Assembly: GCA_011109175.1 (NCBI GenBank)
Contig: RDEW01000009.1
Coordinates: 1,382,950 to 1,446,949, forward strand
Direction of reading: 5' to 3'
Length of the DNA stretch: 64,000 bases
Source: Dicyema japonicum
Lineage: Eukaryota; Animalia; Dicyemida
Shown: one piece after another, positions 1 through 64,000 of the stretch
How the letters are laid out: every line of letters starts with the position of its first letter
Numbering within the stretch: position 1 is the stretch's first letter
The notes under the pieces: model-generated
What the model saw: the letters and a program-made list of their open reading frames with translations, nothing else
What the model was told of the DNA's origin: nothing
The model's database searches: none
Made by a program: the position numbers and the translations under genes

Positions 1-527
1 AAAACATTAATAAATAGGTTCGGGCTAAAAAGGACTTTGGAGCAAATCCCTCATTGCGACTGGATAAGTTTGAGTCTCAGTATTATTCAGTTGCAGAAAT
101 AATTAATATTTTATCGAATAATCGCGTGGAGGTAGTTTTAAATAGATAATTTGATAGATAAAAAATTCGAAAGGAGAAATATCGACTGTATTAATGAGTA
201 GACTAAAAAAAGTTACTTAAATTTAATTTTTTGTGGTTAATAAATCATTTATAAAATTAATTGAAGTTAATCATGGTTCAAGGTTAATGTAACAGCCAGC
301 CCATAGGTATCGCTTGGCCCATGTGACATAATATACCANAATAGATAATTTGATAGATAAAAAATTCGAAAGGAGAAATATCGACTGTATTAATGAGTAG
401 ACTAAAAAAAGTTACTTAAATTTAATTTTTTGTGGTTAATAAATCATTTATAAAATTAATTGAAGTTAATCATGGTTTAAGGTTAAGGTAACAGGCTGCC
501 CATAGGTAACGCTTGGCCCATGTGACA
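1..527 (+). mobile_element. 3' end of a Ginger-like DNA transposon (same family as 16046-18187), last ~199 bp present twice
   Basis: 1-328 is nearly identical to 17427-17677 + 18112-18187 and ends in CCCATGTGACA (328). 141-338 is repeated at 340-537 across a single N at 339. Confidence 0.85.
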
Positions 528-539
528 CAATATACCAAA

Positions 540-700
540 CCACATTGAAGTACACGATCACCTACAGGGCCTCATCCCTCGCAGCCTCCAACATTCAAAA
601 ACTTTAGAAAGTACTAAATAGAGCCTTTCAAACAATTATTGGATGCAACAAAGTATAAATCACCATGAAACAATTCTCGGATTCCTTGTCTTTAGATGAC
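540..700 (+). mobile_element. Jockey/I-group LINE RT C-terminal remnant (second copy 6600-6900)
   Basis: Near-identical to 6718-6830. That copy reads TTLKYTITSRASSLAASDIQKL*RVLNRALQTIIGCNKFTPFDHLH, resembling the post-RT region of LINEs. Confidence 0.6.
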
Positions 701-974
701 ACCGATAAAATATGAACCAGCTCTTCATCTACAAGAATCGGCCTGGCTAACCAGAGAAAAGATACCAGGGAGAATTGCGACTGAGGAAGAAACGTCATAA
801 CCTGGCACTACTCCTGTCGTCCACCAAGATTGAGTCCTGGTATAGCCCCTTCTTTCCAGTATAAAGATATTGATTGAAAGCCCGGGAGTACCGTATTCTC
901 ATTTGACTTCATCTTCGTTTCGTTGACAATTATTATATCAGCTTTCTCGGCAACTTGATACTAAGCTATTAGAA

Positions 975-1445
975 TAGATGGATTTGATAGAATCTAAGGG
1001 TATTTTTGATTTGTTTATGTTAGATGCTTTGTTAAATGATGCACTAATATCAAAAAACCACAAAATATTGCTGAAAAGTTATCAATTAGTGATTTCAAGA
1101 ATTCTAAAGGATTTCTTAAAAGATTCAAAAAAGACATGGTTTTCGAATGCATAAAATACATGGGGGTAATGATAACTGGCAAACAACCTGACCTAGAATG
1201 ATTTGAGATCACTTTTAAGAAATTTCCATAAAGAAGGCGAAATTTACAATATGGACGAGACAGGGTTTTATTATTAACTAACTCCGTCCAGGGCTTATAA
1301 ACTGATTATTTTTTCAAATTCCCACTCTCCCCCATAGTTGATAAATAATATTTTATTGTTATAAAGTTAAATTTTTGGGTTAAAAAAAATTCCCAAGTTG
1401 GCCCAAAATCGTTCAGGAACAATTTTGGGCCTTACTGTACTTTAC
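975..1445 (+). mobile_element. Tigger/pogo transposase remnant
   Basis: KPQNIAEKLSISDFKNSKGFLKRFKK (CENP-B HTH-like) and EIYNMDETGFYY (first DDE motif). A Tc1/pogo-type end (...CTTACTGTA) lies near 1440. Confidence 0.7.
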
Positions 1446-1925
1446 TGTATGCTAATGACATGGATTTTGTGTCTGAGGATGTGGAGGTACTAAAAACTGT
1501 AGTAGATAAAGCCACAACAGTTCTGGAGCGGTTGTCTTTGAAGATCAATTCAGAAAAAAACGGAGTTAACTTCGCTTCAGCTGTTACCAACACGGATTGA
1601 TGAGAAATGGAGGTTTACTAAAAGGCTCGGCTCGTTTTTGAGTGATGCTGAGGACTTTCCATTTTCGAAGACCCTTTGTAGACACCTCCGTGTGACTGGA
1701 GAACGTAATAAGAGAGTCGAAAGTCACTCCAAGGAACTTATGAATTCTCGCATAATGGGTGGGAACGTTTCCGAGGAAAATCTCAAGTCCACATTTAAAT
1801 CTTCTGTCCGTAGTAAATAGAGTGAACTGGGACTTAGATGCAGACACAGACAATAAATTCATGGATAGTCAGTCACACACCTGGTTGAGGTGTGACTTAA
1901 CCACCGCCACAACCCTGAGGGAGAT

Positions 1926-3300
1926 TTATCCCTTGCAGCGATAATCAGGTCGTCCGCATAAGATAAAACATGGTGTCCTGATCATTGATAGTAGGTAGAT
2001 CGTGTAGAATAAGTTAAATAAGAGAGGAGACAGAGGAAAGCCTCGTAGGATTCCATTAGGGAGTAGTCTTGATTTTGAAGTAATTTTTCCAATCCGGACT
2101 CTTCCACGTCGACCATTTAAGATATTTTCCAGCCATAGCATGATGCTCGGATGTAAATTTGAGTTAAAGATCTTCTTTGTTAGGAAACAGAGTCGAAAAC
2201 CGGGTGGCTTAGTGGTTAGGTGTCGGGCTTAAGTGGCTTAGGCTACGGGTTCGAATCTCGCTGCTGTTCTCCTGGTGGAAGGTTCCACGCATCTACGATG
2301 CAGAAAGGGTTTGACGAGTGACGCTGTCATCAGTGAGTACTCACTGCGGAACTGGATTGTCTAGAAAGGATACTCACACAAGAAAAAGAAAAAAAGAAGT
2401 GAAGATCATTCCTTGGTTCTACGATTGCTTTTGATTTTCCATGCTTGAAGATTGGAGTAATCAATGAGTTCTTCCATAGTATTGTTTGGGAATTTATAGA
2501 ATGATTGTATAGGACCACATCGTTTAACATGTAGAGAACGAGAGAAATCCTGTGGCTGATCGACAAATAGTATTTCATGAGGTTATTAGCGAATTTCCGT
2601 GCATGTTCCGGGACAAAGGTAACGGTTTCCACTCCGCCGCCATCTTCCAGACGAGTTCTTGTGGCATAGTCGACCAACAAGCTGGCTCCACTTTTGTCTA
2701 TGTTTATCACTAATTAGTTGGGAAATTCAGCGATGTAGAGAGCGTATAGAGCCATCTGATTTCATTCCGGTTTTCTTCAAAGCATCCCGTTACATGATAA
2801 AAGCCATCTGATTTCATTCCGGTTTTCTTCAAAGCATCCCGTTTCATTCCATGATGCCCAAAGATAGTTTCAATTAAATTTTCTGTGAGGTGAACATTCT
2901 GTCCGCTTTTCGAATAACTGAAGTTAACAAGGAAGTCTTCCACAGCGAAACCCAATAAACAATTATCTACATACGTACTAAATCCAAACCAATTTGCCTT
3001 CGAATAGTTCTTGAATTTTGTAGAACATCTTGGCAGACAAATAGATCTTTTGAGATTCAACACAATTGGGTTATGGTCGCTTGTAAAACCATAACGAACA
3101 TCCCATGAAGATATGAGCAAGGGAGGGAGTGCATAATGACAAGTCCGGGTAAGTTGGGCTGTCCCCTCTTCGAGGACTCGGATAGATGGATGTTAATTAT
3201 ATGAGGGACTTCGGATAGAAGGATATTTAGTTTAAATAATTGTAATAAGTTTATAACTTTTAATTTAAAAAATATATATTGGCGCCTTATTAAAACCAAT
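1926..3300 (-). mobile_element. Decayed Jockey/I-group LINE (APE + RT fragments) interrupted by a SINE
   Basis: SDHNPI (APE), WKNSLITPIFKHGK and NGILRGFPLSPLLFNLF (RT), split over several frames. Confidence 0.8.
2200..2425 (+). mobile_element. tRNA-derived SINE, copy 1
   Basis: A box TGGCTTAGTGG (2205) and B box GGTTCGAATCT (2248). The body is shared with copies at 12761, 15770, 44241 and 47011. It sits antisense inside a LINE. Confidence 0.85.
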
Positions 3301-3335
3301 CCTGTGATGTGTTCTTGTATATTTAAATTTGTAAG

Positions 3336-6300
3336 ATGACCGAAACATACAGAGAAGAAGTTATTAAGATTTTTGACGATTGCCAGTGTGAAACCGAATC
3401 AATTCCGAATTTATCAAAAAAATTGCTTAAAATATACAAAAAAGTAAAAAATTAGATTAATATTAGATAAAGTACGACGAATTCGTAACATTATTTGAGA
3501 ACATAATCTTCCACATTTTGCTTGCTCCCCACCAATCACTTCCAGCTCAAAAAGCAATTGACCTCTGCTCCACTTTTTTCCTGTCATTCAAAGAGCGCCA
3601 AAAAAAGTCAAGAGTTTTGATCCAAAATCGCCTGCTTACCCACGTAATGAACATGTGTCTTGAGGTTATAGTTAAATTTATTAAAGCATTGTGGAGATAG
3701 AAAACTGAATATTCGGCTTCATTGTTGTCAATTTTTCAATAAAATATTTTTCATGCTTTCCGATGAGACGGAACTTGATGATGAGCTAATATCTCTAATC
3801 ATCCCTGCCTTGTTAAACCGTCTAAATGATACAAAACCACAGGTGAGAATAGAGGCTGCCAGATCTCTCAACCGTTTACAAGATCCCAGTAATCCAAATT
3901 GTCCTATAATTGATGGTAGTGTCAGTTTTAATCTCAAGCTTATTTGTTTGTGGTACAACACGACCCCAATAGCACAGTTAGATTGACAGTGTTAGAATCA
4001 ATGGCTATTTGCCCAACCACAATTTCAGCATTGGTGGATAGAGCTCTAGATACCAGTAATGTAGTGAGAAAATCAGCATTTAACTTGATTGGATCTCGTT
4101 CTGAAATGGGAATGTTTTCTATTCAACAGAGACTTGATTTATTAAAGTATGGACTGACTGATGGATGTGGTTTTATTTGTAATGATAAAGAATCTGTTAG
4201 GGAAGTATGTGGAAGTAAAATGCTAGTAGCTGGATGGCTGGGTTATTGTGGGGGTGATGTTATTCAACTGTTGGAACATTTGGATGTGGAAAGTGATTTT
4301 GATGTAATTGATATGACCATTAAATGTATTTTAAAGGAGAAAACTGATAATTTTATTGATAATAGATTTATCAATTTGATTGGGAATGAACAGTTAGTAA
4401 TTGTGTTATTTTAGCCGATTGGTGGATTATACTCTTATTAGTGCAGAAGTATCTGTATATTGGCAAACATTGATTGAATTTTTGACTACAAATGGACATA
4501 ATCAATATTTGGAAACTGTACTACCTAATGTGTTGGATTATATCAATTATATTAGAGAGTTTAATATTTGTATTATGTTATAGGATTGTTAATTCATGGG
4601 AAGATGTGCCATTGGAACAAATTCTTTCAAGGGAATTTATTCTAAGTCGACTTATCACTATTTTTACCTTTTTTGATCTAACTGATGATATTTGGCGGTT
4701 ATTCTAATTTTATTTAATATAGACGAGGTGTTATAAAATTATTACTTGAACTAATGGTGGACACAAAGATTGACCATTCATTGAGTCAAGTGGTAAAAGT
4801 TTACTGTATGGTATCTTGTGGAAATGAAAGCGAACGAGAAAATGCTATTATTGACGTCATTGCTGATATTAGGGGTTCGCAGTACTTGAATGAGGACGAC
4901 ATGTGTCAATCTGCCAACCTTGGACGTGAGGAAATGAGTGAACTAAAATTCTCTGTATTTTTATATCTAAACTTCACAGTTGGCTCAATTAAAAGTGCAG
5001 AGAATTCAGCTGTCTGACGAAATTTGGGAATTTCACAAAAATAGGAAGCTTGAGGAGGCTATGGAAACGAACGAAAAGCTGATACAAGTGGAGGATAAAA
5101 TAAAGGACATTGAGAAGATTATGAATTTAATTGTGTTGGATGTGGAGGTTCTGTGTTATAATATAAAGGCTGTTGAAATTGAATCAATAGCTGTCTTGAG
5201 ACGTTCTCTTGGAATATTTACACACTTTATGACAAATGCTAACAAAATACACAGTCCCATGTCTACAGTACTCTCACTTATTGATAATTTGGTTTATTTA
5301 TTATGTAATTTACAGTTTTTGCCTTCTCTCCAAAATTCTGAAGTCAAAGTAAGGGAAATGGCTATAAAGTCTCTTACCTTTTGTTGTCTTAACTCTCGCA
5401 TGATAGCCGAACGAAATTCTTATTTGTTTATTAAGGCAGCGCAAATTGACGTTAATGAGGTGCGCACGTGTGCTATCATTTCTATTAATGATCTAATATT
5501 AACTCATGGATTTGATGTTTTTGATGTGAGGGTTTCTCTACAGGAGGAGGATGTTGATTCATCCACCCGGGCAGTTTCCCCCGAAAGCATAATATCCTGG
5601 TATAATAGGATATGGGACTCTGAGGATGAGGTTTAATATGCTATTGACTATAGACTGACGAAATGAGGGAGATTATCCCTCTTGGATTGATGAAACTAAT
5701 GGTTAGTGGACGAATTCGCTCTGCAGATATTGTTTTACGTTTGTTTAATTATTATTTTGACCCCAAGAATGAAAATAGTATAAATATTTCTGCATTATCA
5801 AGTTTTTTCCCAATATTTGCAGATTTAAGCTTGTATATATTTATTATACATTATAGTGATAATAAAGTTCTCATTGAGGAAGTATTTATTCCTGTAATCA
5901 AAAATTTATTAAAATATACAACTGATATATCTACGCCTATATCATACATGGCACGGCTTATTGGTCCTTCCAAACAATCTAATTTTGTATATATTTATAT
6001 TATGCAGTTGGGCTCACTTCACGGAACTTTGGTTATTCGATTACTCAATGATGTCTTAGAGGATTTTGATAACATTAATATTCTGTGCATTCTCAAAAGT
6101 ATTAATTTATCAGGAATTTCCAATTCAGAATTGAAAATAATTATTGCATTATTGGATAAATTTAATTCTGTAATTATTATTATTATTATTAGCAGTATAA
6201 TATTAATAACAAATTTCTCATTGTCTTTAAGAATAATGTGGATGCTTTACTTCACAAAAACATTAACGATGAAAGTTTTAATCATCTTATAACCGATTGA
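3336..6300 (+). CDS. NCAPG: Condensin I subunit CAP-G (HEAT repeats), split by 21-26-nt introns
   Basis: Spliced product has LLNRLNDTKPQVRIEAARSLNRLQDPSNPNCPIIDAYLFVVQHDPNSTVRLTVL, matching CAP-G/Ycg1. ATG at 3336, first intron 3444-3466, stop TGA 6298-6300. Some 3' introns were not individually traced. Confidence 0.9.
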
Positions 6301-6989
6301 TAGTTACTTTGTTTCTGCTTACGTTTATTCCTACTTAATTATTAAGTTGGTTTGAGGTCATTGTTTATTTCCTCTCACAGGTCTGTTTGTTTAGATGCTT
6401 AGGCCAAATCTGCCATATTTTTCGAAGACTAAGTCACACACGTAGCGTCTTAAAGCAGGTGGTACTGGTGCATTATAGTACACCCAGAGCAGTAATAGTA
6501 CTCTCTACACAATTATTATTATAAATGCTCGATTTATTCATTTTTAGCGCTAATAGGCTTGTTTAAGTGGTAGAAGCAACTTACTTCACTTATCACTTTA
6601 AATCACCGTGAGACTGGCGTTGCAGAGGACAAAAAGGGGGACCTTGACAGCGGTGGTCGGATCAATTTTGACCAAGGCAAGGAACCCTCAGAATAATCTA
6701 CAAATACTATACCAAGACCACATTGAAGTACACGATCACCTCCAGGGCCTCATCCCTCGCAGCCTCCGACATTCAAAAACTTTAAAGAGTACTAAATAGA
6801 GCACTTCAAACAATTATTGGATGCAACAAATTCACACCGTTCGACCACCTCCATTGGGAAATCACCATTCTCCTTGTAGGAGATCACCCCTGCATGAGGA
6901 ACCTCCGATTCTTAAATGAAACTACGGAACCAGAGCACTCTTGCCACTTTCTGACCATACAATGATAATTCCAACCATAGCCAACTTGT

Positions 6990-7775
6990 TCCGTGAACTA
7001 ATAAAAATTTATCAGCCACCTCCCGAAAACCAAGTCAAAGGCAATACATGACCACATCTCCATCAAAGCCATCCGAAGACTATTTTTGAACGATTTACTA
7101 AATGGCCCCCTTCCTCTGGTTGGTGATCGGAGACTTATCTCGACAGAGAAACAAGGAGGACTCTTAGTGCAATTAAGTTCTGGGTATTTTTTCCTAAGAG
7201 ACGAATCGGGCTCTTGGCTTTCTCCATCGACCAATTATAATTGATTCTACAAGAAGTTTTTTCCTTTCCACGGACCTCCGGTGAACATATGTGAAAGCTT
7301 CGGGCACTAGCTGCTGGACGTCTGAGGATAGCCTGCTTCCTAATAACTANNNNNNNNNNNNNNNNNNNNNNNNNNNNNNNNNNNNNNNNNNNNNNNNNNN
7401 NNNNNNNNNNNNNNNNNNNNNNNNNNNNNNNNNNNNNNNNNNNNNNNNNNNNNNNNNNNNNNNNNNNNNNNNNNNNNNNNNNNNNNNNNNNNNNNNNNNN
7501 NNNNNNNNNNNNNNNNNNNNNNNNNNNNNNNNNNNNNNNNNNNNNNNNNNNNNNNNNNNNNNNNNNNNNNNNNNNNNNNNNNNNNNNNNNNNNNNNNNNN
7601 NNNNNNNNNNNNNNNNNNNNNNNNNNNNNNNNNNNNNNNNNNNNNNNNNNNNNNNNNCTGCTAGCTGGGTTGGTGCGTATTTTAACAACTCCCCACAAAT
7701 ATTGTCATAGCCAACTGCTCTGTTGTTATTCAGCCGAAGGAGTGCTCCGCGAATTTCGGAATCCGTAAACACATT
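6990..7775 (-). mobile_element. RTE-clade LINE RT remnant spanning the N gap
   Basis: EIRGALLRLNNNRAVGYDNICGELLKY (RT N-terminal) to the right of the gap and ILRRPAASAR (C-terminal) to the left. Confidence 0.65.
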
Positions 7776-8024
7776 ATTAACTGCAATTTAAATTAGCATT
7801 TAAACAAAAATTAGCATTTAAAATTAAAAATAGCACTTATAGCATTATAATGTATGTTTTTTTTAACAAAATTAAAAAATAATTATTCCAAATTCAATTG
7901 TATATTTAAAAAAGTATAAAAAATAAAAATAGCATTTTAGCACTTAAATTGCCCTATTAATGACGCATGAAAAACTACCTGAAAATGAAATTTGTTAAAT
8001 TTTTCCAAAATAAGCCCATATTAT

Positions 8025-8150
8025 TATTATTATTACCACCAGGATCACTGGGTCAAAGAGAAAGAAATAAAAGTTCTCATCTAACTAAGTGATCCCAGAC
8101 CGACAAAGGTGAGGACGAATCCGGCGGGGTCGAGAATCCTGAACAGCTCT
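8025..8150 (-). repeat. Dispersed retroelement 3' tail ending in (TAA)n (second copy ~56810-56930)
   Basis: CCAGGATCACTGGGTCAAAGAGAAAGAAATAAAAGTTCTCATCTAACTAAGTGATCCCAGACCGACAAAGG occurs at both sites next to (ATT)n. Confidence 0.6.
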
Positions 8151-8429
8151 TCTCATTGGACGACGTGGTGGCATTTGAAAAAAAAGAACCACACTTTCCC
8201 CTATCTTCACGGGTGGACCAATAAGGAAGGCCTGCGCCGCTGCGGGGACGTTGAGGCCAAAATAAGCCCATAACAAAAATGCAATGCAAAAAAATAATCA
8301 AATACAAAAAATGTTTACGAATTTATTAAATCAATACTTTCAATATCATTATTTCCATTTCATCGGAAATACCGTCATATTCATTCTTTAATTCTATGGT
8401 TCCCAACCTTAAGGTGCTCGCGGAACCCT

Positions 8430-9130
8430 TTTGGGCTAATTTATTTTGTCAATCCGGACCCTTCCGTGTCGCCCAGTTAAGAAATTTTCCAACCATAGCT
8501 TTATGTTCGGATGTAAGTTCGAATTAAAAATCTTTTCCTCGGAACAGAATCAAAGGCCTTCTGTATATCGATGGATACTAAGGCACGTTGAAGCCGTCAG
8601 TAATAAACTGGGAGATAGAACCCAAATGAGTCGTTGTAGAACGGTCTGCCCTGAAACCATGTTGAAATTTTGGTAGTTGTAGAACAGGAGAGATACGCAT
8701 TAATACAAACTTTTCCAACAATTTTGATAAAACACAAGTTATTGAGACGGGGCGGTAAGAAAAAGGAACGTCTTTTGGTTTTCCAGGCTTTAGAATTGGC
8801 ATTATCAGGGAATTCTTCCATATATTAGGTAGCGTATGGTAGTTGATAGAGTCGTTGTACAGTCTTGATAGTGTGGCCCGTGCCTGAGGTCCAAGGTGTT
8901 TGAGGTGAATAATACAAATACCGTCGGGACCAAGCACAAGTGGAACGTAGCAATTTAACAGCCTTGTAAACATCATGGGGGTGAAGAAGGTGGAATACGG
9001 TTCTTGTTGCGGCCCACGCCGTTCAACATGTGGAGAGCGAGAGAAATCTTTATGGCTGATCGATACGTAGTACTTCATAATATTGTTTGAAAGCTTGCGA
9101 GCAGGTTCCGAAACATTGCTGGTATTCCGC
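8430..9130 (-). mobile_element. Jockey/I-group LINE RT fragment
   Basis: GPDGI...LPNIWKNSLIMPILKPGKPKDVPFSYRPVSITCVLSKLLEK...QHGFRADRSTTTHL. Confidence 0.85.
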
Positions 9131-9670
9131 AGTCCTCCTCGTTGATAAGGCTATTGATCCTTCTTAGCGTTTTTCAAAATGTGGCACAAGAGTTTTTGTG
9201 ACAAAGTCGTCCAACTAGACGGTTCCATTTGAGTCTGTTATTAATTCGGATGAGTTCAGATAATTTGGTTTTCAGTGAACGTATAGAATAAAGGAGTTAT
9301 TGGACTGCGTCCTGTTTCTCTTCAGCGCATCTCGTATACCTATATGAAGTGTGGAAAAATAATATTTATCACGTTATTTCTAGGAAAGTTGTCTCTGATC
9401 GATACCAAAGAGTATCGTGGTATTCCTGGATTCAACACTTTTATGGAATCATGTTCACGATAATCCAGAAAGTTTTAATATAAAAGAATTGGAAGTTATA
9501 GAAAATCTCGACACTTATACAAAATGTTTTTTATTGTTATTTATTTTTAAGGATTATGAGTTCCAGTTTAACTTTGAGATAAAAATTTGCAGTCTTCGTA
9601 TTATAAAAGAATGAATAGGAAGATGGGATTGGTTTATTCACAACGACTAAAAAATCAAAACCACTGAAAT

Positions 9671-10180
9671 ACAGTCCGACCCCGTATTGAGACACACCCC
9701 GCGGTGGGGCACCCCCGCTTTTCGAGGCATTTTTCATTTGGAGTCTATTTTTCAGCATTAATTTCCAAATTTGGAAATTTTCTGGAGCCCCAAACCGGAG
9801 CACCAAGTATTTGAAATATTCCAGAAACTCAGAGAACATAATTTTCCAATATCAGGGCCAATCATAAAAAATAGGCTTTATTGTTGCATCAAAAATTGGA
9901 TTACACTACTTTTATGTTGAAATAATTACAGTACTTCTATGTTGCAATTATGATGGTGAAAAACTTGAACCATTGATTATTGGGAAATATAATAAATTTC
10001 GCTGTTTCAAAAAATTTCAATTTTTAATCGAATTCTTATGTCTTCAGGACATCGAAAGTGACCTTAAAGAACGTCTTTCAAAACTAAACCTTCGTCAGGT
10101 TGTAATGCTGGTTTCAAAAAGTTGGAATTAAGTAACAGTAATTTCAATCACAGATTGTTGGAAACAAACACTGTAATAGT
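9671..10180 (+). mobile_element. Tigger/pogo remnant with left TIR
   Basis: TACAGTCCGACCCCG end at ~9671 and ITVLLCCNYDGEKLEPLIIGKYNKFRCFKK (Tigger DDE). A matching end GTCGGACTGTA lies at ~46468, with further DDE remnants at 45750-46000. Confidence 0.7.
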
Positions 10181-10261
10181 TAATTAGAACTTGTAAAATT
10201 GTTAGCTTTGATATAATAGATTATTCATATTTTTGACATTGATGACTCAGCGCTTGCGACA

Positions 10262-10545
10262 TAATAGAAAATCGATAAGAAGTGCGGCGAAGTACCAGTT
10301 GCGGTCGGGTTTGTCTTCAGAAGACTGGATGTTAAAATTGCCTCCAGACATTCTATTCCACTCGTCACAAAATTCTTGAACCCCCCTCTACACGAACAAG
10401 AGACCCTCGTGAGCGCTGCTGGTTATTTGAGCGAGTCTCGCTTGTTATCCTGAGAGGGAATAGCCATGCAGTCAGGGCAGCCGCTATATGACAATTTACT
10501 CTCTTCTTTACTAAGTAAAATATTTATTGATTTAAATACAAAAAA
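10262..10545 (+). mobile_element. Internally deleted CRE-like (restriction-like endonuclease) non-LTR element
   Basis: DKKCGEVPVAVGFVFRRLDVKIAS (RT motif) is joined directly to the 3' end WLFERVSLVILRGNSHAVRAAAI*. Confidence 0.65.
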
Positions 10546-10619
10546 GTATTGGTTGAGGTGGTGACGACATCTCTATTGCACAAATGTCTGAAACGTACTT
10601 AAAACGCTTGGAGGAGCTT

Positions 10620-11310
10620 AAAATAACATCTTTCAATGTAAGAGGGAGTGGGAAAGAAACCTGTTATGTTCGGATCTGGGGAGATATGGTGCAGACGTGG
10701 GATGCCTACAAGAGACAAAAGTAAAGGCTGGAATGGATGAGCTACAGACTCATTTTACTACCATCGTCATCAGGACATTATAGACAGGGGTTTGCCGTGC
10801 ACAAGAAACTTGTTCGTGGAATACGTCGTTGTTGGAGTGTTAGCGACAGAATCAGCATACTGCAAATACGGGTTGGGGTCAAACGCACTTCGAGGTCCTT
10901 CTCAATTATAAATGTTTATGCACCCCACATTGGACGGGTCGCCAAAGATTCGGACGAACTTGATGCTTTCTACGTGCAGCTGTCGAGGACAAATGCCGAA
11001 CTGGAATCGTCTTTTCTAGTCCTTATTGCCGGGGACTGGAATGCTAAAGTAGGAGTACGTCGGGAGCATGAGTCGACTATCGGAAGACACGGAAGAGGGA
11101 TCAGGAACCTGCACGGGGCTGTGGTGATAAATTTCTGTCGGGCACTTGGTCTATTCCTGTGTAACACTGCGTTTGCGCATGCTGCACGACATAAGACTAC
11201 TTGGACGAGCTGCAGAAGAAATGAATCTGGGGGCCATGTGATGATTTACAATCAGATTGATTACCGTTGTGGAAAGCGACCACAAGATCGTCGTGGCCCT
11301 GTTTGATATT
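10620..11310 (+). mobile_element. RTE-clade LINE apurinic endonuclease domain, truncated
   Basis: ITSFNVRG, IINVYAPH, IAGDWNAKVG, CNTAF..HKTTW and NQIDY motifs (ORF 10737-11306). Confidence 0.85.
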
Positions 11311-11833
11311 ACAAGTCGCTATGCACGCACTTCAGGAACAAAGCCATCTCAGGTCATACAGAGAGGATACCTAGTCGAGAGATTATGTTTTTCACACTTC
11401 ACTCGAAATATTTATTGATCGGCAGAAATTTGGTGACAGAAATAGAATGTGAAATTACTCTTCCTCTTCGGCCGTTGAGGAAGTTTGTAAGCCAAATTTT
11501 TAAGTTGTTTGGAATGTTAGAGTCATAAATCTTCCTAGTGAGCAGTTTCCTCTGTATCGAGTCAAAAACCTTTGTATTTCAATGGAACACATAATGGTCT
11601 TTTTATGCCGAGGTTTGCATTGTAGGCCTTCCTTGATGAATTTCGTCAAGCAAGTATGGTGGGTAGTTGTGGAGCGAGCCTTTTTAAGACCATGTTGAAA
11701 CGATAAGTCAGGGAGGTAAGGTTTAAATTATCAATTATTTTTTCATTTAGGGAAAAATTAATCTTTATATATTCTGCTTGATATTAAATTAAAAATATTA
11801 TAATTTTTTATATTTAAATTAAATTAACTAGAG

Positions 11834-12706
11834 ATGGTTATGCATGGGCAGTTGGTTATCGGTCCGGCAGGTTCTGGCAAAGTAACACGTGCTAGTTAAT
11901 ATAAAGTCTAGTTACTGCAGTTTAATGGAGAAACATTATCGATCATGCCGTCGACAAGTATACGTTGTCAATCTTGATCCAGCTGCTGAAGTTTTTGACT
12001 ACGCAGTGAACATTGACATCAGAGAACTAATCCACGTGGATGACGTTATGGAAGACGAACAACTTAACTATGGACCAAATGGTGCCCTCATTTACTCAAT
12101 GAAGTATCATTAAATTTATTCAGTTTTCTCTTAGATAACTTCAATTGGTTGGGAGATCAGCTGTCTGACGAGGCATACTACATATTTGACTGTCCCGGAC
12201 AAATCGAGTTGTACACTCACATTCCTGTTATGAAGTTGATCGCAAATAAATTGATGGACCTCGACTTTGTGCTTTGCTCTGTTTTTTTGCTCGATGCACC
12301 ATTTTTGGTTGACGGATCAAAATATGTTTTTGGAATTTTGTCATCTTTGTCATCAATGATGATGCTTTCCCTTCCGCACGTGACTATTCTTACTAAGGTC
12401 GATCTCATTTGTCGAAGGGACAGGGAAAGACTGGAAAAGTAAGGCTATTTTTCACGCAGGTTTACGTCGCCAGAATTATGGCCTGCATTTGGCTGCCCGA
12501 CTGGCAAGGACTTTTCAGGCCTCATAGGGGGTCTATCCTCGGTTGTGCAGGACTATGGAATGATTCAGTTTGCTGTTCTTGACTGCGCGGACGATGAGTC
12601 GATAATGGATGTGGCCACGAAGATTGACATGGCAATTCAGTATTATGACTATGCTGAATATAAGGAGATGGTTTTCTTTTGGTTTTATTTTTAGGATTTG
12701 GAGTAA
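11834..12706 (+). CDS. GPN3: GPN-loop GTPase 3
   Basis: GPAGSGKS P-loop, NLDPAAE, YGPNG (GPN loop), [12 protein letters not shown] and IDMAIQY. Four introns: 11882-11906 (25 nt), 12104-12123 (20), 12439-12459 (21), 12671-12694 (24). Stop TAA 12704-12706. Confidence 0.95.
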
Positions 12707-12760
12707 CTTTTGTACTTTAATTTTAAATATTCGTTTTATTTATGTCTTAATTTTTTTCAG

Positions 12761-13060
12761 CCGGGTGGCTTAGTGGTTAGGTGTCTGACTTAAGTGGCTT
12801 AGGCTACGGGTTCGAATCTCGCTGCTGTTCACCTGGTGGAAGGTTCCACGCATCTACGATGCAGAAAGGGTTTGACGAGTGACGCCGTCATTAGTGAATA
12901 CTCACTGCGGAACTGGATTGTCAAGAAAGGACACTCACTCAAGAAAAAGAAGTGAAGATCATTCCTACGATTAGTTAAAATTAACTGTTCTTTACTTAAA
13001 TAAAGTGTGTGTCCTGCCTATGCGGAGCTATAAATACTATTGAAAAGGCTTATTATTATT
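12761..13060 (+). mobile_element. tRNA-derived SINE, full-length copy with TSD
   Basis: A/B boxes, central body, 3' tail and (ATT)n, flanked by a direct repeat ATTTATGTCTT (~12738 and ~13061). Confidence 0.9.
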
Positions 13061-13289
13061 ATTTATGTCTTTAAATGTTCCTAATACAGTAATCGTTATT
13101 ATCGAGGATTTTCTCAAAGAAAGTGAAATTGGGGCTTTTGTGGACGGCAGAGAACTCTCTCTGGATCAGGATTATTGGTGTAAAAAACAGCGGAGAGTCT
13201 CGATAAATTACGGAACCGCGTGCTGAGGAAACTGATAGAACGGATAGCAAGATCACGACACAAACACTAAGTATTCATGTGAGTTGTGG

Positions 13290-14027
13290 GAAAGCTGGAG
13301 TGCTGTTAACTGATGAATTACGTAACAAGAATTATGGCTAGTACAGTAAAATATGGAGGAGTGAAGAAAAAAATCAATTATATAAAATCAGATTATTAAC
13401 ATCTTAGCAACTTCAAATAGGTTATCCTCCAAGCTCTTTCAATTTGGGATGGACGATATTAGAACCTGGATTTGACGTGTAGTAGACACTTCTCTCCTAG
13501 CTCAGATATTAGGGTTTTTGATGCAAATCCGTCACCTCGATCATGTTTAGTGAAAAGACAGGTTAACTTGTAATTACTTTCCTGTCTAAACTGTTGGACT
13601 TGGTTTTATACAATTTTTACTATAAAAAGAAAATGATATTTCATCTCGAAGAGAGTTAAAGGATCTCGACCTTAATTATGCTGAGGTTAACGGGAATGTA
13701 AATCGTTATATCGAACGGGGAAAAGTTGACTTTACTTGTTTGGGAGGAAAGATATGTCGTCCCTGTTTACATAAACTAGGACATGCTCCTGATCTCAACA
13801 ACCAGTAAACTGAAACCAATAAATTTCAATCCTCACTTTTTAATAATCCAGTCTCTCAGGCGATCACCATAATGCTCTGTGTGGGGATATTGAGTCTATT
13901 AAGAATATCCGAGAATTAATTTTCTTTGTTATTCACAAAGATGGTTATTATCCAACTTCCTCCAATACGGACAAGACGGGACTCGATGTGAGATATTGGT
14001 GAATTTAAAGGCCCTTAACTCAATTTG
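13290..14027 (+). CDS. Possible unidentified intron-split gene; 5' structure unresolved
   Basis: Open stretch ENDISSRRELKDLDLNYAEVNGNVNRYIERGKVDFTCLGGKICRPCLHKLGHAPDLNN joins via a 47-nt GT-AG intron to HLSGDHHNALCGDIESIKNIRELIFFVIHKDGYYPTSSNTDKTGLD. Upstream exons could not be joined cleanly. Confidence 0.35.
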
Positions 14028-14240
14028 ACCCCCAAATCTCATTTTAACATTAATATAAGATTTATTAATAAATTTTTATATCTCCATTGTGTACTACTTA
14101 CTTGGTCTTCAGCTTATTAAAATAGAAAATAGGTGCTTTGAAGAGTAACGTTGATATTAATTAACTAAGGAAGTTGATCAGACATAAGGAAGATATGGAC
14201 TTATAAAAACCGAAAACGGCGTTTCATCGTTGATATTAAA

Positions 14241-14777
14241 ATGGTTAGTGGTATTGAGTCACTTTAGAACTACCATTACGATCCCAATAAGACCTATTAC
14301 AATTTTGAGGGTACGGAGATTATTACCCCAAAGAATATATACCACCAAGTAATAAATCTATAAATATTAGATATGTCTTGAGTACGGAGAATTGATTGAT
14401 CAAGAAATTGCCAATCAACAAGAGAAAATGGTTGGTTTATTATTTAACAAACACAGATACCTCACAAAATAGAAGAAAGAAGTCCCCCAACACCTATATT
14501 TGAAAAGAAAGTCATTCCTGTTGGCATCTTTGGGGACAAATATTCCCCTAAACTTCCACGTAAAAATCATATTAATGTAAACAATGTTGGAAGTCTCGAA
14601 AATGATAAAACAAATAAAGTTAAGGCAACTAAAAAGAACAAATCAAATAAAAATATTTCACGAAAGAAAAAAACAAAAAACAAGGGAAGAATGAAAACAC
14701 TAATAAAAAATCTACAAATGGAAAATCTAGCTGTCCACCAAAAACAAGTAGAAACCATGCAGCAAAAAATTCCTTAA
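14241..14777 (+). CDS. Hypothetical ~154-aa protein with Lys-rich C-terminal half
   Basis: Three phase-0 GT-AG introns (14244-14267, 14349-14370, 14431-14456) give one open frame MNYHYDPNKTYYNFEG...KKTKNKGRMK...QQKIP*. An upstream exon cannot be excluded. Confidence 0.6.
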
Positions 14778-14929
14778 AACTTAGTAATTTTGACATTTTT
14801 AATTGAATTTGTTTTTAACTTTATTGCCTCAAATGTAAATTATCAAATTATTAGTAAGTGATTGAGAGATTGAGAACTCATTTCCTCTGATGACTTACAT
14901 GGAAATGCCCTATAAACACAGCACTTTTT

Positions 14930-15040
14930 GCGAGGGCTATAATAGTTATAGCTCCGCACAGGCAGGACACAAACTTATAGAGTAAAGAGTAATTACGATA
15001 ACTAATCGTAGAAAGGGAACCAATGAATGTTTTTAACTTG
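14930..15040 (-). repeat. Isolated retroelement 3' tail homologous to the SINE tail
   Basis: Reverse complement CTACGATTAGTT...GTGTCCTGCCTGTGCGGAGCTATAA matches 12966-13035, with no tRNA head nearby. Confidence 0.6.
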
Positions 15041-15343
15041 TTTTTTTTCTTTTTGTTAAATGTGATTCGAGGTAAATGAGTATTAAGTCCGGATACGCCG
15101 AGAAAGAAGTTAACGGTAAACTACTAATTAAATGTATCCAGTTCCAACTGTTGCAGAAACAGTCATTCCAATATCATAAATGTTCATCCAGAAACAGCAT
15201 AAAGGTGGAAGACGTCCATTCCTTGCAGTTGTGAAAACCTATCCAGTGGAGTGGGAAAGTAAATGATTATTTTTCGTGCCACCCTGGTACTGGTGGTGTC
15301 CAAATAATAGACGATAATATTTAATGTAATAGATTAACATGTA

Positions 15344-15411
15344 GCCCTGCTATTTGATTAGAGCATCGTGCTAATAACGCGAAGGTCAGGGTTCGACCCC
15401 ATCTCGGGGCA
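15344..15411 (+). pseudogene. tRNA-Ile(AAT) pseudogene
   Basis: Anticodon arm TCGTG-CTAATAA-CGCGA, T-loop GGTTCGAC and partial acceptor pairing are present. The 5' strand of the D stem is deleted (68 nt total). Confidence 0.7.
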
Positions 15412-15769
15412 TGGCTCGCAATGTTATCCTCCAAAATTACCAAATGATCTTTGATATCCTGAAGAACTGCATCGTTCAATGCGCATTACTATTCATCAAG
15501 ATATTCTTGCAAATCGGCAAACCATGTAATGTTATTTTTATTTACGGATGACTGCCCAAATTCAATTTTACGTTTTAAGGCCATTACTTTCGCACTTTCC
15601 GAGGAGCCATATCAGTTATCGCTTCCCACAGTCAGAACACACACTTTATTTTAAGCAAAGAACAGTCATAATAGCTAATCGAAGAAGGATCAAGGAATAC
15701 TCTTCACTTCTTTGTTTTCTTTTTCTTGGGTGTATGTCCTTTTAGACTTTCCAGTTTTGTAGTTAATGT

Positions 15770-15904
15770 CCACTGATGACGGCGTCACTCGTCAAGCCCA
15801 TTTTTAGCATCGTTGATGCGTGGAACCTTCCACCAGGTGAACAGCAGCGAGAATCGAACCCTTGACCTAAGCCACTTTACCCGACACCTAACTACTATGC
15901 CACC
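15770..15904 (-). mobile_element. tRNA-derived SINE, 3'-truncated copy
   Basis: Reverse complement matches the head and body of the 12761 copy. Confidence 0.8.
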
Positions 15905-16255
15905 TATTTTTATTTACGGATGACCTCCCAAATTCAATTTTCCGTTTGAAGGCCATTACTTTATCGTTCAAAATAAAAACAGATTGATATTTTTTTGTGC
16001 GATAATGTAAATTTATTCAGTTTATCATAAATTGAAACCAAAATATGTCACATGGCGGCGCGTAACGCATGGGCAGCCTGTTACATTTTTTCGACCTTGA
16101 AAAGGTCTTTTGATTATCCGACATTTAATTTTGTATATCCGATTTATATCGTGATTTAATCCAGCTAAATTAGTTTTTTATTCATAAATGTTATGATTAT
16201 AAAGATTTTATTTTTTTTATAGCGGTTAACCTAGATTTCTAGCGTGATTTATAGC

Positions 16256-17646
16256 ATGGAAGATTATTTCGTTGCAATGGATTTTTACAAAGGTTTTGTG
16301 AAAGATTGCGTTGAATATCAAACTTTAAAAGATGCTTTGCATGATAAATTTCCCGAAAATCTTCCGAGGCACCGAAAATATAGGCTTGTAAAGAAGATAA
16401 AAAATTTTGCCATTATCAATGACAGGTATTGTAAATTTGCAATAATTTTTAGACTGTATCTTAAATCAACTGATTCCAAGTTAGTCATATCCCTGGATAA
16501 TGAAACCGAAATGGAGCATGCTGCGAAATCGATGCATTTTCGAGTCTTTTAAGAGTTCGTGATTTTTTATAATTGTACATTGGAGATATAAATCACCATG
16601 TGTTTGCTTCTTCTCCAAATGAACGTTTTCAGGTAGATCTAATAGACCTGAAAAAATTTTCAACATTAAATGAAAATTTCAAATGGATTTTAACGGTCAT
16701 TGACTATAGTAGGTTGTTTTTTTTAATTTATAGATTCGCTTTTGTACGACCACTCTATAATAAGTCTGGCAAAGAAGTATGTGAAAACTTAAGATCTTTG
16801 TTCCGCCTGAATGGGCCATGTAAATTTCTTCAGTCGGACAATGGTTCTGAATTTAAAAATCAAGAAATAACAAAACTTTGCGAAGATTTTAACATTAAGC
16901 AAATTCACGGAAACCCTAACAATCAACGAGCACAAGGAATTGTCGAAAGATTTAATCTGACGATCACGAGGAAGTTGTCAAAAATGCTGGATAACAGTGA
17001 AAAAAAGTGGCTTGATAAATTAGAAAGTGCTGTCTACAGTTATAACATATCGGTCCATTCATTTTCTAACGAAAGTCCTTTCGAAAGATATCGAGGAATT
17101 AAGGGAATAAATTCAATAATTCATGGTTATACTTATATCACATTATGACTTAGATAATTTAAGTGATGAGTGTACGATTCCAGAACAAATTGACGATTTG
17201 GTTAATTGTTCGACTCCAGAATCTATTGAAAATTCACGTAGTTTGATTTAAAAAATTTATATCTAGATAATTCCCAGTCAGATAATTTGTGTCCGAATGC
17301 GAAGAGATTCAATTTCGAAATTAAATCGATTGAAGAAAATTCGAATTATTACAAAGCTATGAACAGGAAAATGAATGTTCATAATAGTAAATATACTTTT
17401 AACATGGGAGATAAAGTATGAATTAAAAACATTAATAAATAGGTTCGGGCTAAAAAGGACTTTGGAACAAATCCCTCATTGCGACTGGATAAGTTTGAGT
17501 CTCAGTATTATCCAGTTGCAGAAATAATTAATATTTTATCGATTAATCGCGTGGAGGTAGTTTTAAATAGTTTAATTTAATAGATAAAAAATTCGAAAGG
17601 AGAAATATCGACTGTATTGATGAGTAGACTAAAAAAAGTTACTTAA
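16256..17646 (+). pseudogene. Intron-containing rve-type DDE transposase; HHCC region damaged
   Basis: QVDLID / QSDNGSEF / GIVERFN catalytic triad. Six GT-AG introns restore an open frame to ...SRLKKVT*. The frame breaks near 16540-16590, where the zinc-binding region seems partly deleted. Confidence 0.8.
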
Positions 17647-17677
17647 ATTTAATTTTTTTGTGGTTAATAAATCATTT

Positions 17678-18099
17678 TTTTTAAACAAAAATTTATTAAC
17701 AATAAAATATTATTTATTAACTATGGGGGAGAGCGGCTGCTGACATCACGGAGTAAGCGTTTCCGCGAATAACTGCGATACCGATTCTTTGCCTCAGCCA
17801 GACCGCTTCCCGCACGTCTTTCTTTTTTCCCCCGATTTCCTTTAGGAAAGAGGCTGTAATACTTCCAGCCGCACCAGACGTCTCGATTGCTACCGGTACA
17901 AAACGGTAGCGGTCTCAATTTCGCCATATTTTTTAATCTTGATTTTTTCGGCCAGATCGGCTGCCGATCCAGCAGACTGCGCCGAGCTGAGCATCATCGA
18001 GTTCGAGAAAGAATCCACAACAGTGCAGTCCCATACGAGCCATTTTCCCTCAGTGAACGGAAAGATAGTTAACCCATCCGGTCTTTTCCCGGATGGAAA
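17678..18099 (-). mobile_element. 5'-truncated CRE-like retrotransposon nested in the Ginger element
   Basis: GKRPDGLTIFPFTEGKWLVWDCTVVDS...FVPVAIETSG...WLRQRIGIAVIRGNA (RLE domain), poly(A) tail, and 12-bp TSD AATAAATCATTT. The empty site is seen once at ~239-250. Confidence 0.9.
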
Positions 18100-19524
18100 A
18101 ATAAATCATTTATAAAATTAATTGAAGTTAATCTTGGTCAAGGTTGATGTAACAGGCAGCCCATAGGTATCGCTTGCCCATGTGACAAAATATGCAATTC
18201 TCTTTAAAAATAGTATTTTATTAATGGAAATAATTAAGATAATTAATTGACACGGCATCCATCCAAAGTGGACCCCGCCGACATTATTCTCTTTAAACAA
18301 AGATGTTTTCCAAATTTTTGTAAATTGGAAAATTTCGTTTCTTGAGAAACATCACAAGCTCGTTTCGTAATTCGAACAAACTTTCCAATATCCTTCTACG
18401 TGACAACCATCTAAATTCTGCATGGATGATCTTTTTTGAACCTGGGGTTCCCAGGAACCCAGGTTGAGAACCACTGGTGTTAACTAATGAAAACCATACT
18501 TTCCGGCATGATTTTTGTTAATCACTTTAATAAATTTTTTATGAAAAAAGAAAACAAGTAAAGCCTTTAAGTTAAGAGATCAGGATTGAGTAATTTCGAT
18601 CCAATACCTCAACCAAGTCCTTCGCGGAGTTCGCATCTCTAACAATTTGTTTTAATTTTTTCTAAGCATATTGAAATTGTCTTCAGTTTTAATTGTTTTT
18701 TACAAGTGGAAGATCTTTGGCATGGTTTTACTTAAACGTCCATCTTGGGTCGAACCTCAGTCCGAATAGACCGATCCATTTTTTGGTTATAAACCAAATC
18801 GCTCGTTGGGTGTGACAGTCGATGTTTTCATTTCCGACTTTTGAATCCCCATTTCTCGTCTGTTCGGTTCATCTATTTGCTGATTACTACATTTTTTCCG
18901 AGTTAACTTTTAAGGTCCATTTTTCAAGGGCGCAAGGTGATATGTTAAGGATTTCTTCGAAAATCGACTTAGAAATCTCTTATACCACTTCTGTAATCTA
19001 TCCTTTTTGTCGTACCTCTCAGTCTCGCAATTCGAAATTATTATTATTTATTTAAGCACTTCACAAGAGCCATACTAATTATAGCCCCGCATGTGCAGCA
19101 AAAGAAACAAGGTTAGATGTCATCCTTTTCCATGCTCCCCTGTTCCTAGCCAAGGCTCTCATGTTTTTTGGTGAGGTGGTGACGTGCCTCGTTTCTTGAT
19201 TGGATCGCAATTGAGGAAAATGTCTAAAAGGCAATGGATACAAAGGGATGCATCTCGTCTAAAAGTCCTTACGTTCAATTCGAAATACAAAAACAAAATT
19301 TTATAAATAATCTGCGATTTCAAATCGAAGTCTTAGAAAAGTTTGTCACATGCAAACTAGTTCATTGTTTAAAAAAACAGCATGAAAAACAGTTTGAAAA
19401 CACAATCATATATGTATTTTTAATTTTGTGAATAAAATGATTATTTATTAAAATATTAATTGATAAATGTTTATATTAATTTTATTTTAACAAAAACTAA
19501 ATAAAATAGTCTCCAAGACACTAA

Positions 19525-22500
19525 ATGGACGACAAACGAATAGAATGGATAAAAAATATAATCTATGACACATACAACATTTCCGACAAAGAAATATTCA
19601 TTGACTTTTTAGAAGAAAACGATTCCTGGGCTGAAAGAGCCATTGCTAAATTTCTCAGTCTAAACACAAATGAAGAAATGCAAAAACTATTTTTCAGTGT
19701 GGAAAAGGTGGACGCAATTAGAGAATACGAGATCCAAGTGGGTCAGTCAATGGTAGATAACCTTATAGAAGTCGAGGAGGAGCCTGAACAGAACGAAAAC
19801 GGTAACAATCAGTATTATGAGGTTAAAGAAAACGAAGAAAAGCTAGAAGAACGGAATCAAGTCAACGGAACCAATGACGAGGGCGAAAAGGAAGAGGTCC
19901 CAATCAAAAAAATGATAAAAGTAGTTGGAAGATAATAAAATAGAAACTCGTGACGGAAGAGTATATAAAAGAAATAATCTCCTTGTCCGTTGATGAACCA
20001 ATTGGAGACGTTGACAACTCAAATTGTCTTTACTTCAATAAGACAACCTCCGAGTTAATTCCGCTGATGAACTCGACGGAAGAATTGGACCAGACAATGT
20101 CTCAGTCAATCAGCTACGGAATTATGAGCGGGAAAGCTCTAGATGAAATGTACACATCATTGTCGAATGTACCCGGCAATATAACTGGTTTAGCTCTATG
20201 TTCCAATGCTCCAGCATTCGGGACATGAAATTGTCAAGTCAAATAATGGATATGCTGAATCGTCTGAGCTGCAACTCAGTCAAATCGGAGTTGGGGGACT
20301 CGTGGGAAACATTGAGGAGAAAAAGTTACCGGAAACAGTGATTTTTAGGGAAAATGTTAGATCAATTCTGCGGGACGAATTTGTGATAAATTTATACAAG
20401 TTTATGCAAAATACTCTCAGGACAATTCGTCAGCTACGGAATAGAATAAGATTATCTCTCCCAGAAATTGATTACAAAAGTTCTCCTCAGGTCCTCATGA
20501 AAAGTGATGAAAGCGTCAGAATTTGTTCATCGACTGCCTGTAAGTGGATGGAGTATGTGAATGTGATAATAAATCAAATAAACTCGAAGGTTTACTTTCC
20601 GACTCAGTCTAATAGAGGCCGAATGGCAATGGTCCCCTAGCCGAAGTGGACTACTGGCGTGAAAGAAGTGCCGATATCAGCGCATTAGTGGAGGAATTAA
20701 AGAGTCCCAAAGTTCTGCAGATTATTAACGTCTTGCAAGTAAAGGAAGCAGAAATCTTTGGCAAACTGAACAAAATCTCATTTGACCTCATTAAGATGTA
20801 CAGTGAGGCCAAGGACAACATTAAATTTCTAACCACATTGGAACGCCACTTCAAGGTGGATGACTCCTTAATTCTAGAATTTGGCTCATGGGTCGAATTT
20901 TACGATTGTCATGGATACAATTCCACAAATGATGAATGTTTTGAAAATGATATGGACGATCGCTCGTTACTACAACACTGACGAGTGCATGGTCCCATTG
21001 ATGGAGAGGATAGCATGGGAGATTTCAGAACGGGTTAAAAAAGTCCTGTCAATTCCGACAATTTTCGAATGGTATCTTTATTAGCAGTGATGTGCAGTGA
21101 TGACTATTCGTTGATCCTCAAGCTCACAAAGGAAGCTATAAAAACCCTTGAATTTTGGAAAAGTCAGTATTTTGCCACTCGGTCGAAAATTGAACTTTCA
21201 GGGAAAGGAAATCGATGGGAATTTGACCGGACTAAGCTGTTCAAACGCACAGACTACTTGTCCGGTATTTGCAACGATATCACGAAAATTTGCTCAGTAA
21301 TTTATTTTAACGACAAATTAGTCGATTATTGAATTTACCGGGATTTTTGGGCCGGAATTGAAGTCCATTATTTATGACCCTGAAGTTGTTACTGCGGTGA
21401 TCAAAAGAGTGGAAGATTTAGTGATTCCTTTTCGCCAAGTAGTGTCCTTGGTAACCTTAAAGATCAAATTTGATCCATTTGAATATGAGAATGAAGCTAG
21501 TTGGGGTCAGGTGATGAACAGATTTTCCAACGAAGTCGTTTTAATCGAGAAACAGGCTCTCCAGTTGATTAACGACAGCTTCAAAACACTGAGATCCTCT
21601 GAAGCCGCATTCTCGATGCTCACAAAGTTCAAACACATCCGTTCTCGGGAAATCATCTGCAAAGACTTTGACAAGAAAATTCATAATATTTTGAAGCAGT
21701 TTAGCAAAGAAGTTAACTTTTAACAAAATCCTAGATTGAACAAATTGATATGATTTTTGAGAAAAACAAAAACAATCCCCCAATCTATTTGAACTACCCC
21801 CCAATATCTGGTCAAATAATGTGGTCCAGGAACTTGATTTACACGATAAAAAACGTGATGGTGAAGCTTCTCACGATTGACGATGTGATGAATAACGAGT
21901 TCGCCAAAGAGGTCCGAATTCCCACTTATTTGAAGGTCAAACTAAAATATCTCACGGTGGCTAAAAAATTAAAGAGCTATGAAGATTCACAGCATTTCAC
22001 TTGGGTGAAAAGTGCGGATGGAAACATTTCAGATTTTCTAGATCAGAGTTTGATTGCTGTTCGCGAATGTGACGAGTATTCTCTCCCAAAGGGTGACAAC
22101 GAAAACCGTTTGCTGTATTTAACCAGCTTAGTGGAACGAGAAAATGACTACATTGTTAACTTTAACGAAAAATTGCAGGAGATAATAACTGAGGCCAAGA
22201 AATTCGAACAAATGAACCTCAAAGTCCCCGAGTCAGTAAAAAACGTGGCTTTGCTCGAAGAAAACTTTTCCCGCTATAAAATTAACATCAGAAACATGCT
22301 GAACAGATACATCAGTGTCATTAAATCCGTTAAATCCTCAGAGGTTATCCACTTTGCCCATTTAAAGATTTCGATATTCGAACAGCATCTGAAGCAGCTC
22401 AGTAAGACAGTTATGGTCGGAAGCAAGCGATTAAAGTGGAGTTCCTTGGTAATAGATGACTACATTGAACGCTGTCTGCTGGTATTGGCTGGTTTTTTAG

Positions 22501-25500
22501 TTTAAAGGCGATCGCAAAATTTGAGTCTTTGGTGAACCAAGTGGAAAAGAACTCCTTGGACATTAAATCTAGATTGGATGTGATCGAATCTATAAATTTG
22601 TTCAAAACTGATTCGAATGCACTGGGGGTTGTGAGTTGTAAGGTATTCGGGAGTTTAATAATCCACAGAAATATTTTGAATATATTGAAAATAAGAGAAA
22701 TAAAGATTTTAAACATTTGGTGAAGAAATATCGGGCGATTGGGCCACTGATAATGAAAATTGAGGGACTTGTGTCGCAATCATCTACAGGAAAGTTGCCC
22801 CTATTCGCCACTTATTACGCTTATTGGGAGAAAATGATGTTTGAGACACTTTTAAGAGTACTATTTCTTCAAAGTGTAGATGACCGCAAGAAATATTCAG
22901 GAATTTCTGAAAGCACTCCAAACTGAGCAACCTCTGTTCCAAATTGAGGCTCTTTTAGCGTCCCCATACGTAATCATAAACCCATCCTCAAACGAAATTT
23001 ATAATCTCATTATGCAGTCAATCAGAGACTGTGTCGAAAGGTCCTCATTTAGTTTATTCCAAAGATCAAAGGCCTTCCTACGATGGCTAAATGGAAGTTG
23101 CATAGAATCCAAGCCAATCAAAATACAAGGTAAAAACGATCCCTTCACATTCACGTTTTTCCTGGACTTGTCACTTCATCCTGCGATTAACGAACTCTAT
23201 CAAAACTCAGTGAACATAGTAAAGAGAGTGATTACAAACAGTCACAATTATCTGTCAAAATGGAAGAAATACAGACCGATTTGGAAAGTTGATAAAGTAG
23301 TTGAAATTATTCACTAAGGCCACAATCGTCGAAAAGTGGTTCAACAAGGGACCATCAATCGTGGCTTTTGATGACCAATTCCAACTTTACACCAAAGTGA
23401 TTGAAGAAATTGAAAAATCACACGAAGTGGCTGACATTGGATGCCTCCGAATTAACATGCAACCTCTGGTTTCCTCATTGAAGGAACATGCTAACAAATG
23501 GATCGAATGCTTCAGTCGTCATCTCAACGACTCAGTTAAAACCACACTATTCGATATTCGGGATTATATAAATGTTCAAAGTCCTCAAATTTTTAGAAAA
23601 AATACAAACAGTTCGAAATCGAACCAGAAACCTTGGATGAGCTGAAGTACATTTTGAAGGGAATCTCTGATATCAAGAAAGACAGACTGGAAGTTGAAAC
23701 CAAAATTTACGAATTGGTAGAAGGTTACCGGTAATCACGTTTTAATTTTTGCAGGCATTTGTCGATGTATAATTTTGAATTATCAGACGAGGAGGTTGAA
23801 TTGGTGAACTATGTTGATTCCAAGTGGAATTCTCTTATTTATCAATCTAAAGTGAAGGATGTAGAGCTGACTTCTGTGAAGAAACGTTTTATTGAAGTAA
23901 GAGATTATTACATCTGAAATAGCTAACAAAATTATCAATCGTTGAATTTTCTGAAAAAGTAAAGGACTTTGCCGACAGATATTTCACATCCGGCCTGGAA
24001 TGTGCGGAAGTGACGTCGATATGGGTTTTTGTCGCTTAAAAATTTAAAGGAGAAACTCGTATGGTTGATTTTAGCGATGAACTGGAGAGACTTTTGAGTG
24101 AACGACAAGAAATTTTGAACGCAGAGCACCTGTTTGATTTGGAGATCAGCAACTACCCAAACCTGACTAAAGTTCAGAAGGATATTCAAGGACTGAAGCA
24201 AATCTTTTTGATATACATTGAACAAAAGGTCGACCTTTGAAATTCCTTGTTAGAAAGCACGTGAGTCGTGGGCGGAAATACTATGGGTCAACCTAAACGT
24301 CCAAATATTGCAAGAAAAAATTGACCAGTTCTAAAAATGCTAAGAAAGTTGCCCAAAGAAATCAAATCTTTCAAATTGTGGGGGATCGTAGATAAAAACA
24401 TACGAGAGTTCAAGGATTCACTTCCTCTTTTTACTGACTTGAAAAACGAGGCACTGAGAGAAAGGTCCCCTTGATAACGATTTTACGATAGACATTGGAA
24501 TGAACTGATGGAGAAAACTGGAAAACGTTTCGACATCAATCCTGACACATTTACTCTTTCGAGTGTCTTTGAGATGAATCTGCATGGCTTCCAGGAAGAG
24601 ATCACAAATATTGTGACGTCGGCTGTAAAAGAAATGGCAATCGAAAAGGTTGAGACAAAATAGTAATTATAGGGAATCAAAGAGATTGAAGAGACCTGGA
24701 CCAACTTACGCTTCAGCATTTCAATGTACACGAAAGGAACCACAAATCGAGGTTGGATCATCGGATCAGTGGACGAAATCGTTCAAATAATTGACGACAA
24801 TTCTCTTAATCTACAAAGTATGGCCGCTTCACGGTTTTCTGCCCCATTCGTCAATAGTGTGAGACACTGGGAAAAGTCTTTGTCCCACATCTCTGAAGTC
24901 CTCGATGTACTCATTCAAATTTTAATGTTTAGGTTTGGGTCAACGTACAAAGAAAGTGGATGTATTTGGAAGGGATATTTATTGGTGGAGATATCCGCAT
25001 GCAGCTTCCTGAAGAAGCAAAGGCATTCGATAACTTGGACAAAACGTTTAAGGGGGTTTGGGATTCTCAAAAGATTATAGATTATGACTGAAACTGCGAA
25101 AAATACCCAAATAAAATTTGCTTGTCACGTCAAGAACAGATTGAACGAAATGAACAGTTTGGCAGCCGGCTTAGACAAATGTCAAAAGTCTCTGAATGAT
25201 TACCTTGAATCAAAGAGAAATGTGTTTCCTCGCTTTTTCTTCATTTCCGACGATGAGTTGCTGAGTATTCTTGGGAGCAGTGACCCAGAGTGTGTCCAAG
25301 AGCACATAATAAAGGTATTTTTATATTACTAGTGTAGATGTTTGACAACGTCAGGGCATTGAGATTCGAAAAAGGTGGTAGTGGGGAGTTGTTGGTTACG
25401 GCCATGATCTCTGGGGAAGACGAAATCATGGAATTTAAGCGTCCTGTTTTAGCCGATGGAAAGGTGGAGGATTGGATGACGGATGTTTTGAAAGAGATGC

Positions 25501-28500
25501 GGGCATCAAACCGTCAGCTCACTAAGGAAGCCGTGTTTTATTACTGTGGAGATGGAAAAACGAGGTTTTCTTTTATTTATTTCAGAGTTTCGTGGATCAA
25601 ATGCTATCAGGGAATGTTTTGCCTTGCAGGGAATCAAATCTGGTGGACGTGGGAAGTTGAGGACGTTTTTGAAAAACTAAAAAACGGAAAGAAAGCAGCA
25701 CTCAAGGATTATCTGAAAAATCTTCATCAACAAATCAATGATTTAGTAATTCAGGTATGTTCTTCGTTTATGGTCAGGTTCGGTCCCCACTTTCCAGGAA
25801 CGACAGAAGGAAGTTCAACACAATATTAATAATTGATGTTCATTCCCGAGACATTGTCGACAGTTTCGTCAGGAATAGGTTTAACCTCTGCGTAATTTTC
25901 AGTGTCATGAATGTCAAAGAGTTTGAGTGGGACAGTCAGTTACGATTTTATTGGATCAAAGATGTTGATAATCTGGTGGTCAAACAATGTACGGGGGAGT
26001 TCAATTATGGCTACGAATATATGGGCTTAAATGGGAGACTTGTTATAACCCCACTTACTGATAGAATTTATTTAACTCTTACGCAGGTATTGGCAATTTG
26101 ATTATCCAGGCTCTATCAATGAACCTCGGTGGATCCCCGGCGGGACCTGCTGGAACTGGAAAAACGGAAACTGTGAAAGATTTGGCGAAGGCGCTTGGTC
26201 TCCTCTGTGTTGTTACAAATTGTGGGGAAGGAATGGATTATAAAGTACAATAATGCTTATTTGAGGCTGTCGGTAAAATATTTTCAGGTCTCTGCCAATC
26301 TGGAGCCTGGGGATGCTTTGATGAGTTTAACAGGATTGATGCTTCAGTCCTGTCTGTAATATCCACCCAATTGAGGACGATTCAGACTGCCTTGATAATG
26401 AAATTGAAAAAGTTTCAGGTATAAATTGGAAACCAACGAATAGTTTGAAGGCGTGGAGATACCATTTGATAGTCGTGTTGGAATCTTTATAACCATGAAT
26501 CCTGGTTATGCTGGGAGAACAGAACTTCCAGAGTCCATCAAAGCTTTCTTTAGACCAGTAGTTGTGGTTGTGCCGGATCTCCAGCAGATTTGTGAAATTA
26601 TGCTATTTTCAGAAGGCTTCTAACGGCCAAGGTCATATTTCGTTTAATATTAAAGGTATTGGCGAAAAAAATGACGGTTTTATATAAACTGGCCAATGAG
26701 CAGTTATCGAAGCAATATCACTACGATTTTGGACTCAGGGCATTAAAGTCTGTTTTGGTCATGGCTGGTGACTTAAAACGAACTTCACCCGATCTTCCAG
26801 AGGCAACTCTTTGTAATCAAATAGATAGGATGTTGTGCTGATGCGAGCTCTAAGAGATATGAATTTGCCAAAATTTGTCTTTGAGGACGTTCCACTATTC
26901 CTTGGACTTATATCTGATCTATTCCCAGGTCTTGATTGCCCGAGAGTCCGCTATCCTGAATTTCACGGTGCTGTCGAGTCTTCCTTAAAGGAAAACAATT
27001 ATATACTGCTGGAATCTCAAGTGATCTAATTAAACACATTTAGGTCGACAAAGTAGTGCAGCTCCACGAAACGATGATGACTCGGCACACGACTATGATC
27101 GTTGGACCCACTGGTGGAGGAAAGTCTGTTGTCCTTAAAACCTTCGCAGATGCCCAGACTAGGTTATAATTGTTGTTAGACCTCCAGACTTGGCATTAAC
27201 ACTAAATTGTTCATTTTAAATCCAAAAGATAGACCAGTCATTGAATTGTACGGAATTTTGGATCCTGTAACACGTGACTGGACGGATGGTCTTTTATCAA
27301 ATATATTTCGTGATATAAACCGCCCTCTTCCTCCAGAAAAGAACGAGAAACGATATATTGTATTTGACGGGGACGTGGATGCCCTGTGGGTGGAAAACAT
27401 GAACTCAGTTATGGATGATAACAAACTTCTCACTCTGGCGAACAGTGAGAGAATAAGACTGCAGTCACACTGTGCACTGCTATTTGAGGTGAGGAGTTGA
27501 TTTTAACTTCAAGGTCGGTAATCTAAAATACGCGTCTCCTGCTACAGTGTCACGTGCTGGGATGGTTTACGTAGATCCCAAAAATCTCGGATATTTCCCC
27601 TATTGGAAGAAATGGGTCAATTTATTTGAGTTTCCTTCGATGCAAGAAAACCTTGAGAGTCTTTTTTACAAATATGTGGATTCCTTGATAAATTTAATGA
27701 CAGAAGGGGTAATGTCAGGAAACCAAAAAGTCAGAATGAAGACTTTCATTCCTCAAACATCCCTGAACATGGTATTTTACATTTTTATCAAGGTCGCACA
27801 ACTCTGCACGTTTTTAAAAATGACTTTAACCAAAGAAATTCTTGATCCTGACGAATTGGAGGCCGCATTTATCCAAGCTCTAACTTGGAGTATCGGAGCC
27901 ACTTTGAATGAAACGTGTCGTGATTATTTTGACAAAGAACTGAGAATGATTGTTGGAAAAAATGCTGTTGCAAATGATAGAACCTTAGCAGGACCAAGTA
28001 CGATTAAATGTTATGTAAGACGAACTGCCTTGTTGTGATTATCTGTTGTATGATTATTTCTGGGACATGTCTTCTTGTCAGTGGATTCCCTGGAAACAGC
28101 TAGTCCCCAAATATGAGCACGATACGTCGAAATTGTTTCACGAAATTCTCGTCCCGACAATTGATACAATTCGAGGGGAATGGTTTCTTGAATTGTGCCA
28201 TAAAAACAACAAACCAGTAATATTTGTAGGCGACACGGGAACATCCAAAACTGCCACAATTTTAAATTACCTAAGAAAAATGGACGCTGAGAAAACAGTA
28301 ATCACAAATATAAGCGTAGGTTTTCATAAACATGAATTTTTCATCACGGACGACTTCTCTGGACGTCCAACGAATATTGAATCCAATATAGAGAAACGAA
28401 GCAAAGATTCGTACGGTCCAACCCCAGGAAAGAGACTTTTGATATATTTGGACGACTTGAATATGCCCCAAGTACGCCTTACCTTAATCATAGGTCGATA

Positions 28501-31500
28501 CATACGGGACTCAGCAGCCGATTGCGTTGCTCAAACAACTGCTTGATCGTGGAGGGATCTATGATAGACAAAAAGATTTAAATTGGAAGATTATCAAGGA
28601 TGTCGACTATTTTGGATCCATGGGAATTCCAGGAGGTGGTCGAAATGAAATTGATCATCGTTTTATTTCAATGTTCACAGTAATTGCCATGACTTTTCCA
28701 TCCGACGAATCCCTATTTAGCATATATAACTCTATTCTGAGTTCCCATTTGAAACCCTTCGATGAAGAAATCAGAAATATATCCTCGGTTATTACAAAGA
28801 TGACGATTAAGCTTTACTGGTGAGTTTGCTGAGTTATTTAAAGGAAATGTGTGAAGGAATTACCACCGACACCTTCTAAATTCCACTATATCTTCAATCT
28901 GAGAGATTTGTCTCGAATCTTCAACGGATTGTTGTTCTCCACCAATACTGCTTATACCAGTTTGGTTAAATTCGTGTCTCTGTGGAGGAATGAGTGCTGT
29001 CGCGTTTTCAGGGACAGACTTATAAATGCGCAGGATCAAACCCTTATAAATGTAAATTACTGAAAAATTCTAGAATTCAATTAAAAATATCGTAGAAGAG
29101 TCCTTTAACAAGGAATCGGAGAAGATTCTCTTGGATCCCGTAATTTTTGGTGACTACGATCCTTCTGTTCAGGGATACAAGACGTATAACCAAATCGAAA
29201 GCTATGAAACAGCTCAGATGCACATTCAAGAGGTTCGGTTAAATAAAAAAGTACAGATTTTGGAAAACTACAATGAGAGCGAATCTCAAATGAACATAGT
29301 TTTATTCAACGACGCTATAGAGCATTTTACACGTGTTCACAGAATATTTAGGACAAGTCGAGGACACCTACTTTTCATTGGAGTCGGAGGAAGTGGAAAA
29401 CAAACGCTTTCCAAACTCGCAGCGTTTGCTTGTGATTACAAAGTCTTTGAGATAAAGTTGACTCGATCCTATAACGAAACTTCATTGAGGGAAGATTTGA
29501 AAATATTGTACAACCAATTGGGGATAGAAAACAAAAAGACGGTATTTATTTTCACCGACGGAAATATTGTCGAAGAAGGTAGTAGTTATCAACATTTCAG
29601 GTTTCTTGGAGCTAATAAATAATATGCTAACTTCAGGGATCGTTCCTGCCTTATACACGGAGGATGAGAAAGAAGCCATCATCGGCCAGGTTTATTTTTA
29701 TCTTCAATGGTAGATTCGAGAAGAAGCCCTCAAAATATTGTCGAGCTCGTCAAAGGAAGAGATTTGGAATTATTTTGTGAATAAGTGCGCCAACAATCTC
29801 CATATTGTGTTGTCGATGACACCAACTGGAGACCTTCTAAGAACTCGCTGTCGAAATTTTCCTGGTTTTCATGCAAATATTGAATCATAGGGATGGTCAA
29901 TAACTGCACAATCGATTGGTTCTATCCATGGCCAGATCAGGCACTCCAGTCTGTCGCATCCATGTACATACCATCAGACGTTTACGCTTTGATTTAACGA
30001 TTTAGAATGTATTGATTCCTTCAGACAAGCGGGAAGACATTATAAGCCACATTATGATGGTTCACAACTCGGTTAGTGACTTTTCCGTCAAATTCGAACA
30101 ACGGCTTAGACGTAAAAACTACGTAACCCCCAAAAATTACCTGGATTTTATCAAAAGCTACTTGAATCTGTTGAATTCGAACGATAATTATATTTTATCA
30201 CAGGTTTATAGACGATGGTTCATTATTAGTGCGAAAGATTGGAGACCGGTTTGAAGAAAATTGAGGAGGCAGGAGTTGAATTGGTGGAAATGAATGAAAA
30301 ACTGGAAAAAACAAAAAAATTGCTGTGGCAATCAAATCCAAAGCATGCGAAGAATTGCTTCAGGAAATTTCAACTGGGACACAAACCGCCGAGGAACAAA
30401 AAATAATTGCAACCGAAAAGAGTGTTGAAATTCAGGAAAAGAGTGTTATCATTGGACAAGAAAAGGTTGAGTGACTAAATTAAACTGTCAGAAAGAAGCA
30501 GAGAATGCACTTAACGAAGCATTGCCGATCTTGGAAGCTGCCAGACTTGCTCTTGCCGACTTGAATAAGTCTGACGTTGTTGAGATTAAGTATCCTTCCT
30601 ATTTATCTTCAGATCCTTTTCTAAACCACCTAAGCCCGTACAATTTGTATGTGAATGCGTTGCTGTTTTTCTGGATCTAAAGAAGTCTCCTGGAAGGCAT
30701 CTTTGGCGGTAATGTCCCAAGCGAATTTCATCAAAGTCCTCATGGAAATGGACGTAGACGGTATAACAGGAAAACAGCTTAATTTTGTAAAAGGTAAAGC
30801 ATAATGCCAACAAATAGGCCATCTTAGCGGTAAGGAAATGGCTGATGTGACCATTGAATCAATGCGGGCTATCAGTAAAGCAGGTGCGGGACTGCTCAAG
30901 TTTGTTAAGGCGGTGATTGGGTACTGTGAGGTGGCCAGGTTGATTAAACCAAAAAGAGACAGAGTTTTTTTAACAAATCAATATTAGGTTGCCAAATTAG
31001 AAAAAGAGTTTTTCACTGCTAAGAAGGAATTGAACTATGTGATGGAATCCCTGAAAAGACTGGAGGAAGAATTGAAAAGTCTGGCGAAGAAATACGAAGA
31101 CGCATCCTTAGAAAAACAAAATTTAATGAAAGAAACGGAAATTATGGAGAGAAGGCTAATAGCTGCTGACAAATTGATAACAGGACTGAGTTCTGAAAAA
31201 ATAAGGTTTACATGTCTAAAACATAAATTAGATGGAACGAAGACTTGGAGAAGTTCAAAATTTCCAGAGTCAAACTCCTTGGTGATTGTTTGCTCTCAGC
31301 ATCTTTTCTGAGTTATTTGGGGCCTTCAGCTACGAATACAGATACGAAATGCTCTACAACTTATGGCATGATAGTGTTGTCAAGAGTGAAATTCCTTTGA
31401 GCCAACCCTTTAAGGTAGAAAACCTGCTAGTCAACGATGTCGAAATTAGCCAGTATGTCTAAATGAGAATTATACCCAGATGGAACTCTGAAGGTCTTCC

Positions 31501-34500
31501 ACCAGATGAACTATCGATCCAAAACGGAATCCTCACGACAAGGTCCAGTAGATATGCTTTGTGCATTGATCCGCAGCAACAGGCCCTCAACTGGATTAAA
31601 CAAAAAGAAGAGAAGAACAATTTAAAAGTATTCGTCCAGTAATGCGAAGATTTGTACTTTTAATGACAGTGACTTTTTAAAACAGCTCGAATTGGCCATA
31701 AAATACGGTTTCCCAGTTTTGTTCAAAGACGTTGACGAATTTATTGACCCAATAATCGACAATGTCATTGAAAAGAGAATTTTGGGTAACTTCTATCAAT
31801 AACCCCATTAGGTGATGTTGGCAGGGAGTTTATCGTCCTGGGGGATAAGGAGATTGACTATGATTCGAATTTCCGTTTATACCTCAACTCCAAGTTACCC
31901 AACCCCAAATACGACTCGAGCATTTACGGAAAACTTATTGTCATAAACTACACTGTTACATTACAAGTTTGCCACGTGTCTAATACAAGGGACTTGAGGA
32001 TCAACTTCTCAGTGTCCTGGTTAAATTTGAAAGGCGGGAATTGGAAGAAAAACGCGAAAGACTCATCCAAGAAACCAGGTTTTAAATACTCGGCAATTTA
32101 GTGAGAATAAAAACCTTTTGAAAGACTTGGAGGACTCCCTGCTCAGGGAACTCACCACATCAACTGGAAACATGCTTGACAACACAGAACTCATTGAAAC
32201 GCTGGAGGAAACTAAAATGAAGGCATCCGAAGTTTTTCGTTTATTTGACGAATCAGGTTAGCTTGAAATTGAAAAATGGGATCATAACTTCGCGAGATAT
32301 CGAAAAATTGCGTGATGGGTACCGTCCTGTTGCTAGAAGAGGAGCTATTTTGTTCTTTGTTCTTGCCGAACTATCCTTAATTAACTCAATGTACCAGTAC
32401 TCGCTTTCTGCCTTCCTTGAAGTTTTTCAGTTTTCCTTGAAAAAGAGTTTACCTGACTCTAAACTCGTCAAAAGACTCGAAAATATAATAAATAGCTTAA
32501 CATACAACGTCTACTACTATGGATGTACAGGTGGGGGTTTCTATTCTTAAACCAGGAATTTTCGAAAAACATAAACTTCTTTTTTCGTTTCAAATTGCTG
32601 TGAGAATTCTAGAAAATTCTGGGGACATCAAACAGGAAGAAATTGACTTTTTCTTGAAGGTTCTGCTTGACTGAATTTTAGGGAAATGTCTCTTTGGAAA
32701 AAAGCTCAATTGAAAAGCCATTCGATTGGTTGAGTGATAATAACTGGGATAACCTTGTGAGGCTTAGTGAGATCGGGGGAAACCTATTTTCAACGCTAAT
32801 CACAGATATTTCCAAAAACGAAGAAATCTGGAAAGAGGTAGTTGAATAATCTCAAATCAGTGGTTCAACCTGGATTCCCCAGAAATGGTGGAGTATCCGA
32901 TGAAATATGAAAATTGTTCAAATTATCAAAAACTCATGCTTTTACGATGCTTCAGAGTTGACAGAATTTACAGAGCCATGGAAAAGTTTGTAAAGGATTC
33001 CATTGGAGAGCAATACATATCTCCCCCAATAATCACATTCTCAGCAATTTATGAGCAAAGTGTTTCCTCTTCCCCTGTTGTGTTTATTCTCTCCCCCGGT
33101 TCCGATCCTGCCAAAGATTTGGTGAAATTGGCCGAGAGTTTGAATTTTGACCCCAATCGAATCAAGTTTCTGTCGATGGGGCAAGGACAGGAATTGGTCT
33201 TTCACTTTGTAATTTGGATAGATTGCCTTACAACATTTGGACATTGCTGTACAACGGGGACATTGGTTGATGCTCCAAAACTGTCATTTATTAGCAAAGT
33301 GGTTGAAAGTATTGGAGGAAACTCTGGAAAAGATTATTAAGCCACATCCCGAATTCAGGCTTTGGATTACGACAGAACCTTCGGAGATGTTTCCCATTGG
33401 AATATTACAGAGGTCCATGAAAGTACAATCAAATAATTTTTGAGGTCGTCACCGAACCTCCAAATGGACTTAAATTGAATCTCCATGGCACGTACATGAA
33501 AATCTCAGACTCTGAGTTCAAGGAAACTCCCCATCCTGCCTTCAATCCCTTAGTGTTTGTTTTGGCATTCTTCCACGCCGTCGTACAAGAAAGAAGGAAA
33601 TATGGAAAAATTGGGTGGAATATTTCGTACGACTTCAACGACTCTGACTTTTCTGTCTGTTTTGACATTTTAAAGACATATCTGACTAAAGCTAGTGATG
33701 CCAATGAAGAGAAGATCCCTTGGAATAGCCTGAAGTATTTAATAGGAGAGGTTGGAATGTAATTTGAGGTTAAAGGTGATGTATGGAGGTCGAGCAATCG
33801 ACGAGTTTGACAGGAGAGTACTCAGAACTTACATGAATGAATATATGGAAGACTTTATTTTTGATACATTCCAAGTATTCCACTTTTACTCGGACAAAAA
33901 CGTGAAATACTGCATTCCACCAGATACTGGCAAAAAGGAAGGATATTTGGGTTACATTGAAAGTCTGCCGTTGTCAAATACACCCGAGGTCTTTGGACTT
34001 CACCCAAATGCTGAGATATCAACATATACCACGGTTTTTCAGTTTCCGTTAGTTGATTAGGCAGCAAAGACAATTTGGAATCATTTAATTGACATGCAAC
34101 CGCAGACTGGAAGTACGGGACTTGAAATGAGTCGGGACGAATTTATTGGGAATATTGCTCAGGATATCCTCAAAAAATTAGCGGAACAGTTCAACCTTGA
34201 GGAAATAAGGAAAGGAATGGGCACTGACATTGAGCCAACGACAGTAGTACTCCTTCAGGAAATCGAGAGATTCAACAATCTCACAAGTAAAATTAAGTCG
34301 TCCCTGAATTTGCTCAAGAAAGTAAACCTTGCTGTCAAATTAGGCACTTATTGGTGAAATTGGAATGAGTAATGAGTTGGAGGAAGTCTCACGTGCTTTG
34401 TTTAACGGAAAGATCCCGGAAATGTGGAGGAAATTGGCGCCAATGACGTTGAAATCACTAGGGAGTTGGATCGAGCATTTGCTGCGGCGTCATGATCTTT

Positions 34501-35031
34501 ATAACAATTGGATAATCGACGGTGAGCCCAACGTAATGTGGTTATCCGGAATCCACGTGCCTGAATCCTATCTGACAGCTTTGGTCCAGACGACTTGTCG
34601 TTTGAACAAATGGCCTCTCGATAAGTCAACCTTGTACACAACCGTCACCAAGTACAAAACAGAGGAGGATGTGAGCGAAAAATTACACCAAGGTATAATT
34701 GACGATGACTTTAGGCTCCTTCATTCAGGGACTTTTCATTGAGGGTGCATCCTGGGACATTGACAACAGCTGTTTGATTCCTCAAAAACCCAAATGTCTT
34801 GTCGAGCCCCTTCCGATTTTAAAGATAACTCCGATCGAATCGCACAGACTGAAGCTCCATGTAATAAATATTAAACATTTTCAGAATACCTACAGGGCAC
34901 CTGTCTATGTGACTTCTGACAGAAGAAACGCTATGGGAGTTGGTTTGGTCTTTGAAGCTGATTTGGCGACAACCCGTCATTTAAGTCACTGGATTCTTCA
35001 GGGAGTCTGTCTGACCTTAAATAGTGACTAA
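19525..35031 (+). CDS. DNAH10: Axonemal inner-arm I1/f dynein heavy chain 1-alpha
   Basis: [13 protein letters not shown]-loops [24 protein letters not shown] and GVGGSGKQ, and C-terminus [14 protein letters not shown], all characteristic of DNAH10. About 69 introns traced, all 21-27 nt. At least 7 small frameshifts. Confidence 0.93.
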
Positions 35032-35099
35032 AACAATTTAAATTAATAAAAATAATTAAGTTTCAATTAATTTTAGAAATGGACTTATAAAATCATATG

Positions 35100-35800
35100 T
35101 TAATATAAATTTGGGAGAATACTTAAAAATATGAATCAACACCGATGGGCCTGTCTGATCGCTGGGAGGTCTGAAGGAAGCGGAACATGGATTTATGTTT
35201 TCCCGATTGGGAACATTGACACGCACCTGGATGATGAGATAGTCCGCATGGATCTCTGTCCATCTGGGTTTGAGAATATGCCAGGCTCAGCGTTTTCGAT
35301 GCGGGGGATTTGTCGACACTTATGGACATCATGCCCTCTCATGCAGAAGAAGTGTGGGGCGATTGAATGATGTCGTGAAACGCGCACTGGAGTCTTCCCG
35401 ACATCATTCCATACTGGAACTCACTGGTCTAGACAAGGGAGTCGGAAAACGACAAGACGGAGTTTTGGATGCAACATGTGTTGTTCCGTTCGAGGAAGGG
35501 AAACTGTTAGTTTTGGATGCAACATGTGTCAATTATCCGTCCTCGCCAACATCATCGGGAGCGCGGTAAAGGTACTTTTCGCCTCAGATAAAGCAGAGAG
35601 AGCTAAAGAAAATAAGTTTAGAGGACTTCTTGACCGATATACCCTCCGCGAGACAACCGGAGCGATAAGCAGTAAGTCCCCAGTCTTGCTCAAGAAACTG
35701 GGACGTATTGTCTCGCTCAGAAGCCATGTTAACTGCGAGACACACTGGCTCATCCAGTTGGTCTCCATAGGGGAAACGCCGCGTCAATAAAGTCTGTGGG
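35100..35800 (+). mobile_element. CRE-like non-LTR element 3' portion (zinc finger + RLE), decayed
   Basis: CGGFVDTYGHHALSCRRS, NDVVKRAL, GKRQDG. Related pieces lie at 37510-37690 (+), 46214-46320 (+), 55730-56090 (+) and 57490-57790 (-). Confidence 0.8.
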
Positions 35801-37788
35801 AATGAAATAATTACTTTCTAAAAATTATATTTCGTAAAATAAAAACCAAATTATCCAGTAATTTTTCATTTCAAGTGTTGGTTGAGTGGTTAACACCTCT
35901 CTAATAATGTTTATGTCTTTATCGTACTTTCAGTCCGTCTATTCTACTCTGTTTTCAATTGCAACTTTCAACGTCAGGGGACTCGTTTCGAACATTAAAC
36001 AGAAGACGTTATGCATGGATTCTTCGATGAACTGAGGAGACGTGCGAGGAGGAAAGTTACATGGAGAAAACTGTTTGAACGGATAGTGAAGAGCACGGCA
36101 AAAACGGAACCCTAAGTATTTATGTGATTATGGGTAATGCGGGAGTGCATTTAACTAACTTAGCTAACTAGTCAATACTGACCTAATCAAGTGCTTTTTT
36201 GTTATTTCCCTTTCTTCGATGACAAGTCCACAATCCAGGAAGCCACCAACAGAGTCATCGGTCCTAATACTGAGTCTATGACTCTTGAAGAATTTCTACT
36301 CGAGCGATGCCAACCTACCAGCCAGTTTCCTCTACGACACATTTATCAAATACCTCACACCCACGAGATGCGAGAAAACTCCAAGTCCTTTATGGATAGA
36401 TGTTCAAGATGCCATCCCCGCCGGTTTAAGCTCTTCTTTGTCAGTCAGTTATCTGAGAATGTTCTTTTATCCTTTAACCCCGTTATGGTTCGTTGGGGAG
36501 ATGAAGAATCACTTTGACCAAAGGTTGGCTGGAGTATATAGAGGAGAGGAATGCTGGGTGTGATATATCTGTAGGGGAACAAATTCCAAGACCTCCGAAG
36601 CGGACAGTTAGGGTTGCCTGAATCCAGTCTTTATTGTCGAACTTGACGTTGGTAAGAAGTTCGGTAATATAACGGAAGTGAATTTATCGATCCGAGCTGT
36701 TGTATTCTCGGGAAACAAGGTGCACCATGAAGTACGCGGTTCAGTTTAAATGTTATCAGTGCAGTCCTCAAAAAGAAGAGGGCGTATGTACGTCTAGCAT
36801 TTATGTGCATTAAAACCTCCTGAAATGCCGACCCTAACCTAGGCTGGTTGCAGGTGTTTGACAAACCTGGGAGAACTGGCTTGCACGCATCAATATATGG
36901 ATTTCAATCCTCACCACTGATTAGTATCAACATTTATTGTACCTGATCGACCGACTACTTGGCTTTCTGGCATTAATGGAGTCAAATCTTTTTGTCAAAG
37001 TATAATTCCTATCCAGTAAGAATTCATCACTTCAAACTATAAGAAACCATCAGCCGGTGCATGATGAGTGTTTGCGAAGTTGAAGATACTAAAGAGGAAA
37101 ACACTAGGTGCCGATAGACAGATGGTTTTCTCGACGGATCTCAGTGATATGTCTGGAGTGTTTTTCCAAACACGATGCAGTTGATGAAACAATCGGAAGA
37201 CCTACAGGAATGAAAAAAGAGAACCCAAAACGACATTGACATTAAGGAGTAACTCTCAGTGCATTAAAGAGTGCTCCCAATCAATATTTAATTTAATTTT
37301 AGTCGCAGCTGAAACCTCAAAGATCTAGGACCCAAGTCGCTTTTCTTCCAACATTTTATAGCATCATTGATAGCAAAAAGGAAAAGGGTCAGTCATGAAT
37401 ATGGATAGAGTGCATTGCCATACAAATCGTAAGAAAAAAAGCGTCTTCAATCACGAAAACTACCATACTAGTTTAAAACTGGAAAAGTACGCGGTCCTAT
37501 AGGAGGATTTTTGTTTGTTCCGCTCGCAGTTGAAACTGCGACGCTGGAATTCTTGAGTCGTCTAGGGAATCGGATTTCTGCACGAACAGGAGATCCCCGT
37601 GAGAGCGGCTGGCTATTTGAGCGAACCTCACTCGCCACCATGAGATGAAATAGCCACGCGGTCAGGGCGGCCGCTGTATCATTTTTTTGTTTATTTTATT
37701 ATGTTTAACAATAAATAAAAATTTACAACTCTTGAATTTCATTAAAAATAAATTTTTTATTAAATTGCTAAAAATAAGAAACAAAATA

Positions 37789-40492
37789 TTAAACAGAGAA
37801 ATTAATGTTGTGTGTAAGTTGTTCTACAGTGTACAGTAGAGAATTAATCATTCCATACTCATCACAGTTTCTATCAATTAATGAAGCTCCAATATTATTT
37901 AATTGATATTTTAATTCTTCTAGAACTACTGAGCGAATTTTTTCATTATTAAACTGTGCTTGTTGTTCAAGTAATCCCTTCTAGAAAAATACAACTACAA
38001 CCAACCCTTAGCACAGACACGTAGTATGACGTCATCTGTTTTCTGTAGTTCGGAAAAGTACTAAGATTTGATACCAGAATTGTCATCAAATGACATAGAA
38101 AGGTTGAAACGAATGAAAAATTAGCGGCATCTACAAATACAACTATTAAAATACTAATTATAGGATTATTTAATTCCATTTTTTCATTAATCACAAAGGA
38201 TGAAACATAATACACAATAAATCTAAATTCATTGAAAGTCGAATGAACAGCCACCTTTATTTTACAACAAAATTACCGAAATGGCAGCAAAGATGAGCTT
38301 AGTGTAATCACAATTAAACGCACGATAATTAAGGAAGCACCCAGAACGGGCAATGTTGACCAAATCACAAACAGAGCTCAACTCTTGAGGATCCCCGGCA
38401 TTCAACTCACTAAATAAGCACCAATATTACCGAGATGCAACTTCACTAGAAGAAACACCAGCAATCTTTTTCATGTAAAAATGAGTCAAAAGTGAGAGCT
38501 GGTTGTCCTGGTTTAAAACAGCTAAAATTAAAAAAATAAAAACCCAAAATAATCTCAGGTAGTTTACCATGAGAATTAACATTGAAAAAATCCGTAAATG
38601 AGTTGATAACTTTGTTTTTAATATTCCAAACATGATGAGGGTCTTCAATCAATTCGCTATTCTGTTTAAACAGGAAATGAGTTTTATCGAGCATAAATAA
38701 CATAAATTTAATGACTTCCTCGATAAGGTCAGCACGTGAGTCAGCGAAATAAGCAGAAAAGGTCTGCAATTACGAATAAAACAACCGTCAATGTTGATAA
38801 AATTTGGCAGACTCTCTGGATTTCCATAGAAAAGTTAAACTTGTCGATAAAATTTTTAATTACATAGGCATGAAAATTACCAGAAAATTCTCCACATGCT
38901 TTCTAAAAGTGAATACAACAAAAACTGAGAACAGAATGCTTAGGCGTTCTGAGAGGAGTGACTCATCGACATTACAGTTTATTACAACTTCACTCAGAGT
39001 CACCAGTAAATCAGTATTTTGGATAAATTCAGAATATATTTTGTCGAGTTTAATTTTCTAAAAATGAAAATTTAATACAAACTGGCTTCACCAAAGTGAA
39101 CGATTCGATTAACTTTTTGAGAGTTCTTTCATAATCGGCGAAAAAACTCCACTCGATGAAAATGTCACTTTTTGGTGGTCTTACTCCGTCAGTCACGTGT
39201 AAAGCATCCTCGCCCAAATTGCAACGTAGATGCTTTAGTGATTTTCGAAAATCCTGAGATTGGTCTTTAAAAAGATCGAAAAGAAGCTTGAATTAAGTTA
39301 TTCTAGTAAACCTGATACCCTCCGTGAGATTTAAAGCATTTTAATAATCGGAGGATGCTCCCCCAAATTTCAGGGGTATTAAATTTTGCGTTATTTTTAC
39401 TCAATCTTGGAGAAATAATACAAAATCTACAAATATACTGCAAAACTACATTTCTTCTTTGTCTTTGTGACTCAGCCAATTATTTACTTCAACAAAATTT
39501 ATAAGAAAATCGAGAATTCCTTCAAAAATAAACCAAAATACTAGAAAAGTCGATATTTGAGTCAAAAAGAGTGACGATTGATTTTATGACGGCCACAAAG
39601 ACTCTAAACTGGGAGGCAGACAGATTGATAAAATCGTCAGCTGACAGATTGAAGACACTAATCAACTCTTTTTGAAGATTTTTACAGTTTTGTGAGAACA
39701 AGCCACCATCAATGAGAAACAATCCCATGGATGAAGATTCCTCGTTAAAAAAATTTTCGACGACAATTTTTACGACCAACTCCTTCTTAACCTTTTCATT
39801 CAAAATAATGATCCCAATTTTGTCGGTAAATTCTCGACTGAATGAAAGCGACTCCTCAAATTTAGTCTTAGTTTCAGACTGACTAACAAAATTTGAGTAC
39901 ACCTCCAAAATGAACGGAGGAGTGAAGTGACCCAACAGGGCTTTCAAAACGTTACTCGAAACTTTGAGCTGGGAGGGAGAAGAGGGAAAAGAAATGAGGT
40001 CGTTAGAAAACATGTATCTGAATATGGTTTGATATTTGGTTGGGAGTAGAGCTGTTTGAGACTCACTTAGTAAAATTTTCACAAATTCATCGAAAACCAG
40101 AAATTGAAGGTCAAGTGAAATATAGTCGAGAATCTAGGAATAAAAAAGACCAAACTTGAATAAAATGACTAATCCAGTCAAATTGTAGCATTATAAGCAA
40201 GTAAAAGCGGATTGAAAGGGAAGTGGTGGGAGGATTCAGGTCGTTGAGTGAATTCAAAGAAGGAAAACCAACAGAGTGACATGACATGTTGAAAAACCAT
40301 AGATTTAACGACCTGATTGATTCAGTATCTTCACGTTTTAAAATATTATTAATTAAAGGCTTAAGATTTGTCTTTATGAATGTTTTGATGTTTTTATAAT
40401 CTTCGTTTGGGGCATTTTTGTTCTAAAATAATAAAATAATTCACCTTAAAGTTATTTAGGATTGAGCAAATTTTTGAAAAGTGGTCACTCAT
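37789..40492 (-). CDS. Uncharacterised ~800-aa Leu/Phe-rich, probably alpha-helical protein
   Basis: From ATG 40492 (MSDHFSKICSILNNFK), about 13 GT-AG introns of 21-25 nt link ORFs 39522-40082, 38446-38769 and 37967-38254 into one frame ending ...HNINFSV* at 37789. Confidence 0.75.
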
Positions 40493-40619
40493 GTGTCCCA
40501 ACCAGAAAATAATTTTTAAATATGGTCAATTTTTAAAATAATGATTATAAAGAATAAATCAAATAAATTAAAGTGTAATTTAACAAATTCTTTTTTAATC
40601 GGTTTCAAAAGAGACCGGT

Positions 40620-41470
40620 CTACATCAACACACTCACTTCATTGAACCAGTTCATTATTGAAGGCTTTTCTGCAAAACCACATCTAAAATCTGTTTCATG
40701 CTCTCTCAACCTACAAAAGGCCTTCGATTCTGTATCCAGAAAAATCCTTACTCAAAAAATATTTCGACTATCCATCAACTCAAACATAAAATTATGGCTT
40801 TCAAATTTCCTCAGCGGAAGAAGAGGGCGTGTATGCTTGGATGGAATTCGATCAGTCTTAAGATTACTTCCAAATGGAGTTCCCCAAGGTTCCCCCTGTC
40901 TCCTGCCTCATTCAACTTATACCTTTCCGACATTCCCAACCCAGTTATGGAAGACTAGATAATTCTCGCTTATGTTGATGACCTATTCATTATGTCACGT
41001 GATAAAGACCTCACGAATGCTTCAAAAAAGTACAAGGACTTGTCAAATTCAAACTTGGCTACACCAAAACCGGATGAACATATCTCCCGGAAAATCCTCC
41101 ATCACTCTATTTAACTCGGACAAAAGGCTCGGAAGATGTACCGTAGATCTATTCCTGGACAACGAAAAAATCTCTTTTTTACGAAGAACCCTATAATTCT
41201 GGGGGTCACTTTTGATACCCACATGTGTTTTTCTGCCCATATTGAGAAGACCATTGGAACTTCTCAAAGGAAAATTGGTTTAATCAAAACCATATTTGGT
41301 GGAATAAAAAGCCCATTCCCTGCTCTCGGTATTCTCTATAAGCAATTCATCGAGCCGACTATCAGTTATGCCTGTGCAGCATGAAGAATTATCTCTCGTG
41401 GATCAACCATCTTAAAGTTGATAACACCCTATGTCGAGCTGCGACTACCATAATGCACATCGCAAAGCTG
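40620..41470 (+). mobile_element. Jockey/I-group LINE RT fragment, frameshifted
   Basis: LQKAFDSV, LPNGVPQGSPLSPASFNLYLSD, YVDD and ILGVTFD. The same family occurs at 11430-11700 (-), 43930-44230 (-) and 49940-50520 (-). Confidence 0.85.
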
Positions 41471-42110
41471 AACAAATTAATACTATAATGATGACTTCCG
41501 TAAATATAAATTAATCCTAAATTTTTAATAAAGTTCTTTCGGATTGCTGTTATGAACTTTCGGTTTATCGAAGCCTGTTTGTATGGAAACTTTGTAAAAT
41601 TTTGCTGCATCATCAAAAAATTCGGATTGCTGAAGTTCGGATTAATGGGGATTTACTGTATTTATATTTGATTTCTTTCAACAAAACTATCCAAGAACAC
41701 GAGATTATGCAGATGACGTAGTAATTCTCCTGTATATGTCTAAAACACGAACTTTTAAAGGAAGACTCGTGCAGTATGTGAACTTTGTTGATTTGGGACG
41801 AAGTGTTGTTTTCTCTCTCAGAAAGAAACAAAAGATAAGCCATAAAGTTTACTTACCGGATGAGACCCAATACGATGTTAAATGAGGATAATAATTACTA
41901 AGACGAAAGAAAATGTCTGTAAAGGAAGGGAATAATGACCTTCCGCAAGAAAAATTTGTGACCTTTTTTTTGTATTTTCAGTGGATTAAGCAAATTGAGA
42001 GACCCCAATAAAGAGTCCAGACTCATGATATATCAGTGTTGTTTTAACCTTTTTTGTATGCCCCTGTAAAACAATTTTCTCCCCGTCAATAATTTATCGC
42101 CCCCATAATA

Positions 42111-43669
42111 TGTCACATGGGCAACCTGAAGTCTATGGGAAACCTGTTTTTTACGTGTTTCAATGGTAACCAGAGATATACTACATATTATGGAATATCA
42201 ATCCATCGTGAGAATTCAAAATGGTGATCCTTTACAGACATCTTCAAGACAGGCGAAATACAAATAATGAAAAAATCCGAGAAATTCATTGTCATTGATG
42301 GTCGATTATACCTTAAAGACGGAAAATTTGAAAACCTGATAGACACTACATCCCTATGCGGCCGCTGTTCTTTAGATAGACACAACGTTCATCAAAGTAT
42401 GATTTTTCTATTGGAAATGAAGTATTTTAGTGGATATATTTAGATACGAGTTTTAAAGGATTATGGGACAAATCCATCGCTAAAGTTGAGCAGAATTGAT
42501 TTTTTGATAAGAAATGACAAGTGACATGTGATCGATAGGTGAAATGTAACCAGCAGTGGATGGGTAACCCGTGAGGGACGCGACATAATATGACTTTCTT
42601 GTAACTATTATAAGAACAACATTAATTCTAAATAAAAAAATTAATTCAAACTGTATTTATTAAATGGCTAACCTGATTCTTTTAATTTTAACAGCATTGC
42701 ATTTAAATAAATAAAAATAAACAGCATTGCATTAGTGATTTTTTATGTCTCAATTTAGGTGGTATATCAGAGATCTTGTCGAATATGAAAATTTAAACAG
42801 ATCTTATGTGGAATCGATTCTGAAGATATAAGTACTCAAATGAAACAGAGAGTAGAAAAGGCCTCACATTTTCCGCTTAGAAACGATAAGTTTAATTCTG
42901 ATTATAATTTAGACTTTTCTTGAAAGGAAAGACAGAAAAATTGAAATCTGGTTGGAGTGGGACTAACTACAATAGTTGATCAGAGGTGCCGAAGGTGGAA
43001 GTCGTTAAGCTCCTAGGTACTCTGGCTACCTATGCCAAAGGAAGAGTTATCAAACGCGGAGAATCCCACTTGTTGCTAGGAATCAGGAATGAGGACGACG
43101 CTTCTGCTGTCAATACTAAGGTACTTTTTGGCCCCGGGGCACACAACATGTCACGGGTCATTTCTAAGGCTTCGGATTCAATAGTGCTAGTCTTCGGAGT
43201 CCCTCTGGATTTCGTAGATGATAATGTAGTCGAACACATCAAGAAAGACTCCACAAGCGGGGGAGGAGACTCCAGACCATGATGGTCTGTCTTCGCTCCG
43301 GAACAGAGGCAGAGAGGATCTGAATTGCGGGTGTCCAAATTCGCGAGGCTTGCCAATCAAAAGTCAGATCTCTCAAGTGTGTGAACTATGGCTAGGAGGA
43401 ACACAGGGCTGGCCATTCAAGATGCCCCCGTACTAAAAGGCTACGAAGAAGGCACTAAGGAGAGAAATGCGCCGAAGATATTTTTCAAATTTATGTATAA
43501 ATTGAATTTTCTGATGGAAGAAGAAGATTGATTTTAATGTCAAGACTTAAAAATAATTGTTTTTTATTATTTTAAATAAATTCTTTGTTAAATCTAGCAA
43601 TTGATATCTTGTTACCATGGAAACACATAAAAAACAGGTTGCCTATAGGCATCAGCCACCCATGTGACA
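42111..43669 (+). mobile_element. Non-autonomous Ginger-type element carrying a nested LINE ORF1 fragment
   Basis: ~60-bp imperfect TIRs (TGTCACATGGG...CCCATGTGACA) with flanks TAATA/CAATA. Internal KKSEKFIVIDGRLYLKDGK resembles the N-terminus of the 16256 transposase. A degenerate CCHC knuckle (KCVNYG..EHRAGHSRCP) lies at ~43375-43430. Confidence 0.75.
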
Positions 43670-44240
43670 CAATATAATTAATAAGTAATTTTTATCAAAC
43701 TTTGGTGGAGATTTACCAGATGCTCTATATGTAAGATTATTTTAGTAAGAGCTACTATGTCTCCTTTTTTGCAGATACTCAAATTATTACGTTTTTCCCA
43801 GGCAGATGTTCTCACTGTTCAACAAAATTCCCTTCTTGTTAGAAAACACATATATTATTACAACTGGTCATTTTGAATCCTCGAAACTATTCTATGACGT
43901 CACTAAATGTTTTACTATAGCGAAATGGATATCCAGTCGTGGTTTGATTCTGTCGTGACTGAGAGGGTTCAGTCTCTGGGATTGTTCTTAGAATCCGAAT
44001 TTGATCACCAAGGGTAAAAATAATTCTCCTTATGTTTGTGGAAACCCATGTGTTTTACACCTGTCAAGGAATTGTGAACTGAAAATCTTGAAATGATCCC
44101 TGATTGAGAAATTTTTGATTCCAATTGTAGGTGATCAGTTGGTGTGGTTTTTAGACAGCCAGTAATTATTATTAAAGCAGAGTTTTGAGTGTATTTTTTG
44201 GACGTTTGCTATTGATAAACAGGACCTTAGGAACATCAAA

Positions 44241-44532
44241 AGTGACTTAGGTTACGGGTTCGATTCTCGCTGCTGTTCACCTGGTGGAAGGTTCAACGCC
44301 TCTACGATGCTAAAAGGGTTTGACGAGTGACGCCGTAATCAGTGGATACTCACTGCGGAACTAGATTGTCTAGATAGGATCCACACACAAGAAAAGAAAA
44401 AAAGAAGTGAAGATCATTCCTTGGCCCTACGATTAGTTAAAATTAACTGTTCTTTACTTAAATAAAGTGTGTGTCCTGCCTATGCTGAGCTATAAATATT
44501 ATGACTCTCGTGAAAAGGCTGTTATTATTAAT
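44241..44532 (+). mobile_element. tRNA-derived SINE, 5'-truncated copy (older diverged copy at ~47011-47250)
   Basis: B box, body and full 3' tail match the 12761 copy. Confidence 0.85.
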
Positions 44533-44964
44533 TAGGTTCTTGCAGGACCATTGAAACAAAAGTTACACAATTGTGATATCGTCGGCATAAAAAAGAAGAA
44601 ATGTGTCCTGGTTAGTTGGTAAGCTTGATAGATGAAGATTAAACAAGGTCGGAGATAGGACCGAACTTTGAGGAACTCCGTTTGGTAGGTATCGATGATG
44701 AGAGTTGACATAATAAAGGAACTACCAAGGCTACCAGAGAGGAGCCGCCGGTTTCTTTTACTTAAAGGGACAGGGGGTAAATAAAATTATAATTTTAATA
44801 TGGAAAACAAATTTTATCGGAGATGGTGACGTTCCTCGACTACACGAACGTCTTCAACACACCCTGGAGAAATCGACTTAAGATATTCAATATTGGAGGA
44901 ATTTCCTCTTCTTTTTGAAGAACTTAGCTGACCAAGGATCGCATAAAATAGCATTCATCTAAAT

Positions 44965-45552
44965 CAGGGTTTCCCAAAGTGGGCGATAAGAAATTCAAAG
45001 GGGGCGTTTATGAGTAAATCGTTTATCGGGGACGATTTTAATTACAAGGGGGCGATTATAAATTATTCGTAAAATTTATATCAGAATTTTAGTATGGTGA
45101 ACTTGTAATTTTAAATTGACACTAGCGTGATTTGCAGTGTATTTGTATTATTCAACAATGGAGCAAGATACATTAAATAAAAAAATTCGTTAATATAATA
45201 TTCAATATTTAAAATATGGTTTCATCGCACCTTTTGTTTATTATGCTCAAAGTTATTTTCTAACGAGGCTATGAAGTCTTCTAGATTAAGTCAGCATTTA
45301 CGAAGGGTTCTTATATTTTATTAAATTATAGGTCCATTCAAATTATTTTAATTAGACGTTTTTCCTAAAGTTTCGGGGGAAACAAAAAAATCAACTGAGC
45401 ATGGAGAAAATATTCTCCAGTAATAATAAACGTAGTGCCGTTGTTGCATTTTTTTATTTCCAACTCGTTACTATATAGGTTTTCCCGGTGGGCGATATTT
45501 CTTAAAAGTTTGTTAAAGGGGGCGATGACCTGAATAAGTTTGGGAACCCCTG
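44965..45552 (+). mobile_element. hAT (Charlie/Buster-type) internally deleted element
   Basis: TIRs CAGGGTTTCCCAAA / TTTGGGAACCCCTG, perfect 8-bp TSD ATCTAAAT, and a BED-finger remnant KYGFI...SNEAMKSSRLSQHL. Confidence 0.9.
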
Positions 45553-47686
45553 ATCTAAATAGTACATAAAATAACATTCAAGTCGAGAAATCAACCTTTG
45601 AACAAGTGGATGAACGTTCTGACGATACATGTTGGAAAATCGTTGAATCCACTATTTATTAGGAAGTTTAGAAATCCTAGAAGTTTTAAAATTTTAATCC
45701 AGAAGATCACAACGTTATGTACTCATCATCCCAGAATGCTGGATGACAATGAAAAATTGAAAACTTAAAAAAGAAAATCTCTATTCTCCTCGGCAATGCT
45801 ACATGTCAGAAATACAAATTCGTTCAAATTGAGTTACTCTTCTGCCAAAGAATTCTACTTGGATAATGAAATAAAATCTTTTAAAGGCAATTCAAAATTA
45901 TAGAGTTTATAAGCTTTATCTACGAAGAAGATTATTTTTTTGGAACCCCTTTAAGTCATTTTACGGCACGGATTTTAATATCCGATGCAAAATATTTACA
46001 ACAAAGAAAACAATCTCAATCATCAAAGCGATGTATACTAAATTATAAAGGAATTATTGCATGAGGAAGAAATAAATGATGAAATATAATGGTAAATCAA
46101 GAGAAAATGAAACAATCAAAGGAAGTCTCAAACAAATTAATGATATGGAAGAATCCATTTTAGATATTCCATTTTAGAAAAACTTTAAAAAAAATATGAA
46201 TTTAGTAGAATTTGAGCGAATCTCCCTCGCCATCCTGAGAGTGAATATCCACGCAGTCAGGGCATTCGCTATATGACCATTTACTCTCTTTTCAGGGCAT
46301 TCGCCTTAATAAATAAAAAAATTTAGTAGAATTGAACATTTTTTGCTAATATGCCAATAAAATTTGTTAAGTTTTTTTTTTTTATAGATTATTATTTCAT
46401 AAAGTCATGTTATTCATAATTTTATGTCAAAACCTCGGTTTTTGGAACGCTTGGTGTCCAAATCGAAGTCGGACTGTATATGTTTCTGACTCCAATTTCA
46501 TTATCTTCCATGTGTGGTGATCAAGAAAGACTAAAAGTTTATTGGAAGTATCAAAGATTGGTACGCACCCATTCCTGATGAACGTGTACATCGAGACACG
46601 TTTCTCATATGAATGCGCCTTGTGAGGAAAATCGAGGAAATGAGAGAGGGCTTTCAGAGTAACGGAGCGTTGTACTTGTGGTGATAACCGGACCGACGCC
46701 TCTGAAGACCCTTATGAGACTAGACTCTAGAATGCGACTCCGTAAATTCAGTCAGCTGTGAGCTGCACAAGGGAGAAACATCGGCCAAAGATGAGATCAC
46801 TGTTGAAATGCATCGGGATCTTAGTTTGGATTTACCATGTTTTTGGGTTGTTAATAACAGTTCTTGGGTTCATTAAAAGTGTGTATTTGAAACAAACTTC
46901 AGCACATTACATTTTGTACCACGAATAATAGCTACTGATGTTGTTTCTTAGAGTTGTCTATTAATTGTTTTTCAATATCAAAAATTAATAATTAGAATCT
47001 ATTAAAAACTCCGGTTCGAATCCCGATGCTGTACATTCGGTTGGAGGTTCCATGCATCTACGATGCTTTGGGATTGACAAGTGACTCAGTCATTAGTGTT
47101 TCAACAGTGCGGAACTGGATTGTCTTTTGGAACCCGCACACAAACAAAAAGAAGAGAACAAGAAGTAAAAAACACTTTCAATGTCTTAGATACTCCTTGG
47201 GTTAATTAATTAACATTTCTGTTCTTACTTCTTAAATAAAGCGTGAGTTCTGTCTAAGGTGGGTTAAAGTAATGGAAACATTACCTACTCCTAGCCGGGA
47301 GGGCTGTGTTTTTTACTCAACAGCATCGAATATAGTGGAAAAACCTTTAAAATAACATTATCAATATTCATATCTCTCATTTTCTTATCTTCATTACGGC
47401 ACAGTTTTTTCTTCAAATACTGCCTCACTCTTTATTATGAATCTTAACATTCATTATTTCTCCGAGTCTCTGTGAAATATTTTAGATAACTTCATTAAAA
47501 AATAGTCGAACTATGGGTACATCAATAAAAGAATGGGGGCCAATAGTGATTTACGGATCTTTTAGTGGTCCTTGAAATTTTTAAATTTATTGAACTAAAA
47601 TACACGTTCATGGTAATCCTTGAGCTATATTTCTGAATAAGAAAATAAATTAGTTAGAAATTAAGCATCATTAATGACCGCAGACA

Positions 47687-49803
47687 TCAGTAATTACTTA
47701 AGGGTACTATTTCATATCCATATCCAGAAAATGTATTTTCCTTAGTCGCATTTATTTTTCGTTTTGCAATGATTACAAAGATTCCGAATGTTATCAAGGC
47801 TACAAAAATTGAAGATGCGATCCATACAAAAGACATCATTGTTAAGTTGTTTGGTTTTTTATCTATTTTTGCCGTGGTAGAAGTTGTTGAAATTATGGTT
47901 TCAAATTGAAGGACAAAATAATATTTAAACGTCGAGTATTTTCGTGACGAAAACTCAATATTAAGTTTGTAATTCACTGGTAATTGAATTATTGTTAAAG
48001 ATCCACTTTGGAGATCAAGTTTAAAGTACTTGTAAGATTCATTTGAAATGGAATATTCCATGTCGGTGATTTGTTCTGAATAAAATTTAGCAGTGTTCAC
48101 AATGAAATCCCCAACCTTCATTTTAGAACTATTAAATGTACTTCCTGTGCCTAACAAAAATCCACGATAGTGATATTTAAACATATTATTGAAACTTATG
48201 ACTTTAATGAAGCAATTTGTTTGAGTGAATAGTTGTTGCGGTCCCGAGTCATACGCCTCGATGATAACATTATATATTGTTTTTTTGGTTGTTCTCTTAT
48301 TTGTATAAATTATTCCAGTGTTTGAATCTATTTTGAATAAATTATCAGAGTTGTTCTTCGAAGGACATTCAATAATACTCAAATCATTGATTGCATGCAT
48401 TCTATATTTTACATGCGAGTTTTCTTCTGAGTCGCTGTCTTGTGCTTTCATGGTGAACAGTGATTGTTCTGGTGGGGAGTTTAACATTAAATAATATCCA
48501 CAAGCATTGTCAATGAATAAGGGTGGATTATCATTGACGTCAAGTATTTCAATATTTCTTGTAATCGTTTCTTTACCGTTTACTAATATTACAGACATTT
48601 TAACAGTTTTTTCAGACTCATAGTCAAATATTCTGTTTGTTAATGCATAATATGAATTCTTATCGAAAACAAAGTTAGTTGTATCTCTAATATCCCAATA
48701 CTCATAAATTTCAATATTAACCGCAGTGTTCAGTGGCACATTTTCGTAGATTTTCAAGTTCATGGGAGCATTTGAAATGTTTTTAATCTTAAAAATAATA
48801 TTTAATAAATTACTGTCAAGTTTGTCGTGTAAACGCTCTGTCCGCGATCCCATGAATCACGACATCCATCATCAGTCAATTTAATACATGTAATATTAAT
48901 AGTGGTGACAGGAATCCCACTATTATAGTTATTCGCGTACACGTTATATTCAATTAAATGCAGCCAAACTTAACCGAATAGAATGTGAGTTTGGAATACA
49001 AACAGTATCACTTGAGGATGCCAACAAAGTCCCCAGCAAATTAAGACTGAAAATATTGGATTCTGGTTTCCAAGAAAATACTATATTATTTTCTGAGACA
49101 GTATTGGCGTATTTGGAGTTTTGATGGTTAATTTTAATATCAATATATTCTAGATGCTCCAATACATGATTGTCAATGGCAATAATTCTGAGTCGTACCA
49201 TAGTTCCAGGCGTTACATAGGCAAGACATTTTATAGTTAAGCTTGTGGGATTTTCAATTAATTGAAAATCCTGGCTTCCAAACAATGTATATCTAATGAT
49301 ATCGTTTCTGTCTGCATCTTTGGCTTTTGGGATCGTTAATTTTGTCCCACGTTTCAAGTCGATATTATTAAAATGTTTTATTCGACTATCAAACTTCGGT
49401 TTATTGTCATTTATGTCCAATACCTGAAATTCAACACTGAAATCATACTTTCACTATTAAGTATACAAGTAAATTTTCAGATTTATTTAAAAGAAACAAA
49501 TCACAGCTGAATTCATAATTTTTGTAAATCAGGACATTGTCATCATAGTCAATCCTCACTTTAATCTTAATATGCCTATCAAGTGTTACCTTAATATCGC
49601 CGGAGTTGTCCATTGATAAATAATAACATTTTATTGATTTATCATAGTCATTACAGTTAATTCTTATATCCTCACATAAATTACCAATTTTATGCCCAAT
49701 TGGCAACTCTTCGTGGATTGTGTAGTGAATATTATATGAACATGTCAGAGTTATCCATATCACACAAATCAGTGGGTTCTATTTGATTATCAATAACAAC
49801 CAT
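47687..49803 (-). CDS. Divergent protocadherin-like single-pass membrane protein
   Basis: ATG then intron 49779-49800 gives a signal peptide NPLICVIWITLTCS and an EC1-like YTIHEELPIGHKIGNL. Cadherin motifs VLDINDNKPKF, ILDVNDNPPLF, AQDSD and AYDSG. TM FVWIASSIFVALITFGIFVIIA followed by KRK. Further introns of 25, 55 and 26 nt. The 3' end may extend beyond 47687. Confidence 0.85.
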
Positions 49804-51829
49804 TTCTATCCTGGTGCTTCATCATGTTAAATTTGATTATATACCCAAATTGACGTGAGTTGTAAGATGATATATCCAACATAATATTGTTCAATTTCAA
49901 GATCTCTTGTTTCTGACTTTTTTGTAATTGGACACGCCTGTTCATGTTTGCCGTTTTGACCTTTCCAGGGATCTTGTTTGGTAAATTTTCAAGTAAGAAT
50001 CCTCCTTGACAGAGTCAAAGGCTTTGTGGACGTCTATGGAGCAAAGTACAGTTTTCATGTGTTTCGGCCTGTGCGAGAAACCATATCGTATAAAGTAAGT
50101 CAATGCAAATATGTGGGTCAAAGTAGACCTCTCATATTTAAAACCATGTTGAAATGACAAATCCGGGAAGAAATTTTTGATTTTCGCAAGAACCAGCCTT
50201 TCCAGAATTTTCGAAACCGAACACAATAACGCGACCGGTCTGTATGAAGCTGGGTCCTTCTGTCATTTTGAGCCCCTGTCTCGGCTAAAGTCCTTAGCTT
50301 TTCGAAGTGATCCTTCGTCCGATATTAGAAAGAAAAACGTCCGCCATCTCCATGATCCCGGAAGTCATATCAAAATAGGCAATAAATGATAGTTTTTTCT
50401 GAGAGATTCGTACTTCCAGATTTTCCCGTACTCTGCTTTTTCTGCCGCATCTCCTGTTAAGTGTGTAGTCAGTGACCTGACCTCAAAAAACATGTTCACA
50501 CAAATGGCGTCCCAAACTAGTGAATAGCGTGGCAGTATTAAAATAATGGTATCCCATCTGACCTCTTCACATCGCCTCTGCCCAGTTGAGCTAGAAACTC
50601 CGCTGCTTTGAATTTTTTACTTTTCTGACGTCATTTTACTTTTCTGAAAAAGTGAAAGAAATCCTGAGTCAGACGAAGTTAACACATTCACATGGGCCGA
50701 AGGTGATTTCTATCAAACTCCCGAAAAATCTGTGTTATTCAGACCAATTTCACTTCTATGCTCAATATCCAAAATTTTGTAGAAGCTCATACTTGTAAAG
50801 TCCAGAACAGACAGTTCCAGCATGGAGTTAAAAAGACCGATCAATCACCAGTCATCTAAATTCTCTAAGTGACTTAATTTGAAATTTCTTGATCAATAAT
50901 TAAAACTTTTCAATTATTTTTTTAATATTAAAACAAAAAATGTAATAGAATAAATTATGAAAATTGCCACGTTGTTTTTGTGTGTCTTTTTTGCACTTAC
51001 ATAGTGCCTCCATTTTGTGATGGTGGTTTCCCAATAGTGCTATAACACTGTGTCTTTTTAACGAAAACACTACATTAATAAACTTCTGTTCAACATTTAT
51101 AGTGACATCCAAGAATACTGGAATTGACCCTGAAGCCATTACTCTCTATCTTCCAACGTTGCAGTGGCCTCTGGAAACTCAATGTCATTAAAACCTTGCT
51201 AAACTCGATCTCATTGCAATTTTTGGCACTCACAAATAATCATTAGATATGCTGGGATTTACTGCCCGGACCAATGTCAAGTGTTTGACAGTAACGACCA
51301 TTGGCAATTAATTGAGGTGGAACTTATTACTAGTCTACAAGTACTGGACTCTGGGAGTCCTTAAAGAATATGTTGAACAGTGTTTTCAGGAAAGTATTAT
51401 TAATTAATTAACCCCGGATACACCGAGATAGAAGTTAAAGTAGACAACTAATTAAGTGTATCCAGTTTCCACTTCTACAGAGACAGAGTCCATCCGGAAT
51501 CAACATAAAAAGAAAAAGACGTCCATACTTGCAGTTGTGGAAACCCCTCCAGTGGAGTGGGGGAGAGCAAATGATCCTTTTTCGTGCCGGCCAGCCACGG
51601 GGCGCCACCTGGACAGGTGGATCACATGACGGCACTCTAATAGGAAGAGTGAGGAGAAACAAACAAACATAAAACTTAAACCAATTAGCCACGCAGCACC
51701 TCATGGCTCCACCCGGGGTAATTTTTTTCACTAAAATTGTTTTTTTTATAGAATCTGAATGGACTTCATATGAGGGATATTACTAATTTATTTTAAGAAT
51801 TAAAAATATTAGAGTTATGACTAGACTAA

Positions 51830-53150
51830 AGTATCCTTCTTTTACGTGGATCTTTCACTTCCTTCTCGGACTGCGGGTTTGCTACTTCACCAGTGTAATG
51901 AGTTGCCCACTCTTCTAGTCGCTTCGACGTGCAAAGGATTTCCTCAATTGGTGTCTTGATTCTATGTTTGTGCTCGACAATCATACTTTCTAATGTTTTC
52001 CTTAATACCACTAATTGAATATAATCCCTTATTGGCACATCTATCGACAAACCTTTCAAATGATTTCTGTAGCACGTGAAGATAATCCTGTCCCATGTCA
52101 AGACTATTTTTACCATTTACATAAATTAGTAAGTTTGTGTGCCTTTTTGTATGTGTGTCAGATTTTATGTGCCTTAACCTTTAATAGTTAAAAGTAGGAT
52201 TATTGAAAATTCCCGATCATAAAAAAAATTCATTTGTCAATTAACAGTTGAAGAACAATAACAATGGTAATTTGAATATTTAATTCCTGTTTTCAGTTCA
52301 TACAAAAACAGAGTTTTTTTTAATTCCAGTTTCATTGGCATAAATATCCTTTCACATCCATATTGTCCAATTTTTTTTCACCACTACTTTTAATCTCCTA
52401 GTTGCTTCATAACCATCTAGGCATTATAAATCTCTGATTTTGATTAACCCTTTTTCTTTAAATGTCTTGTAAGTTAGCTAAGGATATTGCATGCCTTGTG
52501 CAAATAAGAGTCTGTAAAAATCACAATTTAATGATATTTATCAATCGGATTCCTCTGCAGGCGGATGAGAGAAGGATCTATTGTACGGCAGTGAGAATTG
52601 GAGACCACAAACATTGGATTGCTCGATTGATTAGGAGAACTGGGATCACCTAACTGTCTGACGTTTTTTTTCTTTCTTTCTCGGTGATCCTGGGGTTCTA
52701 AGTAAATAATGTTGGCTTTGCATCATTAATAGATCTTAGGGATATCATAATAACCATATGCAAAAATGCATTTACAACAAATTTGTATTATTAAGCTTTC
52801 TCATCTGCCATAGTAATGTTAAAGCATATATACGCAAGCTCATCTAGTCCATCCAGATACGAATCTTTTGGAGGTTCCCGTCGAGGACCATCTAGAGAGT
52901 GGTCCTTGGTCGATCATGGAATCTGGAACTGTCAAAGTCGAAAAAGTTCTTCATGGCCACATTACCTTGGGCTTCCAGTTCCATTCTCAGAAAGTGTTCA
53001 AAGCTTCCATCTAGCTTCTGTGATTTTAATCGGAATTGACGAACACTCATCCTCTCGTAAACAGTTCTGTTCAATAATCTAGAGCGCTTTTTGAATGAAT
53101 TATAACGCACGGGTAGAAATCTCAGTGGAGAAGTAAAGCAAAAGATATAC
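51830..53150 (-). mobile_element. Strongly decayed R4/NeSL-like RLE non-LTR element
   Basis: Fragments resemble the post-RT and RLE C-terminal regions (HLKGLSIDVPIRDYIQLVVLRKTLES) but contain many stops. Confidence 0.4.
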
Positions 53151-53429
53151 AAATGCTTATCGTACTATCATAATTTATAATTGGGGGACATGAGGCTAGC
53201 CGAAACAGGTTATGGAGAGTATTGATAGTTTTCACCGCATCATGCTTCGGTAGCAACTCAATGTACTATAAAAGCAAATTATAATAATTTATGTAACACC
53301 GAAGCACTATCGATTGAAATCCGACGGAGACTGTTCAGTCACATTTTGAGGATGATGAAGTCTCCATTTTTATAGACACTAAATGATAGTTATCATGGAT
53401 GATTTCACAACTTCCTTCTCGTTGGTCCA

Positions 53430-54220
53430 CGACGAGGAACTTCAATTTTCCGTCCCGCACGGGTTACCCATCCACTGCTGGTTACATTTCACCTGTCAAT
53501 CACGTCACTTGTCATTTCTTATCAAAAATCAAAGAATTTACGACATGTCACTTATCATCTAATCAACACTAATTGGCTTCTAATCAAAAATCAAAGAATG
53601 TATTTTTTAAAGTCTATATTTTCTTGACTCGATTCATGTTGACTATTTTCAATTTTCCTGATCCTGCCTTAATCGGTGACAAAAATAAATAAATATACCT
53701 CTATTCGGTTGTTAGACAAAATTTGAGTAATTTTACTTAGCTCTTCATTTGGAGATTCAAATCTGCTCAACCTTAGCGATGGATTAGTCCCATAATCCTT
53801 TAAAACTCGTATCTAAATTTATTCACTAAAAATACCTCATTTCCAATAGAAAAATCGGTTGTAGGAAAAAAGGTCAAGTGGAAAAAAAGTCAAGTATTGA
53901 AAAAATTTTTAAAAATTAAAAGATGCTAGTAGTATCACAAAAATGCGATATAAACTAAAAAAAGACGACTTGACTTTTTTTCCGCTTGACTTTTTTTCCG
54001 CACTCCGAAAAATCATACTCTGATGAACGTTGTGTCTATCAGAAAACAGCGGACGAAGGCCGTCTATCAGGTTTTCAAATTTTCCGTCTTTGAGGTATAA
54101 TCGACCATCAATGACAATAAATTTCTCGGATTTTTTCATTAATTTGTATTTCGCTTGTCTTGAAGATATCTGTACAGAATCACCATTAGAATGCTCACTA
54201 TGGATTTATGTTCTATAATA
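53430..54220 (-). mobile_element. Truncated second copy of the 42111 Ginger-type internal region
   Basis: Reverse complement matches 42190-42590 (MKKSEKFIVIDGRLYLKDGKFENLID). No TIR is retained. Confidence 0.75.
53856..54007. mobile_element. 152-bp MITE with CGG...CCG ends (second copy ~55292-55420)
   Basis: Terminal and subterminal GGAAAAAAAGTCAAG repeats in inverted arrangement. 6-bp TSD AAAAAT, with the empty site visible at ~42403-42412. Confidence 0.8.
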
Positions 54221-54374
54221 TTTTTGACAAAGCCTATTATTATCATCATAAACCAAACCAAAACTAAATTTATTCCAAAGTAAGTAAGTAAGGAGTTATT
54301 TTTAAGATATTTAAACGTGTCCGCCTATGCGGCCTGGACACTTCCGATGTATCCACACTCCATTTAGTTATCTT

Positions 54375-55290
54375 CTATCGTCGGATCCCATTGATTCTTT
54401 TCTCTACGATGTTTTTAACAGGAGTTAGAATCATGTCTTCTTCAGTGCTGAGAACATCCCAGAGCCTTTTTCCTAGAGCCAACTTTATTGCCGACCTTCT
54501 GGTTTTTTCCATGAGAAACATTATTCTTTCTCTTTGGCAAGAGAAAAACCATGCTTCGCATCCATATTGCAGTTCCGGTAGGATGATCCTCATGAAGATG
54601 AACAAAAAGGTTTCCAGGCTTACAAGCAACTTTCTCGTGCATAAGAGTGCTTGAAGCGCCTTCTTCCTTCTTCGTCTTATGTCCTTCATGAAGGAACCAT
54701 TTCCATCGATTGCTATCCCGAGGTAGCGCATTGAGTTTACTTTAGGAATCTCTAATGAGTAAGGCTGCTTCTGATGCCTCCTTAGGCGACTCACTCGTAG
54801 AGAGCTGGATTTCTCCGAAGACAATCTCATCCCTCTTTTTGTGCAACAGTCCTGAACTTGTCCAATGAATGACATGATCCTTTTCTCCGAAAGAGTTGAT
54901 TTGCTAGATGTATCTGTGATCAGAATATCATCGACGTATATCAATAGATTTGTGTTTATATCCGCTGGAGTTGGAAAATCTGATAGGAATATGTTGAATA
55001 GCAGAGGGCTCAGCACGGAACCCTGAGGAACTCTCCTCTTTAGTATGATGTCTTTCGAAATATGTGCTCCAACACGTACTTGGGAAATCCGCCCTGTTAG
55101 GAAATCTCTTATCCAAATGAGAAGTTTCTTTTGGATCTGAGCAGCTGCTAGCCTTGATAGGAGTGCTTCATGCCACACACTATCGAAAGCCTTGGACAGA
55201 TCCAAACATACCAGGTTGACTAGTCTTTTGACTTCCAGACCTCTCAATACCGTTGGATGCATCTGGTAGATACAGTCCGTGCATGATTTT
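54375..55290 (-). mobile_element. LINE reverse transcriptase, C-terminal two-thirds
   Basis: CLDLSKAFDSVWH, VPQGSVLSPLLFNIF, YVDD and YLGI (ORF 54375-55313). Confidence 0.9.
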
Positions 55291-58129
55291 CCGGTTGTAG
55301 GAAAAAAAGTCAAGCGGAAAAAAAGTCAAGTTGTCTTTTTTTAGTTTATATCGCATTTTTGTGATACTACTAGCATCTTTTAATTTTTAAAATTTTTTTC
55401 AATACTTGACTTTTTTTCCATTTTTGAAAATTTTTCCCTTATAAATTTTCGAAATTTAGCGCAAAACGGAAAAAAAGTCAAGCCCGTTAACGTTGTCCAG
55501 GCCGCATAGGCGGACACGAAGAAAATTTGAATTATTATGTATTGTTTTGAATAGACATTTGTGGTATAAGAGATTGAGGGAATCAAAAATGGAATGACAT
55601 CATTGAAGACGTTAAGGAGTTTATTTAATTCCTCATAGAGTTTTGGACATGTTCCTTCGACGTGGAACAAGTCATTGTACGGATGATCAAAAGAAGGGAA
55701 AGTCTAGTTTAAATTCAGAAAGTTATAAGCCAATTATCCTGGACCAATATTTTGAACAAGAATGCTCATTTGACCCTTATGGAAACGGCGATGCATGGCT
55801 GAAAGCGTTCTCATCATAGTCAATTGGTTCCCATCTGGAACAGAACACCCTCCGAAGTGGGATAACCATCTGTCTCTGGATCGACCTGTCCCAGCCTCAT
55901 CCATCCCGTTGTGCATCTGTTGTAGACTGCAAAGGACTTCCTTCGCTCTCTTGCCGTCTCAACAATGACCGGTCCCGGGGCATGCCTCCATCAACGAGGT
56001 TGTGAAGCGCTCTCTTGATGCGCTCGATTCACCATCATCTCTGGAACCGATTGGCCTGGATCGTGGAAATGGAAAGCACCCGGACGGGTTTTTTGTTGTT
56101 TTCCTCCTCTTGTTTTGTTCAGCCTTTTTGGCGACTGGACATTTTCAATATATAGCATATTGTTTTGTCGAACCACAATTGATGCAATTCATTCTGGTCC
56201 CAGGTGTCTCGCAACATTCGTTTTCCTCTACACAACGGAGACATTCTAATTGTTTTTTAATTCATAAGAGTATGTTGTATTTGCTTTATTATATATGTGT
56301 GCTCCTGATGACGTGTCCCTTAAGATGCAACAACAGTTCAATGCACGTCTATAGATTCATAAATTAAAATTATTCCAAAGACCAAGGGCAACCAAACTAA
56401 AGAACTTGTCTCCAGGTAACGATATTGTCCTCCGGAGAAGAATAGTTGGATACTTTTGATGCCGGCCAGGTATTGGGCGTATTCTCAGTAAGATGGATAC
56501 AATGGAGGAAAAAAAATAATTTTTGACAAAATAGCCACATAATACCACATTGCGCTACGTGGCTATTTATAGATTATTCACGAGTTAAAAATAATATACT
56601 AGACCATGTGCACGCTCCGGGTTGTCGCGAGCTTCGATTATTTAACAAACGACGTTAGTCTCTTCTGGGACCTCCACAGCCCGGACTTGTATACTTATTA
56701 GAGCTCAATGTTGTATGTATATATGTGTCACGATAACTCAGGTGTCTAGTTTTAATTTAAAGTGCTTAGGAGATTTGAAATAAGTATTTATCATTGCATT
56801 TGTAAGAAGATTATTATTACCCCCAGGATCACTGGGTCAAAGAGAAAGAAATAAAAGTTCTCATCTAACTAAGTGATCCCAGACCGACAAAGGAGAGGAC
56901 GAGTCGGGCGGGGTCAAGAATGCTCCTTAAGAGTTTCCATTGTAATTCGATTAAGAAATTTTCAATGGACTGGATTTTGTGTTCTGGTCCAATTAGCCTT
57001 ATTGCAGTCTTCTCGATTGCGGATAGTTTCAATGAGGAGAATCGTGAAATCTTTATTGAGTCTTCTATTTTATCCAAAACAATACTTTCAAGGATTTTTG
57101 AGACCGGACTTCGAAGAAGAGTGTTTAAATAAGCAGTTTAAAAAATCAAGTTTTGATTTTTTACCCACGTAGGCTGTCTCCCATTCTCCCTTATCTCCGG
57201 GATCTCTGGGATCTTTTATTAGTGCCTAGAAATGACTAAAGTGGAATGTTTTTTGAAATTAGCATTGAAGGTCACGCCACCTGACAGGATGATATTAATC
57301 GAAATTTTTAGTAACTCACTCACTTTTTCGACAATGTTTTTATTTGTTCAAAACTTTTTTAAAATTAAGTTCAGTCCATGTATCAGCGAGTTATGGTGGC
57401 ACAAACATACAACATTTGAGCTTCAATTAGTAAATGGATTGTTTTCACAAGCTTTAATAAAATAATAAACTTTTATTAAGGAATGATAAAAAAAGTAAAC
57501 GGTTATATAGCGGCTGCCCTGACTGCGTGACTATTCCCTCTTAGGATAGCGAGCGAGATTCGCTCAAATAACCAGCAGCGCTCACGAGGGTCTCCTGTTC
57601 GTGTAGCGACCCGATTCCCTAGACTTCGTCATCGTATATATCACCAAGGTAACCATACGAAGAGTGTCTTTGGTAAATGGGAAGATTTCCATCCCGTCTG
57701 TTCTCCAATTTCCACGATAAAGTATAACAGGTTCGATGTCGAAGGAACTCATCAGCTTCAAGACCATGTTTAGTGACATCATTTATGGTTACCTGCATGG
57801 GAAATCATCCAGGGCTCTTTGCGGGAAAGGGAGTGAATTCATTATCGATCGATAATCTTCTGGACAAACACATTAGAACCCCATCCAGAAGTGGTGACTC
57901 CCCAACCTCACCAGATCTCTTCCCACCTATTACTCCCACAATCACGTTGGAAATCAATTATGATTTACATATGGATCACAATCCAATACTCTCAAGAGTC
58001 CTGGGAGAACATAAGATGACTAGAACCTTAATTCATGCTCTTAAAAAAATTCACGTTTTTTTAAATTGTTTAAAACTTATAAAATGTAATTTTTAATCAA
58101 AAATATTCTATGAATCAAAAGTTATAAAG

Positions 58130-59280
58130 TCAAAAAAACGTCCAAATTTTGGGTAATGTCAAAAAGTCTTATTAGTTAGCTTCTTTCAACCTCCACGGTT
58201 ACACGCAATCGACCTCAGCTCGTCCAGATTGTCTCCCGTCTTTAGGCATTTCCTCACTTTTTGGAAGTCTTTGTGTAGTATGATTGGGAGTGGATCATTG
58301 GTCGGTCACGGAAATATTTCCCCACAAACTTGAAGTGGTCTTCCATCGCCACATTCGATGGGGCAGCGAGATCCATAGGCAGAATGTTTCCAAACAATCT
58401 CCACCGGCGTCAGTGATCTCCAGGCTTACTCTTGCATTTTTATAAATTCCAGCTTTTAAGATCCTGGCAAACCACTGCTGCCAAATAACACTCTAAGCTA
58501 TCTTATGTGAAACGTATCTAGAGCTTTGATTCCGCAATCGAACAGGTCCAAGTACCAGCATAATATGCTAGAATTGGTTTCACAAATGCATAAACATGCG
58601 CATCGGTATATTAACAGCAAGTCCAATCAGCCATCCTTTTTGAGTTTTTGCATTGCTATTCCTGAAAGTGTTTTTTATGTCTTATGTATCTCCCAGTGGG
58701 GATCAAAGTTTATTAGTATGTCGCCAACGTTCATAAACGATGTTGATTATTTTTTTGATTTCGGCTTGTCCAGGTTTACGATTAGGAACTATTCAATCAA
58801 TTTGTCAGGCACATTTTTCACCAGATGTGAGAGAGCTTCTGCATCCACGGATATAAAATCCACATCATCCGGGTACACGACCTCCTCTAATTTTCCTTCG
58901 TGACACGTACTTAGATCCAATTAGTGTAACTTAGAGATATATCACAAATAGTAGAAAGAATCTCCATGAAGAGAACCGATTGTAGTTTTGAAAGGCCTGG
59001 ATATAGCTCTTCCAATCCTGCCTGACAGATCGGTACTAGATAGCAGTACTCGAATAATCCTTTGTAGCGATTGGTCCACAAATTGTTTTAAGGCAACCAC
59101 TAGCTTTTGTCTGCTACTAGTCTCGAAAGCTCTTGACATATCGATCCCGGATTGTCGTGGCATTTTTAATATCTTTGAGCTGTTCCACATTTCCACTTAT
59201 GGCTCCACAGAATATCCGCGGTCGACTTTCCTTCGGGGAATCCACCATAACTTGCTTACAGGTATTTTCCTGCAGGATGC
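58130..59280 (-). mobile_element. RTE-clade LINE RT remnant
   Basis: GIDMSRAFETSSRQKL...FKTTIGSLHGDS resembles RT motifs 3-4 and is frameshifted. Confidence 0.55.
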
Positions 59281-59423
59281 TTTAAGCGGTTCAAAGCAAC
59301 AGATGTAAGAACTTTGCGAAATGTGTTTAACAACATGACTGGAAATTAATCCAAAAAGGCTAAAATCTAAATATTCAAATATTAATTTTTATGATGCTAA
59401 TAAAGAAACCGAATTTTTACCCA

Positions 59424-60754
59424 TCAAAAAACAAGAATTAAACTAATTAATATCTTGGATTGTTGAAAAATTCAACATTTGTTTCAATCGTCGAATCTAA
59501 AAATAATCATTAATGAACCATTTGAATTTGCTGGCGTTGTTGATTCTTAAAATAATATTTAATTAAACCATTTGAATTTGCTGGAGTTGTTGATCTTAAA
59601 ATAATATTTAATGAACCATTTGAATTGCTAATCTTAAATAACATTTAATGAACCATTTGAATGTGCTGGAAAAAAGTAATTAAATACATTATTCGCAACT
59701 TAAGTATAATCTTAGATTAAACCATTTGATAATTTTTCCCTAACCTTCAGTTGAGAGATTATATAAGATCCTCAAAATAATCATTAATCAAACGAGTAGA
59801 ATATGGTGGCGTCGTAGGATCTCAAAATAATAATTAATTAAACCAGTAGAATATTGTGGCGTCGTAGGATCTCAAAATAATAATTAATTAAACCATGTGA
59901 ATATGTTGGCATTGTTGTTTCTTAAAATAATCATTAATGAACCATTTGAATGTTCTGGCATTGTTGATTCTTAAAATAATATTTAATGAACCATTTGAAT
60001 GTGCTGGCGTTGTTGATTCTTAAATTAATATTTAATGAACCATTTGAATTTGCTGGAGTTGTTGATTCTTAAATAATATTTAATGAACCATTTGATTGTG
60101 CTGGTGTTGTTGATTCTTAAAATAATATTTAATGAACCATTTGAATGTGCTGGCGTTGTTGATTCTTAAATTAATATTTAATCAACCATTTGAATTTGCT
60201 GGCGTTGTTGATTCTTAAATTAATATTTAATGAACCATTTGAATTTGCTGGAGTTGTTGATTCTTAAAATATTTAATGAACCATTTGAATGAACCATTTG
60301 AATGTTCTGGCATTGTTGATTCTTAAAATAATATTTAATGAACCATTTGAATGTGCTGGCGTTGTTGATTCTTAAATTAACATTTAATAAACCATTTGAA
60401 TGTGCTAGAAAAATCTAATTAACTAGATTATTCGCAACTTAAATATAATCTTAGATTAAACCATTTGATATTTTTTTCCGTAACCACTCCAGTTGAGAGA
60501 TTATATGAGATCCTCAAATAATCATTAATCAAACCATTAGAATATTGTGGCGTCGTAGGATCTCAAAATAATAATTAATTAAACCATGTGAATATGTTGG
60601 CATTGTTGTTTCTTAAAATAATCATTAATGAACCATTTGTAGTAATTTCACTCCTAGATCCAACGAGATTCTCTGTATGTCTGAAACCTAAAGTTACTTA
60701 TAAATATTTACTTGCGTATCCAGTTAAAAATAAAATAAACCAGGCGATTATCAT
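59424..60754 (-). CDS. Putative secreted or surface mucin-like protein encoded by 25 mostly symmetric micro-exons
   Basis: Exon 1 (60754-60712) encodes MIIAWFILFLTGYA. It is followed by 24 GT-AG introns (23 of 21-24 nt, one of 32) and fifteen exons of exactly 27 nt (ESTTPANSN-type), plus 45/48/51/54-nt exons. The tail is DSTIETN-ILISLILVF*. Lesions: TAG at 60415-60417 and broken units at 59569-59632. Confidence 0.75.
59497..60633. repeat. ~49-bp tandem repeat with ~740-bp higher-order duplication
   Basis: Unit AATGAACCATTTGAATTTGCTGGCGTTGTTGATTCTTAAAATAATATTT. Block 59645-59945 is similar to 60385-60640. Confidence 0.95.
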
Positions 60755-63220
60755 TTGAATGAAGCAGAATCACTTTATTATATATATATATCGAAGAATC
60801 TTAAATATTTGTGATTTCATAATTGTTATTTTTAGCTATTATCAGAAGCCATCATAGAATTATATAGTCCTCGTTTGACACATGGAATCTTCCAATAGAA
60901 TAATGATGAAAATAACATCGAGTTTGTATTTAAGATTTAATAATTAATAATTTTTATTTTCATTTTCCATTCTTTGTGAACGAAATATGAATATTTATCC
61001 TATTTTTATTAAAAAAAAGTCTATGTTATCCATCTTAAATAAATGATTTCCCGTTCCATCAAATCCCTCATTTGTCTGGTGTTCCTGTCCTTCATTTTAC
61101 TGCACTTGGAGTCTAAATGAATTAAAGGAGGAGCATTCTCAAATATCGAATAATTTGTTCGTATAGATATTTTCAGAAATCGCTCTTAGCTTAAACAAGA
61201 TTCTCTGTATGTCTGAAACCTAAAGTTACTTATATATATTTACTTCCGTATCCAGTTAAAATAAAATAAACCAGGCGATTATCATTTGAATGAAGCAGAA
61301 TCACTTGATTATATATATCGAAGAATCCTAAATATTTTTTTCTTAATTGTTATTTTTGGCTATTATCAGAAGCAAAGCAATCATAGAATTATATAGTCGT
61401 CAATTGATACAAGGAATCTTCAATAGAATAATGATGAAAATAACATCGAGTTTGTATTTAAGATTTAATAATTAATATTTTTTATTTTCATTTTCCATTC
61501 TTTGTGAACGAAATTGAATATTTAATTTTTTTATTTAAAAAAAAAGTCTATGTTATCCATCTTAAATAAATGATTTCCCGTTCCATCAAATCCCTCATTT
61601 GTCTGGTGTTCCTGTCCTTCATTTTACTGCACTTGGAGTCTAAATGAATTAAAGGAGGAGCATTCTCAAATATCGAATAATTTGTTCGTTTAGATATTTT
61701 CAGAAATCGCTCTTAGCTTAAACAAGATTCTCTGTATGTCTGAAACCTAAAGTTACTTATATATATTTACTTGCGTATCCAGTTAAAAATAAAATAAACC
61801 AGGCGATTATCATTTGAATGAAGCAGAATCACTTGATTATATATATCGAAGAATCCTAAATATTTTTTCTTAATTGTTATTTTTAGCTATTATCAGAAGC
61901 AAAGCAATCATAGAATTATATAGTCGTCAATTGATACAAGGAATCTTCAATAGAATAATGATGAAAATAACATCAAGTTTGTATTTAAGATTTAATAATT
62001 AATAATTTTTATTTTCATTTTCCATTCTTTGTGAACGAAATTTGAATATTTAATTTTTTTTTATTTAAAAAAAAGTTTATGTTATCCATCTTAAATAAAT
62101 GATTTCCCGTTCCATCAAATCCCTCATTTGTCTGGTGTTCCTGTCCTTCATTTTACTGCACTTGGAGTCTAAATGAATTAAAGGAGGAGCATTCTCAAAT
62201 ATCGAATAATTTGTTCGTATAGATATTTTCAGAAATCGCTCTTAGCTTAACAAGATTCTCTGTATGTCTGAAACCTAAAGTTACTTATATATATTTACTC
62301 CCGACCGCAACCGGTCGTACTCCGCCGCCCTTCTTATCAAAGGCTATCAAATTGGCGGAGAATATGACATGGCGGATAACATCGGAAAGTACTTCAGATA
62401 GGATCCAGTTCACAAGTGAAGTAATTGAATTCGTAAGACCAAGTCCCTGGTCCTTAGATCTTTCAGATGGCCAGGTCTCATTCCGTCGAGCCCGCCACTA
62501 CTAAGGCAAAATTCCGTATTGCGATGAGAACTTTCTCCGGATGGGAGAGCGACTTGAAGTAGGTTGTGGGGTGGCAGAGAATGCTTGTTTAGTAAAATAT
62601 GTTAGAAGTCAGGAGTCGGTTTTCGCGGTCCATAGAAAAAAGTAACTTGGTAGCTGCGTGGGTACCACCTTCAAATAATTTCGACCGAACAGTTCTCTTG
62701 AGACGGGGCACTTTAACTTCCTGGACGATGTGTCTCCCGCGTACGGNTTTTCTTGCGTATCCAGTTGAAAATAAAATAAACCAGGCGATTATCATTTGAA
62801 TGAAGCAGAATCACTTGATTATATATATCGAAGAATCCTAAATATTTTTTCTTAATTGTTATTTTTAGCTATTATCAGAAGCAAAGCAATCATAGAATTA
62901 TATAGTCGTCAATTGATACAAGGAATCTTCCAATAGGATAATGATGAAAATAACATCAAGTTTGATTTAAGATTTAATAATTAATAATTTTTATTTTCTT
63001 TTTCCATTCTTTGTGAACGAAATATGAATATTTAACCTATTTTTATTAAAAAAAAGTCTATGTTATCCATCTTAAATAAATGATTTCCCGTTCCATCAAA
63101 TCCCTCATTTGTCTGGTGTTCCTGTCCTTCATATTACTGCACTTGGAGTCTAAATGAATTAAAGGAGGCCCATTCTCAAATATCGGAGAATTTGTACGTA
63201 TAGATATTCACCAGAAATCG
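60662..63220. repeat. ~530-bp tandem repeat, 4 units
   Basis: Units start at ~60662, 61196, 61721 and 62251. The fourth is interrupted at 62300 and resumes after the N at 62747. Confidence 0.95.
62300..62746 (-). mobile_element. CRE-like RT fragment
   Basis: SSGGLDGMRPGHLKDL and ANLIAFDKKGGGVRPVAVG motifs. Its right edge abuts a single N. Confidence 0.75.
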
Positions 63221-63479
63221 CATACACAAGAGATATATAGTTCGATGAACTAGCTGTACACTTTCCTTAGAACCTGGCGAATACAGATCCCGTAAAACAT
63301 AAGACATATTAGGAGTTGTAGTGAAATTATCATAAGAAAAAAATAAAATGATCATTTTAATATTTTGTCACCAATGAAAAGAAAATATAATGATTCAGAT
63401 GTCTTATGCAAACTTTGGATAATAAAAATCAAATTAAATATTAACAATTTATTTTGGAAAAAAGTTAGAAAATGATCAT

Positions 63480-63960
63480 ATAGCGACCGCTGCGTGGCTA
63501 TTCCCTCTCAGGATGACGAGCGAGATTCGCTCAAATAACAAGGTGCGCTCAGGGGATCTGCTGAAATCCGATTCCCTAGACGACTCAAAAATTCCAGCGT
63601 TGCAGGCGCAAGGGAACCAAATGTCTCAACGGTAGTGGAACAAACAAAAATCATTTTGTAGAAAAGCGAAATTTGCCCGTTTAAACCTCTCGGCCTCCCA
63701 GCTGCCGAATGAGCTCTAGAGGCACTTGGAGTAGTTTGAGAGGGGCATACGTATCGGTGAGGTGACGTTCCAGACAAAAGGTTTCCTGACTTTAAAGGGG
63801 AAGATGGTCATCCCATCTGTTCGTGTCCTGTCATGTCTGCAAAGAACGACTCGATAACAGAGGGATGTCCAGTGGCGTCCAAAGCTCGCCTAACGACTTA
63901 GTTCAAACTCATGACTAGATGACACTAGCCTCCGACAACCGCATTGTCAAGATACCCTAG
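63480..63960 (-). mobile_element. CRE-like element 3' portion
   Basis: VETFGSLAPATLEFLSRLGNRISADP and a 3' end shared with the 10400-10545 and 57490-57600 copies. Confidence 0.75.
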
Positions 63961-64000
63961 GTTAAGGGGCGAGCGCGAAAGATTGGTGATTTTCTCTATT

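Follow-up and report, generated by a model that had tools for sequence, protein, structure and literature searches.

The 49-bp minisatellite in a 64,000-nt stretch of the Dicyema japonicum genome (contig RDEW01000009.1, positions 1,382,950 to 1,446,949; hereafter the window) is probably a real, spliced micro-exon/micro-intron gene for a mucin-like protein, which runs on the minus strand from an ATG at 60754 to a stop at 59424. Between these two positions the minus strand parses into 25 exon-like and 24 intron-like pieces. The exon-like pieces measure, from 5' to 3', 43, 54, 27, 27, 51, 45, nine times 27, three times 27, 48, 45, 16, 26, 27, 20 and 30 nt; the intron-like pieces are of 22 nt (12 cases), 23 nt (six), 24 nt (three), 21 nt (two) and 32 nt (one). 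The parse bears out the original prediction that each minus-strand 49-bp unit divides into a 27-nt piece and a GT..AG piece, giving 15 exons of 27 nt, and the phase-1 symmetry, the signal-peptide-like exon 1 and the nine-residue repeats rich in Ser, Thr and Pro hold as well. The exon lengths then listed (27 nt fifteen times, 45, 45, 48, 51 and 54 nt) are also correct, but the list omitted the pieces of 16 and 26 nt. The gene is organized as follows:

60755..61010, minus strand: promoter-like upstream region, with TATA-like runs at about -40 and -100 from the ATG; it comes with each 5' module (see below)
60712..60754, minus strand: exon 1, 43 nt; ATG and a 14-residue signal-peptide-like segment ending in G-Y-A, followed by a phase-1 intron
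60688..60711, minus strand: intron 1, 24 nt; GTA...TAG, with size and ends like those of the real introns of the window
60634..60687, minus strand: exon 2, 54 nt; unique sequence, of which only the first ~25 nt are common to truncated upstream copies
60393..60633, minus strand: block A, exons 3-6 (27, 27, 51 and 45 nt) with introns of 22-24 nt; in the assembly the 45-nt exon contains a TAG at 60417-60415
59943..60392, minus strand: core array of nine 27-nt exons, phase 1 at both borders, coding for E-S-T-[T/M]-P-[A/E]-[H/N/Q]-S-N, each with an intron of 21-22 nt before it (32 nt in one case)
59654..59942, minus strand: block B, exons of 27, 27, 27, 48 and 45 nt; a duplicate of block A, diverged from it and longer by one 27-nt exon, frame open
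59497..59653, minus strand: distal units; pieces of 16 and 26 nt and then a normal 27-nt exon, with introns; two in-frame stops in the assembly
59424..59496, minus strand: terminal part; 20-nt exon (D-S-T-I-E-T-N), atypical 23-nt intron (22 nt in reads) and 30-nt last exon (nine hydrophobic residues and TGA)

Tandem Repeats Finder (TRF) reports an array with a period of 49 bp at 59495-60406 (12-17 copies, 77-85% matches), and the core array shows a higher-order repeat of four units, 195 bp long. All 24 intron-like pieces begin with GT and end with AG; 23 of them start with GTT, every ending is AAG, GAG or TAG, and 23 are 21-24 nt long. They are composed of A+T at 83% and contain 4% C, whereas the exon-like pieces contain 21%. 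The fifteen 27-nt exons are all phase 1-1, and the larger internal exons are likewise multiples of three. The only 32-nt intron of the array (60271-60304, minus strand) carries a tandem duplication of 13 nt, with a second GT in it; if this donor were used, the exon would gain 13 nt and the frame would be broken. The region at 60755..61010, which is more than 90% identical across four tandem copies, may act as a promoter.

An array of this kind might also be a non-coding 49-bp minisatellite or satellite, whose GT..AG ends and 27/22 split derive from one ancestral unit and whose open frame and signal-like start are coincidental. In fact, the units are non-independent copies, they follow each other head to tail within the 10-100 bp range of such repeats (TRF period 49), and repeats make up 49% of the D. 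japonicum genome (PMC6736024). We consider this explanation improbable, because the non-repeat parts of the locus obey the same rules: introns 1, 5 and 24 are GT..AG segments of 23-24 nt, yet their sequences are mutually unrelated, and exons 1, 2, 5 and 6, together with the block-B copies, stay in frame. The strand asymmetry argues in the same direction, as intron-like GT..AG segments are absent from all repeat units on the plus strand. A gene on that strand was also considered and rejected, since there its longest ORF does not exceed 58 codons and the units contain no intron-like GT..AG.

The introns of the array match those of the genuine genes of the window, as had been predicted. The dynein and condensin genes consist of long ORFs joined by GT..AG segments of 21-27 nt, which usually start with GTT or GTA and end with TAG, AAG, GAG or CAG. 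The dynein heavy-chain gene (19900-35400, plus strand), with many such introns, mostly in phase 0, makes a good local training set for the splice signals of this genome. Among animals, introns this short have been reported only in myxobolid myxozoans and in D. japonicum, where they are below 30 bp and the splice signals are reduced to about GTa...AG (PMC13644364). The introns of the array fit these in size and signals; that work, however, concerns introns genome-wide and does not describe tandem arrays of exon plus intron. A scan of the conserved genes of the window for exons of at most 45 nt between two tiny introns gave only four hits, which all fell within long ORFs or within transposon sequence and did not convince, so that no 27-nt exon flanked by two tiny introns can be demonstrated in these genes.

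When the exons of the assembly are joined, they give 783 nt, or 261 codons, with three internal stops in the ATG frame, compared with 25-55 in-frame stops per frame if the region is read unspliced on either strand. The first stop is a TAG, which the first 45-nt exon carries at 60417-60415; two more arise from the pieces that are not multiples of three, of 16 nt (59632-59617) and 26 nt (59594-59569). The intact spliced frame that had been claimed is thus not present in the assembly and is regained only through contigs of raw reads. The non-redundant exons (324 nt) contain one stop against 8.1 expected from composition-matched shuffles (P=0.0016; chance of zero stops 1e-4) and none in the read version; this deficit (P ~1e-3 to 1e-4) argues against a satellite, with P values that are optimistic because the splice sites were picked with an open frame in view.

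Four sequencing runs from one 2019 sample, the only runs found, were compared with positions 58300-61000. All four are of genomic DNA: coverage stays even across intergenic and transposon sequence, Nextera mate-pair adaptors occur in loose ends and there are no 22-nt skips. Contigs of reads at single-copy depth depart from the assembly at all three frame-breaking places, and each departure restores the frame. The differences are the following:

60415 C>A and 60417 A>T: a sense codon replaces the minus-strand TAG; only contig there, 1435/1435 in X1
59592/59593: one extra base, 26-nt piece becomes 27 nt
joint 60071>59636, in three runs: a full 27-nt repeat exon after the intron, in place of the 16-nt piece
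59737, 59743 and 59744: three extra bases, 48-nt exon becomes 51 nt like its paralogue
59466 and 59774: single-base differences, both intronic

The frame supported by reads is open across about 260 codons, and no read contig agrees with the assembly at 60415/60417. At single-copy depth the length differences are multiples of three in exons and of 1 nt in introns, a pattern that also speaks against a satellite. In the non-genic flank the assembly is without single bases that are present in all or most read contigs (58405, 58590, 58634 and 59148). These four 1-nt indels suggest that this stretch derives from unpolished long reads and that small frameshifts in it cannot be trusted; the published assembly was obtained by merging PacBio RS II and Illumina assemblies (PMC6736024). 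Most simply, then, the assembly here consists of long-read sequence that was left unpolished, and the true sequence is in frame.

The rescuing contigs could, on the other hand, come from paralogues, since parts of the locus are multicopy. The locus would then be a dead or dying copy of a multicopy family of micro-exon mucin-like genes, the stops of the assembly would be real and the in-frame contigs would belong to intact paralogues. We judge this unlikely, even if the three stops favour it and low-depth paralogous variants of the reads include some with 26- or 28-nt 'exons'. The sense codon at 60415/60417 is found at single-copy depth in the one contig that covers the place, and the 1-nt indels outside the gene point to an error of assembly and not to biology. 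It is very improbable that the locus produces a spliced transcript without a stable protein, either a non-coding RNA or a target of nonsense-mediated decay left by a former gene: the assembly stops and the lack of homologues are compatible with such a transcript and nothing supports it directly, while the frame open in the reads and a signal-peptide-like segment intact in two of the four 5' modules go against it.

These modules bear on the dying-copy explanation too, as three truncated ones adjoin the gene, one frameshifted and one with a LINE insert:

61015..63055, minus strand: three more tandem 5' modules whose ATGs are at 61295, 61813 and 62795; each comprises the promoter-like region, exon 1, intron 1 and 25 nt from the start of exon 2

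They lie upstream of the gene with a period of about 520-540 bp, and each hits a stop soon into exon 2, after some 23 codons. The copy at 61295 has one base missing in exon 1. In the copy at 62795 a GC-richer insert of 450 bp with one N is placed exactly inside the 24-nt intron 1 (62300-62752, minus strand). It translates, with frameshifts, to motifs of non-LTR reverse transcriptases (..GLDGMRPGHLKDL.., ..KKGGGVRPVAVG), the translation being what its LINE nature was judged from, and it marks either the insertion of a LINE or a join made in scaffolding. Another LINE fragment is found downstream of the gene.

Read contigs reach 60-300 times the single-copy depth, in all four libraries, at 59483-59573, 59847-60028 and 60575-60665. 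These sites coincide exactly with the 25-mer CAAATGGTTCATTAATGATTATTTT (59500-59524, 59924-59948 and 60615-60639), which suggests 60-300 genomic copies of units with this intron variant; for the 5' module, depth suggests about 10 copies. Paralogues of the 5' module and of several units thus exist, at ~5-300 times single-copy depth, as expected if the locus were a dead member of a family, and clusters of the polymorphic mucin genes of Schistosoma mansoni (SmPoMuc) also hold truncated genes and groups of pseudogenes (PMC2576457). Equally, sites sharing a 25-mer at such a depth are what a dispersed satellite would give. The surroundings are rich in transposons, with LINE fragments and truncated copies of the gene's 5' end around the locus. 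Open reading frames of the window, whose GC content is about 36%, include cadherin, dynein heavy chain, condensin Cnd3, reverse transcriptase and integrase, among them:

47687-48853, minus strand: cadherin-domain ORF
54375-55313, minus strand: reverse-transcriptase ORF
16573-17148, plus strand: integrase-core ORF

Variation among units has a distinct pattern. The ten exons of the E-S-T type differ at five positions, the only one with three alleles being exon base 11 (G/T/A), a synonymous third base of a Thr codon, as the original prediction had it for the most variable position of the repeat; the remaining four change the residue. The predicted pair of paralogous exons that differ by an in-frame 3-nt indel was also found (51 and 48 nt, net difference 3 nt). 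A comparison of block A with block B shows substitutions at 10 of 147 exon positions and at 1 of 91 intron positions, and all ten exon substitutions are non-synonymous; block B is still open despite these and the net 3-nt indel. Evolution is therefore quicker in the exons than in the introns, whereas a housekeeping gene would show the reverse. The exon changes between the blocks show no sign of purifying selection. A repeat protein under diversifying or relaxed selection, with tight constraint on its tiny introns, could give such a pattern, and so could a sequence free of coding constraint. The wholly non-synonymous exon changes are in favour of a satellite, whereas introns better conserved than exons are not predicted for a neutral one. 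At the joints 59532-59917 and 59532-60608, contigs at 1-5% of single-copy depth carry other 27-nt exons, E-T-I-[L/K/M/V]-R-A-N-S-N, with the same introns, and a few of these variants are of 26 or 28 nt; such low-depth exons could be rare alleles, paralogues or the sequence of a co-infecting relative.

The preferred reading, a spliced mucin-like gene, predicts the following product. Exon 1 has a hydrophobic core at residues 2-11 and G-Y-A before the predicted cut, with small residues at -3 and -1; Kyte-Doolittle means over nine residues are 1.3-3.1 for residues 1-16 and negative afterwards. Ser, Thr, Pro and Asn account for 53% of the mature part, with 40 Ser, 39 Thr and 21 Pro among about 243 residues. 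Nine-residue repeats in which Pro, Thr and Ser abound, at least 17 in number and of the type E-S-T-T-P-A-[H/N/Q]-S-N and relatives, are interspersed with two copies of an exon pair that is less repetitive, blocks A and B. There are 14 N-x-S/T sequons, most of them N-E-S created across an exon-exon junction. The end of the product extends 16 residues past the repeats. The hydrophobic tail that had been claimed holds in part: the C-terminus consists of nine hydrophobic residues if the atypical last 23-nt intron is spliced out, a segment too short for a transmembrane or GPI anchor, and retention of this intron moves the stop nine codons downstream. No protein homologue was found for the spliced N-terminal 74 residues, the only part searched, among candidate proteins of 41-130 residues, a result that a satellite would also give; no Rfam family was found over 58500-63500, and the exact spliced string made of the end of exon 2, exon 3 and the start of exon 4 was absent, as expected, from metagenome contigs.

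On this basis, a mechanism of two parts can be proposed: (i) at the DNA level, the duplicating unit would be a 27-nt exon plus a 22-nt intron (49 bp), in a gene of about 25 exons separated by GT-AG introns of 21-24 nt, and unequal recombination would add or remove single 49-bp units or the 195-bp block of four; (ii) at the RNA level, we infer that the array gene is transcribed and spliced, and its mRNA would encode a protein of about 260 residues, with a cleavable signal peptide followed by nine-residue repeats rich in Ser, Thr, Pro and Asn. Although 49 is not a multiple of three, gain or loss of units would always be in frame because exons are multiples of three with phase-1 borders and introns are removed; the same symmetry would permit exon skipping in frame. 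The product would be a secreted or surface mucin-like glycoprotein of variable length, its secretion, glycosylation and surface role being suggested by composition.

The closest analogue is SmPoMuc, in which a 27-bp exon 2 and conserved introns are repeated, up to about 20 times, as units of ~1 kb (PMC2576457). The predicted likeness to this system is therefore sound: in both, a 27-bp exon codes for a nine-residue repeat and is duplicated in tandem together with its flanking intron, and the truncated 5' modules resemble the truncated genes without repeats that occur in SmPoMuc clusters, where assembly also fails in the repeat (PMC2576457). The likeness is one of architecture only. The ~1-kb SmPoMuc unit contains introns of ~550 bp and microsatellite spacers, while the present unit is of 49 bp; neither the conserved C-terminal part (exons 3-15) nor the intronic hammerhead ribozyme of SmPoMuc is seen here, and the N-terminal 74 residues show no sequence similarity to it, so that homology is not claimed. 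The micro-exon genes (MEGs) of Schistosoma, as described in a preprint (bioRxiv 10.1101/2023.06.21.545858), code for secreted products with a signal peptide, by means of a coding sequence made mostly of short symmetric exons of a multiple of three. Such exons form most of the coding sequence here too, after a signal-peptide-like start. However, the introns of MEGs reach 5 kb and their exons do not derive from one tandemly copied unit, whereas here the introns are of 21-32 nt and the units in tandem, and no relationship to the named MEG sequence families was found.

Animal mucins of the MUC5AC/MUC5B type are secreted glycoproteins with Pro/Thr/Ser-rich repeats of variable number (VNTR). The predicted product shares with them variable-number tandem repeats rich in Pro, Thr and Ser, but in those mucins the repeats are contained in one large uninterrupted exon and their unit is a multiple of three, while the 49-bp unit described here is not, and becomes coding only once spliced. 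Since the sequence-level features of SmPoMuc and of MEGs are lacking and no homologue was found for the part searched, we assign the gene to neither group and regard it as an extremely compact variant of a known architecture.

A wider proposal, which we hold to be doubtful, is that the locus belongs to a system spread over the whole genome, in which almost invariant 22-nt introns would frame hundreds of 27-nt cassette exons, some of them hypervariable like the E-T-I-[L/K/M/V]-R-A-N-S-N variants of the reads, and 49-bp unequal crossing-over together with skipping of phase-1 exons would generate diverse surface glycoproteins; this would be a dicyemid counterpart of SmPoMuc and MEGs at about 1/20 of the genomic cost.

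If spliced as predicted, this is apparently the most compact gene with one exon per repeat described so far. A minisatellite whose unit (49 bp) is not a multiple of three would become coding only after removal of a 22-nt intron, exon plus intron would form a single mutational unit, and the length of the protein would shift without a break of the frame. The gene would also provide a natural test of the limit of spliceosomal packing, with exons of 27 nt set between introns of 22 nt. The original prediction that such an array would escape gene finders is in agreement with the published pipeline, in which gene prediction was preceded by the masking of repeats with more than 30 occurrences (PMC6736024); repeat masking and default minimum intron lengths would then hide a class of secreted proteins of dicyemids; the published gene count of D. 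japonicum is only 5,012. Finally, genes of this kind would be candidates for molecules at the interface between dicyemids and their cephalopods, and one may speculate that the product of this locus acts there.
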